From a virus (taxonomy: Duplodnaviria; Caudoviricetes), in the IMG/VR virus record IMGVR_UViG_3300027819_000009, positions 1-64,000 of that record: 64,000 bases of DNA. One strand, given 5' to 3'. Position numbers and translations under genes: made by a program. This document shows positions 1 to 64,000 of this stretch, piece after piece. Positions within the stretch are counted from its first letter, which is position 1, and every line of letters begins with the position of its first letter. The notes under the pieces are model-generated. The model was not told the origin of the DNA. It did no database searches and saw nothing but the letters and a program-made list of their open reading frames with translations.

Positions 1-121
1 TTGGCTTTTGTCAAAGCGAGTGTTCCCCGAAGGCCTCTGGCCGGCGGGGCTTCGAGAAGCGGATCGCATTCCCCAAAAGCAGGGAGGGGGCGCTTGCGCC
101 AGGACAGAGGCTTTTGGGGAA
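1..121. repeat. 144-bp GC-rich element, copy 1 (truncated by the window start)
   Basis: Identical to nt 24-144 of the copy at 1748-1891; followed by CGG and an attC-like hairpin. Confidence 0.95.
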
Positions 122-209
122 CGGTTGAGGCTAAAAGCAGTTGCCTATACAAATACTGCTATGAAATACTAATGCTGATGGCAATTGCTTTTTAGCCTTT
201 GTTATAAGC
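122..209 (-). repeat. attC-like hairpin
   Basis: Arms ggctaaaagcagttgcc / ggcaattgctttttagcc, ending in GTTATAAGC. Confidence 0.75.
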
Positions 210-229
210 TGTTAAAATAAAAATTAGCG

Positions 230-487
230 ATGGCTTTGATAATTATTGGAACTGACAAAATGTGTACCTGCAATTGTGCAATGAAATGCGTTACACAACA
301 TAAAAGCGGAATGATGCCAAGATGCACAAAAGAAGAAATTGAAAACGCAGGACATAAAACAATTGAAGTGAATAGCACAAAAGACGATAAAATTATAAGA
401 GATATTTTGTGCATTGATGGCGATGAAAAGAAGATTAGACTTGACCTTGTTAGAAACAATAAGGTGCGTAGGAAATTTTTATTTTAA
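230..487 (+). CDS. Cassette-borne hypothetical protein
   Basis: ORF exactly fills the unit 201-498. Confidence 0.7.
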   Translation: MALIIIGTDKMCTCNCAMKCVTQHKSGMMPRCTKEEIENAGHKTIEVNSTKDDKIIRDILCIDGDEKKIRLDLVRNNKVRRKFLF

Positions 488-489
488 TT

Positions 490-1005
490 GCTTATAACGG
501 ATGGGGCTAAACGCAGTTACTTAAACTTTTGAGGGAAGGAATTTAATACTAAAAATATGAAAACAAATTGCTATTGCAGAAAAAATAATATCGAGGACAG
601 GCATTCGTGCGAACATTTTAATTATGATAATGAATGTAACCTTGACATAATTAAAAAGGGATATTGTTGGAGCGAGGACAGCCAAAATAAAAGATGCAAA
701 GAACAATGCGAAGATTGTAGAAAGGATATTTTAAATACACCAGAGGTAGGCGATACAGTACATTGGCAATATACGCACCATTTGAATAGCCGAAGCACAA
801 CCGAAATAGTAAAGACTGGTGTATTGATACGAATTGGTCAAACGAAAAAGAAATTTTTGGCTGACTGGACTACCAAAATAGGAGTAGTGCAATTTAAAGG
901 AAACAAAAAGCCTTCACGAATTAGATTTGACCAATTAATTAAGAAGTACTAATGTGCGATGGCAAAAAAAGTTTAAGTAATTGTCGTTTTAGCCTGTGTT
1001 ATAAG
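490..1005 (-). repeat. attC-like site split by an ORF in its loop
   Basis: Left arm gctaaacgcagttacttaaacttt (about 506-529) pairs with right arm aaagtttaagtaattgtcgttttagc (about 968-993); encloses ORF 557-952. Confidence 0.75.
557..952 (+). CDS. Hypothetical protein with Cys-rich N-terminus, inside an attC loop
   Basis: ORF preceded by an A-rich leader. Confidence 0.75.
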   Translation: MKTNCYCRKNNIEDRHSCEHFNYDNECNLDIIKKGYCWSEDSQNKRCKEQCEDCRKDILNTPEVGDTVHWQYTHHLNSRSTTEIVKTGVLIRIGQTKKKFLADWTTKIGVVQFKGNKKPSRIRFDQLIKKY

Positions 1006-1109
1006 GCGAAGCGAACCGTTGGCTTTTCGCCAATGGCTTATAACGTTACACGGCTATAAGTAGTAAACCAAAAAAAGCGAAGGAATTATAAACTAAAAAC
1101 AAAACAAAT

Positions 1110-1376
1110 ATGAAACAAAGATTAGAGATTTTCAAAACAGAAAGAACAAAAATTATGAGCGAAATGTTTGATAACCCAGACAATTGCGGAATTTACCCAA
1201 CCACTAAATGTTTTGAGGCGTTGGATAAATTATATTCGGAATTATGCCGAAAAGAAGCAATAGCATTTGGAGCAGAATACGCTTATAGAAAAGCTAATCC
1301 AGAAGGCAAAATGGATGTACCAAGTATCGTGTATGAAAATGCTGAAAGTTATTACGATAAAAAATTTGATATATAA
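1110..1376 (+). CDS. Hypothetical protein
   Basis: ORF with A-rich leader (aaaacaaatATG). Confidence 0.75.
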   Translation: MKQRLEIFKTERTKIMSEMFDNPDNCGIYPTTKCFEALDKLYSELCRKEAIAFGAEYAYRKANPEGKMDVPSIVYENAESYYDKKFDI

Positions 1377-1398
1377 AATAAAAAACCTAAATATTAAA

Positions 1399-1668
1399 AT
1401 GGAAAATACATTAGAAGATTTAGTTTCGACAATAGAGCGAAATTCAAACGATAACAAAGCGGAAATTACTAACGTGAAATTGTGGGCGGATTCGTGGCGA
1501 GAAGAATTTAGGGACAAGATAAATGAATTGCTTAAAGAATTTGATTTGGAAGAATACGATGTAGAACTGAGAATGGATTCGGTAAAAACGCAATTAAATT
1601 ATTGGCTGAAAGAAATGGATGGAGTACAAGATAAGAACCAAACTGTTTTGAAACTAAAACGTGCGTAG
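1399..1668 (+). CDS. Hypothetical protein (likely start 1399, not 1267)
   Basis: ATG after the upstream stop with an A-rich leader; helical, acidic protein. Confidence 0.7.
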   Translation: MENTLEDLVSTIERNSNDNKAEITNVKLWADSWREEFRDKINELLKEFDLEEYDVELRMDSVKTQLNYWLKEMDGVQDKNQTVLKLKRA

Positions 1669-1747
1669 GCTTTTTGGTTTATTACTTTATAGCCGATGTT
1701 AGCAAAGTGGGTGAGCCTGTGTGTAAGCCCGTTTTAATGTTTGCTAA

Positions 1748-1891
1748 TGCGATCCGCTTTGCGAATGGCTTTGGCTTTTGTCAAAGCGAGTGTTCCCCGA
1801 AGGCCTCTGGCCGGCGGGGCTTCGAGAAGCGGATCGCATTCCCCAAAAGCAGGGAGGGGGCGCTTGCGCCAGGACAGAGGCTTTTGGGGAA
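1748..1891. repeat. 144-bp GC-rich element, copy 2
   Basis: Inserted in TAA|CGG; 88/144 G+C; internal 1827-1850 is the reverse complement of the joined ends. Confidence 0.95.
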
Positions 1892-1979
1892 CGGTTGGGG
1901 CTTAACGAAGTTTGCTTTATACCAAATTAAAAAAATGGAAAAATGATAAAGCAAATTTTGTTTAAGCCCGTGTTATGTG
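1892..1979 (-). repeat. attC-like hairpin
   Basis: Arms ggcttaacgaagtttgctttat / ataaagcaaattttgtttaagcc. Confidence 0.8.
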
Positions 1980-2053
1980 TCTGTAAAATTTTTAATAATT
2001 ATTTTTTGCGAGGGAATTTTAATTTAATCATTAACTAATAAAAACAAAATCAA

Positions 2054-2608
2054 ATGGGAACAAGAAATTTAACAATGGTAATTAGCCAAGAAAAAACGAA
2101 AGTTGCACAATACGGACAATGGGATGGCTGCCCTGAAGGACAAGGTGCAACTGCATTAGAGTTTTTAAGGAAATCAGACCTTAATAAATTTAAAGAGCAA
2201 GTGGACAAACTAAGTTTTTTCACAGAGGAAGAAATCAAAGCTATTGACAGCGATGGTAATTGGAAGGACAAATATCCTTATTTGAGTAGGGATATGGGCG
2301 CGGAAATATTAAAAGCCATTTACGATGGGCAAGTGGAAAAACTTATCAATAAAGAAGCGTTTGCTGGAGATAGTTTGATGAACGAATGGACTTATGTAAT
2401 TGACTTAGATAAAAACACCTTTGAAGTTTATGAAGGGCTTAATCAAAAACCATTAGCCGAAACAGAAAGATTTTTCAGCTACTTTAATCATCCCGAACAC
2501 AGGACTGAAAAATATTACCCTGTTAAACTTGCAAAGACATATTCGATTGCTCAATTGCCAACCGAAGAAGAATTTATTGCTGACTTTACTGAAAAGGAAG
2601 AAGAATAA
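2054..2608 (+). CDS. Cassette-borne conserved phage hypothetical protein
   Basis: 184-aa ORF filling unit 1972-2666; MGTRNLT...YGQWDG...EWTYVIDLD resembles a common phage family. Confidence 0.8.
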   Translation: MGTRNLTMVISQEKTKVAQYGQWDGCPEGQGATALEFLRKSDLNKFKEQVDKLSFFTEEEIKAIDSDGNWKDKYPYLSRDMGAEILKAIYDGQVEKLINKEAFAGDSLMNEWTYVIDLDKNTFEVYEGLNQKPLAETERFFSYFNHPEHRTEKYYPVKLAKTYSIAQLPTEEEFIADFTEKEEE

Positions 2609-2658
2609 TCATTTAATCATTTGTGCGGTGGAAAAAATAATTATTAAAAATTTTATTG

Positions 2659-2738
2659 CACATAACGTTCCGCAGCTTTGCGTCTGTTGTGCGTTGGATA
2701 GTGAGGTAGGAGAATAGCGCAAAGGTGATGTTACCAAA
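2659..2738 (-). repeat. attC-like hairpin (uninterrupted)
   Basis: CACATAAC...ctttgcg / cgcaaag...GTTACC. Confidence 0.7.
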
Positions 2739-2800
2739 GTGTGTAAGGAATTTGAGCGTAGGCTCGTTGTTTAATTAATAAAAATAAAAAAGCGAAGGAT

Positions 2801-3151
2801 ATGGAAATAAAAATGAGAATTGTTGTGCCTGATGATTACACAGGAAACGGTATTAAGTTAACCGCAGGAACGCAAATTGAAATAATAAGGCAATCTGAAT
2901 TGGTCAGAGAGAATAACTCCATTACAGGGGAGGAGTTTACAAAAAGGATGAATGAAGTTATTAGAAAGCACTTCGGATATTTTGGGAGTAAGGTTGATAA
3001 GGCGTGTGATGAAATTATACGGACAGCTTGGGAGTATAATATTGCGAGTAAAAGCCATAAATGTAGAGATTGCCCCAAAATATTAAATGAGGATGATGGA
3101 GATATTATTGCAATTGGAGTTTGCTCAACTTGTAACACTACCAGTGCGTAG
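2801..3151 (+). CDS. Cassette-borne hypothetical protein
   Basis: ORF within unit 2730-3186; C-terminal CxxC...CxxC. Confidence 0.7.
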   Translation: MEIKMRIVVPDDYTGNGIKLTAGTQIEIIRQSELVRENNSITGEEFTKRMNEVIRKHFGYFGSKVDKACDEIIRTAWEYNIASKSHKCRDCPKILNEDDGDIIAIGVCSTCNTTSA

Positions 3152-3186
3152 GCTTTTATTTTTATTAATTAAACAATGTTTGGTAA

Positions 3187-3330
3187 TGCGATCCGCTTTG
3201 CGAATGGCTTTGGCTTTTGTCAAAGCGAGTGTTCCCCGAAGGCCTCTGGCCGGCGGGGCTTCGAGAAGCGGATCGCATTCCCCAAAAGCAGGGAGGGGGC
3301 GCTTGCGCCAGGACAGAGGCTTTTGGGGAA
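3187..3330. repeat. 144-bp GC-rich element, copy 3
   Basis: Identical sequence, inserted in GGTAA|CGG. Confidence 0.95.
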
Positions 3331-3423
3331 CGGACGGGGCTTGGCGATAGTGCCACCAAGCAACCGATAAATTCAAGGCACAAAGCTGATTGGTGGCATT
3401 TTGCCAAGCCCATGTTACCAGCA
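3331..3423 (-). repeat. attC-like hairpin
   Basis: Arms gggcttggcgatagtgccacc / ggtggcattttgccaagccc. Confidence 0.85.
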
Positions 3424-3463
3424 GTATATTTAAAATTTAGGGAGGCATTAAAACAAAATTACA

Positions 3464-3733
3464 ATGGGAAATTTAGTAGGATTAGAAGGAACTAATGGCA
3501 GAGAGATGGAAGCTGTTTTTATAAAAAAGCCATCTGATATTAGAAAAATATTGCGGGCTGGAAAGGGAGCAACGACAGCCGATGATAACGGAGCTATAAA
3601 TATTTGGCGTGATGATGAGGGCATGATAAGATGCGATGCGATGGCTTATATGCGCTCACTTGAAAAGAAGAAATATAAAACGCTGACAGAGGCTGAGAAG
3701 TGGGTTGCTAAATGGCTAAATAAGATACGCTAA
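3464..3733 (+). CDS. Cassette-borne hypothetical protein
   Basis: ORF within unit 3414-3767. Confidence 0.75.
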   Translation: MGNLVGLEGTNGREMEAVFIKKPSDIRKILRAGKGATTADDNGAINIWRDDEGMIRCDAMAYMRSLEKKKYKTLTEAEKWVAKWLNKIR

Positions 3734-3767
3734 TGTGCGCTGGCAATTTTAAATATATTGCTGGTAA

Positions 3768-3911
3768 TGCGATCCGCTTTGCGAATGGCTTTGGCTTTTG
3801 TCAAAGCGAGTGTTCCCCGAAGGCCTCTGGCCGGCGGGGCTTCGAGAAGCGGATCGCATTCCCCAAAAGCAGGGAGGGGGCGCTTGCGCCAGGACAGAGG
3901 CTTTTGGGGAA
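3768..3911. repeat. 144-bp GC-rich element, copy 4
   Basis: Identical sequence, inserted in GGTAA|CGG. Confidence 0.95.
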
Positions 3912-3990
3912 CGGTAAGTATTGGTTTAGTAAAGCCATACCAATACTTCAAATAAAAAATGGCTTTATTGAACCAATACATTGTTAAATT
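3912..3990 (-). repeat. attC-like hairpin
   Basis: Arms gtattggtttagtaaagccat / atggctttattgaaccaatac. Confidence 0.8.
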
Positions 3991-4007
3991 TAGTTATTTT
4001 AAAAAAT

Positions 4008-4199
4008 ATGGCGGCATTATTTATAGGATTTGGAATTGAGTTTTTTTTTCGTTCACTTATTATATTAGCAAATATTTTTCTTATTGTGATTTGCTATAAA
4101 GGAATAAGGGAATTAAATGCTGATAGTGAAAAAAACAAAAAAGAATTGGCTAAAATGAAGGAAGAATATAAACGAGATTATGGTACGGATATTTTTTAA
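4008..4199 (+). CDS. Cassette-borne small membrane protein
   Basis: Hydrophobic N-terminal half; ATG at 4008. Confidence 0.6.
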   Translation: MAALFIGFGIEFFFRSLIILANIFLIVICYKGIRELNADSEKNKKELAKMKEEYKRDYGTDIF

Positions 4200-4207
4200 A
4201 ATAATTG

Positions 4208-4303
4208 AATTTAACGGACGAGGGTTGGCGAAGTGCCGCTAACGAAAACCTCAAATTTAGCACAAAACTACCTGCGGCATTTTGCCAAACCCGTGTTATG
4301 GGA
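4208..4303 (-). repeat. attC-like hairpin (uninterrupted)
   Basis: AATTTAAC ggacga gggttggcgaagtgccgc / gcggcattttgccaaaccc gtGTTATGGG. Confidence 0.85.
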
Positions 4304-4350
4304 TAGTTTTAAAAACCTTTTAGGGTGGGCATTTAAACAACAAATAAAAA

Positions 4351-4728
4351 ATGGAAACAAAAATTAAAAATGCAAGTGTAAAAGTAATGTTGAGTTATGA
4401 CTACTCACATTTTGAGGCTTCAATGTCATTAGAAAATGATAATGGATTGACCGTAAAAGAAATTGATGCTGCCCGTAAAGACTGCCAACGATTAGCGGAT
4501 AAAGCTGTGGCACAATACAAAACTGCAAAGGCACAAGCAGCTTCAAGAAATGACGGGCAATACAAAATGAAAAACTTTGAAGCCGAATGTATCAAAATCA
4601 AAGCGAAGGATGAACACGACAGAACGCTGAAAGAAATTGCAATGTTGAAGCAATACGAAAATGAAAACTGGCAGGCTCAATTTGATTATGATTACGATTA
4701 TGATGATGACGATAATTACGGTTTTTAA
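4351..4728 (+). CDS. Cassette-borne hypothetical protein
   Basis: ORF within unit 4295-4764; acidic DYDYD tail. Confidence 0.8.
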   Translation: METKIKNASVKVMLSYDYSHFEASMSLENDNGLTVKEIDAARKDCQRLADKAVAQYKTAKAQAASRNDGQYKMKNFEAECIKIKAKDEHDRTLKEIAMLKQYENENWQAQFDYDYDYDDDDNYGF

Positions 4729-4764
4729 GGTGCGGTGGGAAAAGGTTTTTAAAATTTCCCATAA

Positions 4765-4908
4765 TGCGATCCGCTTTGCGAATGGCTTTGGCTTTTGTCA
4801 AAGCGAGTGTTCCCCGAAGGCCTCTGGCCGGCGGGGCTTCGAGAAGCGGATCGCATTCCCCAAAAGCAGGGAGGGGGCGCTTGCGCCAGGACAGAGGCTT
4901 TTGGGGAA
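4765..4908. repeat. 144-bp GC-rich element, copy 5
   Basis: Identical sequence, inserted in CATAA|CGG. Confidence 0.95.
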
Positions 4909-4961
4909 CGGTGAGTGCTTGTTGCCGTTATTTTCAATGGCATACAAGCACATGTTAGCTT
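4909..4961 (-). repeat. Short attC-like hairpin
   Basis: Arms gtgcttgttgccgtt / aatggcatacaagcac. Confidence 0.75.
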
Positions 4962-4995
4962 TAGTTACCTATTGCGAATTATAAAACGAAAATAT

Positions 4996-5202
4996 ATGTA
5001 CGAAGAAATAAAAAAGACAAGTTACTATTATGTGATAGTACATAAAGTAAGCGGTAAAATGCTTTTGCAGGATTGTAAAGCACCGATATATTGGAGCATG
5101 AAAGTTGCAACCGAAAGATGCAAATTATTCAGCGACTTTAAGGTGGCAAAAATACCTGCAAAAGTTTTTAACGAAGCGGTAAGCAAAGCAATAGGTAATT
5201 GA
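4996..5202 (+). CDS. Cassette-borne hypothetical protein
   Basis: ATG at 4996 within unit 4954-5209. Confidence 0.65.
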   Translation: MYEEIKKTSYYYVIVHKVSGKMLLQDCKAPIYWSMKVATERCKLFSDFKVAKIPAKVFNEAVSKAIGN

Positions 5203-5590
5203 AGCTAACGTATCGGGGCTAAACGAAGATTTAAACCTTTTGTGCGGTGGGGTTACACTGCATTCACAATATAAATAAATACAAAATGAAAAAGAAAATT
5301 GTTTACGAAACACAGTGGGTTGCGAGGGACAGCCAAAAAGAATACCCTCACGGATGGGGCTTTACTGCACCGTTGGTAGAATTTCCACAGGATGCTGACC
5401 CTGCGTGGTGCGGTGAGATGTGCAGAAAGCATTTGAGTAATGAAAAATTTGAGTGCATTGGAGCAACCCCAAGAGGAGTTATCAATGGACAATTTTCTTT
5501 TGAATACCCAAAGAATGCAGAAGAATGGAAAGCGTACAAAGAGCATGAGCAAGAAAAGGTTTAAATTTTTGTTTTAGCCCTTGTTATAAG
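5202..5590 (-). repeat. attC-like site split by an ORF
   Basis: Arms gggctaaacgaagatttaaacctttt / aaaaggtttaaatttttgttttagccc enclose ORF 5286-5564. Confidence 0.75.
5286..5564 (+). CDS. Hypothetical protein inside an attC loop
   Basis: ATG at 5286 after an A-rich leader. Confidence 0.7.
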   Translation: MKKKIVYETQWVARDSQKEYPHGWGFTAPLVEFPQDADPAWCGEMCRKHLSNEKFECIGATPRGVINGQFSFEYPKNAEEWKAYKEHEQEKV

Positions 5591-5615
5591 TCAGGTGGGC
5601 ATTTTCGCCCACTTG

Positions 5616-5645
5616 CTTATAACGGTATATATACGCAATGCCTTT
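5616..5645 (-). other. Candidate attI recombination site
   Basis: Last core site; minus strand reads gcgtatatataccG^TTATAAG; has no hairpin partner; lies immediately upstream of the integrase start. Confidence 0.5.
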
Positions 5646-5689
5646 AACTATTTAGAAAGCAAAGAGTTATTTTAAGATTATAATAGAAA

Positions 5690-6874
5690 ATGGGAAAGAT
5701 ATTTATTTATAGCCTTGTTTGTCCGGTTGGCGAATCTGTTAAATATGTTGGAAAAACCAAAACCGAGTTAAGTATTCGGCTATCTGCCCACCTAACCGAT
5801 TCTGGAGAAAACATAGAAAAAAACCTATGGATCGGCTCTTTAAAAGAAAAAGGACTGCGACCTGAAATTAAATTACTTGAGGTTACAAATGATGAGTTTT
5901 GGGAAATAAAAGAGGGACAATGGATAGAGAAATTTACTAACGATGGGGTTAAGCTGTTCAATAAAACACTAGATGAAAACCATAAGTTTGTAATTTTAAC
6001 TGCATATTTATCCACATTAAAAAGGCTAAACTACCGTCCCCAAACAATCAAATCTTATAGGGGATATTTTTTATGTTACTTGCGAGATTTTACAGGAAAG
6101 ATTTATAAAGACATTAAGGTTGCTGAAATAACATCTTATTTATCTGAGTTAGTTGAAAATAAAAACATATCGCCGGTTCATCAAAACTCTCTAATCAATG
6201 CCATTAAGTTCTATTATGAAAAAGTATTAAAATACCCTAAACAAACCTACTATATTAGCCGGCCAAGAAAGCCATCTAAAATACGCCCAATTTTATCGCC
6301 AGAACAAGTTTTAAAACTAGTCGATTCTATTAGTAATTTAAAGCAAAAAACCGCAATGCAAATTATATACTCTGGTGCATTGAGAATTGGAGAGGCTGTA
6401 AAACTACTAGTTTGCGACTTTGATTTTAATATCCGAACTTTAATGATTCGGGATGCCAAAGGAGGCAAGGATAGGATAGTAACACTTCCTGAACAAACAA
6501 TGAACTTAGTTAAAATGTATTTAGAAGAATATAAATGTGATTACTGGCTTTTTGAAGGACAGAATAAAGGAGAGTGCTATTCCCCATCTTCTATACAGCA
6601 AGTTTTCGGTAGGCAAATTAAGTCTCTTGGGTTTAATTTAGAACTAACTCCACACTGCCTCCGTCATAGTAGATTAAGCCATGTTTTAAATAGCGGAGTT
6701 AAAATTGAGATGGCTAGTAAATACGCAGGACACAAAAGCATATCTACAACGGCAGATATTTACTATCACTATATGACGGATGATATGCAGTCGCAATTTG
6801 ATGCGGCAGATGAGAAAATACTAACAAAATCAAAACAATTAAATGAACTAAACAACCAAAAACAACTAAAATGA
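5690..6874 (+). CDS. Tyrosine recombinase (integron/Xer-like, SAM-like N domain) with an N-terminal GIY-YIG domain
   Basis: Catalytic set present: LRIGE (R), AKGGKDR (K), HCLRH, GH, TTADIY(Y). First ~90 aa contain IYSL...YVGKT...R...H...E...N of GIY-YIG. Confidence 0.9.
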   Translation: MGKIFIYSLVCPVGESVKYVGKTKTELSIRLSAHLTDSGENIEKNLWIGSLKEKGLRPEIKLLEVTNDEFWEIKEGQWIEKFTNDGVKLFNKTLDENHKFVILTAYLSTLKRLNYRPQTIKSYRGYFLCYLRDFTGKIYKDIKVAEITSYLSELVENKNISPVHQNSLINAIKFYYEKVLKYPKQTYYISRPRKPSKIRPILSPEQVLKLVDSISNLKQKTAMQIIYSGALRIGEAVKLLVCDFDFNIRTLMIRDAKGGKDRIVTLPEQTMNLVKMYLEEYKCDYWLFEGQNKGECYSPSSIQQVFGRQIKSLGFNLELTPHCLRHSRLSHVLNSGVKIEMASKYAGHKSISTTADIYYHYMTDDMQSQFDAADEKILTKSKQLNELNNQKQLK

Positions 6875-7308
6875 AACACGAACCAAAAAAATACAGCCTT
6901 TTTTGCTGTGCATGTGGAGATAAATTTATAGCAGTTAGATCCGATGCAAGAACATGCTCCGAAGGATGCCGACTTGCTATTTGCATGATGGGCAAGGTAA
7001 TTAGAGAACAGGAGAAAGAACTATCCGTAGAGGATAAGGCTAAACTTGAAGAGGCAACTATAAAAATAAAGTCTGCTGATACGGATATTATTCGGAGAGT
7101 AAAATACAGGAAGGATGCCGATGATAGCATTATCATTCCTGATGCTGTAAAAAAGCAACTTACAAAAGAGGAGCTTAATCCCAAGCGTAAAAAGAAGGCA
7201 AGGGATCCTAAAAACGACAAGCGCCTTATACCAGGAGAAACCGGCAAGGAGATGGATAAGCTCGAAAACAAGGAGAGGAAGGAACGCAAAAAGAAGGATA
7301 AGGAATGA
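6871..7308 (+). CDS. Hypothetical protein with Zn-binding N-terminus and basic tail
   Basis: CxxC...CxxxC; overlaps the integrase stop (ATGA-type coupling). Confidence 0.7.
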   Translation: MKHEPKKYSLFCCACGDKFIAVRSDARTCSEGCRLAICMMGKVIREQEKELSVEDKAKLEEATIKIKSADTDIIRRVKYRKDADDSIIIPDAVKKQLTKEELNPKRKKKARDPKNDKRLIPGETGKEMDKLENKERKERKKKDKE

Positions 7309-7529
7309 TACCGGCAAAAGAAAAAGCGATGCAAATAGTTAAGGCTATTTTCGAAGAGCAACACAACGACGATGGGGCCAAGATGATTTTATTGTCTACT
7401 CCTAAAATTGCTATGTTTTTAATTGGAGAAATGATGGATTCCATTGATCATGTTGCGGTAGACAGATACGAAAGGAAAAAGTTTGAGGATTATTGGGCTG
7501 AAGTCGGCAAAGAGGTGGAATTGCTATAG
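7305..7529 (+). CDS. Hypothetical protein
   Basis: Translationally coupled ORF. Confidence 0.6.
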   Translation: MIPAKEKAMQIVKAIFEEQHNDDGAKMILLSTPKIAMFLIGEMMDSIDHVAVDRYERKKFEDYWAEVGKEVELL

Positions 7530-7680
7530 AATAAGAAAGGCTAAACATCAGATTCTCCCTTTGTTTATCAAAGAGTTACATAAAATAGCCACAAGGACTG
7601 TAAGTTTAACTTGCACAGGAACTAAAGAATACCGTACTTTGACCTCGTAGCAATGAAGCTACAAATAAAAACTCGCTAAA

Positions 7681-7923
7681 ATGGAAACTACTACAACAAC
7701 CACAACAACAGCCAAACGGATTAAAAAATTCTATATTGGACAAAGAAACAACCCGTTTTTCAATAAGCCAGAATATAATGGCTACGGACAACTTTCTAAC
7801 GCAGAAGCGAAGCGAAAGGAAAAATGTACTTACGGAAGCATAATTTTAACATCATACGAAACAAAGTTAGAATACTTAACCGCCTTAGAGGAATTAAAAA
7901 CAAAAGGATTCAATATTCACTAA
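7681..7923 (+). CDS. Hypothetical protein
   Basis: ORF with good leader. Confidence 0.6.
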   Translation: METTTTTTTTAKRIKKFYIGQRNNPFFNKPEYNGYGQLSNAEAKRKEKCTYGSIILTSYETKLEYLTALEELKTKGFNIH

Positions 7924-7940
7924 CATTTAAAACAACAACG

Positions 7941-8198
7941 ATGAGTAAAACCAAAAACAACGCCATGTATGATATGGTAAACGCAATCAGAGAAGAGCAA
8001 AATCAAGAACCAAAAAAACCAAAAGTAAAACTAACGGGCCAAGACGGAAATGTATTTGTGCTTTTAGGAGTATGCTCGCGAGCATTAAAATCAATCGGAC
8101 AAGCGGATAAGGCAAAAGAAATGTCCGAAAAAGTATTTGCTTCAGGAAGCTACCACGAGGCACTTGGTATAATGGGAGAATATTGCGAGATAAGATAA
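7941..8198 (+). CDS. Conserved phage hypothetical protein (likely start 7941)
   Basis: LTGQDGNVFVLLG...SYHEAL pattern common in phages. Confidence 0.7.
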   Translation: MSKTKNNAMYDMVNAIREEQNQEPKKPKVKLTGQDGNVFVLLGVCSRALKSIGQADKAKEMSEKVFASGSYHEALGIMGEYCEIR

Positions 8199-8398
8199 TG
8201 TATAACGACTCCTACACCACCGAAACAGACTTTATTCCTACGCCGGAAATAACACTAGCCGAAGCTAGGACTAAGGCAAAATACCACGAGAAGATTATCT
8301 CCGCGAATAAAGGAGAGCTTACCAATGAGCAATTGGCAGATGATTACGAGCGACTGAATTACTACAACTACATTATACTTAAAAGAAGTAAAAAATAA
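8198..8398 (+). CDS. Hypothetical protein
   Basis: Coupled ORF (TAATG). Confidence 0.55.
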   Translation: MYNDSYTTETDFIPTPEITLAEARTKAKYHEKIISANKGELTNEQLADDYERLNYYNYIILKRSKK

Positions 8399-8668
8399 AT
8401 GGAGAAGGAGGTAGAGAGGCTGGAGAAAGATTCTGTAATGACTTTCGGGAAATACAAAGGCATAAAAATGAAGGACATCCCAGGAGAGTACTTTGTGTGG
8501 GTGTATAGGGAATACAGAAAGGATACTTTAAAATTCAGACTAGGAAAGGTGGCGCCAGTGGTAGCTTATGTTATTCGGAATCTAGACGAGATACAGGCTC
8601 ACTTTAGTATAAATACGAAGCACAACTTCGACAAGAAGGCTTGGCTTAAAAACTTTAAAAAAAAGTAA
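8399..8668 (+). CDS. DUF3820-like protein
   Basis: MTFGKYKG...DIPGEYFVW motif. Confidence 0.7.
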   Translation: MEKEVERLEKDSVMTFGKYKGIKMKDIPGEYFVWVYREYRKDTLKFRLGKVAPVVAYVIRNLDEIQAHFSINTKHNFDKKAWLKNFKKK

Positions 8669-8669
8669 T

Positions 8670-9575
8670 ATGACAATCAGCGAAGATTCACAGTTAGGAT
8701 TAAGGTTTAAAAAACAAGAAGTAAAGACTTCGTTTCTTAAAGTTTTTATAAGTAAATTAGAAAACGAGAAGTCGGCTATTACAGAAGGTATAAAGTTATT
8801 TAAGTCTCTTCCTGAAGGAATAAGCGAATCTGATGGTGAAAAACATCTTAAATCTGTTTTAGGAAGCGAGTACACAATATCTGGATTTACTAATGAAATA
8901 AAAATAGGTAAAAAAATAAGAGATATAGTTTCAAAAGAAACAAAAACAACTGTCGGGTCAATACAAAGTCTTATCCAAGAAGGAAGTATGAGTAAATACT
9001 TCTTTATCTGCGAGTCGGTTTATAAAGCATCGGAGCTTATAAAAATAGGTGAGAATTTTACAGGAAGAACGCTAAAGGATATCAAACACGGCCACTATAC
9101 CTACTTAATGGGTAAGAATACCATGATTAGATTTCTGGCCGTTCCTGGCGCAATATTAGGGCTGTATTGGGACGATAAAAAGAATCATGCATTTGAATTT
9201 GGAGTGGATTTAGAAACTGGCGAGTATTATGCCCCAATGGAAGAGGCGGTTAATTTTTCTGTTGTAATGCAATTAATGACTTTTATAGAACTCGGAGATA
9301 TCGAAGTAACTTATATAAACGCTTTATCAAACAACGGAAAGCCTAAAAAAGACGGTAAGGTTTATAACGCCTCAAATAACACCGTTTTTGTGGTAGACTC
9401 ATCTTGGAATAAACTACTTATTCGAACAGATGGTTTTGCCGTAAGAGGCCACTTCCGGTTACAGCCTTGTGGGGATGGTATGAAAGACAGGAAGCTAATT
9501 TGGATCGATGCATTTGAAAAACATGGCTATACTCGCAGGCCAAAAGGAGAGATAATTAATAAAACAACTATATGA
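8670..9575 (+). CDS. Phage hypothetical protein
   Basis: 301 aa; C-terminal VRGHFRLQPCG...IWIDAFEK motif seen in phage proteins. Confidence 0.7.
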   Translation: MTISEDSQLGLRFKKQEVKTSFLKVFISKLENEKSAITEGIKLFKSLPEGISESDGEKHLKSVLGSEYTISGFTNEIKIGKKIRDIVSKETKTTVGSIQSLIQEGSMSKYFFICESVYKASELIKIGENFTGRTLKDIKHGHYTYLMGKNTMIRFLAVPGAILGLYWDDKKNHAFEFGVDLETGEYYAPMEEAVNFSVVMQLMTFIELGDIEVTYINALSNNGKPKKDGKVYNASNNTVFVVDSSWNKLLIRTDGFAVRGHFRLQPCGDGMKDRKLIWIDAFEKHGYTRRPKGEIINKTTI

Positions 9576-9772
9576 AAGACTTCTATGTAATTTTTAAGAT
9601 GAGCCATTCTCATCAGCTTGAAATGCCAGCCGACAAAAAGGAATCTGTTTTTTACAGATATGTAATGAAGGCTCGTTCATTCGGGGAAGCCGAAAGAAAG
9701 TTCAACAAGCAAACCTCCAACAAATTCGGACAGCAAAAGCACAGAGTAATAACGGAAATTAGAATTAAGTAA
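9572..9772 (+). CDS. Hypothetical protein
   Basis: Coupled ORF. Confidence 0.55.
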   Translation: MKDFYVIFKMSHSHQLEMPADKKESVFYRYVMKARSFGEAERKFNKQTSNKFGQQKHRVITEIRIK

Positions 9773-10014
9773 TGAGTGAAAATAAAGATTTATTCGGAGA
9801 GAAAGTAAAGGAAGTCTACTTTGTAGGAGTTCCTGCTGCGGAAGATGGTGGCTTTATAATGGCCTCCTGCGGAAGAAGCAACAAAGACAACGGGCCAGTA
9901 TGGGTTGTTACAACTACTGGATTAAAAGCAGATGAGATTCCGGATGAATGCAATGATGCGGAGACTTTTGCTTTATTGGTTGCTAAACTTTTAAATGAAT
10001 ACTATAACAAATGA
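9772..10014 (+). CDS. Hypothetical protein
   Basis: Coupled ORF. Confidence 0.6.
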   Translation: MSENKDLFGEKVKEVYFVGVPAAEDGGFIMASCGRSNKDNGPVWVVTTTGLKADEIPDECNDAETFALLVAKLLNEYYNK

Positions 10015-10168
10015 ACGACAAACCATACTTATTCGAGTGGGACGGGATACAATCGGAGGTTAAATATACCCTTGTTTATGCAGAGACTCCCGAAAAAGCA
10101 CTTGAGAAATTAAACAAACTCTTAAACCCAACTACTAACCACACACAAATCAGACTCGCTACGATATT

Positions 10169-10933
10169 ATGAAGATAAAAAACCCACATACAATTTCTGT
10201 TGGATTCGTAACAAAAGCATCCATTAAGGAAGTTCCAATGCTATTTCAAACGCCTATGGTAAAAGCCTTACTTGCCGGAACGAAAACAGAAACTCGGCGG
10301 GATAAAAACATTAAGGAGATAAACCAAAATCCAGACAACTTCCGTCCTATGTATGCCAAGGATGGCATTTATTCTTTTTGCGATGAAACAAAGGATTGTA
10401 AAGTGGATATTAAATGCCCTTGGAGCAAAAATAATGTATTGTGGTGTAAGGAAACATGGAAGCCTGCAATACGCATGGCAGAAGGAGCAATGGGAGAATA
10501 CCCTATGGTTCGTTATAAAGCCGATAGTTCCGAAGTTCCAGTTTCTCCAGAGGATTACGACTGGTTCACTAATTTAACCAAAGACGGCAAGTATAATTAC
10601 CAGTCCTCAATGTTCATGCGCAGGAAGTTTGCCAGGATATTCCTGAAAATTACCGAAGTAAAACTGGAGCGACTGCACGATATAACCGAAGAAGGAGCCA
10701 TTGCGGAGGGGATAGAGCCTTGGGGATCCATTCAAGGTGCATACTTTAGAAACTACTCTAAAAATGCCACCACGTATATTAAACATCCAAATCACGAGTC
10801 GCCAGCCTTAAACAGCCCAATTAAAAGCTATAAGTCCCTATGGGATAAAATAAACGGCGCAGGATCGTGGGAAAGCAATCCTTACATCTGGGTTATTAAA
10901 TTTACTAAAATAGAAAATTATGGGAATGTTTAG
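10169..10933 (+). CDS. ASCH/PUA-like phage protein
   Basis: PMLFQTPMVKALLAGTKTETRR...ERLHDITEEGAIAEG...W..NPYIWVI pattern. Confidence 0.75.
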   Translation: MKIKNPHTISVGFVTKASIKEVPMLFQTPMVKALLAGTKTETRRDKNIKEINQNPDNFRPMYAKDGIYSFCDETKDCKVDIKCPWSKNNVLWCKETWKPAIRMAEGAMGEYPMVRYKADSSEVPVSPEDYDWFTNLTKDGKYNYQSSMFMRRKFARIFLKITEVKLERLHDITEEGAIAEGIEPWGSIQGAYFRNYSKNATTYIKHPNHESPALNSPIKSYKSLWDKINGAGSWESNPYIWVIKFTKIENYGNV

Positions 10934-11117
10934 CGAAATACACGCAGATGGACAATGTAAATCCTACGAGGATATCTTATTGAAAGCCATCGAGACACAA
11001 AATGCTGATATAATTAACTTTTGTAAGTTGGTTATTTATCCTAAATACAAATGGGATTTAGGAGAGGCTTTTAGGGAAGAAGATGAGACAATTAAAAAAT
11101 GGTTTGCAGATAAATAA
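10920..11117 (+). CDS. Hypothetical protein
   Basis: Overlapping downstream ORF in the same operon. Confidence 0.55.
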   Translation: MGMFSEIHADGQCKSYEDILLKAIETQNADIINFCKLVIYPKYKWDLGEAFREEDETIKKWFADK

Positions 11118-11637
11118 AAATAGAAAATTATGGCGGATAATAAAAGTAGTGGTGAGGGTTGTTTTATATGGATTGTTGTTATCCTTATAGGCATGCACTC
11201 CTGTGGCGGAAAAGACAATGACGTTTTAACTAAGGAAGTGAATAGCTTAAAAAAAAGAATTGATAAATTAGAGAATTATGGCAAAGAAACGAAATAAACC
11301 ATGTTGTCCCCAATGTAATCGGTTTGGTAAAGTATATAGAACTTCTTTATTTACCCAATTGAATCAGCCGAAATCATGGGCTTGCCGTAAATGCGGAATT
11401 TGGTTTGTAGGAAATTATGAAAAATAGAATAGTAGATTTAATAGTGATATTGATAGGGGGATTATACGGTTATTTATATAATCATATTATTTGGGATTAC
11501 ACCCTGATGGGATTGCTTTGTGGATTTTCACTAATTTTCACAATAAGATTATTAAGTTATATTCTTGAAGAATGCGAATAAACAGATAAACACGTGAGGA
11601 AAGATAGATTACCGCTAATGCTAAAAACAATATAAAT

Positions 11638-12270
11638 ATGGAAATGGGATCTAAAAAGTATGCTGGAAAAATAAACATGTGTTCCGCTGAAGAATTAGGC
11701 GAGGATATATTAAGTGTTTTTTCAGCCAAAGAATTAAAAGATTTAGCAGAAAAAAGGATTATACCTTATTACGAAGTAGTGAACCCATTAACATTGGAGG
11801 TAAAAATATTTTTTAAAAACCACGAATTAAGGGAATGGATCAAAGAAAAATGCACTAATAGAAAGATTTCTGTCTACGAGCCGGTTTATAACTTTTTTTC
11901 TCCTGATGGGGAACAAATAAACGAATCTACTTGTGTATTTCCAAAAGAACTATCGGCTGTTAAAAACCTAAGAAGGCTTAGTTTAAATGCCGTTTATACG
12001 ATGCCTGGAATTTATTTTTTATGTTTAAATGGTAAAATTCAATATATAGGTCAGGCGGTTTGCGTTATATCTAGGGTAAAAAATCACGAGGATAATCCGC
12101 ATAAAGAATTTGACTCTTGCTTTTTTATTACCGTTCAAAAAGAATCTTTATTTGAAATTGAAAAAGCACTTATAAAGTTTTATCAGCCCCCTTTGAATCA
12201 GAAAGAAAAATGCATGAAGTCGCAAACAGAAGAACATAGACAAATAATTAAAGATTTAATAATACAATAA
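11638..12270 (+). CDS. Protein with a C-terminal GIY-YIG nuclease domain
   Basis: GIYFL...YIGQA...SRV..H...IE.ALI...P.LN. Confidence 0.75.
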   Translation: MEMGSKKYAGKINMCSAEELGEDILSVFSAKELKDLAEKRIIPYYEVVNPLTLEVKIFFKNHELREWIKEKCTNRKISVYEPVYNFFSPDGEQINESTCVFPKELSAVKNLRRLSLNAVYTMPGIYFLCLNGKIQYIGQAVCVISRVKNHEDNPHKEFDSCFFITVQKESLFEIEKALIKFYQPPLNQKEKCMKSQTEEHRQIIKDLIIQ

Positions 12271-12271
12271 C

Positions 12272-12953
12272 ATGGCAAACACACCAAAAGAGAAGGCAGA
12301 AGAATTAGTTAAATTGTTTAAATTTACAAACGACGGAGATAGATTTAAGAACGACAAGGACTGCGCATTAATTTGCGCCAATGAATTGCAGTTGTATGCC
12401 GGAGGAATGGTATGTGCCATAAATGGCAAAAAGGTTTTAATGTACGATTACTTTGAAGAGGTAAAAAACGAAATAGAGAAGCTATGAAAACACCAATACA
12501 GGAATTGATCGACGAGATGCAGAAGCATTACGAATGGCAGCACACTACTTTTCAGGAGAAAGCCGGAATAGCAATTTGCATGAGTTTTTGCATGAAGAAA
12601 CTCGCTAACGAAAAGAGAACTATTATTAGCGCTTATCAAGAAGGCTATAAGCAATCTATAATAGATAACATCAACACAGAAACAGGACAAGAATCAGAAG
12701 AAAAATATCCAGAGCAATATTATAATGATACATTTAAAAACACCCAACCATGAAAAAACTAAAATGGGAATTTCAGAAAGAGAGCAAACACTGGTGCGCA
12801 GAATACAGGACACCCGATGCCGATTTTAGGATTTCGGTATATGAGTATCTAAAAAAGAAAGAGTACAGCCTTGAGGTAATGGGGCATCATATATGTGCCT
12901 TTAAAAAACTAAACAATGCCAAAAAAGTGGCACAACTAATAAATAACGGATAA
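12272..12953 (+). CDS. Three small coupled hypothetical ORFs (12272-12487, 12484-12753, 12750-12953)
   Basis: Tandem overlapping start/stop codons. Confidence 0.65.
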
Positions 12954-13289
12954 TATGACAACTAAAAAGAAGAAGAAGGGCAAGGGCGGGCCTAAAAAGA
13001 AGCCACACGGACTTTTAAAGAGCCGGATAGTACTCTTTATCGAAAACAACAAAATAGCAGAACGTGGCGGAGAAGAAGCCATTAAAACGTATATCTACTC
13101 CCAACTGTAATGAATAAGATAATACCAATAATCGCAGTTTTACTCATAACATTTGGGCTTGTTATGATTGGATCCATATTTGTCCCCCCAACTTTAACTT
13201 GCCAAATAGCATGGTTTTTATGTTGTTTGGCAGTCGGACTTTTTGTAAGAAAGATAATAGACAGATTATAAATAAATCAACACAACTTT

Positions 13290-13643
13290 ATGATACAGCC
13301 AATCTTACACCGATTTGAATTATACCTTGTTAATTATCTGTACAAGCAGAGCTTTCATAGGTTCGGCAGGATAAACAAGATAAAGCGGAAGATAATCTTC
13401 GGTTGGTTCGAGTGGAGCCTATTCCAATCCTTTCATTCCCCCAAAGAATGGCTCGTTTTCTCCATCCTAATACGCTGTTACGGCTATAAGGCATACGAGG
13501 AGCAACTTTGCCCATTTCGGCCACTGAAGCAAAAAATAAGCCATACTTGGGGTGAGATTCAGGATATCATCCGAGATGCTAAAAAGGTAGGCATTAGGCC
13601 TCGCCTTTCGGAGTTATCGAAGGAATCTCCTTTAAACGAGTAG
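13290..13643 (+). CDS. Hypothetical protein
   Basis: 117-aa ORF. Confidence 0.45.
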   Translation: MIQPILHRFELYLVNYLYKQSFHRFGRINKIKRKIIFGWFEWSLFQSFHSPKEWLVFSILIRCYGYKAYEEQLCPFRPLKQKISHTWGEIQDIIRDAKKVGIRPRLSELSKESPLNE

Positions 13644-13833
13644 TATCCTTATTAACAGCCCCGCACAAGTCACAAACTAGCACCGGCTCTTGGTGAAATA
13701 TATCAGCCACGCTTCCCGCCATAAGTCCTGGTATTCGCTTTAATAATATCTTCGGAACGTAAAAAGGATTTCCACATTCGCATATTACGAAAGGAACGGT
13801 ATTTAAATCTACTGTAATTTTTTTCTCTTCCAT
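13594..13833 (-). CDS. Zn-ribbon protein
   Basis: CECG...CDLCG. Confidence 0.7.
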   Translation of the reverse strand: MEEKKITVDLNTVPFVICECGNPFYVPKILLKRIPGLMAGSVADIFHQEPVLVCDLCGAVNKDTTRLKEIPSITPKGEA

Positions 13834-13901
13834 GATTTATTATTGTTAAATAAGATAATTACAAACTTAAAACAATTATCTTGTAATTCAAAAAAATAGG
13901 T

Positions 13902-13909
13902 TAAATTTG
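13902..13909 (+). promoter_or_regulatory. Bacteroidota -7 promoter element
   Basis: TAAATTTG 18 nt upstream of ORF 13928. Confidence 0.55.
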
Positions 13910-13927
13910 TAGCAATATTTATCAAAA

Positions 13928-14260
13928 ATGCAAGAGACGGAAGCGCCAACCAAAACAGCCGATAAACTACTGATAATAATCTGCAATCGCTTACATATTA
14001 AAAAAGAATACCTGAAAACAGAAACTACCCTTGAAGAACTCGGCCTTCGTACTTGGGAAAAAGAAGATTTGATTTGTAAAATAGCAGAGTCCTTTCTTAT
14101 ACCAATTGATGGCAAACTTTTGAATTTAAATGTAAATGGCACGTATTTAAAGGACACGTTTCAGGGGCATTTAAGAAGAATTAAAACAATATGGAATGTG
14201 TTGCAGTTTATTGAAAGTAACGATGGATGGAATGGAAAGCCAGCAGCTTATAATATTTAA
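13928..14260 (+). CDS. Acyl-carrier-protein-like protein lacking the DSL serine
   Basis: ETTLEELGLRTWEKEDLICKIAESFLIPI aligns by eye with ACP helices 2-3. Confidence 0.45.
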   Translation: MQETEAPTKTADKLLIIICNRLHIKKEYLKTETTLEELGLRTWEKEDLICKIAESFLIPIDGKLLNLNVNGTYLKDTFQGHLRRIKTIWNVLQFIESNDGWNGKPAAYNI

Positions 14261-14269
14261 ATTACGATT

Positions 14270-14386
14270 ATGGCAAAGAAAAAGGAAATAAAAAAGGAAA
14301 AGGTAAACAAAGAGGACATTGTTCAGTTTGTTAAAAAACTTTTAAAGAAAAACGGGCCAGCGTTCAGTAAACTAGCACATGAATAA
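14270..14386 (+). CDS. 38-aa peptide, candidate Doc antitoxin
   Basis: MAKKKEIK...FSKLAHE overlaps the Doc start; below the ORF-track cutoff. Confidence 0.5.
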   Translation: MAKKKEIKKEKVNKEDIVQFVKKLLKKNGPAFSKLAHE

Positions 14387-14783
14387 GAAACGAATTTATC
14401 TATATGAGTTCATTGTTCTTTTTGATGCCTTAGTTGCCGGTCAAAAGAAAAACAACGAGCCGCTCCCAGAAATGTCTAAAAGTAATCTGGATAAAGTGGA
14501 TAGTTGTTTAAAAACACCGTTTATGACTTTTGATGGCGAGGATTTGTACCCAACCGTTTATGATAAGGCCGCAATCCTTTTTTATGTTCTAATAAAAAAC
14601 CACCCATTAAAAAACGGAAACAAAAGGATGGCTTATACGGCACTTTCGTATTTTTTAAACAAGCACAAGATAGACCTCGATTTAACAAACGACGAGGTTT
14701 ATAAGTTTACAAAGAAAGTTGCATCTTCGGACGCATCTAGGAAAGATGCAATTATAAGCTACATTAAAAAGACTATAAAGTAA
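14379..14783 (+). CDS. doc: Death-on-curing (Doc/Fic) family protein
   Basis: YPTVYDKAAILF...HPLKNGNKRMA. Confidence 0.85.
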   Translation: MNKKRIYLYEFIVLFDALVAGQKKNNEPLPEMSKSNLDKVDSCLKTPFMTFDGEDLYPTVYDKAAILFYVLIKNHPLKNGNKRMAYTALSYFLNKHKIDLDLTNDEVYKFTKKVASSDASRKDAIISYIKKTIK

Positions 14784-14998
14784 TGGCAAGAGACTTAGTT
14801 AAAATAAACATTCAAATTGATGCGAAGGACGACAAAACAATATCTGTTGTTCTTAAAATTAACGACGCACAGGATAGCAAGGAGCTTTTTAATGGGAAGT
14901 TAAATTACGAAAACAAAGACTTGGCAGACATCTTCGAAAAACTTGATGATTTAATTGAAGCAACACTATCCTCTTACGGAGACAAATACGGGAGTTAA
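14783..14998 (+). CDS. Hypothetical protein
   Basis: Coupled ORF. Confidence 0.6.
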   Translation: MARDLVKINIQIDAKDDKTISVVLKINDAQDSKELFNGKLNYENKDLADIFEKLDDLIEATLSSYGDKYGS

Positions 14999-15001
14999 AA
15001 A

Positions 15002-15265
15002 ATGGTCACTAACTTAAAACGAATTATAATTATGGAACAATCAGACAAGGCACAGAGAGTATTAGCGATTATATCAGCAAAGGCAGATTGCGAAGTTGAA
15101 GAGCTGAAGCCTGAAAACACGTGGGCGGAAATCGGATTAGACTCATTGGATACTTTTGAGCTAGTCATGGATCTTGAAAAGGAATTCTTTATCTCAATCC
15201 CAGACGAAGACATCCACAACTTCATGACAGTCGGCGATGCAATCAAATACGTAGAGGCACACTAA
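15002..15265 (+). CDS. acpP: Acyl carrier protein (start may be 15032)
   Basis: GLDSLDTFELVMDLEKEF.ISIPDED...TVGDAIKY. Confidence 0.92.
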   Translation: MVTNLKRIIIMEQSDKAQRVLAIISAKADCEVEELKPENTWAEIGLDSLDTFELVMDLEKEFFISIPDEDIHNFMTVGDAIKYVEAH

Positions 15266-15266
15266 C

Positions 15267-16940
15267 ATGAAAAAGGAAGAATATGCATATATTGGCTTCT
15301 TTAAAGATAGGTATTTAATATCCACTCAAAGAATACTACTTTCTGAATTAGGAGAGGATGCTCATGCTAAATTATCTGATTACGCATTAGATAACGGATA
15401 CGAAATAAAAACCATATACAAAGAATTGTATCACAATCATTCTCCATTCGACAAGTACTCACTTACTGATTTGGAAGAATATTATAAAAACAAACAATCT
15501 AAACAAAAAACCAACAACATGAAAAACTATTACACCCAAATAGGGAACATTATAAAAGAAGGCGGATCGGAGTTCGAAATAGTCGGACACAAACCAGCTG
15601 GACTAATCATAAAGAAGAAATCTAGCATCGAAAAAGACCTGCCAGAACACGAATTATCCTTTACAGAGCTTCCTGAATTAATGGCAAGTAAAAAAATCAT
15701 CGTTTCAAAATGCGAAAACGATATTCTTTGCGATTTGCCTTATGAAAACGAGAGAGATAAAATATTGCTTCAAAATGAAATTACAGCAATCGAATTATCG
15801 CACAAAAACAAAAGCCTATCTGGTAAAAACGAAGAACTTACATTATCTAAGATTAGTAAATCTGGCAAAACAGCAAAACTAAAGCATGATTTAAAAGAAA
15901 AGGATAAGGCTGTCTCCGAAACAATGGCTGGAGTAGAGGCAATGTTTAAAAATGAACTTGCCGATTCTCTTACAAATCAAATACTTGTAAACGGAAAAGA
16001 TAAATGGAGAATTGAATCAGCCGAAGGAACTGGAACAAAAACAATTAACTTTAAAGCAATATCGCAAACAGGATCAGAACACTACGGCAACTGGTCAGAT
16101 AATGAGGTGAGAAGTTTATTGAATGGAGGAAAAGTTGCTGGCTGGAAAGTTTTAGAAGATAAAAAATTAAGCCGTCCAGAACACATACACAAATTAGTTG
16201 ATGAATTCGCTAAATTCCCAACATGGCAATCTTCTGGTTTAAGCCAAATAACTCCTGGTAAATACGAAAAGTTTATTAATGACTTAATCAACAGTACAAA
16301 CGAATTCACAGATGCTGAGGATTTAGAGAACTTCGTAATGACTAAAATGGATCTTAAAAAATACGGAGCGGAAGAATCCCCAATTACAAAGCGTAAAAAA
16401 GTATCTGTTAAAACCAAAAACTCGAAATGGGATGATAAACTAAATACATTCCTTAAAAAGTTTCCTAATGACGCAAAAGAATGGGATAAGGCAACCGACG
16501 AAATAAGAGATGTTGCCAAACTAATAAGAGATGCTTACAACGAGCAGGTTCTTAATGTTTTAGAAAACGAAGATGGATATATTAAAGGATTAGAATTTAG
16601 AGATTTTAAAACTCCATCACAATGGAATACAGAGGCTAAAAAACAAATACTACATCTTTGGATTTTGTTGCCAGAAAACGTAAAGAAGAACGTAATTGAA
16701 AGTAGAGAAGAATGGTTTGAATCCGAAACAAAAAAAGCAAAGTCTCTAGGAAAAACAGGCTTCAGGCAACAGGCAAAGGAGAAAAATAAAGGTAAGAAGT
16801 CTCCGAAGCGTGGAACTACTACATTATCCGAACGCAAATACATAAGAGCAAACGACAAGGAGTTTAAAGCACTTAAAGATGCTTACCCTGATTTGACGTA
16901 CAAACAATTAATAGCCAAGCATAAAAAAACAACTAAATAA
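15267..16940 (+). CDS. Large Lys/Glu-rich hypothetical protein
   Basis: 557-aa ORF with basic C-terminus. Confidence 0.75.
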   Translation: MKKEEYAYIGFFKDRYLISTQRILLSELGEDAHAKLSDYALDNGYEIKTIYKELYHNHSPFDKYSLTDLEEYYKNKQSKQKTNNMKNYYTQIGNIIKEGGSEFEIVGHKPAGLIIKKKSSIEKDLPEHELSFTELPELMASKKIIVSKCENDILCDLPYENERDKILLQNEITAIELSHKNKSLSGKNEELTLSKISKSGKTAKLKHDLKEKDKAVSETMAGVEAMFKNELADSLTNQILVNGKDKWRIESAEGTGTKTINFKAISQTGSEHYGNWSDNEVRSLLNGGKVAGWKVLEDKKLSRPEHIHKLVDEFAKFPTWQSSGLSQITPGKYEKFINDLINSTNEFTDAEDLENFVMTKMDLKKYGAEESPITKRKKVSVKTKNSKWDDKLNTFLKKFPNDAKEWDKATDEIRDVAKLIRDAYNEQVLNVLENEDGYIKGLEFRDFKTPSQWNTEAKKQILHLWILLPENVKKNVIESREEWFESETKKAKSLGKTGFRQQAKEKNKGKKSPKRGTTTLSERKYIRANDKEFKALKDAYPDLTYKQLIAKHKKTTK

Positions 16941-16942
16941 TC

Positions 16943-17248
16943 ATGGCACTAACGAAAGAAGAGAAAGTTATCCGCCTCAAAAGAGGAATAGCAAGTTCTG
17001 AAACATCAGAAGCACTAAGAAAGATTATGCAGGCAGACCTCGACGAATTACTCAATCCTGAGCCAGTTTACGTAGCTCCTGTAGTAAAAGCAAAACCCGC
17101 AGTTAAAAAAGCTGTTAAGGTAAAAGTAGAGCCTGTCGTGGAAGTAAAAGCACCAGAGCCACCAGCCCTAACCCAAGAGGAGAAAGATGAACAGTTGGCC
17201 AGATTAAAGGCTAAGTCGGCCAAAAAAAGAGAAAAACAAGAAGATTAA
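16943..17248 (+). CDS. Lys/Ala/Pro-rich hypothetical protein
   Basis: ORF composition. Confidence 0.7.
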   Translation: MALTKEEKVIRLKRGIASSETSEALRKIMQADLDELLNPEPVYVAPVVKAKPAVKKAVKVKVEPVVEVKAPEPPALTQEEKDEQLARLKAKSAKKREKQED

Positions 17249-17278
17249 TTTAATAACCATATAAAAAAACCAAACATC

Positions 17279-17668
17279 ATGGCAGAAACAAAAACAACAG
17301 TTACTTTTCCGCATCAGGATTTGATTAACGACAACAAGGTAAACGTATCTGAGTTACCACAAAAAGTACAAGACAAAATCGCAAAGTTCTCTTCGCTAAC
17401 CGAGAAAGAAAGTCAAGAGGCGATGGATGAGAGTATCTACGGATCAGTTGAAGATTTCTTAGAAGCTAAAGCAAAGGCTGAAAAAGCAAACAAAACAAAA
17501 GCCAACATTGCCGAGCATAAAAAGAAAAAAGCCGGCATAGACGTGAGTTCAGCAAATACGGCAAAAACCCCCGAAGAATTAGCAAAGGAAGAAGAAGCCG
17601 CTCGTAAAGCAGCCGATGCCGCAAAACCTCGCACAGTTTTTAACGCTATTTATCCAGGACGTAAATAA
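17279..17668 (+). CDS. Lys/Ala/Glu-rich hypothetical protein
   Basis: ORF composition. Confidence 0.75.
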   Translation: MAETKTTVTFPHQDLINDNKVNVSELPQKVQDKIAKFSSLTEKESQEAMDESIYGSVEDFLEAKAKAEKANKTKANIAEHKKKKAGIDVSSANTAKTPEELAKEEEAARKAADAAKPRTVFNAIYPGRK

Positions 17669-17681
17669 GTAAAATTATCTT

Positions 17682-18731
17682 ATGGGGGACTTAAAGCCGC
17701 AGGATACAGATTTATCATCGACAGAGCCGGTTACAAAGCGTAAACAGGGCAATCCTAATCTTAAAAAAGGAGTTAAGAACCCATATTATGCATCAGATAA
17801 AAACGCACCTCAAGAACAAAAAAACATGGCAGACGAAAAAGTAGAAGAAGTAAAAGCAGAAGTTGTAAAAGATACAAGCACAAGTTCTGATGTTTCAGGC
17901 GAGAAAAAGGTAATCCCAGACGATACGTTCTCGGACGTTATTCCTGTAGAGGAAACGCTCCCTTTGGATGGAGAGGTTAAGGTAAAGGATTATGCTACCC
18001 TTCAGGATACAACTGCCCCCAAAACAGACGGAGGCGGAACTGGAGGCAATAACAACCCTCCTCCTCCTCCTCCTAATGCAGACGGCACAACAACTCCTCC
18101 GCCAGATCCAAACAATCCGAATCCTACAGCCACCCCAATGCCAGGAGGAGATGTTAAAACTCCGGAACAAGTAAGGACAGAGGCCGAGCAATTCGTAAAG
18201 CTCCTAATAAGAGGCTATGATAAACTTCATGGCGTAATGCGCTGGTATGCTAAAGTTGATCCAAACGATTTAATGCTAATGCACGAAAAGCGCAAAATCA
18301 ACCTGGATTACAATTTACCTTTAGGAACCGGAGTTATTGGCCTACGTAAGTTCTTTGCCGACTATAATTTACAAATAGAGGATGACATCAAGGTATCCGA
18401 TGATTTTAAAAAGGAAATCGAGCCGCCACTTACACGCATCGCTATTAAAAAAGGATGGGGATTAGGCGATGAAGGAACCGTTCTTTTATTGCTTTCTGAA
18501 GATTTAGGAACTAAAGTAGCTCTTTTATACGGCCTTAAAAAGACCTGTAACATGGTTTTAGAAAGCTGTATGGCTATAATGAAGAGCCAAAACGAGAGAG
18601 CAGATAAAAAAGATAAAGCAAAGAGTGATGATACTGCCGGCACAAATGCCACCGATTTAAACACAACCGGAAACGAGTGGAGAGAATCTTTAAATAATAA
18701 CGGAGTTCAGGAAGCTGAAGAGGTAAAATAA
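17682..18731 (+). CDS. Hypothetical protein with Pro/Gly-rich linker and helical C-domain
   Basis: GGTGGNNNPPPPPP linker. Confidence 0.75.
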   Translation: MGDLKPQDTDLSSTEPVTKRKQGNPNLKKGVKNPYYASDKNAPQEQKNMADEKVEEVKAEVVKDTSTSSDVSGEKKVIPDDTFSDVIPVEETLPLDGEVKVKDYATLQDTTAPKTDGGGTGGNNNPPPPPPNADGTTTPPPDPNNPNPTATPMPGGDVKTPEQVRTEAEQFVKLLIRGYDKLHGVMRWYAKVDPNDLMLMHEKRKINLDYNLPLGTGVIGLRKFFADYNLQIEDDIKVSDDFKKEIEPPLTRIAIKKGWGLGDEGTVLLLLSEDLGTKVALLYGLKKTCNMVLESCMAIMKSQNERADKKDKAKSDDTAGTNATDLNTTGNEWRESLNNNGVQEAEEVK

Positions 18732-18755
18732 AAAGTAAACTTTAACAAACTTGAA

Positions 18756-18778
18756 AGCCCCGATTATTAGTCGGGGCT
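18756..18778. terminator. Hairpin between convergent gene blocks
   Basis: agccccga-ttattag-tcggggct. Confidence 0.7.
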
Positions 18779-18892
18779 CTCTTCTTCCTATCGTTCCCAT
18801 CCGCATACTTCCTATCAGCTACATAACGGCAGAAGTATAAAAGAGCCGGTTATACTAAGACTTGCTCGGACTTTATCGGGAACTCACGTGCA

Positions 18893-19138
18893 TTACTTTA
18901 AAAGAGCCTTTGCTGCTTCAATTTTTGCAGGATGTTCATTATAATCCTTAATAGTATTACCTACACTTCCTACGTTTCCAGATCCCATTGCCGCAACGAT
19001 ATCTTTGTTTTTTAGTAAACAAATCTCGTGCAATAACCAAATCTTAACGTGCTTGTGACTTGTTAGCTCAAGGATTTGTTTCTTTTTTGCCTCTAATTCA
19101 GCATTCACTTCTGTTGTTACTTCTTGTTCATCAGCCAT
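18893..19138 (-). CDS. Hypothetical protein
   Basis: ORF with A-rich leader. Confidence 0.65.
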   Translation of the reverse strand: MADEQEVTTEVNAELEAKKKQILELTSHKHVKIWLLHEICLLKNKDIVAAMGSGNVGSVGNTIKDYNEHPAKIEAAKALLK

Positions 19139-19178
19139 GATTTTTAGTTTTTAAGGTTTATATTTAATTGTTAATTAT

Positions 19179-19862
19179 TTATTCAAATTGCATTGTTGGG
19201 GCAGAGGCCTTGTTTGTAACTCTTTTTGTTGCCTCCGCATAATATACAGGATCTATTTCAAACCCTATAAATTGCCGGTTACAATTCAAAGCCGCCATCG
19301 CTGTAGTTCCGCTTCCCATGTACGGATCCAAAACTATATCGCCAGGCTTTGTACTTTTAAGCATCGGCCATTCCATTGCGGACATCGGCTTTTGAGTAGG
19401 ATGTACATATTCCGCTCCAGCATCCTTCCGGAGCTTCCAAATGGCCCCAGAACGGGGACTGTTTAAAATATGGCGCCCTTTTACGGCAAAGATGCATATT
19501 TCGAAGTCTACAGCAAATGCCCCTTCCAAATCGCCCATTCCGCCTCCGCCCTTACTCCAGATGCACATATTTTTTACATCAAAATGTTTTGCTATTTCAG
19601 CAACCCACTGTGGGTAAACGTGCCATGAGGTATAAATATAGCAAGCCGAATTAGGCTTTAGAACTCGGTAAAATTCGGAGAGTATTTCGAAGTCGGCCTC
19701 CCCATCGCCGGCAATTACATCAAACTTATCCTTCCGCAGACCGCTTTGGTAATTTACGCCGTATGGAGGATCTGTTGAAATTACATCGATGCACTCATCT
19801 GGAAGCTGTTTAATAAGCTCCCTAGAATCCCCAAGGGTTATTTTGTTTATAAACTGTTCCAT
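19179..19862 (-). CDS. DNA amino-methyltransferase (N6A/N4C, beta class)
   Basis: TDPPYG, HPTQKP, DPYMGSGTT, GFEID. Confidence 0.9.
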   Translation of the reverse strand: MEQFINKITLGDSRELIKQLPDECIDVISTDPPYGVNYQSGLRKDKFDVIAGDGEADFEILSEFYRVLKPNSACYIYTSWHVYPQWVAEIAKHFDVKNMCIWSKGGGGMGDLEGAFAVDFEICIFAVKGRHILNSPRSGAIWKLRKDAGAEYVHPTQKPMSAMEWPMLKSTKPGDIVLDPYMGSGTTAMAALNCNRQFIGFEIDPVYYAEATKRVTNKASAPTMQFE

Positions 19863-20260
19863 TATAACTCCGATTTTAATTGGTTTAAAGTCCCCCAGTT
19901 CATTAAGTCATCAAATTCCTTTATCCCCATCCGAACCCACTGGGCAAACTTCTCCTTTTTACGAGCCGTTGCAAGCTCATCCTGTTTTTCAGAATCCGGC
20001 TCAAAAGCAAACTTAGAATAAAAAGAATCTCCAATTTTAACTTGCCCTATTTCATAAATAAGCCCACAGTCCAATAAATTACTTATAGAAGGAGTCAATG
20101 ACTGATGCGCCATAGCCAAAGCCGTCCGCATCTCATGAACCGTAGTTCCATTGTTTCTAAATATAAAATCCAAAACCTCCATCTGATTGCCTCGGATATT
20201 TCCTTCTTGTAATTGGACAAGATAAGTCCTTATTTTTGCCTTGCGATTTTCGTTATTCAT
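19862..20260 (-). CDS. Putative winged-helix DNA-binding protein
   Basis: Helix-turn-helix-like segment TVHEMRTALAMAHQSLTPSISNL. Confidence 0.55.
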   Translation of the reverse strand: MNNENRKAKIRTYLVQLQEGNIRGNQMEVLDFIFRNNGTTVHEMRTALAMAHQSLTPSISNLLDCGLIYEIGQVKIGDSFYSKFAFEPDSEKQDELATARKKEKFAQWVRMGIKEFDDLMNWGTLNQLKSEL

Positions 20261-21113
20261 TTGTGGCCTCCTCTTCTGATTCTTCTAAAATAGACTCATG
20301 CTCAACTCCGAAAAGAGATGGCTGATTATTGGGTGGAATAAAATTATAAGTAATACATTCGGTCTTGTATTTAGTTCCTTCCCTTTTTCCAGTAACCGAA
20401 ACAATCTGCTTTAAATCTTTAAATCCCCAACCATACTCTTCTCTGAATTTAGTAAGTAAGTCCGACGGATAAGATGTTAAAATGAATTTTGCCTTGCAGT
20501 TAGCTAGTGCATTTAATAGATTTGCAAAGTCCGACTCAGTGTATCCATCATAGTGAGCCATGTCCGAGTTGAAATAGGGTGGGTCAGCGAAAATTAGTGT
20601 ATTTTCTCCCTGTCCCTTTAATTTTATCACATCTAACGCATCTCGATTAAACACTTCACAGTTCCGGAGTCTATGCATATATCTCTCCGTAAAATTATCT
20701 CTCTTGTTTGCGGTGTTTAACCCAGAACCATTCTCCCCGAATGCAAAGCCGCCACCCAAAATATGTGAGAACGAACATGTACACTGAAACCAAAAAGCCC
20801 AAGCTCTTCTTACGGGATCCGCACTTTCATCATTTAAAACAATGTCCGACTCGGTGTGTAAAATTTCAGAATGCAATGATGCTTGTATTAGTTTCTGAAG
20901 TTCTGGAAAATTAGTTTTTACTTGCTGATAAAAATTAGTTATTCTTCCATCGAAATCATTTATAACTTCGTTCCGGTGTGGGTTTTTTGCAAAAAAAACA
21001 GCACCACCCCCAACAAAACATTCAACATAAGAAACTATCCCATCTGGAATAAGCGGAAGAATCTCCGGAACCAACCTTTGTTTTCCACCATAATATGCAA
21101 TCGGGGTCTTCAT
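20253..21113 (-). CDS. Dam-like (D12 class) DNA adenine methyltransferase
   Basis: YYGGKQRL, YVECFVGGGAV, EVIND, ADPPY. Confidence 0.9.
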   Translation of the reverse strand: MKTPIAYYGGKQRLVPEILPLIPDGIVSYVECFVGGGAVFFAKNPHRNEVINDFDGRITNFYQQVKTNFPELQKLIQASLHSEILHTESDIVLNDESADPVRRAWAFWFQCTCSFSHILGGGFAFGENGSGLNTANKRDNFTERYMHRLRNCEVFNRDALDVIKLKGQGENTLIFADPPYFNSDMAHYDGYTESDFANLLNALANCKAKFILTSYPSDLLTKFREEYGWGFKDLKQIVSVTGKREGTKYKTECITYNFIPPNNQPSLFGVEHESILEESEEEATNE

Positions 21114-21124
21114 AGACTTTTAAT

Positions 21125-21319
21125 TTAAACTAGTTCAACATTAACCGCATTCGGGCCTTTTTTGCCTTCTGTAATTTCGAAGGTTACCTCGTCGCCTTCT
21201 TTTATTGGGCTGTCAACTAAACCGGTTGCATGAACGAATACCTCATCGTTTGTTTCTTTGTCAATAATAAATCCGAATCCTTTTGCCGAATTGTAGAATT
21301 TTACTTTTCCTTTACTCAT
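21125..21319 (-). CDS. cspA: Cold-shock protein
   Basis: GKVKFYNSAKGFGFI...VFVHAT...GKKGPNAVNV. Confidence 0.93.
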   Translation of the reverse strand: MSKGKVKFYNSAKGFGFIIDKETNDEVFVHATGLVDSPIKEGDEVTFEITEGKKGPNAVNVELV

Positions 21320-21471
21320 AATAATTGTTTTTTAAATGATTAATAATTTATATTGATACAATAATACAGCTTATTATTGATAGGATATCGAGAAAATTAG
21401 GCTGGTTTTCGGAAGTTTTACACAATTACAATGTGTATAAGTTGGATGTGTATAAGATTGTGGGTAACTTG

Positions 21472-22314
21472 TTAAAGCTCCATGTTGTTTCCGTAGTATT
21501 TATCGAAAAGATCCCTTGTTTTGATTTTTACAGCCTCATCGTATGTGTACATCTTCTTCCCTAAAGTGTTTTTTCTCTTTTCATATAAAGAAGTTGAACT
21601 TGGGTGTTCGTATATGTACTCTTTTATAGCATCAGCAAACATGCGCTCAGAGAATTGTCCCTTAACTCGTTTAACCATGCGATAAACATCCACATGAAAA
21701 TATTTGTTTCCTATCCGGAATTGATGGTTCACCAATTTTTCAACAATCGAGAAGATTTCGTATTCCGATTTAAGCATCTCCTTACAGTCTAAAATTGAGT
21801 CTAGCTGATAATGGTAAGAAACGATCTTAGCATTCTGTCTGAGGATTTTTGAGAATCTTCCAATCGACTGGAAATGAATAACCAAGTCGCAATTTCTGTG
21901 ACGCACCGTACACAATTTACCAATCACCTCGTCTTTTAAATTATCACCCAAAATGGATGACATATCCTCAATTAGAATTGTGCCGCCCCTGAACTCCGTC
22001 AGTGTTCTTATAAGAAGTTTTTCAGTCTCTTCCGGCGACATAGGCATCCCGTTCGGATGGAACGGGGCAATTCTTCTTACCTCAACTTTAGCTTGCTGTC
22101 CGAAAGCAATTATTCCGTTGTGAGGTATGGCTTGGATCCTATGTTTTACTCCGTCGATTTCATATTCTGCGTACTCATTTTGACTATCAAAGAGAAGTGT
22201 TTTGTTTTTATGCGGAGAAACGTAAGCTCCGTACAGTGCCGCTTTTAACGAACTGTATGACTTTCCAATTTCCTGGGCTCCACTTCGAATAAGAATTAAC
22301 CTTCCTCTTGCCAT
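21472..22314 (-). CDS. A32/FtsK-HerA-type genome-packaging ATPase
   Basis: N-terminal Walker A GAQEIGKS, Walker B ILIEDM, and RH...hhhhQ (VRHRNCDLVIHFQ); no nuclease domain. Confidence 0.75.
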   Translation of the reverse strand: MARGRLILIRSGAQEIGKSYSSLKAALYGAYVSPHKNKTLLFDSQNEYAEYEIDGVKHRIQAIPHNGIIAFGQQAKVEVRRIAPFHPNGMPMSPEETEKLLIRTLTEFRGGTILIEDMSSILGDNLKDEVIGKLCTVRHRNCDLVIHFQSIGRFSKILRQNAKIVSYHYQLDSILDCKEMLKSEYEIFSIVEKLVNHQFRIGNKYFHVDVYRMVKRVKGQFSERMFADAIKEYIYEHPSSTSLYEKRKNTLGKKMYTYDEAVKIKTRDLFDKYYGNNMEL

Positions 22315-22324
22315 AAGTACTTAA

Positions 22325-23044
22325 TTATTTAATCCCAAAGAATCCTTTTTCCGGTAAGCGAATAGCCGGAGATGATTCTATATTAAAAGCGATGCAATTG
22401 CCTTTAGGCTTCTCAACTGTAAACGGAAAGCCATAGGAACGTAACCTGCCGGTTATTTCTGCTTCTGTTTTAGTTCCTCCATTTATTGCAAAGCCACAGA
22501 TATCGTCGTACATTGGACGGTGCTTTTTAAAGATGCTGTGTAAACTATACCCGATTACAATTTCCGGATCCGCTAGGGCTTTAGGAAGCTCCTTTTTTAC
22601 TTCTTCTTTCATATCTATATTATTAGTGTTTATTTTTTCGTTAAATTCTTCTTGGGTTACGTGTATTGGTTGAACGACGTAAAATATCTTCTCTTTTGAA
22701 TGCTCTGGCTTTTGATTAGCCCATTCTATATCTTCTTTTGAGGCAGGGTAACCAATGCCAAGAGTAATTTCTTGAGCCTTTAATTCCTCCGTTAACTCCG
22801 CCACTTGTTTATCCTGAAGGCTAGGCGGCTCAAATGGGTAATACTCCTCTTCGTATTCAACCTCATCGACAATTGTGTAAAAATGAATTAAAAGAATTAA
22901 AATAATGCAAATAAGGAAAATTGCCCACTGAACCCATGTTGATGTTTCCTTTTCAATTGCTGCATCTACCCATCCGAATACCAGTCCTGCAATTATAATT
23001 ACTAGCGTAATTGGCCATTTATTCATTAAGGAGAATTTTGTCAT
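22325..23044 (-). CDS. Membrane protein (two N-terminal TM helices) upstream of the ATPase
   Basis: Two hydrophobic segments in the first 60 aa. Confidence 0.7.
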   Translation of the reverse strand: MTKFSLMNKWPITLVIIIAGLVFGWVDAAIEKETSTWVQWAIFLICIILILLIHFYTIVDEVEYEEEYYPFEPPSLQDKQVAELTEELKAQEITLGIGYPASKEDIEWANQKPEHSKEKIFYVVQPIHVTQEEFNEKINTNNIDMKEEVKKELPKALADPEIVIGYSLHSIFKKHRPMYDDICGFAINGGTKTEAEITGRLRSYGFPFTVEKPKGNCIAFNIESSPAIRLPEKGFFGIK

Positions 23045-23175
23045 GATTTATCTTTATCTTTTTTTACTTCAATTATTACTTATATTTGTACTGTCCTAAA
23101 AAAACTGGTCGGTTAGGTGTCCGATTATAGGCTCGAATAAGATTCACTATACCATCCTAATCGACCTCTTTTTTG

Positions 23176-23248
23176 AGCGGAAGACAGGGTTCGAACCTGC
23201 GACATTTAGAGTGGAAATCTAATACTCTACCAACTGAGCTACTTCCGC
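23176..23248 (-). tRNA. tRNA-Gly(TCC), no encoded CCA
   Basis: Cloverleaf GCGGAAG/CTTCCGC, anticodon loop TTTCCAC, TTCGAAC T-loop, U73; TATATTTG promoter at 23274-23281 (minus strand). Confidence 0.9.
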
Positions 23249-23346
23249 TTACAGTTATCTTTATCTTTTGTTGCAAATATACCAATTAATTATGTAAAAT
23301 GCCATTTATGTTTATATCCTAAGATTGGGCTTTTCAAATAGTTACA

Positions 23347-24018
23347 TTATGTAAGGTGGATTTTATTTCCAGATACAATTATAGCTGTGCTTGTGTTGCC
23401 CTTGTGGCATATAGCCTTAAACATCTTCGAATCTGTATCAAAGAACTCATCGTTCCTTCCTTTATCTTTCTTTATTAATAAGCCTTTAATTTCGTAGTAT
23501 TTGCCGGCCGTGTCCACCGCTGTTTTCTCATCATCTAGTATTGTTACCATCATGTTATTTATAGTTTAATGAGTCTGTTTTACATTTAATTATATTCGGG
23601 CGCCAAGGCTTATGCTGCTCTGTTGGCGTTTCCATGCACTGATATCGTCCAGAAGCCTTTTTTAGGCAATATCCGCCTATTACTATAAAGTCCCCGAATA
23701 GGTCGCGTTCTTTATCTTTTATCTCCACAAGGCGCTCTATTTCCAGATTAGTATCAAACTGCTGTAGGAACTTATCCATCTGATTTTCGGATAGGAGTTG
23801 GTATAGTTTTAGCTTTTTCATTCCTCTAGTATTACTTTATACCCGTTTAATTCTAATATTTGCTTTACATCATTTTTTGTTAGCTCTACCGTAATAATCC
23901 TGTCTGATCCATACGTGTGCTTACTGGCCAGCATTTTAGTGTGGTAAATACCAAAGATAGTCCTTGTCTCGTGGTTAAGATTTACATATACCGGCTTTAT
24001 GTATTTGTATAATTTCAT
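23347..24018 (-). CDS. Three small hypothetical ORFs (23347-23553, 23555-23821, 23818-24018)
   Basis: Tandem coupled ORFs. Confidence 0.55.
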
Positions 24019-24791
24019 TTTCTTAACTCTTCGTGGTTTTTAGATATTGCATAAATTATAGCACCAAGACCATCTAATCCAAATTTTATCTGCGCATCTT
24101 GCTCTGGAATCATACAGTAAGAAGGCGACAAGTCTTTTACTTTCCAGTCGGGGTATTCGTATTTAACAATTTTGTTTGCAAAGGCATTAGTATGGGCCTC
24201 ATCGTTATGCTCGCAAATTATACCAATCTTATAATCATCGTCGATGTTGCCGGCTAAAACTCGGCTCATTTCCAAAAATTTATCCGTCTTGCCTCCGTTA
24301 AATCCACCGCATACATAACGCTCCTTTAGGTTATCCTCCAAATAAGCCTTAGATGCTGTGTGTACGTTTTGACTTCCCCATTCGCTGTTGTTCCAAAAGC
24401 CAGGGTGTCTAGTGAAAATTAAATCAACCCATTCTTCATCTTTAAATAAAATCTCATCTGTCACATCTCCAACCATTCGCATATCTACGTCTGAATAAAA
24501 TACATGAGAGCAAATTTTCATTTTATCTGCTGCCTGGGTAAAGAATTTATAGCGGAACAGAGTACTTGCAGGCCAAGGCTCGTGTTTTGTTGGGATTATA
24601 ATTAAAGAGATTCTCTTTGGGAGTTTTAACTGGTAAAATGGCTTATCTCCAAAAAGGTACACAACGATGTCATCCAAAGGAAAGAAGTGTTTATTCACAC
24701 TCTCAATCAAAGGCTCTAAAAACTGGTCATAGCGTCCTGTTGCGATGAGTAATAATCCTATTGTTTTCTTTTTGTAATCTTTATTTTCCAT
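24015..24791 (-). CDS. Glycosyltransferase family 6 (ABO-like alpha-1,3-Gal/GalNAc transferase)
   Basis: LLLIATGRY, WPASTLFRY, SDVDM, CGGFNGG, NDEAHTN. Confidence 0.85.
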   Translation of the reverse strand: MENKDYKKKTIGLLLIATGRYDQFLEPLIESVNKHFFPLDDIVVYLFGDKPFYQLKLPKRISLIIIPTKHEPWPASTLFRYKFFTQAADKMKICSHVFYSDVDMRMVGDVTDEILFKDEEWVDLIFTRHPGFWNNSEWGSQNVHTASKAYLEDNLKERYVCGGFNGGKTDKFLEMSRVLAGNIDDDYKIGIICEHNDEAHTNAFANKIVKYEYPDWKVKDLSPSYCMIPEQDAQIKFGLDGLGAIIYAISKNHEELRK

Positions 24792-25746
24792 TTGTTTTCT
24801 CCTCTAAAATATTCATTAAGCTATTAATTCTTTCGCTGTGGAATTCTGCTCCTGCCCAATTACTTGAGTTTATAAAGTGCATAAATAACCCATCTCCTAT
24901 TTCGCTGTAAAAGTTATAAAAGGACTTTGTGAAATTAGGATTCTGAACGTGTATCTCGTTTAAGAACGGACAGGCCTCTTTTCCGTATTTTTCTATTATT
25001 CTAAAACTAAAACCTCCCGTATCTAATTTTAACTCATGCGAACAGGAGAAGTCCACAAGGCTTTGGTCTATATCTCCATTATTAAAGGCATAACATCCTG
25101 GCCAAAAGTACTCTATCCCGTCCTTATTCTGGCCCATACCGATTGCCATCTTTCCGGCGAGCATTTCTTTTATTGAAAAGGGGCGAGTCGGGAAGCAATC
25201 AAAGTCCAAGAAGAGAAAGTACTTATACTCATTTTTATAAGTAAGATAGGCTATGTTTGCCGAAAAACTATGGGACTCAGATCCATTCTTTGAGGTAGCA
25301 TCTGTTTTTAAGTAAAGGCATTTTAATTCTGTATCGTTATAATACTTGATGGCTTTAATTGTATCTTCATCCGTTGAATTATCTACAATGATTACATCAA
25401 CCGTCTCTTTATGGAACTTTCGAATAAGCTCTACCTGGCGTTTTATTAAATTAGCATTATTATAAGTGATTATTACAATGGCTGTATCATTCTGATTTTC
25501 ATTCATTACTATTTCTGTTTTATGTTGGCCCCGTTTAAGTTTTCCTATTTCATTAATTAAATGCCCAAGCTCATCTCTCTTCTCCAATGCGAAATCAACC
25601 ATCTCATCTGTTTTCTCCTGAATCTGCGATTTAAGCCTATTGTTTTCATTCCGAAGAGCCTCACACTCCGCCTCTTTTGCATTAAAGGCATTGTTTATCT
25701 TATTTAACTCTTCCTCTATTTCGGATATCTTTTTTAGTAAATCCAT
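24781..25746 (-). CDS. GT-A (GT2-like) glycosyltransferase with coiled-coil N-terminus
   Basis: IVIITYNN...IIVDNST...FLDFDCF. Confidence 0.75.
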   Translation of the reverse strand: MDLLKKISEIEEELNKINNAFNAKEAECEALRNENNRLKSQIQEKTDEMVDFALEKRDELGHLINEIGKLKRGQHKTEIVMNENQNDTAIVIITYNNANLIKRQVELIRKFHKETVDVIIVDNSTDEDTIKAIKYYNDTELKCLYLKTDATSKNGSESHSFSANIAYLTYKNEYKYFLFLDFDCFPTRPFSIKEMLAGKMAIGMGQNKDGIEYFWPGCYAFNNGDIDQSLVDFSCSHELKLDTGGFSFRIIEKYGKEACPFLNEIHVQNPNFTKSFYNFYSEIGDGLFMHFINSSNWAGAEFHSERINSLMNILEEKTNGK

Positions 25747-25756
25747 TATTTCTTAG

Positions 25757-25954
25757 TTATAATATTTTATTAAAAACTACAAATTTATAAGTTCTCTTTC
25801 CTGTTATTGGCGGATTCTGCGAGGACATTGTTGTTAGATAATGAGTCTCGTTTTGAAAATCATCAAAACTGTTTCCGTATGCCTTCTCTGCGTTGCTGTA
25901 CTTATTTAGCATATCGCATATTTGGCAAAGTTGATTTGTTGTATATGTTTCCAT
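25757..25954 (-). CDS. Hypothetical protein
   Basis: Short ORF in the operon. Confidence 0.5.
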   Translation of the reverse strand: METYTTNQLCQICDMLNKYSNAEKAYGNSFDDFQNETHYLTTMSSQNPPITGKRTYKFVVFNKIL

Positions 25955-25960
25955 TATTCT

Positions 25961-26842
25961 TTAAGCATAAATAAAATTAGTATCATTGTATGCTTCACCT
26001 CTTAGCCTTCTTGCTAGAATGTTAGGACTTTTAATGTTATTAACAGAGTTAACGGCATTTTGAAGTCCAATATAAAAAATACCAGTTTGTGTATTTAATA
26101 TAATTCTACTTTTAGCTTCTATTGTTTTTTGAGAATGTTTTTTTCCAAAGAAATGGTTTTTTTCACCCTTACTTGATTCGCTAATCCTTCGCCTTACATC
26201 TTCCGAATGTTTTTTTCCAAACATTCCATTCCCCTCTCCGCTATTGGCTATGCTTATTTTTTCTCCAGTTTCTTTTGGTCGTTTTCTGCCTTTATGAAAT
26301 TTACTTACCTTAAGCCTCGCTTCTTTAGAATGCGATTTCCCAAACATAGGATGCTTGTCGCCTGAAACGGCATCGCTTTGTTTTTTCCTAGTTTCAATAC
26401 TCGCCTTTCTGCCTGTATGGATTAATGATATTTTTTTTCTTGTTTCTAAAGATGGGGATTTGCCAAAATTATGATTTTTGTTGCCTTTTTGCGCCTCACT
26501 CATTAAACGTTTAGTTTCAGGAGAATGACTACCTTTACTACCGCCACATTTTCTTAAGTTTAAACCATTTTCTCCGTACACATTGTATAGTTCTCCATAA
26601 TATATTTCAAGTAAATTTAATTCCTCTTTGTTATAAATACCGAGTATATGTATGATTTCTTTTTTATGGGAGTCCCATCCGTATTTTTTCAATGAATTAT
26701 ATAGCCTTCTTTGAGTTTTGCAATTATAATTACAATATCTATCAATCCATGCTTGATATATATGTGTAGATTGCCCAATGTAAATTCTTCCTGTTGGAGA
26801 TGTTAATTTATATATTCCTATTATTTTTTCTTTTTTATTCAT
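25961..26842 (-). CDS. GIY-YIG homing endonuclease with NUMOD3 repeats
   Basis: GIYKLT...IYIGQS; repeated HS.ETRKK.S...G..N.MFGK. Confidence 0.9.
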   Translation of the reverse strand: MNKKEKIIGIYKLTSPTGRIYIGQSTHIYQAWIDRYCNYNCKTQRRLYNSLKKYGWDSHKKEIIHILGIYNKEELNLLEIYYGELYNVYGENGLNLRKCGGSKGSHSPETKRLMSEAQKGNKNHNFGKSPSLETRKKISLIHTGRKASIETRKKQSDAVSGDKHPMFGKSHSKEARLKVSKFHKGRKRPKETGEKISIANSGEGNGMFGKKHSEDVRRRISESSKGEKNHFFGKKHSQKTIEAKSRIILNTQTGIFYIGLQNAVNSVNNIKSPNILARRLRGEAYNDTNFIYA

Positions 26843-26978
26843 AACAAAAAACTACCTACTCCAAATGCAAAGGAACCCCAGTTGCACGAGAGTGCTATGG
26901 CAATGCAGATGGGTAGGATTATTTTAAATGTTTTCATACTGAGGTTCATGGCAAATATAAACAATCATATTTAAATAA

Positions 26979-27572
26979 TCAAGTTTTAGTTATTAGTGCA
27001 GATACCATATTTTGGTTATCAAAAAAATTCATCGTGCATTCTGCGTTTACTTCTAATATATGCTTAGAAAAAAGATTATATAACGTATAAGGGCTAAACC
27101 AAAAAAAATGGTCTCTGTGTATTTTTTCTGTAAATATACCATTCGCATAAGTCGCTTGTTCATAAACTTTGTAATTCGGGACAAGAACAAACATCTTTTT
27201 AAAGTTTAAAGAAAAAAGCTCATCCACAATTTTACCAGGATTAACAAGATGCTCTATAATATTAGGAACCAAAACAACATCATATTCTGTTTGTCGCAAC
27301 ATTGGCTCTGTAAGATTTTTAAAGTACTTACCTTCAGGATAATGTTTAATAAGTTCTTCTATCCCATTCGGATCCACTCCATGTAATTCTTTACAGAACT
27401 CCGACAGGAATATATGCATATTCCCTTTAGGATTGAATATAGGCCAGTCCGAGCATCCGATATGAAGTACTTTTTTATCTCGGCATAAGTCCTTACAGAA
27501 GCTCCATGAATGTAGGTCTATATTTCCTACAGCTAGTTTTTGTGTAAAGAAGTCGTCTGTTTTAGTTTCCAT
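26979..27572 (-). CDS. Class I SAM-dependent methyltransferase
   Basis: KVLHIGC...GVD...IIEHLVNPG. Confidence 0.75.
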   Translation of the reverse strand: METKTDDFFTQKLAVGNIDLHSWSFCKDLCRDKKVLHIGCSDWPIFNPKGNMHIFLSEFCKELHGVDPNGIEELIKHYPEGKYFKNLTEPMLRQTEYDVVLVPNIIEHLVNPGKIVDELFSLNFKKMFVLVPNYKVYEQATYANGIFTEKIHRDHFFWFSPYTLYNLFSKHILEVNAECTMNFFDNQNMVSALITKT

Positions 27573-28227
27573 TTGTTCTTATATAAAAATCGTTAATATC
27601 CAGCCTCTTGTCCGCAACATATCCTTGCCTATCCATATATTCGTAGTATTCGGGATTGCTTGGGATATTTTCCGCAATAAGCAACTTTGGTTTTAATTTA
27701 TCAAATCTAATGCCCTTAAAAACATCCAATTCAAAACCCTCAACATCAATTATAATAGCATCAATTTCTTTTAAGTCCGGATGGTGTCTTTTTAAAATAG
27801 TATCTAGAGTCAAAGCCTCTACCTTTATAGTTTTTGTGTTCCCGTTTTTAGGAAAGAATTCCCAATCAAACGATTCAGATAAACCGTTTCCTTTTGCTGT
27901 ATATATGTTATATTCGCCAGTTAAGTCTGGCTTAACCACACTCTCTACGCCTTTTATAACAAGCATAGATGCAGATATTCCATTCGGGGTAACCATAAAA
28001 TCTGTATCACCGGCATCTGAACTATAACAGGCGTATCTTAGAATTGGGTAATTCAGGGCTTTGTATTCGGCACAAAAAACAGGGTTAGGCTCTATTGAAA
28101 TTATATCCCATCCTTTTTCTCTTAGGCCAAATATAGGATTGCCGAGTTTAGGAAAGCCTGCGCCTATTTCAATTATAGTTCCTTTGTATCCTTCAGGAAA
28201 GTATTTAAGTATCTCTTCAGTCAGCAT
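27562..28227 (-). CDS. FkbM-family methyltransferase
   Basis: IIEIGAG...SIEPNP...TLDTIL...IDVEGFELDVFKG. Confidence 0.85.
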   Translation of the reverse strand: MLTEEILKYFPEGYKGTIIEIGAGFPKLGNPIFGLREKGWDIISIEPNPVFCAEYKALNYPILRYACYSSDAGDTDFMVTPNGISASMLVIKGVESVVKPDLTGEYNIYTAKGNGLSESFDWEFFPKNGNTKTIKVEALTLDTILKRHHPDLKEIDAIIIDVEGFELDVFKGIRFDKLKPKLLIAENIPSNPEYYEYMDRQGYVADKRLDINDFYIRTNGN

Positions 28228-29167
28228 TTTTTAGTTTTTCTATTTTTTCATTCATTAAACTATTTGTTGGATAGGACTCCTTTGTTGTTCCGTTCCATAA
28301 GTTCCGGCTAAGAATTTCAAGAGAAGGCGCTTTGTTTGCCTTTGCTAGATTTACCATCTCCTCAATAAGTTCATCCGAATAATCCTCGTTTATCTTGTTT
28401 AAATAATAAGAGTACATCTTAGGCATTTGGTTAAGCACTGTTAATGCTTCCCTGTGGCTCCCGAAATGGAAAACACAATCTTCTATGAGTCTACCAAACG
28501 AGGGTTCAATATAACCAGTTATGGCGAGGCCTAGCTTGTCAGCGACTCTATGTTTATCTTGCCAATGAAAAGCCACCACGTCGTCGTCTGACCCCCTTGA
28601 TTGATAATCTTCGGATGCCCAAGTTGCCCAATCAGAAGATGCCCATTCCATTCCTGAATCTTTACGATTATGAAACCTACAAAACCCCGGAATCATCGCA
28701 AGCTCTCTGTAAATATGCGTAGGAGCCACGTTGTAACATTGGGCCATTGCAAAGAATTTATCCGGAGGGTATATTGAAGCCTTGCCATCTGCTATAAATT
28801 GTAATTGCCCTACGAAAGCCAACTTGCTCTCTTCAATTAAAGTTATCGGCATCATGATCCAATTTTTAGAGACAGGCAGGACATCAGTGTGAATTTGAAC
28901 TATATATTCATATTTACTCAAATCTTCGTTTCTAAATAAATAGTCCAGCCCATACCCCGAATAAAGCGGTTTTGTTCCTATAATTGTAACATCGTTTTCA
29001 TAAATATAATCTTCAAATAGTTTAACATAAGTCGACTCACAACTTTGATCAATTATAAAAATATGTTGGTTTATTTTCTCGTGCTTATACTTTCTGATTT
29101 GACGAATAGATGCCCTCAAAAACTGGAGCGATTCGAAATGTGATATTACTATAGCGACTGATTTCAT
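28217..29167 (-). CDS. GT-A-like glycosyltransferase
   Basis: AIVISHF...IIDQS...HTDV. Confidence 0.6.
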   Translation of the reverse strand: MKSVAIVISHFESLQFLRASIRQIRKYKHEKINQHIFIIDQSCESTYVKLFEDYIYENDVTIIGTKPLYSGYGLDYLFRNEDLSKYEYIVQIHTDVLPVSKNWIMMPITLIEESKLAFVGQLQFIADGKASIYPPDKFFAMAQCYNVAPTHIYRELAMIPGFCRFHNRKDSGMEWASSDWATWASEDYQSRGSDDDVVAFHWQDKHRVADKLGLAITGYIEPSFGRLIEDCVFHFGSHREALTVLNQMPKMYSYYLNKINEDYSDELIEEMVNLAKANKAPSLEILSRNLWNGTTKESYPTNSLMNEKIEKLKNAD

Positions 29168-29180
29168 AATTTATTTTTAG

Positions 29181-29289
29181 TGCAAAAGGATGGATTCGAA
29201 CCACCGACTTGGGCCAAATAAGGCATGGCTATTATTTCCCCATCTCCTTTTTCTCAATGCCGACCGCTCTACCGCTGAGCTACTTTTGC
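29181..29289 (-). tRNA. tRNA-like gene with about 36 extra nt in the anticodon/variable region (intron-containing or pseudo)
   Basis: Acceptor GCAAAAG/CTTTTGC-A, D-arm GCTC-AGCGGTA-GAGC and T-arm GGTGG-TTCGAAT-CCATC are intact; 109 nt in total. Confidence 0.7.
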
Positions 29290-29292
29290 GTT

Positions 29293-30234
29293 TTATATTG
29301 TTTTCCATACCTTATCCTTTGAAATTTCACTGTAAACTTGTCTTATCCCGTCCTGTAAGTCAATCTTATGCCGCCATCCAAGACTATGCAGTTTACTTAC
29401 ATCAAGCATTTTACTTAAATTCCCATCCGGCATATTTGAATTGAATTTTATCTCCCCATTGTACCCAACAATCCCCTTAATTGTATAAGCCAAATCATTA
29501 ATACTAATCTCCTCCTGTGGCCCTACATTTATAGGCTCTCTGTCGCTGTAGTTTTCCATAAGGAACAAACAGGCATCAGCCAAATCATCCGAGTGCATAA
29601 ATTCTCTCTTACTTAAGCCAGATCCCCACACTTCAACAAACTCGCTGTTTTTCTCTTTAGCCGTATGAAACTTAGAAAGTAACGCCGGCATTACGTGGCT
29701 TGTTTCGAGATTATAATTATCTCCACTTCCATACATATTTACAGGTAAAGCCGTTATAAAATTACATCCGTATTGATCCCTATAAGCCTGGCACATCTTT
29801 ATTCCGGCAATTTTAGCAATCGCATAAAACTCTGTGGTTGGCTCCAGTTTTCCAGCAAGCAGATATTCCTCCTTAATCGGCAAAGTACAAAGTTTAGGAT
29901 ACAAACAATTACTCCCTAAAAACAATAACTTCTTAACTTTATTTACATAACTCGCATGTATTACATTGCATTGCATAGCTAAGTTGTCGTATATGAAATC
30001 TGCTCTGTAGGTATTATTAGCATGAACGCCTCCTACTTTAGCCGCAGCCATAATTACATATTCCGGCTGTTCTTTTTTAAAGAAAGAGTCCACAGCCTCC
30101 TGGCAACGCAAATCTAAGTACTTAGACTGTGCTGTAATTATACCTGTATAGCCATCCTCTATTAGTCTGCGGAGGATTGCGGAGCCGACTAAACCGGTAT
30201 GGCCAGATAAAAATATGCGTGAGTTCTTGTTCAT
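29293..30234 (-). CDS. fcl: GDP-L-fucose synthase
   Basis: GHTGLVGSA, AAAKVGG, FLGSNCLYP, YAIAKIAG, REFMHSDDLADA. Confidence 0.95.
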   Translation of the reverse strand: MNKNSRIFLSGHTGLVGSAILRRLIEDGYTGIITAQSKYLDLRCQEAVDSFFKKEQPEYVIMAAAKVGGVHANNTYRADFIYDNLAMQCNVIHASYVNKVKKLLFLGSNCLYPKLCTLPIKEEYLLAGKLEPTTEFYAIAKIAGIKMCQAYRDQYGCNFITALPVNMYGSGDNYNLETSHVMPALLSKFHTAKEKNSEFVEVWGSGLSKREFMHSDDLADACLFLMENYSDREPINVGPQEEISINDLAYTIKGIVGYNGEIKFNSNMPDGNLSKMLDVSKLHSLGWRHKIDLQDGIRQVYSEISKDKVWKTI

Positions 30235-30908
30235 TAGTTTTTTATAAAGTGTAAAAGCCCGAAAGTGTAAAAAACATCTTTTACGGGGCTACAGAATTCT
30301 GGCGTAATCACCCACTCGCTAGTTGTCCAGTCTATTTCTGAAGTTAATCGCAATCCTACTTTTTCCATTTCAGAAACTAATCTCTCAACATCTTCTCGGC
30401 ACAAAATATTCCAGTCAAGTGAAAACAACTTCATTCCTTCTGTTTTCATTTTTGGTTCTGCGTAATCAAAGCTACAAAAGAGATCCCCACCTGATTGTAA
30501 AATACGACTTGCTTCTTTTGCAAATGCAGTGTAGTTTATCTCATGTTCCAAAACCGACAAACAGCAGGCCTGACCGAACTCTCCGTCTGCAAATGGAGTC
30601 TGTGTAAGTGGCCCAACAAAGTATTCAGCATCTCCAATTCTATCATGATCTGCCACTGGAACTAAATCTATTCCTACTCTGCGAGATTTAAATCCCAATA
30701 CGGAATGGTTGTGCAGAATAAAACTTCCGGCGGCTCCCATATCTATCAGAGGAGTATCTTTTAAATATGGCACAATATTTCTGATGTCAAAATTTTTGCA
30801 ACTTAAGCCGTGTAATTTAAGACTCGCACGAGTTAAATCCTCAGTGCATTGATTCACTTCCTCCCTACTTTGGAGGAACTTGTTTAATGGTAGTTTTGTT
30901 AATTGCAT
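30234..30908 (-). CDS. Class I SAM-dependent methyltransferase
   Basis: IDMGAAG...GIDL...CLSVLEH...RILQSGG. Confidence 0.75.
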   Translation of the reverse strand: MQLTKLPLNKFLQSREEVNQCTEDLTRASLKLHGLSCKNFDIRNIVPYLKDTPLIDMGAAGSFILHNHSVLGFKSRRVGIDLVPVADHDRIGDAEYFVGPLTQTPFADGEFGQACCLSVLEHEINYTAFAKEASRILQSGGDLFCSFDYAEPKMKTEGMKLFSLDWNILCREDVERLVSEMEKVGLRLTSEIDWTTSEWVITPEFCSPVKDVFYTFGLLHFIKN

Positions 30909-30909
30909 A

Positions 30910-31176
30910 TTATAGTTTTAAATTATCTGCCGTTGGTTCGATTTTTGTTCCAGTAGACGAGTCCTTACTTGATGGATAAGGATTTGCCTCACCCAGTCGT
31001 TTTAAGTCCATCCCAAGCCACATTACGCCTTCCTGTAGCTTTGTAATCGATAATGATTTCTCACGAGAAGTTGGTTGGTTTTTAATCCTTTGAATAATAT
31101 CGTCCGTATCCTTGCGTAACTGTTTAATACTTACAACTTCTTGTTCGTATGCTGTTATTTCTTTTTGCTCTTCCAT
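30910..31176 (-). CDS. Acb2/Tad1-like helical hairpin protein (candidate nucleotide-signal sponge)
   Basis: SREKSLSITKLQEGVMWL resembles Tad1 SRENACALTHVEEALMW. Confidence 0.5.
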   Translation of the reverse strand: MEEQKEITAYEQEVVSIKQLRKDTDDIIQRIKNQPTSREKSLSITKLQEGVMWLGMDLKRLGEANPYPSSKDSSTGTKIEPTADNLKL

Positions 31177-31186
31177 GTTTTTATTT

Positions 31187-31684
31187 TTAAATTGTGTTTA
31201 TTTCTTTTTCAATATAGCCTTTAGTTCTTAAAATTACATAACAACTATTCCATATTCTATCTTCCAATTTAGTTTTATTTTTTATTGTTTCAAATTGATG
31301 GTAATTGCCATCTTCTAATTCTTTCAATATTATAATAAAATTATGAACAGCAAAACCTTTATGTTTTTTATAACCATAATCAAGAAACGAAAGCCCGTCT
31401 TGTGTTATTTTAATTGGCGGATGTTTTTTCATGGTGTTTTATTTTTTTCCTAAAATTACCTCTTTAATTAATGCCTTGCCAAACGTTTTAGGGATAATAC
31501 CATTCATTTTATTCATTATTTTTAATAAATCAACTTGATTTTTCCCATGTGCTATTAGTGTTTTGTGGAAATCTTTAGTTTTTTTATGGCAATCATCAAT
31601 GTACTTAGTAAATATTTCTCTTTTTTTAGTTGGTAGTTTCACTAACTTTTTGCCAACCATTTGTTTGTTAAAATCTGTTCTCAT
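31187..31684 (-). CDS. Two small hypothetical ORFs (31187-31432, 31439-31684)
   Basis: Same-strand ORFs in the cluster. Confidence 0.5.
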
Positions 31685-31696
31685 ATTATATAGGTT

Positions 31697-32782
31697 TTAA
31701 ATTGTTTCTAATACTTCGCTAAGTTTTTGGTAAAATTCGGTATCTGCCACTTCTTTTGATTTTCCGTCCGTCGTCACTAATTCTATTGGCCCGTTTGCTA
31801 TTCCTACAGTGGAGCATTTTTTACTTCCGCAGTATTGGAGCTTTTTTACAGGCTTTAATCCCCAAGCCGAAGTCGCACAAGATACCCCCGACGACATACA
31901 AACCATAAGGTCGCAGTAATTTATTAGCAGACCAGCTTGTCGTACAGTAAAATGAGCAGCAGATACAACTCCTTCTTCATCTATAAACATATCGTGAGGC
32001 AAGCCCTCGTTATTGGGGCCTCCTTTGTGCTTATGTGATGCGAAAATAAAGTTTGTTGGGCCAAGTTTCTCTCTGCAAATAGCCATTATCTTCTTTGTGG
32101 TAAACTCATCCCAATAGCACGATTGTCCAGAACCACAAAACGTTTCCATTAGGATTGTTTTTCTGAATGGTATTTCCGGTAACTTCATTACAAAGTCATG
32201 TATTTGTTTCTCTTCTTCTGCACTCCAGTTTAATACAGGCTTCCACTCCCACTCTTTAGGAACTCCAAAAATCATCTTACTACAATCAGTGTAATCGATT
32301 CCGTCTTGTTTTTCAGAAGGAATCATGTGAGGGGCTGGAAAAAAACCATTTTGAAGGTCTTTAGTATCTTCGAAGTCTTTTGCAATATCTAATTTTAATT
32401 GGTTTTCTGAATTACAAAGGAACTTATCATAGTCGGGGCATCCGACTGGCAAATGATTTCCAGACCAAGGCCATCTTCTTACTTCTGAAACATTGCTGTA
32501 CTTAAGCGCATCGGCGTTTGGGAAATTTGCGAACCAAATTATCTCCTTATTTGGAAATAAAACATCTATGTATTTTAAAACCGAAGTCGCAGTTATTAAA
32601 TCTCCTGCCTGCCCGAAAAGAAAGCATCCAATCTTGCCAGTCTTTTCTCCTGTCGAAGGAGTAAGTGTTTGGTTGAGTTCTTTTATTAGTTCATCGTTCA
32701 TTATTCCGTATTTTTCAGTTTCTTTTATTGTCCAACTTCTATTTAATTTATTTTGACCAATTAAAAAATCAATTATTCGCAT
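31697..32782 (-). CDS. GT9-like (GT-B) glycosyltransferase
   Basis: GQAGDLIT...LFPNKEI; LINYCDLMVCMSSG. Confidence 0.7.
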   Translation of the reverse strand: MRIIDFLIGQNKLNRSWTIKETEKYGIMNDELIKELNQTLTPSTGEKTGKIGCFLFGQAGDLITATSVLKYIDVLFPNKEIIWFANFPNADALKYSNVSEVRRWPWSGNHLPVGCPDYDKFLCNSENQLKLDIAKDFEDTKDLQNGFFPAPHMIPSEKQDGIDYTDCSKMIFGVPKEWEWKPVLNWSAEEEKQIHDFVMKLPEIPFRKTILMETFCGSGQSCYWDEFTTKKIMAICREKLGPTNFIFASHKHKGGPNNEGLPHDMFIDEEGVVSAAHFTVRQAGLLINYCDLMVCMSSGVSCATSAWGLKPVKKLQYCGSKKCSTVGIANGPIELVTTDGKSKEVADTEFYQKLSEVLETI

Positions 32783-32788
32783 GGGTTT

Positions 32789-33688
32789 TTAAATTGTAAT
32801 TTTCATTTGTGTCTGAATTATCTTGCCATTCTTTTTATTATTATCCACAGACCAAAGTGGTTGTAAATTTGTATAGTGGCAAAGCAAAGTAAGCCCTTCG
32901 ATTGTCTTTGCAGAAGATAATGGTATTGCGTGGTCTATCTCCCAATAAGTTAACCCGCTTTTTTTACCGTAATTACCCCATGACATTCCTGGTAAAAATA
33001 GCCTTTCTAAATGTTTCTTAACTGTTTCATAATCTACACCAAGCATTTCTTCTGTTTTTGAATCTTTAGTGTATCCGCCCCTATCAAAAACCTTAGATGT
33101 TCTTGATCTTAAGTTAAGAGTCATTCTGTACAGTGGATTTTCCTCTCTTTTTTTAACTTCAAATGCATTTCTTTTAGGCTTCCTTCTTTCTCTTTGTCTC
33201 TTACTCTGTTCTTTTACGCATGGATTGTTCTTGTTTTTATGATATCTTTCATTGTCCTGTTTTCTGTATTTTTCAGGATTTTGTTTTCGCTTTTGTTTTG
33301 CTATTTCATTAAGCTCTTTCGCTTTGTCTGGATTTTCTAAGTTATACTGCCTTCTTTTAGCATTTCTAATATCTTTTGTTTTATCTCGTCTTATTTTTGA
33401 ATTAGCCCTGTATTCTGGTGTTTTCCTTTTAGATGATACTTTTTCTTTATTTTTATGCTCCCAATCTCTTTGAGATTTTCTCCTTTTAGACCTATTGTTT
33501 TTGCCCCACTCATAACTCCTTCTTTTTGCTTTTTCTGGATCTTTTAAATAGTGCTTTTTTGCTATGTTAGCAACGCACTCCTTACAGTCTTTACGTCTCT
33601 TTATTGTTCCTGATTTGTCTTTTTTATCTCTTCTTTCGTAAAACTCCGATTCTTCTTTTGGAACTTTACACTTGCTACAAGTTTTCAT
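32789..33688 (-). CDS. HNH-like homing endonuclease (likely start 33688)
   Basis: KTCSKCK...; WEIDHAIPLS...HYTNLQPLWS.DN. Confidence 0.8.
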   Translation of the reverse strand: MKTCSKCKVPKEESEFYERRDKKDKSGTIKRRKDCKECVANIAKKHYLKDPEKAKRRSYEWGKNNRSKRRKSQRDWEHKNKEKVSSKRKTPEYRANSKIRRDKTKDIRNAKRRQYNLENPDKAKELNEIAKQKRKQNPEKYRKQDNERYHKNKNNPCVKEQSKRQRERRKPKRNAFEVKKREENPLYRMTLNLRSRTSKVFDRGGYTKDSKTEEMLGVDYETVKKHLERLFLPGMSWGNYGKKSGLTYWEIDHAIPLSSAKTIEGLTLLCHYTNLQPLWSVDNNKKNGKIIQTQMKITI

Positions 33689-33822
33689 TTTGATTAAAAT
33701 AATGTTGCTCCCTACGCCAACGTGCTTTAACTCCAACCCAGAGGAAGGAATATCGTTAGTTTCAGGAGCAAGTTTATTTTTTTGTGAATTCATGGATTGA
33801 AGTTAAAGCGATATAAATATAC

Positions 33823-34461
33823 TTACTTTCTTTTGAAAATCCAAAGACCGCAGTGAATAAACATAGCAGATATCATTCGGCTAAATTCAGGAACGGCAGG
33901 CTCCGTAGATGGGTGGTCAATACAAAAGTTTTGTTCACCGCACATACCCCTGCCGGCTACGTTTATATGATAAGGTAAATCAGCAAAGAAATTATAAGCC
34001 TTAGTTCTTCCGTTAGGCTCAAATGCTCCACTATAGTGCTCAGAAAAAATACAGTGTGTGTCTTCCAGCATATACAGAGATCCAGATTTCATTTTAGGAA
34101 ATACATATTTAAATGTGTCGATCATATCTTGCCCAACGTGACTTCCATCTTCGATAAGGATATCCGGAACTCCTATTTCGGAAAATAATTTATCTAAGAA
34201 GGCGTGGTCTGTTTGTGATCCAATATGTACATTCGGAACATATCCGGCGCAATCTGGATTAATATCAATTCCATGCAGGTTTGCCTTGGGGAATCCTTCT
34301 TTCCACATTTTCATTGATGACCCGCCGGCTACCCCCACCTCTAAAAGATTAAACTCTTTATCTCTTAGGTGTCCAAGATAATGTTCGTAGGTGTCCATGT
34401 AAAAATGTGTGGTAGCTTTGTCTGTGGTGTGTCGCAATCCAATCTGTTGTAGTGTTTCCAT
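33823..34461 (-). CDS. Sugar O-methyltransferase-like protein
   Basis: LLEVGVAGGSS...GIDI...IEDGSH...YMLEDTH. Confidence 0.8.
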   Translation of the reverse strand: METLQQIGLRHTTDKATTHFYMDTYEHYLGHLRDKEFNLLEVGVAGGSSMKMWKEGFPKANLHGIDINPDCAGYVPNVHIGSQTDHAFLDKLFSEIGVPDILIEDGSHVGQDMIDTFKYVFPKMKSGSLYMLEDTHCIFSEHYSGAFEPNGRTKAYNFFADLPYHINVAGRGMCGEQNFCIDHPSTEPAVPEFSRMISAMFIHCGLWIFKRK

Positions 34462-34464
34462 AAT

Positions 34465-35697
34465 TTATAAATCGTTTTTAGTTATTATTTTAAACTCAGG
34501 CATAATGCAGATAAATTTAGTTCCAGACTCCAATAGTTCCCTCTCCCGTTCCATAAACTCAGATAAGAAATGGGCAGGGCCTAAAATAAGAAAATCCGGC
34601 TTTTCTAAACGCATCTGCTCTTCGGAGATTATATTTATATTACTCCCAACAGTCCTTCTTCCGTATTTAGCTGGAGAACGCTCTGCTATAGATGTTATAA
34701 GAGAAGAATCTAACCCGAAGTATTGAAGAACTGTGTTAAATTTGGTACTCGCCCCGTATCCGTAAATCTTCTTCCCTTTACTTACTTCTTCTTTAATGAA
34801 ATCAACAGTCTTTTTCTTTAGCTCTTCGATTGCGTAAAAAAAGCATTTCCATGTTGTCTCTTGGTCTAAGCCTAATGTTTTCTCGTAAGCCAATAAAGAT
34901 TCTATTCGGAAGTTGCAGACGTCCCTATGGGTGGCTGTTCCAAACTTATTTATATCGGCATCTTTTTTCATTGCGAAAACTCTAAATGAACCGGCGTTGG
35001 TATTATTTAAAGAAACATCCATGATGCGAAAATTGTGTTTTTCCAATAATGCTTTCAGGTTAAAGAAGGAGTAATATCGAGCGTGTTCGTGGCACACGTT
35101 TCCTATTTCTAACTGCTTTATCATAAGCGGAGAGTGGCTCATTTGTAAAACAAAAAGTCCATCAGGATTCATTATTTCATGAACGTCATTTAAAAACTTT
35201 TCAGGAGAGGCGAGGTCATAAAACATAGAAATGCAACTTACTATATCTGTTTTAATTTTAGTTGTATTAAAATACTCCTGCGAACTAAAATACTTATGGA
35301 TAACTTCATTGCAATTTTCGTCCGCCTCCTTAAAATAGTCTGGATTTTCACAAACAGGATCTATATTTATTCTCCAAAAATCATCAGGAACTTGCGACAG
35401 CATATAGCCCGTATTTCCTGCAATATCTACCCAATACGGAGCGATTGGCGCTTTAAATACCGATAAAACCTCCCGAACAACATCTTTTAACTGTTCCTTC
35501 ATGACGCCGGAAATTGAGCTAGAGTACCAGTACCTTTTGCCCCATAAAACATTAGCCGGCGCCATTTCACTTAGCTTTACAATACCATCATCGTCGAGTA
35601 TAAGTTTTAATTCCACTGGCTCACAAAGCGGCTGTTCTTCCGGTAAGAGAAAATCTGAGGGATAAAGTTTGCCTAGGCTAAATAATTCTTTGCTCAT
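34465..35697 (-). CDS. NDP-hexose C-methyltransferase-like protein
   Basis: YWYSSS, VDIAGNTG, NVCHEHARYYS, YGYGASTK. Confidence 0.85.
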   Translation of the reverse strand: MSKELFSLGKLYPSDFLLPEEQPLCEPVELKLILDDDGIVKLSEMAPANVLWGKRYWYSSSISGVMKEQLKDVVREVLSVFKAPIAPYWVDIAGNTGYMLSQVPDDFWRINIDPVCENPDYFKEADENCNEVIHKYFSSQEYFNTTKIKTDIVSCISMFYDLASPEKFLNDVHEIMNPDGLFVLQMSHSPLMIKQLEIGNVCHEHARYYSFFNLKALLEKHNFRIMDVSLNNTNAGSFRVFAMKKDADINKFGTATHRDVCNFRIESLLAYEKTLGLDQETTWKCFFYAIEELKKKTVDFIKEEVSKGKKIYGYGASTKFNTVLQYFGLDSSLITSIAERSPAKYGRRTVGSNINIISEEQMRLEKPDFLILGPAHFLSEFMERERELLESGTKFICIMPEFKIITKNDL

Positions 35698-36728
35698 TTT
35701 TTATTTAATTTCTTTAAGTCGTCCATTGTCTTTGACATAATCTCTCCGCCAATTTTAATCATCTCAAATTCAACCATCTGCTTTATTAATTCTAATACCG
35801 TAACCTTCGGCTGCCATTTAAGCTCAAGTTTAATCTTTTTGTTGTTGGCACAAAGGCTCCACATGTCCTTCTTGCGGGTGAATTCCGGCACTTGCTCAAT
35901 GTGTTCCATATAATCGAGCTGTTGGTAAGCAAATGCCTCCCTAACAAAGAATTCTGTGCTAGTTAGTACTCCGCTTCCTATAACATAATCTTCAGGCTTC
36001 TCTGCCGTCATCATTCTGTAAATAGCATCAACCGCATCTTCACAAGCCATCCAATCCCGCATGTGACTAATATCTCCAAGTTTTAACTTGTCTTTCTTTA
36101 CCCCCATTTTTATTTCGGCCACAGCTTTTGCGACCTTACGGGTAAAAAAGCCCTCTCCTCTTCGGCTTGACTCTGTTGGGAATAAAATGCCGGAACAGGC
36201 GAATAAGCCAAATGAATCTCTAAATGCCATCACTATATTGTCGGCATAATTTTTCGAGGCACCATACGCCCACAGAGGTGATCGTGGAGTTGCTTCGTTT
36301 TGAAAGCCAGTCTTGTCCTTTCCGAATACCAGGCAGGATGAAGCCTGGAAATAGCGGATGTTTTTATCTGTAGTAACTATTGTTTCAAGTATTCGCTGTG
36401 GGAACTTGGCATTTAAATCTAAAACAGAATCTATATCTGCCCAAGGCTGGAACGTATTAGTTACGCCGATAAAATTGTAGATGCACTCAGGTCTTAAATT
36501 ATTTATAATCATCGAAAGCTCTAGTGTCTTTGCGATGTCTATTTTGTAGATGGCGATATTTGGAACTAAAGACTTTATCCATTCTATTCTTTCGGGAGAT
36601 GTATTTTTCCGGACAACACCATGTACTTCGTAGCCCTTGGAGTAAAGAAGCTCGGCTAAAAATGAACCCATCTGGCCCAAAACTCCAAGCACCAATGCCG
36701 TCTTTTTTATGTTAGTTTCCTGTTTCAA
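35694..36728 (-). CDS. gmd: GDP-mannose 4,6-dehydratase
   Basis: ALVLGVLGQMGSFLAELL, YFQASS, PLWAYGASK, SSRRGEGFFTRK, RDW. Confidence 0.9.
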   Translation of the reverse strand: MKQETNIKKTALVLGVLGQMGSFLAELLYSKGYEVHGVVRKNTSPERIEWIKSLVPNIAIYKIDIAKTLELSMIINNLRPECIYNFIGVTNTFQPWADIDSVLDLNAKFPQRILETIVTTDKNIRYFQASSCLVFGKDKTGFQNEATPRSPLWAYGASKNYADNIVMAFRDSFGLFACSGILFPTESSRRGEGFFTRKVAKAVAEIKMGVKKDKLKLGDISHMRDWMACEDAVDAIYRMMTAEKPEDYVIGSGVLTSTEFFVREAFAYQQLDYMEHIEQVPEFTRKKDMWSLCANNKKIKLELKWQPKVTVLELIKQMVEFEMIKIGGEIMSKTMDDLKKLNKK

Positions 36729-36990
36729 ATTCTTTTTCGACTAGTTTATAAAGTTCTTGTTTGTTTTTGCTTAATCTATTGTGTATTTTATTTAAAAGCA
36801 CATCTTTTTTATCTGCCCTCTCTTTTACAGCATCCGTTGTTTCTATACTTAAAGGAAGGAATGTTAGATAGATTATATCCAGCAAATTCTCGTCTTCTTT
36901 TATTTCATTAATTAATCTTTTCTTTAATATTAGATTTGGGTCACTCTCCCATACCGATTTAAAAACTTTATCTTTGTTATTTTCGTCCAT
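36712..36990 (-). CDS. Hypothetical protein
   Basis: Coupled ORF. Confidence 0.5.
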   Translation of the reverse strand: MDENNKDKVFKSVWESDPNLILKKRLINEIKEDENLLDIIYLTFLPLSIETTDAVKERADKKDVLLNKIHNRLSKNKQELYKLVEKEFETGN

Positions 36991-37225
36991 AGCTTTTATT
37001 ACTTCCGTATAGTTTCTGTTTCATTCCGTCTGCCAAATCATTTAAAGCCAAATCAATCTCGTCGATTAAGTTATTCCTCTGTACATTAAGAACATTTGTT
37101 TTACGAGTAGCATCGGCCACAACTTTATCTGTAGCTTTTGGATCCCGCTTAATATCCTCGGCCATGTAAATTTTCAAATTACAAATCGAAAGTTGGTCTA
37201 TCATATTTCCAATAGTCATTTTCAT
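36977..37225 (-). CDS. DUF4254-like protein
   Basis: IDQLSICNLKIY...LNVQRNNLIDEID; family often found beside glycan genes. Confidence 0.6.
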   Translation of the reverse strand: MKMTIGNMIDQLSICNLKIYMAEDIKRDPKATDKVVADATRKTNVLNVQRNNLIDEIDLALNDLADGMKQKLYGSNKSYGRK

Positions 37226-37863
37226 GAGTTGTTCTGTTTAGAAACTTTTCCGTTGTGTATTCTATAGTGAAGCAGAAATTCCGGCGCAATCGCAAATTTA
37301 TAATCATTCCCACTATCAAAGCTCCTCCGCCATAGCTTAAAATCATCAAAAGGAATCTCGTCAGGATTTAACTTTGTGCAAGTTGTCCAGAACTTCCGAG
37401 AGTAAGCCAATACAGGATGTGCCAAGATGTTGTGGCCTTTATTTGCCTCCTCTATAAGATTTAAATTAGACATCCACATTTGATCCATTAGCCTTCCTTC
37501 GGAATCTATATTGTAAAAATTAGAGGATATAACGTCGAATCCTGCCCGCATGTACTTCATTTGAACTTCGAGCCGGTTTAATGAAAACCAGTCGTCCACG
37601 TTTACATTACAAACATAATCGAAATCCAATTTAAAAGCCTCGTCTAAAAGGTAGTTGTGGGCCAAGGCGTGATTATCGAGTTCGAAGGTAGAGAAATGGC
37701 TGTCCGGATAAATCTGAGTGTTTGTATTTCCGTAATCAAGCTCAAAAACTTCAAATTCCTTATAAGTCTGCTTTTGGATAGACTCGACGCATTTTTTAAT
37801 CCACTCAGGATTATAGTTCTGGACGTTCTTGTGATAAATTATAAAGCAGACTTTTGGATTCAT
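37222..37863 (-). CDS. GT2 glycosyltransferase
   Basis: CVESIQKQT, NVDDWFS.NRLEVQ, DDFKLW. Confidence 0.8.
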   Translation of the reverse strand: MNPKVCFIIYHKNVQNYNPEWIKKCVESIQKQTYKEFEVFELDYGNTNTQIYPDSHFSTFELDNHALAHNYLLDEAFKLDFDYVCNVNVDDWFSLNRLEVQMKYMRAGFDVISSNFYNIDSEGRLMDQMWMSNLNLIEEANKGHNILAHPVLAYSRKFWTTCTKLNPDEIPFDDFKLWRRSFDSGNDYKFAIAPEFLLHYRIHNGKVSKQNNS

Positions 37864-38018
37864 TTCTTTTTACCTTTTTTAGCCTTGTGTTCGTTAACCA
37901 CATCCCACAGCTTTAACCTTATAAAATCAGATAAGTTCCGGCGATCATCTTTAGCCATTACCTTCAGTTCCTTTTTTAATTCAGGCTCAACTCTCGTCAT
38001 TAATAGCTCATTTTTCAT
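37860..38018 (-). CDS. Ribbon-helix-helix (Arc-like) regulator
   Basis: MTRVEPELKKEL...A...RRNLSDFIR. Confidence 0.7.
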   Translation of the reverse strand: MKNELLMTRVEPELKKELKVMAKDDRRNLSDFIRLKLWDVVNEHKAKKGKKK

Positions 38019-38093
38019 AGCCACAATATTACAAAATATTACATCGGATAGTAAGGCTGTAATTACAAAGTTATACAAGAGTTTTACACAATT

Positions 38094-38873
38094 TTATCTA
38101 AGCGATCTCGGCAACATAAGAAGGAACGGAAGGCATAAATCCATATTTGTTGCGTAGTAATCTATCCCAATATTAATGTTTTTATAGTAATCTTGCTTTC
38201 TTATAGAGTAGTATTTTTCGCTTTTTATAGACCATGCGTTTTGTCCTATTTTTTCAACTAAAAACCACTTCTCTAATAGCCGGCCAGCCCTTCCGTTGCC
38301 ATCTGTGAATGGATGTATTTTCTCAAATCTAAGGTGAATCATAGATGCGTAATAAAACATTTCTTTATAGGATAAATCCCGACTCATAAGTTCTTTAACA
38401 TCAAAGAACAGTTTATCCATTTCTTTTTTAATAAATTGACTTTCTATAGCGACGTAATGAACCCTTTCAGAGCTAACCACCCCCATTATTCCAGTTCTAA
38501 ACCTTCCTCTTTCATGTTCTTTTTTAAGGAGATTCTTACTTAGTATTTTATGTGAATTTAAAAACGATGATGCTGTTAGTTTATTTTCTTTAGCATAGTT
38601 ATATGCATTTACCAAATCATCAATTTCGGCAGTTTCTTTAGGTTTAGATTTTACTCCGAATGTTTTTATTTTTAAATAATCATCCGGCGTTATGGTATTG
38701 CCCTCTATGTTAGATGAGTAGGTTGCCGAAACCATAATCATGTGTTTAAAATCCTCGGCGGTAAACTTATCTCTACCCCTAAGTCTATTAAACACGTCTT
38801 GCCAATCAATAGTTACCTCATTAGAGTATTCCTCTAAGTATTTTGCTGTTAGTATTTTTAAATGCTTTGCCAT
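38094..38873 (-). CDS. Fic family protein
   Basis: SSNIEGN; IHPFTDGNGRAGR. Confidence 0.92.
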   Translation of the reverse strand: MAKHLKILTAKYLEEYSNEVTIDWQDVFNRLRGRDKFTAEDFKHMIMVSATYSSNIEGNTITPDDYLKIKTFGVKSKPKETAEIDDLVNAYNYAKENKLTASSFLNSHKILSKNLLKKEHERGRFRTGIMGVVSSERVHYVAIESQFIKKEMDKLFFDVKELMSRDLSYKEMFYYASMIHLRFEKIHPFTDGNGRAGRLLEKWFLVEKIGQNAWSIKSEKYYSIRKQDYYKNINIGIDYYATNMDLCLPFLLMLPRSLR

Positions 38874-39258
38874 AATTAAAAAGATGCCCTACTCAAAACT
38901 AATGGCAAAATCAGTCTGACGAGGAGTCAAAAAGAACATTAATCTTTTTCGGGCAATTGTTTAAATTTCATTTTTGTAACCTGATTTTGCATAACAAATA
39001 TAGTGAATTATAATATATAATCCAAATTACCAACGAGAAAGCCCCACTTTTTAGGGTGAGGCTCTCCGTTGTGACTTAGGTGTCTATGAAACCACTAATT
39101 CAAGGTAGGGCAAATATAAATCAAACTTTCGGAATAAAAAAATCCCCCAGAAGAGACCTTAAAACTCTTGACTCTGGAGGATTATTGTAACGACTTGGCA
39201 ATCTTTACTATTACAAACCTAATTAAATAATAGTAAATAACCAAATCAAATTATGAGT

Positions 39259-39636
39259 TTAGTTTTTATTTAAATCTTCTATATCATACCATGCATACTG
39301 TGGGAATGGCGGCATTAGGGGGTTTCTGTTTTTAATCAAACTTTCCAATGTAATCTTTTTCGCATCTATAAGCCTTGCATGTTTGGCACAAGGAATAAAG
39401 CCGGTAAACTTCCCATTTATACAGCCGGCATCGTATTTTAATCTACCATCTGGCAATGGAACTCCTTTTATTTTAAACCACCGAATTATAATTGGAGGAT
39501 ATTGTCCAAACTCTCTAATACAACACTTCGGATAGCCCAAATCTATCCCTAATGGCTCATTTAATTTATACCATGCCTTTCCATGCTTTCTGAATTTTAG
39601 TATGAATTTTATTAGCTTAATCATATCTTTATCCAA
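39259..39636 (-). CDS. Hypothetical protein
   Basis: LGYPKCCI...GFIPCAKH. Confidence 0.65.
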   Translation of the reverse strand: MDKDMIKLIKFILKFRKHGKAWYKLNEPLGIDLGYPKCCIREFGQYPPIIIRWFKIKGVPLPDGRLKYDAGCINGKFTGFIPCAKHARLIDAKKITLESLIKNRNPLMPPFPQYAWYDIEDLNKN

Positions 39637-40439
39637 TTTTCAGGTAGTAAATCTTTAGTATTATTGTTCTTTCCGGTTTCTCCGAACCAGTTATTTGGGC
39701 ATACAACTTTTTTATTCGGGTTCTTGTTCAACATGGCAGACCACCAACTAAAAGATGAATTTGCTATTATATTATCTGAACATTTAGCCATTAAATACAT
39801 ATCAATGATATCGTAATCCTCCTTGCAAGAGGCCATCGATTGAGTTTCTGAAAAATAAGTGTTCTCTCCCAATCCTTTAAACCACTCTTTACACCATCCG
39901 ATATCGTCAGAGCAAATAATAAACATTGTTTTAGATGCGGATATGTCGTATGGGTATAAAACCTCGCTTATAGCGGCTGTATAGTAATCAATTGGCAAAA
40001 CACCATGATACTCATTTGTTCCTGGATTTAAATAATCCGATCTACGTACATGAATAGCGCAAGTATGCAAACCATTAGGATTAATCTTTTCGTAAAGCTC
40101 ATCGATGCTCTCCTTCCAGTTGTCTTTTAGTTCAAATAAAATAGTAGGATCCAAATCATCGTGGTATAAGTGGCTCTGGAAATAACCCTCAAGACTAACG
40201 TTACCTTCAAAAAACGGAATCTCAGAATAATGAAAATGCGGCTCATTGTAATGATGCGCAGATACAATATTGTCACTCGTAGGAAACGGAAAATCAAAAT
40301 ATTTAAAATACTTCCACTCCGGAAACAATACTGTCTTATTGTGTTTTAAAGCATAAGCCCATGTTGCTATTATCTGATGAAGCGAGTTGCCACACCTGCC
40401 CATGTTGCCTAGCTGCGGAAAAGATACTACTCCACTCAT
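39621..40439 (-). CDS. Glycosyltransferase family 11 (alpha-1,2-fucosyltransferase)
   Basis: GRCGNSLHQ, EGYFQS, AIHVRRSDY, IIANSSFSWWSA. Confidence 0.92.
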   Translation of the reverse strand: MSGVVSFPQLGNMGRCGNSLHQIIATWAYALKHNKTVLFPEWKYFKYFDFPFPTSDNIVSAHHYNEPHFHYSEIPFFEGNVSLEGYFQSHLYHDDLDPTILFELKDNWKESIDELYEKINPNGLHTCAIHVRRSDYLNPGTNEYHGVLPIDYYTAAISEVLYPYDISASKTMFIICSDDIGWCKEWFKGLGENTYFSETQSMASCKEDYDIIDMYLMAKCSDNIIANSSFSWWSAMLNKNPNKKVVCPNNWFGETGKNNNTKDLLPENWIKI

Positions 40440-40578
40440 TTCAAAATCCTCCCTTCCTTCTCTGCTATTTTCGCATACCATTTAGAATGATATGTCTTTC
40501 TCTTCGGCTGATGCTCCTTCAGCTTACCGGCTTTTAAATCCCGCAGCCACAATTCAAATGGGCCAATGTTTGCTATCT

Positions 40579-40998
40579 TCATTTTTTACTTACTGTTTTT
40601 ACGTGTTTTTGCATCTCTAATAAAATATCGTGTTTCATGTTCGAAATCTGAGTCCCTAATTCCGTCCTTATGTTCTTTAAAATACCATCTCTTAACTGTA
40701 TGCTAGTATGTATTTCTTTAATCCTATCCGCAAGAACAGTTTTTAATTCTTTCCTATTCCAAATCTTAGAATTGGCAGCTTCTAATTTTTGATACTGAAC
40801 ATCGTTTTCATTCCGCAGCCTAAGAACCTTCTTTTCCAAATGCTGGCTATATAGGAAGTAAGCGATAGCGGTCGCTAAAAGACACCCAATCAACGCATCT
40901 TTATTTAAAAAGAAAACACCTAACTCTTGGTTAAAATAGCCAATAACAAACGATGCTATAATCCCAACTATTACTAAAACTCTTGTTTTTCCGTACAT
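40579..40998 (-). CDS. Membrane protein (2 TM plus coiled coil)
   Basis: Hydrophobic N-terminal helices. Confidence 0.65.
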   Translation of the reverse strand: MYGKTRVLVIVGIIASFVIGYFNQELGVFFLNKDALIGCLLATAIAYFLYSQHLEKKVLRLRNENDVQYQKLEAANSKIWNRKELKTVLADRIKEIHTSIQLRDGILKNIRTELGTQISNMKHDILLEMQKHVKTVSKK

Positions 40999-41157
40999 AT
41001 ATTTATTTTTCGTTTACTAATTTTACTTCTATTATTGATGTTTCGTTTACATTAAATAAAGACTTGAATTTTTTAATCGCATGAACATCAGACTTTGCAT
41101 ATAAAATACAAAAATGTTCTATTTTCTTTATGAAATATTTAATCTTATACTGCCTCA

Positions 41158-41592
41158 TTAAATCCGATGCTGTGTGTTCGTTTCTTTTTCCAAATCTAAT
41201 CCCATTAGTATAGCAAATGCCAAGAACAAAAGTCCCGCCCCTATAAGAAGTGTAAATGCCTCCTGTGCCGTTAGATCATGATTCTCGCCTGCGTGATTAA
41301 ATTTAACCCAGTCCTTGCCATCCTTTTTATATACCTCGTATGGGTATTTAGTGTTTTTTATTTCTGTAACTTTCATTTATTTTATATGCTGTTTAATCTC
41401 ATCTTCATTTAAAACCCTAAACACCCGCCAGTTTCCGCCTTCCCAAAACGGAATGTTGCCATACTTATATCCAGACCAACCGTACTCTGTAACATGAGTT
41501 ACTTTAGTTATTCCAGATGGGGTAAACATGTAATCTCCGACTTTTGGCTTAACCCATGCCTTCATTTCTATTAAATCTTTGTCCATTCCCAT
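41158..41592 (-). CDS. Two small hypothetical ORFs (41158-41376, 41377-41592)
   Basis: Tandem ORFs. Confidence 0.55.
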
Positions 41593-42308
41593 TCTGATAC
41601 GTATTTTTCTAAGGATTTTTTATCCATATTCTTAACCTTTAAATACTCCACGTTATTTGATGTCGCATAAGGATTAGCCTTGCTGTCCTTTGATGGTGGA
41701 TGCATTATATGATAGCAGTCTCCTTCAACTCTTCCGATGAGATAGCCTAAGTTTTTAACCCTCTCATAGCGCTCCTTATCTTCTGGCACATGCGCTCCAA
41801 GAAGATGTTCGTTTTCGAGTCCGCATTTTAAATAGTGTTCTCGATTCAAAAAACAAGCACCACCGCAACTTCCGGTTACATAAGAATTGTGCTTTTTAAT
41901 TACACCGTCAGTAATGTAGCTTCTTTCTATGTCATAAAAGGATCCGTAGTATGGATAAGTTAGGGTTAATCCTTCCCGAAGCAACTGAACGGCCTTTAGA
42001 ATGTTTTCAGGCTCAAATACACAGTCTGTGTCGTAAATTGCGATGTAGGGAGTTTCTGCATTTATAATTCCATAATTAATAACTTTTGTTCTATGAAAAT
42101 CATCTCCAAATAAAATACTATGCTTATATCCTTTGTCTGGCGAATTGTAAACACTTATTTGACTTCCCGATTCCACTAAGTTAATTTTAGTATCAAAGTT
42201 GTCTTTTAAAAACTTCAGAATACATTGCAGATTCTCCCCCCTCTCCAGCGAATCTCGGAAGTAAGGAATTATGAATGTCACGTCAGATAAGTCTATTCGA
42301 GATTTCAT
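41571..42308 (-). CDS. GT2/GT7-type glycosyltransferase (galactosyltransferase-like C-terminus)
   Basis: FIIPYF, IYDTDC, GGACFLNR...ENE...EDKE...R. Confidence 0.8.
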   Translation of the reverse strand: MKSRIDLSDVTFIIPYFRDSLERGENLQCILKFLKDNFDTKINLVESGSQISVYNSPDKGYKHSILFGDDFHRTKVINYGIINAETPYIAIYDTDCVFEPENILKAVQLLREGLTLTYPYYGSFYDIERSYITDGVIKKHNSYVTGSCGGACFLNREHYLKCGLENEHLLGAHVPEDKERYERVKNLGYLIGRVEGDCYHIMHPPSKDSKANPYATSNNVEYLKVKNMDKKSLEKYVSEWEWTKI

Positions 42309-43373
42309 TTGTTTTTAATTAATGCTTGCAATGTTTTTAATCTTTCTCTATTATGTTCTGTCGGAGCATGTTTTACCATTTGAATCCAATTAGTAAATAA
42401 GCCCTTCATTCCGTATTTCTCTACATACTTATTAGATGCAAATAAATCAGCAGATGAATCTGAGTTAACTAAAAACCGATTGTAAGCATAAAACAACAAC
42501 CATAAGCGAAACTTTTTATCAAACTGTTTAAATCGTTTGTAGTTTATTTCAATGTTGCCAGATATAGCCCCGACTCTAATTGGATTTCTAACACTTACTA
42601 CCGTAGGATCGGAACGGTCAGCCATTTCTGGATTACAGAAGATTAATCTTCCGCTATCCAACACAAAAACCGAATCACTCTTTATGAGGTCTTTTTCGGC
42701 TAGCTCCTGTAGCATTTCTAAATCGAGTTTATTCATTTCTTTTAGTTTTACAATCCACTATAACAAACCTTCCCATTAATATAGATGTTAATGGTGTTTA
42801 CAAACTCATGTGCCAATATTTTACTTCCAAACTCATGGCGAAGTTCCTGTTTTCCGGTTAGCCCATTCATTTGATTTACTATATACACACTCTTCTCTTT
42901 GCGAGGCTCTGTATAATATACGCTTGGTGTTTTGCTCATAGTTATTTATTTTGGTAAACGTTAGTTAAAAAATTCAAATGCCCCTTAAGCTCGAAATACA
43001 GCTCGTTCCTTCGCTCCTGGCTAATACCCACCATCTCAGCCTTATAAGCCTCAACAAGCGGCCCTATTTTCGACGTAACCCCCATAGGCTCCTTACCAAT
43101 CCACTTGCTTATTTCGGTTATTAGCTTATCCAATCTTAAGTTAGCCTCCGCAGACTCTAATTCAAATTCGGCCATCCTCTGCTTCTTTAAGATTTCCTGT
43201 TTGCTCTCTCCTATAGCAATCGCCGATTCCTTATCCATCTTCCGGAGATTTAATAAAAACTCCACCGATTTTGGATCGTTCTTTATTCTAAGTAAGTCGT
43301 TGATATCCTCAACCTCTTTCTTATACTTCGAGAGCTTCTCTTCGTTCTGTGCTATTTGCGCTTTCAAATTCAT
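42305..43373 (-). CDS. Three hypothetical ORFs (42305-42736, 42748-42939, 42942-43373)
   Basis: Tandem same-strand ORFs. Confidence 0.6.
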
Positions 43374-43711
43374 GCCTCTTCCTCCTCTTCATCATCGGCG
43401 AAAATTCCACCAAAGTCTATAAATACACCATGCGGACGGGTATCCTCTTCGTTTTCAAAAAATCCAATTACAGAATAAGCACCATCTCCGTACAGTGTAC
43501 TCGTACAAATACCCTCTTTAAATACCTTTAGATTATCGTCACCTAGTATATCACAAAACTCATCCCAGTTCTTACCGAGAGATTTAGGAACGCCATCTTC
43601 GTTGTGTAAAATATAGCATGGGTCTCCTATCCATACTATTCCGGCATCCACCGTTATATACCCCAACTCTCGTGGTATAAAGTTTTTTAGTTTTTTAATC
43701 TTGTCTTTCAT
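43370..43711 (-). CDS. DUF4241-like hypothetical protein
   Basis: VDAGIVWIGDPCY...T.YGDG.Y. Confidence 0.55.
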   Translation of the reverse strand: MKDKIKKLKNFIPRELGYITVDAGIVWIGDPCYILHNEDGVPKSLGKNWDEFCDILGDDNLKVFKEGICTSTLYGDGAYSVIGFFENEEDTRPHGVFIDFGGIFADDEEEEEA

Positions 43712-44564
43712 ATTCTAATATTGGTTTAAAATCGTATTCCACTAACTCATGCAACTTTTCTATTGGTGTGCTTAGCCAAATCTCTAAATGTTTAGGGTTA
43801 AACTTTCCATTCTTTTGTAAGTTTTCCTTTTCCCACATAGGGCGATAATTAGCCCAGTGAAATGCTCTTTGCTGACACTCCGTAATCTTCATATCAAATG
43901 CAACTAAGGGTATCCGATGTTCAAAATGCCACCCATTTTTTCCGTAATTTTCCCAAGTCATACCTTCTAAAAACAACGATTCAATATGTTTAATAAAAAA
44001 TCCTATTGTGCAATCAAGCAACCAAAATGTTTTATTTTTCTTACCGCCCATTAAAACAGCCCTTCTTACATATCCTCTAAGTAAATCCGAAACCCTATAC
44101 TGAAGATTTTCTTTTCTTAGCTTGTTTTTTTGTAATCTTCTTGCGTTTTTCGCTTCTGGAGTTTGCGCTCTTATCTTGTTTTTTTCACGAATCGATTCTT
44201 TGTTTTTTTCTTCGTATATTCTGCGCTTTTCCAATACTACATCTCTGTTTTCTTCGTAGTATTTTTTTCCGTAATCATAATGATACTGTTTTCTTTTTTT
44301 AGATTTCTTATTCCATTCTAGTCTTTTGCATATTTTACAAACTACACCTCTTCCTTTAGGGAATTCAGTTAGTGGCTTTTCTTCCTTGCAATTGTTGCAG
44401 TTTTTGGTTTCTTTTTTTATTTTTATTATAGAAATACGTCCGATGTCTTTTGTTTTTTTAGGCCTTCGTTTATTATAGTTTGCCACACAAGACCTACATC
44501 GTGTCTGCTTTTTACTAAAAGCTGAATCTTCTTTTTCTGTTTTACACTTACTGCAAAATTTCAT
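43695..44564 (-). CDS. HNH-like homing endonuclease, paralog of 32789-33688
   Basis: KFCSKCK; GMTWENYG..GWHFEHRIPL...ANYRPMWEKENLQK. Confidence 0.8.
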   Translation of the reverse strand: MKFCSKCKTEKEDSAFSKKQTRCRSCVANYNKRRPKKTKDIGRISIIKIKKETKNCNNCKEEKPLTEFPKGRGVVCKICKRLEWNKKSKKRKQYHYDYGKKYYEENRDVVLEKRRIYEEKNKESIREKNKIRAQTPEAKNARRLQKNKLRKENLQYRVSDLLRGYVRRAVLMGGKKNKTFWLLDCTIGFFIKHIESLFLEGMTWENYGKNGWHFEHRIPLVAFDMKITECQQRAFHWANYRPMWEKENLQKNGKFNPKHLEIWLSTPIEKLHELVEYDFKPILEYERQD

Positions 44565-44565
44565 T

Positions 44566-45216
44566 TTAATTCGATTCTAAATGTGAAATATTAGAGTGGT
44601 GAATAACATAGCCACACCCGTATAACTTGACTTTGTTTTTGTACTTATCTAGTAGTTGTTTATTGAATGCTTTATTGTCTTGTAATCCATTCGCTCCAAC
44701 CCACGTAACATCTAAATCTTTGCGCCAAATTACATTAGTGGTAAACAAAGAATCTAAATCAGGAGTCGCACTAAGCAATTCTTCAATCCCTTTTAAATTA
44801 TCTAGTTTCCTGTAAACATTAAAATAGGCCCACTGGTACATAGTAGGATCGAATGCTGTTTTAATGTTCCATAGATGGTTGGGTAAAAACGAATCATCTG
44901 CATCTAAATTCACTAATACAACTCCAGAAGCCCTATCTATACCGGTTTGCCTCACTCTGCCGTCGAATGCCTCGTGTTTTGGAAGTTCGATTAGCTTTAT
45001 TTTTCCAGATTTCAAATATTGATTATACTCAGTTTTGAGTATTTTGTTAGTCTCTTGACATCCGTCGCTAATAATAATAAGCTCAAAGTTAGTATAAGAC
45101 TGGTTTAGTGCCGAATTAACCGCTCGCCGGAATTTTTTAGGCAAATTGTCGGTTCTATCTGCCCTAACCCCCAAAAAACTAGGCATAATAACAGATATTT
45201 TATAATTATTACTCAT
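44566..45216 (-). CDS. GT2 glycosyltransferase
   Basis: ISVIMPS...SALNQSY.NFELIIISDG...LDADD. Confidence 0.88.
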   Translation of the reverse strand: MSNNYKISVIMPSFLGVRADRTDNLPKKFRRAVNSALNQSYTNFELIIISDGCQETNKILKTEYNQYLKSGKIKLIELPKHEAFDGRVRQTGIDRASGVVLVNLDADDSFLPNHLWNIKTAFDPTMYQWAYFNVYRKLDNLKGIEELLSATPDLDSLFTTNVIWRKDLDVTWVGANGLQDNKAFNKQLLDKYKNKVKLYGCGYVIHHSNISHLESN

Positions 45217-45460
45217 CCTTTTCCTGTTTTTTTACCCAATCTCGCATTACACCAATGACCAACTGAGTAATTGATGCCTCCCCTTTTAGGGCGTATAAAT
45301 CCTGGTATAGGGATTCTGGCCATTTCATTTGCCTAGGACATACTTTTTCTTTTACTGCGCTCGGAGGGAAATCAACAAGCGCTTCTTTAAATTTTTTTCT
45401 TCCTGCCATGTTGGGTATAAATATATATAACAACACTGTATTATCCAAATATGGTGTCAA
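45209..45460 (-). CDS. Small regulator, RHH-like
   Basis: RQMKWPESLY...SITQLVIGVMR. Confidence 0.45.
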   Translation of the reverse strand: MTPYLDNTVLLYIFIPNMAGRKKFKEALVDFPPSAVKEKVCPRQMKWPESLYQDLYALKGEASITQLVIGVMRDWVKKQEKDE

Positions 45461-45535
45461 AAAGATTTGAGTTTTCCTTGTGGATAACTTTATATATCCC
45501 CAACTTTGCTTTTAAACAATTTGAAAATTTCAATC

Positions 45536-45628
45536 ATGAAAGAAAACGCGATTTTAGGCCTTGTTATTGTACTATCAATAGTAGTTGCATTACAGGCTAA
45601 CAAACAACTTGATAAATTAACTGCTTAA
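45536..45628 (+). CDS. 30-aa hydrophobic peptide preceding the capsid candidate
   Basis: MKENAILGLVIVLSIVVALQANKQLDKLTA; not in the ORF track. Confidence 0.55.
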   Translation: MKENAILGLVIVLSIVVALQANKQLDKLTA

Positions 45629-45683
45629 TTGACTCTGTAGTCAACAGCAATTAATCATCAATGATGAAAAACAAAAAAGAACA

Positions 45684-46373
45684 ATGAAAAAAAGAAACAC
45701 GCCAGTAAACCCTCATAATGAGTGGTTCTCGGCAAATGGAGATCAAGATTGGAACAGTGCAGATGAGTGGAGAGGTGCTGATTCTAGTTGGGACGCAAAT
45801 GGCGGAGATCGCCAAGCAGTGCAAACACACTCAAGCGCACCTTACATTTTACAAATTGTTAACGCATGTACAAGTGCAATAGCAGATGTAGATATTGGAG
45901 ATGCAGCAAGAAACCGCACAAGCGCAACGTTCAACCTAAACTCGAACATCACAGTTACATCAACTGTGCAGGGTATTAACTACCTTGAGTATTTGGCTAT
46001 GTCAGAATCTCAACCGTTTTTAGTAGGTGCAACGATGATTATTTCAACAAGCGCCGGGCAACTGGATCAGACTGTTAAAATAACTCACCGTAATCCTTCT
46101 GGGGACGACTGGGGCCACGTAATTACGCCCACCCTCACTTTGAACCAAAACCAAACGGATCGTGTAATTGATGACTATGAGTATCTTATGACATCAATGA
46201 CTCGTTTGAGATGGAACCAAATCAATGCATCTGCGACAGTAACTTGTCGTCAGTACTTGAAAGGCAAATTTGCAGCAAATCAAATTTTAGTTGGACGTCC
46301 TGCTTTGCAGGGTTACGGACAGCCGAATGTTGTGGCAAATGCTAAAGGTATCCAAACGTTGATTCGCGGTTAA
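45684..46373 (+). CDS. Candidate major capsid protein 1 (beta-rich, single-jelly-roll sized)
   Basis: First large gene of the virion module; alternating beta pattern; codon usage differs from neighbours; followed by a terminator. Confidence 0.6.
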   Translation: MKKRNTPVNPHNEWFSANGDQDWNSADEWRGADSSWDANGGDRQAVQTHSSAPYILQIVNACTSAIADVDIGDAARNRTSATFNLNSNITVTSTVQGINYLEYLAMSESQPFLVGATMIISTSAGQLDQTVKITHRNPSGDDWGHVITPTLTLNQNQTDRVIDDYEYLMTSMTRLRWNQINASATVTCRQYLKGKFAANQILVGRPALQGYGQPNVVANAKGIQTLIRG

Positions 46374-46395
46374 TTTAGTAGCGATTATTTAATTT

Positions 46396-46432
46396 AAAAG
46401 GGCAGGCATCTGTATGTTCTGCTCTTTTTTTT
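46396..46432 (+). terminator. Rho-independent terminator after capsid candidate 1
   Basis: agggcaggcat / atgttctgctct followed by a T-run. Confidence 0.6.
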
Positions 46433-46462
46433 AAACTAAACGATTTAATTCCATTTCGCCAG

Positions 46463-47077
46463 ATGAACAACACAGAATTTTTTAACAACGAGTCGTCCCA
46501 AAATAGGGATATTTGGCGTTATGCGAATGGTAGTAATATTTCAAAGGAAGATTTAATTAAAGGGCCGGCGCCTTTTATTTTTCAGATTGTAAACGATCAG
46601 TCTGCTCCGGAGCCAGCGATAGCAGATGTGGATATTGGGGATGCTGCGAGAAACAGAACAAGTGCAACGTTCAATTTAAATTCACACATTACAGTTACAT
46701 CAGCGGTTCAGGGCATTAATTACAGAGAGTTTTTAGCCATATCAGAGAATAGTCCATTCTTGGTAGGTGCAATTATGATTATTTCAACAAGTGCAGGTCA
46801 GCTTGACCAAACTGTTAAAATAACTCATAGAAACGCAAGCGGAGATGAGGTTGGACACGTTATCTCGCCAACGATTACATTAAATCAAAGACAGACGGAT
46901 AGAGTGGCGGATGATTATGAGTTTATGTTTGATTCTCTTACTAGAATTAGATTTAACCAGATTAATGCCGGTGCAACTGTTACGATAAGGATTTATCCTA
47001 AAGAGATTTATTCTTCTGCGGATTTATTAGCGAGAAGAGGTGAAATTGAAAGATTTGGCAAACCAAGACTTTATTAA
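46463..47077 (+). CDS. Candidate capsid protein 2, paralog of 45684-46373
   Basis: 99/122 identical residues over the IADVD...ATVT core (manual alignment). Confidence 0.6.
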   Translation: MNNTEFFNNESSQNRDIWRYANGSNISKEDLIKGPAPFIFQIVNDQSAPEPAIADVDIGDAARNRTSATFNLNSHITVTSAVQGINYREFLAISENSPFLVGAIMIISTSAGQLDQTVKITHRNASGDEVGHVISPTITLNQRQTDRVADDYEFMFDSLTRIRFNQINAGATVTIRIYPKEIYSSADLLARRGEIERFGKPRLY

Positions 47078-47221
47078 ATGACAGATAAAGAAATTGAAAT
47101 ATCGGAAAAACAACATGCTGAAGTAATTCGGCAGATGAAAATAAGCAATATCACAAGTGGTATTATTGCCACAGCTTCTTTATTTACATTGATTACAATT
47201 TTTGTAAAACTTACAAAATGA
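47078..47221 (+). CDS. 47-aa tail-anchored protein
   Basis: C-terminal TM; coupled to both neighbours. Confidence 0.55.
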   Translation: MTDKEIEISEKQHAEVIRQMKISNITSGIIATASLFTLITIFVKLTK

Positions 47222-47691
47222 TTTATTTAAAACATAATCTACAGCAGAATATAGCGAGTGCGAATAGCACGAAGGATCCTGCTATGCGTGAGGATATTGT
47301 TTTATCTGAGATAGGCAAGCGGATTGCTGTTCGGCCGGAGGTTGTTATTGGGTTTTTAAAAAAATCAGATATTAATGTTTCTGATACGGCATCTACTGGC
47401 AAGATGGTTAGTCTTGTTTCAAAGAACATTGGTAAAAACAAAAACCTAATTGTTTTATTTGCTAAAGATATTGGGGCGGGAGAAGGCTCGGAGTTAATGG
47501 CGAAGTCTATTTATGAGGTTTTTAAAAAGCCAGGAGCGGAGAGTGAATTAATGAAATACACTAAGGCGATTAAGGGAATAGCTCTTAGCGCTGATGGCGG
47601 GGACGATATTAAATGGGGGGCGAGGGTTGCTGTTGGGATTGTTGTTGTTTTAGGGATAGGATTTGCAGTTTATAAATATAAGAATGGGTAA
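47218..47691 (+). CDS. Virion membrane protein (C-terminal TM)
   Basis: SADGG motif before the TM. Confidence 0.7.
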   Translation: MIYLKHNLQQNIASANSTKDPAMREDIVLSEIGKRIAVRPEVVIGFLKKSDINVSDTASTGKMVSLVSKNIGKNKNLIVLFAKDIGAGEGSELMAKSIYEVFKKPGAESELMKYTKAIKGIALSADGGDDIKWGARVAVGIVVVLGIGFAVYKYKNG

Positions 47692-47935
47692 GAGTTTGGA
47701 TGATAAAAAATTAGAGGAGGCTGTGCAGGCGATGTATAGCGGGAGCCTTGGGGCGAAGATTAAGAAAAACTCGTCGTATGTGATTACGGGGATGTTTATA
47801 GGGGGGGTTGCTGGGCTAATGATTGCAAGTTTTATGGGTAAGAGTAAATTGTGGGGTGCGGTGATTGGGGCGGGAGTTTCGGGAATTGGAGGATATATAG
47901 TTTCGAATAATACTAAAAATAAAGAAGATGAGTAA
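47684..47935 (+). CDS. Gly-zipper membrane protein
   Basis: GGVAG...GAVIGAGVSGIGG. Confidence 0.7.
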   Translation: MGKSLDDKKLEEAVQAMYSGSLGAKIKKNSSYVITGMFIGGVAGLMIASFMGKSKLWGAVIGAGVSGIGGYIVSNNTKNKEDE

Positions 47936-48278
47936 CACAGCAGAAGAAGTAATGGAAAAGGCTGGAACTAATCAGCACACCGGATCGTATGGTAATACGA
48001 AAGGCAAATCTGCTAATTCTCTTTATAAGAGTTATAAAACGTTCGTTACAGATAGGGGACAGAAACCGCTAGATTTTACTCCTTGGTTAAAATGGGCAAA
48101 GGCTAAAGGTATTGTTCCGGCTAATGTAAGTGAGAAAGAAGAGTTTAAGGCTGATGCGGAAAACAATAATACTAATGTTACTACAGATTCTATTCCTACT
48201 TGGAAAATTGCGGTTGGAGTTGTGTTGGTGGTTGGCATAGGAGTGGCTATTTATATGAATTATAAAAAACCTTCATAA
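47928..48278 (+). CDS. Virion membrane protein (C-terminal TM)
   Basis: WKIAVGVVLVVGIGVAIY. Confidence 0.7.
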   Translation: MSNTAEEVMEKAGTNQHTGSYGNTKGKSANSLYKSYKTFVTDRGQKPLDFTPWLKWAKAKGIVPANVSEKEEFKADAENNNTNVTTDSIPTWKIAVGVVLVVGIGVAIYMNYKKPS

Positions 48279-48282
48279 AAAA

Positions 48283-49068
48283 ATGAAATTCGGAGTTGCG
48301 AGAAAATACGGAGACCAGCAGATTATAATTCCTGTTCGCACAAGGAGCAAGGAGAGGATTGTTGTTAGGATATCGCATCCAACTAAACCTAATACGGTTT
48401 ATTTCGATATTGCTCCAATTATAAACGGGGAAGATGTTATTGTGGCGAAGATACCAAAGATGCCGGAAACGGTAATAATGGAGGTTTATAACGAGGCTAA
48501 TGGGCATACAGATAAGGATGGCTCGTTCCAAATTAAAGAACCGAGGATAATGCCTATTATTCAGGGCTTTGCAGTTAAGCGATTGATGGATCCGAATGTT
48601 AATCGGTTTGCTATGTTCTTGGATGATTTTGCGGAGAATGCGGCGATTATTTCGGCACAGAATAGTATTTATAGGAGTCCGGACGGAAAATTTGAGATTC
48701 ATTATAAGGATGTTATTCGGGATGATAAAGGAAATGAATTAAGGACGCCATTGCGTGTGAATAGTAAAAGCAAGATAATGGAGATTGCAAAAAAATACTA
48801 CATTACCTATACTGTTCCTGGGCGTAAGATGTGGGCTTGGCATGAGTTTGCTCATGTTTGGATAAACAATAATCCGGCAGATGAACTTGAGGCTGATAAG
48901 CATGCTATAAAAATTTACTTGGGTTATGGAAATCCAATCGCAGAGGCTTATAATGTGGTGTTGAAGGTTTTTAAGAATACGCCGTCGGATTTAAATAAGC
49001 AGAGATACTTGGCACTAAACGATTATATAAAGAATTTTAACAAAGAAATGACTAAAAACTTATCATAA
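48283..49068 (+). CDS. Zincin metallopeptidase, candidate virion maturation protease
   Basis: HEFAH followed by ELEADKHA (HEXXH...ExxAD). Confidence 0.7.
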   Translation: MKFGVARKYGDQQIIIPVRTRSKERIVVRISHPTKPNTVYFDIAPIINGEDVIVAKIPKMPETVIMEVYNEANGHTDKDGSFQIKEPRIMPIIQGFAVKRLMDPNVNRFAMFLDDFAENAAIISAQNSIYRSPDGKFEIHYKDVIRDDKGNELRTPLRVNSKSKIMEIAKKYYITYTVPGRKMWAWHEFAHVWINNNPADELEADKHAIKIYLGYGNPIAEAYNVVLKVFKNTPSDLNKQRYLALNDYIKNFNKEMTKNLS

Positions 49069-49078
49069 ACTAAAAAAC

Positions 49079-49408
49079 ATGAATAAAGTAGCAATTGGAG
49101 CATCATTATTACTAGCATTTGGTATAGGGTATGCCATAGCGAGTAGAAACAAAATCCCAGAAGGGATAGTTGTTGATTACATTAATAAGAAAAACAGAAC
49201 GTTTGATGTGTTCGTTAACTATGGCGGACAGGTTTCTTATGCTGATGAGGCGAAATGGGATCAGATTCACATCCTAACGCCGATTAATGATAACGGAAAG
49301 TATTCTTTTGGTATTGATTATGAAGGAAACAAAACGTATATAACAATTAAAGAAAGATTAACTGGAAAAGTTATTCAAGAAAAAGTTATTGATTGGGATA
49401 AAGTTTAA
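49079..49408 (+). CDS. Membrane protein (N-terminal TM)
   Basis: Hydrophobic N-terminus. Confidence 0.65.
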   Translation: MNKVAIGASLLLAFGIGYAIASRNKIPEGIVVDYINKKNRTFDVFVNYGGQVSYADEAKWDQIHILTPINDNGKYSFGIDYEGNKTYITIKERLTGKVIQEKVIDWDKV

Positions 49409-49419
49409 AAACTAATATT

Positions 49420-49911
49420 ATGGAAAAAGGAGCGAAAATAGCATTAGTGGTTGGTGGGATTGTTGTTGCCATATGTGCAGCAATAGGAATATACTATGCC
49501 ACAAGGCCTAAAGATACAACATCTGGAAATACCGGTGGTGGTTCTGGTGATGGAAGCGGAAGTGGCGGAACTGGACTGAATTTAAACATAGACCAGATAA
49601 AAGATGTTCTTGGCCAATTTGCTCAAGCGACAAAAGAGAAGTTTCCCTTCCGGATTGGTATGTACGGGCCGAATATAAAAGCTATGCAGACGGCGTTAAA
49701 GAATAAGTTCGGGCAGGATTTGAAAACTGATGGTATTTTTGGAGTTAAAACATTTAATGCTTTGAAAAAGACTGGTTATGCTACTCTTTTGGAGAATACT
49801 ATAAATGACGAGAAGTTTTTAGATATCATTGATGGTAAAAAGATAACAGGCTTTTCGGCGAATGGCGCGAAGAATGTATTAATGCCATCTGGTAATTATA
49901 TGCCGATTTAA
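49420..49911 (+). CDS. Membrane protein with a peptidoglycan-binding-like domain
   Basis: N-terminal TM, Gly linker, GMYGPNIKAMQTAL...DGIFGVKTFNAL. Confidence 0.7.
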   Translation: MEKGAKIALVVGGIVVAICAAIGIYYATRPKDTTSGNTGGGSGDGSGSGGTGLNLNIDQIKDVLGQFAQATKEKFPFRIGMYGPNIKAMQTALKNKFGQDLKTDGIFGVKTFNALKKTGYATLLENTINDEKFLDIIDGKKITGFSANGAKNVLMPSGNYMPI

Positions 49912-49923
49912 AAATAAGAAATT

Positions 49924-50370
49924 ATGACAAAAGGACAAGTTGTATTATTAACAGGAGGGGCATTGGCTACAATAGCTATTGTTTACTTCGGCTTCATTAA
50001 GGAAGATGCCGCAGGGCTTACTTGGCTTGAGAGACTTAAGTTAGGTAATGAGGGTGATGCGATTGGTGGCGGAAGTGAAACTCAAAAAGAAAACTTTGAA
50101 AAACTGCTTGTTAATACTGGATTAAAACCAACAGGAAAGGATTCTGGCGGTAAAGATGTTTTAACGATTAAATTTAACGGGGATAAAAACGTGGCAGATT
50201 TTTATACTAATAGTAGGGTTTGGATTTATATGCTTTCTCCTACGGGGGCGAAGTCTACTCCTCGCAAGGCAACTTATAGCGATGGGGGTAAAACTTTTTT
50301 AATGGATAAGGACGGAAGTCAAATAACAAAAAGCAGTGTTTTTGCAACTTTACTAGAGGCGATAAAATAA
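49924..50370 (+). CDS. Membrane protein (N-terminal TM)
   Basis: Hydrophobic N-terminus similar to that of 54892. Confidence 0.65.
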   Translation: MTKGQVVLLTGGALATIAIVYFGFIKEDAAGLTWLERLKLGNEGDAIGGGSETQKENFEKLLVNTGLKPTGKDSGGKDVLTIKFNGDKNVADFYTNSRVWIYMLSPTGAKSTPRKATYSDGGKTFLMDKDGSQITKSSVFATLLEAIK

Positions 50371-50371
50371 A

Positions 50372-50872
50372 ATGGCAGATTTAGTTATACCATATAATTC
50401 ACAACCTGACTATGATGAATGGGGGTCGGACACGTTTTGGCCTTTAGCGACATGGGTTGCTTGGCATAGGGGACTAGTGAAAAAATACGGCAGGTCTTTA
50501 AATCCTGGCGGATATCCTTTTGCGGATGCTATTTGGTTGAATGCGTGGAGTAAGCAGAGTTACGGAGCGAGTCCTTTACTAGCAATTGGTCAGCCGAGTA
50601 GATTTAAAGAGGAGACGGATTATTTAAAGAAGTTTCCTTTGCTGTACGAATACACAGGATTAAAAAAGCATGAAACAGGAATAAATCCTATTGATGCTAC
50701 ATATAAGCTGATTCAGAAATCAGCGACGGCTTTGCAGGATTTGGGAGAGGGAGTTACGGATACGATTTCCGGAGTTGGATCTGGACTTAGCGTTTTAAAG
50801 TATGCGATTCCTGTTGTTCTTGTGATTGTAATAGGAACGGGTTTATACATTGGTTACAAAAAATTAGCGTAA
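50372..50872 (+). CDS. Virion membrane protein (C-terminal TM)
   Basis: YAIPVVLVIVIGTGLYIGYKK. Confidence 0.7.
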   Translation: MADLVIPYNSQPDYDEWGSDTFWPLATWVAWHRGLVKKYGRSLNPGGYPFADAIWLNAWSKQSYGASPLLAIGQPSRFKEETDYLKKFPLLYEYTGLKKHETGINPIDATYKLIQKSATALQDLGEGVTDTISGVGSGLSVLKYAIPVVLVIVIGTGLYIGYKKLA

Positions 50873-51612
50873 TGGCAGACATTAAATATATAATTCCTTT
50901 TACTTATAAGTGGGAGGGCGGTTTAAGTAGAGCAACAACAGACTCGGCTTCGAAAAACCCTGCCAATATAAGTCCATACACTATTAATGGTCAAACTGGC
51001 TGGCATACAAATAAGGGAATTACTTATTCGGTATTTAAAGCCGGAGCATCTAAGTATGGGTATCAAGATACTTTAAATAATTGGAAAGATATGCCACACG
51101 ATATTTGGTTAAAAATAACTAAGAGTGGGTATTGGGATAGATTAAAACTTGACACCTATAATAGCCAGCCCGTAGCAAATGTAATGTTTTCATGGGTTTG
51201 GGGATCTGGATTAGCATGGCAACCAAGAATGGAGAGATATTTAAAAACGAAAGGTATTAATTGGGCTCGTAATAATTTTGGAGACTTGGCTACAAATTTA
51301 AATGGCCTAGTTACAAAAGATGGGGAGAAAAAAATATTTGATGAGTTGGTTGAGCAGAAAAAACAGTTTTTACTATCCTTAAAGGGAACAGACTCTAATC
51401 CAGTAACTGATGCAAAGCCTCAAGGGGTTTATACAGATGGGTGGATGAATAGACTTAGGGATTTACAGACGTATAGTTATACTCTGCTTAGTAAAACGAT
51501 TACGGATATAGGCGAGGGTTTAAAGAACAACAGTGGAAAGATAATAGTGTTTTTTTTTGCTTTCTCGATTATAGCGGGGGGAATAGTTTTATATAATAAT
51601 GCGAAAAGTTAA
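50872..51612 (+). CDS. GH108 lysozyme-like protein with a C-terminal membrane anchor
   Basis: WEGG...TNKGIT...YW...VMFSWVWGSG; C-terminal TM. Confidence 0.8.
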   Translation: MADIKYIIPFTYKWEGGLSRATTDSASKNPANISPYTINGQTGWHTNKGITYSVFKAGASKYGYQDTLNNWKDMPHDIWLKITKSGYWDRLKLDTYNSQPVANVMFSWVWGSGLAWQPRMERYLKTKGINWARNNFGDLATNLNGLVTKDGEKKIFDELVEQKKQFLLSLKGTDSNPVTDAKPQGVYTDGWMNRLRDLQTYSYTLLSKTITDIGEGLKNNSGKIIVFFFAFSIIAGGIVLYNNAKS

Positions 51613-51617
51613 ATAAA

Positions 51618-52355
51618 ATGGCAGAATCAAATAATAACAGACAGTACTTTAACAGCGAGGCTTCGAAAAATCGGGATACTTGGAAGTATGCTGATGCCGG
51701 TACTGAGCGAACTCTAAGGATTGGTAATGTAAGGACAAACCTATATGCCACAGGAAAGTTTGATGATGTGCTACGTGCTGAAAAATGGCATAATGCAGAT
51801 AGCGAGTCGGAAAACGAAGATTCAGTTGAGTATGAAAACGAACTTCCCGAAGAGGAATTTACAGAGGAGGAACTTCCGAAATTTCGTCATTTAGTTCGTG
51901 CAAAGAAATTAGAATATAAGGCGCAATACGGAAAGGCTCATTTACAAACAAAAACGGCTTATAAGAAAGTTTGTTTAGGCGGATGGGTAGATATTAAGGG
52001 AGACGGTAAGGGGCCTATATGGAAATCGGATATTAATTGCACGAATATTCCTTATCCACAAATCACATGGGTTTGGGGATGGAGAAAAAAGTGGAGAGAG
52101 TTTAAACAGGCTGGTGGATTAGCACAGTTAAAAATGCAATCTAAAGGAACGGCACCAATACCAGGATACGTGCCTGATGCTAATGCGGGAAATGGAAGTG
52201 GAACTGGGACTGGCACAGGAACAGGAAACAAGCCACCAAAACCAGATATTACGCTTGATTTACCTGAAAAACAAGAGGCATCAATGGTTACTAATGTAGT
52301 TGGTGGCATTTTAGTTGTTGGGCTTTTAATTGGAATATTTAAAACTTTAAAATAG
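51618..52355 (+). CDS. Virion membrane protein (C-terminal TM)
   Basis: N-terminal leader resembles capsid candidate 2; GT-rich linker. Confidence 0.7.
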   Translation: MAESNNNRQYFNSEASKNRDTWKYADAGTERTLRIGNVRTNLYATGKFDDVLRAEKWHNADSESENEDSVEYENELPEEEFTEEELPKFRHLVRAKKLEYKAQYGKAHLQTKTAYKKVCLGGWVDIKGDGKGPIWKSDINCTNIPYPQITWVWGWRKKWREFKQAGGLAQLKMQSKGTAPIPGYVPDANAGNGSGTGTGTGTGNKPPKPDITLDLPEKQEASMVTNVVGGILVVGLLIGIFKTLK

Positions 52356-52361
52356 AAAAAA

Positions 52362-52928
52362 ATGGTAAACAAATTCAGTATATTAAAATTTGATGATGCC
52401 GTAGTGGCATCGTATCATTCGGCAGATGGGCCAGTCCCAGAGGAATTTAATTTATCAAAATACAATGGCGTGTTAGGTCAAGGATACACAGACTCTAATC
52501 TTGTGTTTTTAATTGATAATACTTACTTGCCAGAAGTAAACGGGTTAATACAACAGTATAAAGAGAAGAAGATGGTATTGGGCTCTAGTCCACAAAATAG
52601 CTTTTTAAAACAACAATATGCTGATTATATAGCAACTATGTCGCAGGTTAAGAGTGAGTTGACTATTATAAGAAATGCTGCAAAAGGTAGGATTCAATAT
52701 GCTGTTGATCACCCACAGTCTGTTATTGGAGAGGGGACAGATCTTGGGCAGGTAAATCTTAATTTTGGTAGCCCCAAAACAGATGGTGGTAAGGGAAGGA
52801 ATGTTGGCGAGACGGTTAATGTTGATTTAAATTTACCAAAAACACAAAAAGCATCGCTTACAGGGAATATAATCGGAACAGTCCTTATTTTAGGATTAGT
52901 TTTCGGAGCAATAAAATTTATGAAATAA
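52362..52928 (+). CDS. Virion membrane protein (C-terminal TM)
   Basis: SADG motif; tail homologous to 51618. Confidence 0.7.
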   Translation: MVNKFSILKFDDAVVASYHSADGPVPEEFNLSKYNGVLGQGYTDSNLVFLIDNTYLPEVNGLIQQYKEKKMVLGSSPQNSFLKQQYADYIATMSQVKSELTIIRNAAKGRIQYAVDHPQSVIGEGTDLGQVNLNFGSPKTDGGKGRNVGETVNVDLNLPKTQKASLTGNIIGTVLILGLVFGAIKFMK

Positions 52929-52935
52929 AAACATT

Positions 52936-53340
52936 ATGCCAGGAACATTAGAAAATCCATCAGGAAACACAGGAAGGGGATCTGCTCCAACATCTGAACA
53001 GTATGCTCAGTGGGCGCAACAGTCTGCTGCTCTTGCGGCTCAAATCGCAGAGGCTAAAAATAAGAGAGATGCTTTAATGGCTCAGACGGGATGTAAAAAG
53101 CCGTTAATAATGGCTGGTAAAAAGAAAAAAGCGTATTTGGCATGTTTGGAGAATTACAAAGCAAAAGTTGAGGCAGCAAAACAAGCGGATAGAGATTTGG
53201 TTCGTATGCAACTGGAAATGAGAAGGCTTGATGCTCTGCAAAATAAAGGCTTAAGTACCGGCGCATGGATAGCGATATCGGTTGGTGCAGCATTGTTAAT
53301 TACCGGAGTTGTGGTATTGGTAGTAAAATTAAAAAAATAA
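52936..53340 (+). CDS. Helical virion membrane protein (C-terminal TM)
   Basis: GLSTGAWIAISVGAALLITGVVVLVV. Confidence 0.7.
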   Translation: MPGTLENPSGNTGRGSAPTSEQYAQWAQQSAALAAQIAEAKNKRDALMAQTGCKKPLIMAGKKKKAYLACLENYKAKVEAAKQADRDLVRMQLEMRRLDALQNKGLSTGAWIAISVGAALLITGVVVLVVKLKK

Positions 53341-53344
53341 AATT

Positions 53345-54526
53345 ATGACAACAGAAGAACGCAGAATTAAAATACTTGAAAAGCGACTAAGGCTTTTAGG
53401 TGAGTATCTTGAGAGATTCTCTGATGGCGATGGGCCATCATTTGCCGAGTTTGCAAAATCGAAAGATATTACTTATGAGATGTTTGTTAAAGACTTGCCT
53501 CCTGGATTTGAGAATGTTCCGGCGAGTGGATACGATAATGTTTTAGAATATGCCCTACAGCTAAATGAGCTTCTTAACGGACAGCGTAACCTTTCCGAAA
53601 TGGAGGAGATAGCGGCTGATGGAAACAACCTTGAAAGAGGAGTAACTGACTATTATGGGCAGTATATCAGAGAGGATTGCGGATGTGGTGGTGGTAGTGA
53701 AGATGATAATAGTGCTAGTGCTGACGGGGATGAATTTTCGGCAGCAGGATGTGGTTTGCCTCCAGTTCCGCCTCCGTTTCCAAATCCTAAAAAGACAAAT
53801 AATGCCATTACTAGAGCGGCGAGAAAATCATGGGATAAGTATAAAGAAAAACATGCTAAATACAGAAGGTGTGTGAACGCTCAAAAAGAAAAGAGAAAAG
53901 GATATTCTCTTAACGATAAGGCATCTCACGCTCTGCATCTTTCAAATCCATCAGAGGCTATCGGACGGGTGGCGTTTTTAAAACTAATAGCATTAAATAT
54001 TTTTGGATTAGCTCAGACTTATGAAAGAATGAGAAGTCATCCGAATCAAACCCATTGGGACAGAATGAAAAAATTATGGTACAGGCTCGGTGGATCGGAG
54101 GTAAAATTAGATAAAAACATAAGCATTGGAAGAGGAAAAAAGCCTATATTTAGACCGAAAGGATGGAAACCAAAACCATTAAATGCGGATGGGGGGATTT
54201 ACTCGGCGGATGGTGGTGTTTGGCATAATGCTTACGATGGGATTGCTATCGGTGGAATGATTACTGCGGCCACTGGATTGATTGGATCTGTTGCTCCGAT
54301 TATAAAATCCTTCAAAAAGGATAACGCAGAGCCCGATGCCGACACTTATGACCCTTTAAATCCAGACATGAGGCTTCCTGAAGACACCGAACTCCCAGAT
54401 GATACCGGAGTTGATGGAGATGGGCTAACCACTAATCAATGGATTGGAATATCGGCAGGGGTAGCTGTGGTTCTTGGGGTTATTATATTTGCAGGATATA
54501 AAATGAGTAAAGAAATAATAAATTAA
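53345..54526 (+). CDS. Large virion membrane protein with multiple ADG motifs
   Basis: AADG, SADG, NADG, SADG; C-terminal TM. Confidence 0.75.
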   Translation: MTTEERRIKILEKRLRLLGEYLERFSDGDGPSFAEFAKSKDITYEMFVKDLPPGFENVPASGYDNVLEYALQLNELLNGQRNLSEMEEIAADGNNLERGVTDYYGQYIREDCGCGGGSEDDNSASADGDEFSAAGCGLPPVPPPFPNPKKTNNAITRAARKSWDKYKEKHAKYRRCVNAQKEKRKGYSLNDKASHALHLSNPSEAIGRVAFLKLIALNIFGLAQTYERMRSHPNQTHWDRMKKLWYRLGGSEVKLDKNISIGRGKKPIFRPKGWKPKPLNADGGIYSADGGVWHNAYDGIAIGGMITAATGLIGSVAPIIKSFKKDNAEPDADTYDPLNPDMRLPEDTELPDDTGVDGDGLTTNQWIGISAGVAVVLGVIIFAGYKMSKEIIN

Positions 54527-54570
54527 ACATCAATAAATAAAGGTAATTATATATTTATTGATACAAAAAA

Positions 54571-54867
54571 ATGAGAAAGCTAATTAGAAATATAAAATAT
54601 GGGTTAGATTTCCGTAAAACAGCTAATAACTTGCGGAAAATAATCGAAGCCACTTTTATTACAGAATTTAAAATTACTAATCCTAAAATAAAGGTTAATT
54701 TTCGGTTTGGGTACGCACAATATTTTTATAGACCATCTGTGTGGTTTGGAACAAGGCAAATTGGTATTATAAGGGAAGATTACCAAGATTCTGGGTGGGT
54801 TTCTTCATTTTATACAATAAAACAGTATTTAGAACTGAAGAAAAAATTAGTATCAACAAATATATAG
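54571..54867 (+). CDS. Hypothetical protein
   Basis: 98-aa ORF. Confidence 0.5.
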   Translation: MRKLIRNIKYGLDFRKTANNLRKIIEATFITEFKITNPKIKVNFRFGYAQYFYRPSVWFGTRQIGIIREDYQDSGWVSSFYTIKQYLELKKKLVSTNI

Positions 54868-54891
54868 TTACCTAAATAAAAAACAAATAAT

Positions 54892-55242
54892 ATGGAAAAA
54901 GGAATGAAAATAGGGTTAGGGATTGGTGGAGCCGCCCTTGCTATCGCTGTAATTTACTTTGGTTTTACAGAAAAGGGTAAACAACAATGGTCTGTAATGT
55001 TTGACCCAACAAAAGGAGGTACAAATGTTCCGCCAAGAACAGGAACAGCCGAAGATGGGGGCAAGAGCAGAGATGTTGGTGCGGATGGGTTAAATACACG
55101 CATAAGAAAAGGATCAGGTTCTGTCGGTTCTGGAAAGTGGATTATTAAAGGTGATATGATAGGAAAATCATGTCCGTCTGGTCAATATCCAATATATCTA
55201 GAGGGAGAGAAAAAATGGGTTTGTGCCATATCTGATAGATAA
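54892..55242 (+). CDS. Membrane protein (N-terminal TM)
   Basis: GADG motif; C-terminal Cys pair. Confidence 0.65.
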   Translation: MEKGMKIGLGIGGAALAIAVIYFGFTEKGKQQWSVMFDPTKGGTNVPPRTGTAEDGGKSRDVGADGLNTRIRKGSGSVGSGKWIIKGDMIGKSCPSGQYPIYLEGEKKWVCAISDR

Positions 55243-55306
55243 TTTATAATCTTTTATAATAAAGTTGTATTTTTGAGGCTTTAAACCTATTAATACAATC
55301 TCTATC

Positions 55307-56038
55307 ATGGCGGAAGTAAAAAACAATGTCTTTGCTGATAAACTAGCGGGGCTTAAATTAGATTATGAAGATTATGGGCGTTTACCGATGCGAATGGATG
55401 TCCAAGCTCTTGTTGCACCAGATGGTAAAAACACAGCAGATGTTGTTTCGCAATTTGATAAACTTCAGTACATAAGAGAGCATTTAAAAAAGATTGATGA
55501 TTACATTAAGGCAAAAACGAATGTTCCTATTAATGAGTGGAGTGCAAAGAATAACAAAAATCTAAGCACTAAAGTTCTTTCAAAGCTAAAAGGTCATACT
55601 AACGAAACTGGAGGTATTTCAAAATACTTTCATGATTTACAAACTATTTATGACTCCGAAGAGGCTCTTTATGATAAAATGGAGGCCGACTGCAAATCGG
55701 ACGAGGCATCAAATAAGATGTTTTACGGAATGCGGGCGGATAGGGATGAGAAGAGAAAAACAAGATCCGCAGAGAGAAAACTTTTAGTAAAGGATTTAAA
55801 GAAAGACGGGAAGGGATTCTTGTTTGTTGAAGTTGAGGAAGCGCCGGTTGCGAAAGAGGAAGTGAAAAAAGAAGAGAAGGAAAATGAACATGCTGCCGAT
55901 GGGGATTCGAAGGAGAAAATTGAAAAGGAAGTTGATAAGATACAAAAGACCACAAAGAACGTGGGGATTTACATTGCCGGCTTTACAATACTGCTTACTG
56001 CGGTTATAGTTGTAGCCTCGGCAACAAAAGAAAAATAA
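55307..56038 (+). CDS. Virion membrane protein (C-terminal TM)
   Basis: AADG motif; TATTTTTG promoter at 55268-55275. Confidence 0.7.
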   Translation: MAEVKNNVFADKLAGLKLDYEDYGRLPMRMDVQALVAPDGKNTADVVSQFDKLQYIREHLKKIDDYIKAKTNVPINEWSAKNNKNLSTKVLSKLKGHTNETGGISKYFHDLQTIYDSEEALYDKMEADCKSDEASNKMFYGMRADRDEKRKTRSAERKLLVKDLKKDGKGFLFVEVEEAPVAKEEVKKEEKENEHAADGDSKEKIEKEVDKIQKTTKNVGIYIAGFTILLTAVIVVASATKEK

Positions 56039-56039
56039 A

Positions 56040-56579
56040 ATGAGCAGAGTTTGGAGAAATATAGCGGCTGTAGGTGTGGCAATAGTAGTGCCACTTGGCT
56101 TCTATGCATACTTTTCAGTTAAACTTCTAACTCAAATCGCTGTTAGTGTTTTTAGTATAAAAATTAAAAGTGTAGGGGCGGGATTTATTGATTTAGTGCT
56201 TACTCTTCGAGTTGAGAATCCCGCAAATGTAGGGGTTTCTATTGAGGGGTATGATATGAAAATAAAGATTAACGGGGCAGATGTGGCTGATATAAAAAAC
56301 ACAACTAGTAAAAAACTCGAATCGAAGGCCGTATCTTACCTTGATATTCCGATTACAATAAAATATCCAGAGTTTGCTAGTAAGGTAAAATTTAATGAAA
56401 TACTTCAGTACTTATTACTGAGTAAATTTGAGAAAATTTCGTTAACTTTGGATGGCGCCATTTTAGGATCCGTTGCTAAAGTTCCGGTTGCTACAAGTAT
56501 AAAGGCTACTCTTACAATGCGGGACATAATGGATAAGAAGGATCCGAAATTTGATATTGGTAAAATAAAGTTTTTTTAA
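56040..56579 (+). CDS. LEA_2/WHy-domain protein with N-terminal TM
   Basis: LTLRVENPANVGVSIEGYDMKIKING. Confidence 0.75.
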   Translation: MSRVWRNIAAVGVAIVVPLGFYAYFSVKLLTQIAVSVFSIKIKSVGAGFIDLVLTLRVENPANVGVSIEGYDMKIKINGADVADIKNTTSKKLESKAVSYLDIPITIKYPEFASKVKFNEILQYLLLSKFEKISLTLDGAILGSVAKVPVATSIKATLTMRDIMDKKDPKFDIGKIKFF

Positions 56580-56581
56580 TT

Positions 56582-56986
56582 ATGGGATTTATAGACAACA
56601 AAGTAAAAAAGACATTTGAAAAGATTTTTAAAGGCGTTGCAAAAGAAATCAACTGCGATGTATCTGAGGTAAAAATTGGAATCGTTTATAAAGACGGTCA
56701 GATTGTTTACGAGGCTTATAGGGGGAATGAAAAAGAAAAGGACATTAAACTATCTGACTATTTAAATATGTTTGACTCTGCTCCACATGTAATTGAGGCA
56801 ACAATAGGACAAGCGAGCGGAAGATATGCCTCAGAGGTTGCTACAAAGTTAAACAAGGAAGTGCATCCGAATGATGTAAGTATAATTTTTAAAGATGTCC
56901 CAGGAGAAATTCCACGTGCTGTTTTAATGGCATTCGGACAAAAACAAAGAGAAATTGATGTAAAAACAGAATTTTCACAAAGTTAA
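56582..56986 (+). CDS. Hypothetical protein
   Basis: ORF in the virion operon. Confidence 0.65.
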   Translation: MGFIDNKVKKTFEKIFKGVAKEINCDVSEVKIGIVYKDGQIVYEAYRGNEKEKDIKLSDYLNMFDSAPHVIEATIGQASGRYASEVATKLNKEVHPNDVSIIFKDVPGEIPRAVLMAFGQKQREIDVKTEFSQS

Positions 56987-56998
56987 AAAAATAAAAAG

Positions 56999-57361
56999 AT
57001 GCCGAGTCAGATACCTATTATATTTTTCAACAGGGAGGTTACCAACACCCTTGTTTTAGTTGCTTCAGGAAGGGTTACTCTTGTTGGATGGTTGCTATCG
57101 AATCATAGCACTGCCGCTTATTTAAAACTTTATAATGCAGCAGCAATAACAGATGTTGCGCTGGCATCAACTGTTCCTAATAAAATTCTACCAATACCAA
57201 CAGGGCCTGGAGGATTATTTTTTCTTAGTAATGAGGATAAGTTTCAACAGAATTTTAATTTAGGTTTGGTTATAGCTGTTGTTTCTACACTAACCGAATC
57301 TGCAACGGCACCGGCACAAGCATGTAGCGTGGAGTTGTCTTACGATAATATTAGTCAATAG
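56999..57361 (+). CDS. Small beta-rich vertex/penton-like protein
   Basis: LVGWLLSN...AYLKLYNA...ILPIP pattern; directly precedes the spike. Confidence 0.45.
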   Translation: MPSQIPIIFFNREVTNTLVLVASGRVTLVGWLLSNHSTAAYLKLYNAAAITDVALASTVPNKILPIPTGPGGLFFLSNEDKFQQNFNLGLVIAVVSTLTESATAPAQACSVELSYDNISQ

Positions 57362-57367
57362 AAAGAT

Positions 57368-58654
57368 ATGGGATCATTCGCAACTAGCAACCCCACAGGG
57401 GGATCAGATATAACAGGAAGCGGAACGGCCAATCAAGTTGCTGTTTTTGCATCGGCATCATCTATAGGAAATCCTACTATTTCATTTACGTCTAGTGCAA
57501 CTGGCTTTACTATAGGCTCGCTTACGGCAGAGCCGGCTGGAATACTTACACTTACATCTATTACACAGGGGTTTATTCCTCCAAGACTTACGTCAGCACA
57601 AAGAAATGCAATGCCGGCGGTTCTAGTTGGGATGTCTATATTTAACACAACAAGAGATACAATTGATATTTATACAGAAGGTGGCGGGGTTCCAGCTTGG
57701 GCATCACTGATTACATCTACGATGTATCCAACGGCGTTTACTGTTGGTGCGCTTTTAATGGCCAATACAACAACCACTATCACCACATTATCTGCTGGGG
57801 CGGGAGTCGGTTCGTATTTAAGGTCGGCTGGAGCGGCAACAGAGTTGGTGTGGAGCGTTTTAACACTTCCTAACGCCGCTACCGTAGGAGATATTTTTTA
57901 CTCAGATACGACTAATGTAATGGGTAGGCTTGCCTCTGGGGCAACGGCTGGAATGTTTTTAAGAAACGTAGGGGCATCAACGGCTCCGGTATGGAGTACG
58001 CTTATACTTCCGAATGCTGCAACAGCTAATCAAATAGTTTATGCTTCAGCCACCAACACATACGGAGGCACAACAACGTTTTTATTTAACGGCACATCGT
58101 TTTTAGTAGGTACAGCGACTCAAATAGGCGCAGGAAATATTTGTGACTTTTTTAGAAATCAGAATGGCGCAACGTCTGTGTGGACTACTAATAATACATC
58201 GGGAACTGCCGCTTTTGCTATGAATGCAGTAACGGCGGATAATGGGACAACCAATACAAGTATGCGCTCATTAAGCGCAGGTTATACTACGTCAGGAATG
58301 CTTGTGGCTAGTACTGGTGTTGTATTAACAACCTGTACTGCCGGAATGAACCTTGGTACTTTTTCTAACACACAATTGTCTTTTTGGACAAATAATACAC
58401 AACAATGGAGCATAACATCCGGCGGCATATTAACGGCTGTGGATGCTAAAGATATAGCGTTTGGAACCACAACAGGAACAAAAATAGGCACAGCGACATC
58501 GCAAAAATTAGCTTTTTATAACGCCACGCCTATTGTTCAGGGGGCAAGCATAGCGGATGCTTCTGGTGGGGCAATTATAGATGCCGAGGCAAGGACGGCT
58601 ATAAACGCTCTTATATCAAGAATCGAGGCAACTGGACTTATAGCAACGGTTTAA
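57368..58654 (+). CDS. Spike/fibre protein (Thr/Gly/Ala-rich, repeated)
   Basis: Repeated LPNAAT.G.(I/L)(F/L).../..W S.L.LPNAA fibre units. Confidence 0.75.
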   Translation: MGSFATSNPTGGSDITGSGTANQVAVFASASSIGNPTISFTSSATGFTIGSLTAEPAGILTLTSITQGFIPPRLTSAQRNAMPAVLVGMSIFNTTRDTIDIYTEGGGVPAWASLITSTMYPTAFTVGALLMANTTTTITTLSAGAGVGSYLRSAGAATELVWSVLTLPNAATVGDIFYSDTTNVMGRLASGATAGMFLRNVGASTAPVWSTLILPNAATANQIVYASATNTYGGTTTFLFNGTSFLVGTATQIGAGNICDFFRNQNGATSVWTTNNTSGTAAFAMNAVTADNGTTNTSMRSLSAGYTTSGMLVASTGVVLTTCTAGMNLGTFSNTQLSFWTNNTQQWSITSGGILTAVDAKDIAFGTTTGTKIGTATSQKLAFYNATPIVQGASIADASGGAIIDAEARTAINALISRIEATGLIATV

Positions 58655-58680
58655 AAATAATAAAATGTGCAAAACTAATT

Positions 58681-59889
58681 ATGGCAATAGGATTTATAAG
58701 ATCTACACCCGTTAATATTCCATTGCCTATTGGTAATCTAATTAATGATTCATTTTCTGGCGCAGCATTAAGCTCCAACTGGACAGCAACAAATCCAAAT
58801 ACTACAATTACAGTTAGTGGGGGGGATTTGCTTTTAAATAGGTCGGTTGGAGGCGGATATCAGCTTAATAGCGATTACTTATTATACACTGGATATGGTG
58901 GGACTTGTCTTGAGGATTGGACAATTACAGTTCCTTTTAAAATAACAGAAACAAGCGCAACGAGTACCGGCTTTGCTATTGGTGTTAAGTCGACTGCAAA
59001 TTGGTATTCTAACTATTGGTATCTAGTTCAGTTTAACACAAATAGTGGCGCTGGAAATAAAAAGCTGTATTTTTATATGGCTGGCGCAACAACCGCCACT
59101 ACAATATCCTCAACGGCACTAACGGCAGCACTAAATGATGAGTGTACTCTTACTGTTACTAGGTCGGCAGATACCACAAATGGACAAAAAATAACAGCTA
59201 CAGTTACAAATTTAACTAATCCCAACAGCGTAAGCCACTCCTATACATTTACAGAGGCGTATCAGATTACTGTCGGATCGCCACCCACATGCTACTTCGC
59301 TATTTTCCCATTCGTTGGGCAAATAACGCTTCACTCCTTTACAGTTAGCACAGCTTATTATAAAAACTGCAATATAATTACAAGGGGAGATAGTATAACT
59401 AGGGGTGTTTATGCTTTATCCTACACGAACAGATGGACTACTTTATTCTTTGGAAGCTCTCTTAAAAAAAACTATTCGTGTGGTGGCCCAGGAGACAGAA
59501 CAACATCTGTACTGGACAATATACCGGAATTGCTTTTATTTAAGCCTAAGTTTGTTGTTTTAATGATTGGAGGGAACGACCTAGCTGGCGGCGTGGCAAT
59601 AGGCACAGTGCAGACCAATTACCAAAGTATAGTAACTCAGCTTATAGCCGGCGGTATCACAGTGTGGCATTGTATGACTCCGCCGAGAAATGGTTATGAT
59701 TATACAACGTGGAACAGCTGGTTAAGCTCAACTTATTTAAATGTAGTCAACACATTTACTAATTTAAAAGCTGCTGTTGGAACTGGATTAAATGCCGCAT
59801 ACAATAGCGGAGATGGAACACATGAAAACACAGCTGGCCACGCATTAATAGCATCCGACTGCACATCATCTATAGGAAGTTTAGTATAA
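58681..59889 (+). CDS. SGNH/GDSL hydrolase with an N-terminal beta (lectin-like) domain
   Basis: GDSIT, GGPG, GGNDL, DGTH. Confidence 0.88.
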   Translation: MAIGFIRSTPVNIPLPIGNLINDSFSGAALSSNWTATNPNTTITVSGGDLLLNRSVGGGYQLNSDYLLYTGYGGTCLEDWTITVPFKITETSATSTGFAIGVKSTANWYSNYWYLVQFNTNSGAGNKKLYFYMAGATTATTISSTALTAALNDECTLTVTRSADTTNGQKITATVTNLTNPNSVSHSYTFTEAYQITVGSPPTCYFAIFPFVGQITLHSFTVSTAYYKNCNIITRGDSITRGVYALSYTNRWTTLFFGSSLKKNYSCGGPGDRTTSVLDNIPELLLFKPKFVVLMIGGNDLAGGVAIGTVQTNYQSIVTQLIAGGITVWHCMTPPRNGYDYTTWNSWLSSTYLNVVNTFTNLKAAVGTGLNAAYNSGDGTHENTAGHALIASDCTSSIGSLV

Positions 59890-59901
59890 AATAAATAAAT
59901 T

Positions 59902-60312
59902 ATGAGAAGAACTCGGCAAGGATTTGATACAGCGTTAAGAAACTCGACAAGGGGAGATGTTGAGGATTTAGCAGATAGTTTTTATAACTTACTCTCTGAT
60001 GGGGCGGTTCAGCCACTTACAGACGGAGCAACTATATCTTGGGACACAGAATCTGGCATGAATGCCTCAGTGACATTAACTGGAAACAGAGTATTATCAA
60101 TACTAAACCCATTAGCTGGTTGTTTTTATACAATACGAGTTTCGCAAGATTCAACCGGATCAAGAACACTCTCGCTCCCATCGCCAAGCAAGGTTGTTAA
60201 TGGTGGGGCTGGGGCAGTAACCCTTACCCCAACAGCCAATGCAATAGATATACTAACCGCATATTATGATGGGACTACGTATTATTGGACTTATGTATTA
60301 AACTTTACTTAA
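59902..60312 (+). CDS. Fibre/receptor-binding tip-type domain protein
   Basis: LTDGATISWD...QDSTGSRTL...T.TANAIDIL..YYDG. Confidence 0.65.
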   Translation: MRRTRQGFDTALRNSTRGDVEDLADSFYNLLSDGAVQPLTDGATISWDTESGMNASVTLTGNRVLSILNPLAGCFYTIRVSQDSTGSRTLSLPSPSKVVNGGAGAVTLTPTANAIDILTAYYDGTTYYWTYVLNFT

Positions 60313-60349
60313 AAAATTATTTATATATTTGTATAAATAGATTGAATCT

Positions 60350-60817
60350 ATGAAAAAGAAAATTACCTATAAAAAACTTCAAGAATTTGATAAAATGGCA
60401 ACAAACTACCTAGTTAAAAACGGGTACTTTACTCCAGCTGTTTTTAAAGATGGCCACCCTGTATCTGCCGGCGAATTTACAAACAAAGAGCAGACGAAAC
60501 TTGTGGCTAATATGAAAAACATAGTTAAGCAAGGGAAAAAAGCATTCGAGGAGTTTACAGAATTACAAAACAATATATACATCGATAATTGTGCTGTAGA
60601 TGAAAAAACGAAGGTTATGATTTTAGATGCGAAAGGCGGATACCAGTTTACTCCTGAAAAACAAAAAGAGGTAAATAAAAAAATCAAAGAGCTTGTTATT
60701 TCTGAAATTGAAATACACGCAAGAATTACAGAAGGAGAGTGGGGATTAACGGACGAGGAGAAAGAGGCATTTAACGGAATAATTATACCGGAATTTAAAA
60801 CAGAAGAAACTGAATAG
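60350..60817 (+). CDS. Fibre assembly chaperone-like protein
   Basis: Helical acidic ORF after the fibre genes; TATATTTG at 60324-60331. Confidence 0.45.
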   Translation: MKKKITYKKLQEFDKMATNYLVKNGYFTPAVFKDGHPVSAGEFTNKEQTKLVANMKNIVKQGKKAFEEFTELQNNIYIDNCAVDEKTKVMILDAKGGYQFTPEKQKEVNKKIKELVISEIEIHARITEGEWGLTDEEKEAFNGIIIPEFKTEETE

Positions 60818-60824
60818 AACTCTT

Positions 60825-61284
60825 ATGGATATACACACACACGATGCCGACTTTAGTGTAAGTACAAACAATAAACTTACAATACTATTTCTTTTATTCA
60901 GCGGATTGTTTCATTGGATGCAGACGCTAAGTGCTGATGTAATTTATATTTGGTTTTTTAGAACCCTTACGGTTATCTCTGTTATGTTAGTTATCGTGCT
61001 AAATTTAATTAAACTTATAGAGTGGTATAAATCAAAAAAAACAAAATAGAATGAAAAAGTATAAAGTTCATTTTTCAATTTTCAACATCTTCTCCGATAG
61101 CCAATCGGAGGTTGTGAAATTACAAACTGTTTTTAAATCTATATCTGCAGCCGTTGTTGGGACTGTTTGGTATGAGTCAAACTCTACTAATGCCCTTTAT
61201 TTTGCAATTGGAGGATGTGTTGTAGATGCTATTCTGGCGTGTTTCTATTTCGAGCATATAAATAAGGACGAGTTAAAGCCATAA
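60825..61284 (+). CDS. Two small 2-TM proteins, holin candidates (60825-61049, 61051-61284)
   Basis: Two TM helices each; basic C-terminus in the first. Confidence 0.5.
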
Positions 61285-61287
61285 AAC

Positions 61288-61437
61288 ATGAAATCAATGA
61301 AATTTTTATTTGTATTTATAGGACTTGGATTTATTTGTTATGGAATAAATAGGTGCGATAAAGAAAATCAAGATTGTGTTTCTGTAAAAACAGAAACTTC
61401 CATTGTGGATTCATTAAAAACAGACTCACTGAAATAA
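61288..61437 (+). CDS. Small membrane/lipoprotein-like peptide
   Basis: MKSMKFLFVFIGLGFIC...; coupled to the next ORF. Confidence 0.4.
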   Translation: MKSMKFLFVFIGLGFICYGINRCDKENQDCVSVKTETSIVDSLKTDSLK

Positions 61438-61769
61438 TGCGGAAGGAAGTTTTAAAATACACACTAATTATTGTTGGTGTTTTTATATTAGTTCGGCTGT
61501 ATGACTTTGTAACCAAAAAGCCGGCGCCGATTGAAAGAACGGTAGATCCCAGAATTTTAAGGCTAGATTCTGAAATTACAGTCCTTAAAAAAGAAATGGA
61601 GCTATCAGCCAAAGAAAGGGCAGTTAGGGACTCAAACATTAACTCTCGTTTTGATAGTATAAGAACGGATCGCCAAAAAGCAAATAATGAAAAAAAGAAG
61701 TTATATAAAATTCCAGATTCGGAGCTTATTCGTATCCGTGATTCTATTCGGAAAGTTAACGGCTTATAG
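61437..61769 (+). CDS. i-spanin-like protein
   Basis: N-terminal TM plus coiled coil. Confidence 0.5.
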   Translation: MRKEVLKYTLIIVGVFILVRLYDFVTKKPAPIERTVDPRILRLDSEITVLKKEMELSAKERAVRDSNINSRFDSIRTDRQKANNEKKKLYKIPDSELIRIRDSIRKVNGL

Positions 61770-62118
61770 CCAGGCTGGTGAGGTAATTTGCCTTACCCCC
61801 AATGAATACCGGTTCTATGCAGGAGCAGTTATTGATAGGCAAGCGATGGCTAAAGATACCACTCGGTTAAAAGAGGCTATATTTGACTTAAAAACCAATA
61901 ATGCGTCCCTAGAGTCGGACTTGGCGAAATCTCGCGACGTAGAGGCTAAAATGGGCGAAAAAGAGGCTATTTACGTACATAAGATAGATACACTTTCGGA
62001 TGCTGTGGATAAGTATAAAATAAAAACTGTCCGGAATAGGCGGATGGCTATTGTTGGTGGAGGAGTTTCGGTTTTAGAAACAGTGCTTATTGTTTTGGGA
62101 CTTATTTTAATTTTTTAG
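61687..62118 (+). CDS. Spanin-like protein (signal, coiled coil, C-terminal TM)
   Basis: Overlaps the previous ORF. Confidence 0.45.
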   Translation: MKKRSYIKFQIRSLFVSVILFGKLTAYSQAGEVICLTPNEYRFYAGAVIDRQAMAKDTTRLKEAIFDLKTNNASLESDLAKSRDVEAKMGEKEAIYVHKIDTLSDAVDKYKIKTVRNRRMAIVGGGVSVLETVLIVLGLILIF

Positions 62119-62617
62119 TTAGTTTTTCAAATTCTTGCAAGAATGTGTTTTTCGCATAACCCCTATCCCAACACTCCGTTTTTGGATCGTTCTTAATCAT
62201 TATAGTCTCCCATTCAAATTCCAAAAGCATCACATCGGCATGTTTTACCTTCTCATGCATTGGCCAATCGAAACCAAACTTCTCGGCTATTTTATGCATT
62301 AAATTCTCCTCGATGTTTTTATATTCCGGCATATTTGCTTTTATAGGCTTTGGGATATCCATTAAAAAACTTTCTGACGCATCATGTAATAGGGCTTGAA
62401 GTTTTAATTCCTCATTTTCCATATACCTCATTACCATTACGGAATGCTGTGCTACAGAGTAAAATCTTGGAAGGTGGCCCGCAAATCTGCATTGTTGGGA
62501 AAGACTATGTGCTATATCTAAGATGTCTATTGTTTCCAGCTTCGGGTCAAATACATTTATATATTTTCCGGTAAAAGTTCTGATGTGGTCTTTCGTGTAT
62601 AGGTTTTCTTTTGTCAT
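62102..62617 (-). CDS. HD-domain phosphohydrolase (5'-deoxynucleotidase-like)
   Basis: DIAHSLS..CRFAGH...YSVAQHS...LLHDASE. Confidence 0.88.
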   Translation of the reverse strand: MTKENLYTKDHIRTFTGKYINVFDPKLETIDILDIAHSLSQQCRFAGHLPRFYSVAQHSVMVMRYMENEELKLQALLHDASESFLMDIPKPIKANMPEYKNIEENLMHKIAEKFGFDWPMHEKVKHADVMLLEFEWETIMIKNDPKTECWDRGYAKNTFLQEFEKLTKKLK

Positions 62618-63999
62618 TCTATTTGGTTTAAAAAATCATTATTGCTTTCTAATTGTTTTATTGGTTCTGGAGATTCTATTACGGCCTGCTCGTATTGATT
62701 TTTAAATTTCATTAACTCTCCAATCCATTTAAGGTATATTTCTTTTGTGGCCCCGTGCCTGTTTTTTGCATTTATAATTTGAACAATGCCTTGTGTTGAG
62801 TTTCCTTCAGCATCTTGTGTTATGCCATAGGATGATGGGTTATAAATAAAGAATACCATATCCGCATCCTGTTCTATACTTCCACTATCTCTTAAATCGG
62901 AAAGCTGTGGGCGTTTATCGGGGCGCAATTCAACGGCCCTACTTAACTGCGACAATGCTATAATTGGGATTTCTAATTCTTTTGCAAGTGATTTTATCCC
63001 CCTACTAATAACACTTATCTCTTGCTCTCTATTTCCTTCTTTGCCGGTTCCAGACATTAACTGAAGGTAATCTATTATTATAAGGCTTATATTCTCCTCT
63101 CTTTTTAATTTCCTTGCCTTGTTTCGTAATTCAAAAATACTTAATCCTCCAGAATCATCTATAAAAAGAGGTGCATCTTTTAAAATCTGCATATCTCTTT
63201 TAAATAGTTTTTCTGTGTCATCATCCATTCCGTTTTTAACCAACTCGTGTGGTATTTCGGTCTCTTGTGCGGCCATTCTTATATAAAGTTGTTCTGCCGA
63301 CATCTCCATGCTAAAAATAGCGGTTGGGCTTCCGGACAACACTGCGTTTTTTGCTAAACAAAGAGCGAGTGCTGTTTTGCCCTGTCCTGGGCGGGCGGCT
63401 AAAATAATTAAATCTGATTTTTGCCAACCCCTCATTAGTTTATTAAATTCAACAAACCCTGTTTCAACTCCAATTACTATATTTGGGTTTTCTCTAATTT
63501 GCTTATTCCTTTCTAGTAACAGCGAGTATAGTGTACTTGATTTTACACCTTTCGAAGTGTTAAACCCAGAAACTATTCCTGTTATTTCCTTTTCATGCTC
63601 CTCAAGTAAATCAAAGCAGTCTGTGCCTTCTTCATAAGCAGACTTTATTGTTGCAGTTCCTATTCGTATTAATTCTCTTTGTATAAACTTCTGAGCCACA
63701 ATTCTAGCGTGGAATTCAATATTAGCAGAAGATGCTATTCTATTTGTTAGTTGTGAAACGTAATAGGATCCACCAACAAACTCAAGCTCCCCTGTTCTTT
63801 TAAGCTCTTGGGTAACTGTTAGAATATCAATAGGACTGTTTATTTTAAATAAATTAACTATCGCATTAAATACCTTTCCGTTTTGTTCTTTATAAAAACT
63901 TGCGGGGGTTAATATATCAATAACTACACTTAAACCTTCTTTCTCAAGAAGTACTGCTCCTAATACAGCCTCTTCAAGTTCTACTGATTGGGGTGGAAG
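62614..63999 (-). CDS. dnaB: Replicative DNA helicase, 5'-truncated by the window edge
   Basis: Frame is open to the edge (LPPQSVELEEAVLG); AARPGQGKT, IDYLQL, QLSR, DLRDSGSIEQDAD. Confidence 0.95.
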   Translation of the reverse strand, partial: LPPQSVELEEAVLGAVLLEKEGLSVVIDILTPASFYKEQNGKVFNAIVNLFKINSPIDILTVTQELKRTGELEFVGGSYYVSQLTNRIASSANIEFHARIVAQKFIQRELIRIGTATIKSAYEEGTDCFDLLEEHEKEITGIVSGFNTSKGVKSSTLYSLLLERNKQIRENPNIVIGVETGFVEFNKLMRGWQKSDLIILAARPGQGKTALALCLAKNAVLSGSPTAIFSMEMSAEQLYIRMAAQETEIPHELVKNGMDDDTEKLFKRDMQILKDAPLFIDDSGGLSIFELRNKARKLKREENISLIIIDYLQLMSGTGKEGNREQEISVISRGIKSLAKELEIPIIALSQLSRAVELRPDKRPQLSDLRDSGSIEQDADMVFFIYNPSSYGITQDAEGNSTQGIVQIINAKNRHGATKEIYLKWIGELMKFKNQYEQAVIESPEPIKQLESNNDFLNQIE

Positions 64000-64000
64000 T

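Follow-up and report, generated by a model that had tools for sequence, protein, structure and literature searches.

A short peptide motif recurs in the capsid and membrane-protein block (45684-56038) of an uncultured bacterial virus of ~75 kb, which is probably tailless and membrane-lined. It reads aromatic/hydrophobic-x-[S/N]-A-[D/N]-G, with a small or acidic residue next in line. Here, the window means the whole stretch of viral DNA that was analysed (64,000 nucleotides). The motif, hereafter the tag, is a real, non-random linear motif that depends on residue order, and most likely serves in particle assembly, as a signal for cutting or for docking. Our preferred reading, to which we give a probability of roughly 40%, is that the tag is the recognition and cleavage site of a zincin metallopeptidase encoded by the virus itself (48283-49068); we infer both the pairing of tag and zincin and the cutting from sequence. 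The original prediction had interpreted the motif as a metalloprotease-driven maturation code, or else as a shared docking or modification tag, and this interpretation is partly supported.

A non-random linear motif in the structural block

About 19 copies or variants of the motif had been listed in 10 proteins, and all 19 were found where they had been placed in the 10 named ORFs. Some of the variants, RADR (in the 55307-56038 product) and FKADAE, are loose and should not be counted. We compared the 19 ORFs of the block (3,353 aa) with 2,000 within-protein shuffles. A[DN]G was observed 13 times against 2.79 expected, [SNYG]A[DN]G 9 times against 0.70, SA[DN]G 6 times against 0.16, and W.[SYGN]A[DN] 6 times against 0.13; no shuffle of the 2,000 matched the observed count for any of the four patterns. 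The excess of A[DN]G persists after shuffles confined to windows of 8-20 residues, so the local composition of the linkers is not the explanation. Residue order is decisive, with 13 occurrences of A[DN]G and only 1-3 of each of five alternative orderings, and an enumeration of all exact 4-mers, made with no preset pattern, ranks SADG first (z ~10). The enrichment over background that the original prediction required is borne out, and it is limited to the capsid and membrane-protein block: there is no A[DN]G excess in the genome's other 141 ORFs (11 vs 7.2, p=0.11), and no copy of the tag occurs in the fibre and spike genes (56040-60312).

The preferences around the core were tallied over 55 motif instances, using a search pattern that left the flanking positions free. 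Ala and Gly are the sole fixed residues. Position -1 is often Ser (23/55, or 42%, 6.2-fold over background) or Asn, position +1 is Asp in 37 instances (67%) and Asn in 18 (33%), an aromatic residue occurs at -3 or -2 in 30 of the 55 against a background of 9%, and acidic or small residues are enriched at +3.

Related viruses carry the tag as well. Of eight related metagenomic lineages, seven show it at corresponding positions; the orthologous sites lie within gappy, poorly conserved linkers, and motif columns are better conserved than their flanks (0.59 vs 0.46, p=0.009). A[DN]G is independently enriched in L001 (12 vs 2.1 expected), L004 (11 vs 3.2 expected), L010 and L015, and the tag is present in L010, L012, L013 and L015, whose zincin shares only 26-42% identity with that of the window. 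As was predicted for the co-occurrence of motif and protease, no relative with the motif lacks the protease. The converse occurs once, in L008 (zincin 27% identical), where the zincin is kept and A[DN]G is not enriched (2 vs 3.4 expected); the zincin's conserved role is thus not strictly dependent on the tag. Co-occurrence itself weighs little, because tag and zincin are both core features of the lineage.

One might suspect a chance or compositional artefact of linkers rich in Ser, Ala, Asp and Gly, since the pattern was set loosely and after the fact and some of the listed variants are weak. We consider such an origin extremely improbable and reject it: none of 1,000-2,000 global or local shuffles matched the observed count, the alternative orderings remain at background, SADG emerges at the top of the 4-mer enumeration, and four relatives are enriched independently.

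Tagged leaders and membrane tethers

All tagged genes described here, and the zincin gene, lie on the plus strand. The block opens with two adjacent capsid-like jelly-roll proteins, protein 1 (45684..46373, 229 aa) and protein 2 (46463..47077, 204 aa), which are paralogues with 60% identity. Protein 1 has an N-terminal leader (aa 1-52) with four tandem tags at nt 45726-45803 (FSANG, NSADE, RGADS and WDANG), forming a hexapeptide repeat of the W-x-S-A-D-G type. The strictly periodic Trp in such (W-x-S-A-D-G)n repeats resembles multivalent binding more than a protease requirement, an observation that speaks against cleavage. The leader of protein 2 (aa 1-36) carries a terminal WRYANG (nt 46517-46531), 13 residues ahead of the jelly-roll core. 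In the AF2 model of protein 2 (m947497b0c996, pLDDT 78), a jelly-roll-like beta-sandwich spans aa 34-190; in fold it comes closest to single jelly-roll coat proteins of viruses and to the PR772 penton protein, with Z scores of only 5-7. The tag lies at the end of the leader helix, and the sole stretch with pLDDT <50 (aa 23-27) begins at the tag's G23. From fold, gene position and family size, we infer a capsid role for the jelly-roll proteins.

This capsid-like family comprises 47 metagenomic proteins, in which the leaders of type-1 members hold 2-6 tag copies. The tag is present in 37 of 42 N-terminal leaders, with 1-6 copies each, and in 24 of the 37 tagged leaders the last tag ends 9-14 residues upstream of the jelly-roll core. 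Three members (P0006, P0007 and P0009) are leaderless and start a few residues upstream of that last-tag point. In addition, the leader is portable: protein 2 and the product of 51618-52355 have a common N-terminal leader (local score 81; the highest of 5,000 shuffles was 51), aligned as NNxxFFNxExSxNRDxWxYA[ND]. Given the 37 tagged leaders, the spacing of the last tag, the leaderless members and the occurrence of leader plus tag on unrelated proteins, tag placement in the capsid leaders fits well with what propeptide junctions would show. The tagged proteins had been described as otherwise unrelated to one another; this does not hold for the two paralogous capsid candidates, nor for candidate 2 and the 51618-52355 product with their shared leader.

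Most other tagged products are membrane proteins. A tail-anchored protein of 157 aa (47218..47691) has LSADG (nt 47584-47598) four residues ahead of the first above-threshold hydropathy window (aa 131-155) and a loose copy, ASANS, close to its N-terminus (nt 47254-47268); its orthologues have IAMSADG (L004), KELSADG (L005) and, at the N-terminal site, NIMSADG (L001). In a second tail-anchored protein (47928..48278, 116 aa), the variant FKADA (nt 48144-48158) lies upstream of the transmembrane (TM) segment, and the orthologues read SQSADGDG (L001), NYGADA (L004) and FRSADGT (L015). An N-terminally anchored protein with a peptidoglycan-binding-like domain (49420..49911, 163 aa) carries FSANG (nt 49852-49866) 14 residues from its C-terminus, with LSANG (L004) and QSADG (L001) in the aligned column. 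The tail-anchored protein of 245 aa that begins with the portable leader (51618..52355) has KYADA (nt 51684-51698) at the leader's end and then a second copy, HNADS (nt 51789-51803); WTNADGE (L004) and HYGADGE (L001) are found in orthologues. A further tail-anchored protein (52362..52928, 188 aa) has YHSADG close to its N-terminus (nt 52416-52430). The largest membrane protein of the block (53345..54526, 393 aa) contains five copies, namely IAADG (nt 53609-53623), ASADG and FSAAG (nt 53714-53749), and LNADG and YSADG (nt 54179-54214), and its orthologues keep SADG or NADGG at aligned sites. A small N-terminally anchored protein (54892..55242, 116 aa) has VGADG (nt 55075-55089); [GN]ADG recurs in each of its three orthologues, and the rest of that region is only 20% conserved. 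Finally, a tail-anchored protein of 243 aa (55307..56038) has HAADG (nt 55889-55903) ~17 residues ahead of its TM segment; L001 has KSADGE a few residues away, and L004 is without a copy here. The membrane-protein tags fall in gappy alignment regions, with alignments as the sole basis for placing them in linkers. Their distance to the TM segment varies from ~4 to 25 residues, which likewise speaks against cleavage.

The zincin and the role of the tag

The mid-operon HEXXH gene had been called a zincin, and this identification is confirmed: its product (48283..49068, 261 aa) is a true zincin, a metallopeptidase by signature and fold with predicted activity, and the gene belongs to the core of the structural operon. 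The protein has a beta-sandwich at its N-terminus (aa 1-93) and an HEXXH domain at its C-terminus (HEFAH, aa 187-191). Five residues, H187, E188, H191, E201 and D205, are invariant across 67 homologues (25-59% identity), the three of the HEXXH signature also in five close orthologues; E201 and D205 lie on a helix (201-214) straight after the HEXXH helix (178-194) and are candidates for the third metal ligand. The AF2 model has a pLDDT of 94.5. Its aa 122-254 give BepA/YfgC (M48) as the top VIA-align match (Z 8.6, 120 residues aligned, rmsd 4.2), a score only moderately above that program's stated background, followed by the putative Zn peptidase 3c37 (Z 6.5); structure neighbours in the ESM Atlas are M48, M78 and DUF4344. 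By sequence, the zincin of the window has no Pfam match at E<=0.1, no PHROG match at E<=0.01 and no PDB match, and no curated family model reaches threshold. Sub-threshold Pfam matches among the 67 homologues are to PhageMetallopep (PF18894; 11 of 67, best E 0.0044), SprT-like (3) and M48 (2). The homologue family comprises 461 representative clusters. The zincin is the genome's only HEXXH protein, is present in every relative whose contig extends that far, and is the best-conserved protein of the block (85% identity, against typically 45-60%). No operon protein matches the maturation-protease families S77/S78/S80, C5, C63 or C57. One strict tag match, NEANG (nt 48490-48504), lies inside the zincin's own well-folded beta-sandwich and, going by the model, is probably a non-functional copy.

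If the zincin cuts at the tag, it would trim the acidic, Trp-rich leaders off both jelly-roll capsid proteins during assembly, cutting multi-copy leaders into small peptides. It would also take the portable leader off other virion proteins and cut several tail-anchored proteins free of their membrane anchors or terminal tails. Particles of a membrane-containing jelly-roll virus would then mature by proteolysis as in T4, phiKZ or adenovirus, with a metalloprotease as the enzyme. To our knowledge, M48-type peptidases are not noted for strict sequence specificity. Alternatively, the tag may be an uncleaved docking or assembly motif, carried on flexible arms and tethers and binding a single shared partner, for example the jelly-roll shell on its inner face, a hub membrane protein or the zincin's beta-sandwich domain. 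Membrane proteins and capsid subunits would thereby be recruited to the assembling particle, comparable to encapsulin cargo-loading peptides and the T4 capsid-targeting sequence. As far as the sequences go, a docking tag is about as viable as zincin cutting at the motif, and we regard it as a serious, if on balance doubtful, option. Tandem, strictly periodic copies with conserved flanking aromatics in the capsid leaders would suit multivalent binding, the fixed-length spacer between last tag and jelly-roll core fits a geometric constraint, and otherwise unrelated proteins bear the tag on their termini or juxtamembrane tethers, with a leader that moves between them; L008, with its zincin and no tag enrichment, also agrees with docking. 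However, it is not obvious why a shell protein should carry the same tag as its supposed cargo, the conserved mid-operon zincin is left without a role, and the leaderless capsid paralogues show that at least one of the two shell proteins can do without a leader.

An unlikely alternative is a structural or ion-binding function for the tag where capsid and membrane meet: its interfacial aromatics and Asp/Asn-Gly turn, with the acidic residues after it, would hold divalent cations or lipid head groups and glue the shell to the internal membrane. The D/N interchange is as expected of oxygen ligands, aromatics at -3/-2 and acidic or small residues at +3 are enriched, and tagged segments are capsid N-arms and juxtamembrane stretches; yet tag-to-TM distance varies widely, some copies are far from any anchor (aa 89-135 of the 53345-54526 product and aa 19-23 of the 52362-52928 product), and Pfam searches matched no known Ca-binding signature. 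The modification tag of the original prediction is disfavoured. A glycan-synthesis block, rich in glycosyltransferases and divergently transcribed, does border the capsid genes on their upstream side, and relatives have retained it (GT6 in the window; GT2, GT11 and GT25 in L001, L004 and L005; GT2 and GT25 in L012), and glycoproteins typically hold repeated sequons. It is nevertheless quite improbable that the tag is a sequon, for example for glycosylation by this block, as there is no invariant acceptor residue (Ser at -1 in 42%, and Asn as against Asp at +1), the fibre/spike proteins (57368-59889), which are the likeliest exposed glycoproteins, lack the tag, and the tagged lineages L010 and L015 have no glycosyltransferase in the parts read of their partial contigs.

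Comparison with known viruses

Returning to cleavage by the zincin, the closest parallels are found in large myoviruses. In T4, particle proteins are matured by the prohead protease gp21, at L/I-x-E sites. As in the virus studied here, these phages (T4 gp21; phiKZ gp175 and SPN3US gp245, with sites of the S/A/G-x-E type) have a single protease gene among the structural genes and a short motif in many unrelated particle proteins, mostly at the ends of N-terminal propeptides, which are putative here, and sometimes in several copies. In SPN3US, one prohead protease cuts 14 mapped sites with a shared motif in 9 head proteins, several motif copies can lie inside single propeptides, and propeptides of prohead-protease phages double as targeting signals (PMC10052503). 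The myovirus enzymes are serine proteases with an assemblin-like fold, acting in tailed, membrane-free particles of the HK97 fold, whereas here an HEXXH zincin is the candidate, the predicted shell proteins are small jelly-rolls, many of the putative substrates have membrane anchors, and Asp/Asn takes the place of Glu as key residue. Eukaryotic viruses use cysteine proteases (adenovirus adenain, ASFV pS273R and poxvirus I7), which mature precursors at Gly-containing sites with cores of GG-X, G-X-G or AG-X. These viruses have jelly-roll capsids, some with membranes, and a short small-residue motif in several core and membrane-associated precursors, as is proposed here; no homology to adenain, pS273R or I7 was detected among the operon proteins. 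M48/minigluzincin peptidases (BepA/YfgC, HtpX, Ste24) and PhageMetallopep (PF18894) share HEXXH and a downstream acidic ligand with the zincin, which differs in its unique N-terminal beta-sandwich, in having no TM segment or TPR domain, and in lying within a viral structural operon. For docking, encapsulin cargo-loading peptides and the T4 capsid-targeting sequence offer a short conserved peptide on flexible termini of unrelated proteins beside a shell gene, as here; unlike in those systems, the shell protein itself is tagged and many copies are internal or juxtamembrane.

It is possible, though we say so tentatively, that zinc metalloprotease maturation extends to a large lineage of membrane-containing jelly-roll bacterial viruses, with an aromatic-x-S/N-A-D/N-G code by which the shell proteins lose their acidic, Trp-rich leaders and tail-anchored scaffold or tether proteins are freed from the internal membrane. 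If true, these would be the first prokaryotic jelly-roll (non-HK97) viruses with a metalloprotease-driven maturation code, a convergent counterpart of adenovirus, poxvirus and asfarvirus maturation.

The gene content is what one would expect if the virus is tailless and membrane-containing with a jelly-roll capsid, in agreement with the original prediction of a tailless prokaryotic virus: no terminase, portal or tail genes were recognised in it, two jelly-roll proteins are paralogous, and a TM-like segment occurs in 16 of 22 late proteins. Neither PHROG nor Pfam gave a match to known viruses with two single jelly-roll capsid proteins, and tblastn gave no match in any of 50,697 phage records. 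Helvetiavirae (P23-77, SH1, HHIV-2) are membrane-containing prokaryotic viruses with two single jelly-roll capsid proteins, and we know of no maturation protease in them or in PRD1-like viruses. The two adjacent small proteins of the virus studied here, with their putative single jelly-roll fold and capsid role, would correspond to the capsid pair of Helvetiavirae, and both Helvetiavirae and PRD1-like viruses resemble it in having many small membrane proteins encoded in a row, lytic enzymes associated with the virion, and no terminase, portal or tail genes that can be recognised. In contrast to both groups, the present genome is roughly 2-4 times larger, and its predicted shell proteins are close paralogues. 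An FtsK/HerA-type (A32-like) packaging ATPase is weakly indicated by the sole candidate, at 21472-22314 on the minus strand, which combines a Walker A motif with a Zot match just below threshold (20.2 vs 20.3 bits).

Enrichment of a short tag across the capsid and membrane block

The core A-[D/N]-G recurs throughout the 19 ORFs of 45684–56038, with 13 copies observed where 2,000 within-protein shuffles predict 2.8, and the longer form SA[DN]G is found six times in the same ORFs against 0.16 expected from as many shuffles. All 19 copies and variants listed in the original prediction were found in place. Enrichment in structural over non-structural ORFs, which it had proposed as a check, was also borne out, as the other 141 ORFs hold 11 copies against 7.2 expected, which is not significant. 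The fibre and spike genes downstream (56040–60312) carry no copies. When all exact 3- and 4-mers were enumerated with no pattern preset, SADG was the top 4-mer (z about 10), and near it in the ranking were only transmembrane-type words and words common to the capsid paralogues. The order of the residues matters, with 13 copies of A[DN]G vs 1–3 for each of five other orderings, and the excess persists under shuffling inside windows of 8–20 residues. Chance or composition, which we consider extremely improbable as the origin of the tag, is thus ruled out by global and local shuffles, other residue orderings, and unbiased k-mer enumeration.

Across seven lineages, 55 A[DN]G instances were combined into a logo, and preferences were read at the positions left free in the search pattern. 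Position −1 is Ser in 42% (6.2-fold over background) or Asn, an aromatic residue occupies −3/−2 in 30 of the 55 (background 9%), +1 is Asp (67%) or Asn (33%), and +3 is Asp, Gly, or Glu. The preferences at free positions indicate a motif with a length of roughly six to seven residues, aromatic/hydrophobic-x-[S/N]-A-[D/N]-G-[D/G/E].

The tag is also enriched in relatives, for example at the metagenomic loci L001 (12 vs 2.1, with SADG eight times) and L004 (11 vs 3.2). Orthologues share tag positions inside otherwise gappy segments, such as IALSADG/IAMSADG, GFSANG/LSANG/QSADG, and VGADG/LGADG/NNADG, and motif columns are more conserved than the flanking ±14 residues (0.59 vs 0.46, one-sided p = 0.009). 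Loci with distant homologues of the window's zincin (the HEFAH protein at 48283–49068) retain the tag, mainly in capsid leaders: L012 (zincin identity 42%) has FFSADGF and YSANGF, L013 (35%) has FQHADGFF, L010 (31%) has six copies vs 2.3–2.5 by shuffle (p about 0.03), and L015 (26%) has FHNADGFF and six copies vs 2.0 (p = 0.014). At L008 (27%), no tag enrichment was found (2 vs 3.4).

Capsid leaders and the conserved zincin

The tag has a recurrent placement in the family of capsid-like jelly-roll proteins 1 (45684–46373) and 2 (46463–47077). Among 42 family members with a recognisable core start, 37 have an N-terminal leader holding one to six tag copies, and in 24 of these 37 the gap between the last copy and the jelly-roll core is 9–14 residues. 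Three members are leaderless, and they start a few residues upstream of the point where the last copy would end. Type-1 leaders consist of a basic N-terminus followed by a hexapeptide repeat, (W-x-S-A-D-G)n, and type-2 leaders of a conserved 23-residue module, NNxE[FY]FNxExxxNRDxWxxA[DN][GAS]. The type-2 leader is a portable module, since unrelated proteins have it too, namely the tail-anchored protein at 51618–52355 (score 81 vs a shuffle maximum of 51) and the L005 orthologue of the tail-anchored protein at 47218. Capsid protein 2 was modelled with AF2 (pLDDT 78): the tag ends the leader helix and adjoins the only stretch with pLDDT below 50. The beta-sandwich that follows the leader has its best fold matches among viral single jelly-roll coat proteins and in the penton protein of PR772, with modest Z values (5–7). 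A Lys-Asp/Asn isopeptide link with a capsid partner is unlikely, since there is no Lys among the 23 invariant columns of the capsid family.

The zincin is the best-conserved protein of the block, with identities of 85% (L004), 68% (L001), and 56% (L005), and its family comprises 461 representative clusters at 50% identity, nearly all about 260 aa. In 67 homologues (25–59% identity), only P58, H187, E188, H191, E201, D205, and R241 are invariant, a set that joins the HExxH motif to acidic ligands further downstream. The AF2 model (pLDDT 94.5) comprises an N-terminal beta-sandwich (aa 1–93) and a helical C-terminal domain, for which the best of 48,161 chains in a VIA-align wide search was the M48 peptidase BepA (Z 8.6, aa 122–254); Foldseek gave no match for the model at E ≤ 0.001, and the M48 match comes from VIA-align only. 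The HEXXH protease originally proposed is thus a real zincin, given the invariant HExxH...E...D signature and the M48-like fold of the model. Sub-threshold Pfam matches of the homologues include PhageMetallopep (11 of 67), SprT-like, and M48, and the ESM Atlas neighbours are M48, M78, and DUF4344. No curated family model matched above threshold, and a zincin profile found no match among PDB sequences. No other protein of the genome carries an HEXXH motif. The N-terminal domain (48283–48561) is a confident beta-sandwich resembling CBM and GOLD domains (Z 7–8), and it could be an exosite that docks the substrate or the particle.

Cleavage, docking, and other possible roles for the tag

The most economical link between the two features is that the tag serves as the cleavage site of the zincin, a reading to which we give a probability of roughly 40%. 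The zincin would remove leaders, with multi-copy leaders yielding small peptides, and would cut tethers. Cleavage is favored by where the tag sits, by its fixed distance from the capsid core, and by its restriction to the block of capsid and membrane genes. It is further favored by the paralogues that lack a leader, by the portability of the leader, and by a strongly conserved protease that otherwise lacks an explanation. On the other hand, L008 keeps the zincin without tag enrichment, and the strictly periodic Trp of the leaders resembles multivalent binding. That periodicity would suit a docking or assembly tag that is not cleaved, which we rank second to cleavage, at a somewhat lower probability. 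Of the protease-driven maturation code in the original prediction, the motif and the conserved zincin hold; the co-occurrence of the two is uninformative, since each belongs to the core of this lineage, and L008 departs from it.

An interfacial or ion-binding element is an improbable role for the tag. Still less probable is a modification sequon, for example for glycosylation; the original prediction had also raised a modification tag. A conserved glycan-synthesis block does adjoin the capsid genes, but only Ala and Gly are fixed in the 55 instances and neither Ser nor Asn is invariant, and glycosylation is disfavored because no acceptor residue is invariant.

By analogy, the tag and zincin would function in the manner of the maturation or targeting codes known from large tailed phages, adenoviruses, poxviruses, and asfarviruses, without being one of them. 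In T4, one prohead protease acts on a motif shared across head proteins. Likewise, SPN3US and phiKZ each use a single prohead protease to process many head proteins at a shared motif, commonly with several cuts in one propeptide, and the propeptides double as targeting signals (PMC10052503). The zincin matches none of the protease families of the large tailed phages or of the adeno-, pox-, and asfarviruses, and, in contrast to their systems, the shell proteins here are of a small jelly-roll type and many of the candidate substrates have membrane anchors. Membrane-containing viruses with two-jelly-roll capsids have a gene content similar to that of the window virus, yet share no detectable sequence with it, and the window virus is several times larger. 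Proteolytic maturation is needed by tailed phages and by the jelly-roll viruses of eukaryotes (adenoviruses, poxviruses, asfarviruses), whereas prokaryotic jelly-roll membrane viruses (PRD1, PM2, P23-77, and similar) are not known to use it in assembly. A conserved tag-plus-protease pair in a widespread lineage of uncultured bacterial viruses would, if true, change this picture. Cleavage would imply a new protease class for virion maturation and a sequence code from which mature ends could be predicted for more than ten orphan particle proteins; docking would instead imply a compact, portable particle-targeting peptide with a possible use in cargo loading.

The viral genome, its late operon, and related loci

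The virus is represented by a single contig of 74,657 bp, of which the window is the first 64 kb, with a 104-bp exact end repeat (window 1–104 = genome 74554–74657), and this overlap of the contig ends indicates a complete viral genome, circular or terminally redundant, of about 74,553 bp. A tyrosine integrase is encoded at 5690–6874. One densely packed late operon runs on the + strand from 45684 to about 60300, starting with a pair of paralogues (229 and 204 aa), followed by about twenty small proteins. By hydropathy, 16 of 22 late proteins have a transmembrane-like segment, mostly C-terminal, as in tail-anchored proteins. Other products of the operon are a GH108 lysozyme anchored at its C-terminus (50872–51612), a protein with a PG-binding-like domain, an LEA_2 protein, a Thr/Ser/Ala-rich fibre-like protein (57368–58654), and a 402-aa protein (58681–59889) whose C-terminal domain is a GDSL/SGNH esterase (E 6e-16) and which probably serves as a receptor-destroying (deacetylating) spike. 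Genome-wide, nothing was recognised as a terminase, portal, or tail gene, and the only P-loop candidates in the genome are DnaB and a 280-aa protein at 21472–22314 (−). The latter has a Walker A motif and a Zot match just under threshold (20.2 vs 20.3 bits); it sits outside the late operon and is the sole candidate for a packaging ATPase of the tailless-virus type. Upstream and divergent from the capsid genes, the glycan block at 24015–45216 (−) is kept in the upstream halves of L001–L005 and L012; across these loci its products include GT2, GT6, GT11, and GT25 glycosyltransferases, a GDP-mannose-dehydratase-like epimerase, methyltransferases, and sugar-nucleotide enzymes.

Pfam and PHROGs gave no match for 16 of 20 operon proteins. 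Against 50,697 deposited phage genomes, the region had no DNA match (megablast), and the zincin and capsid protein 1 had no protein-level match (tblastn). Related-locus searches gave nothing in viral contigs, with the capsid protein or with alignment A2 as query, and nothing in genome contigs, with P0055 or with A2, and literature searches found no published description of such a virus group. Metagenomes hold 47 homologues of the capsid-like protein, none of them named. L001 (from a 71.6-kb contig) and L002–L005, which carry such homologues, share synteny with the window that extends to the upstream glycosyltransferase block and its divergent transcription. L013 is a structural-operon relative at 136631–157419 of JAWVGY010000050.1 (NCBI GCA_040384185.1), a provirus within a 223.5-kb assembly contig, and so at least some members of the group are integrated proviruses.

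Several smaller differences separate these loci. GH108 is encoded in the window and L001, and a GH19-like enzyme occupies the same slot in L002 (14449–15207) and L004 (14403–15191); across this swap only the C-terminal anchor region remains similar, which looks like an exchange of catalytic domains on a conserved membrane anchor. A small operon protein (79–102 aa) has a precomputed Pfam match to the SET domain in L001 (17506–17745) and L004 (17728–17994); its 98-aa window counterpart in the same position (54571–54867) has no Pfam match and no BLAST match to these SET proteins. Finally, a 370-aa late protein of L008 (16265–17377) combines an N-terminal capsid-core signature (ITSRDANGNSR...LTVDPNQ) with a long extension, and could have arisen from the capsid gene as a vertex protein or a second shell protein.
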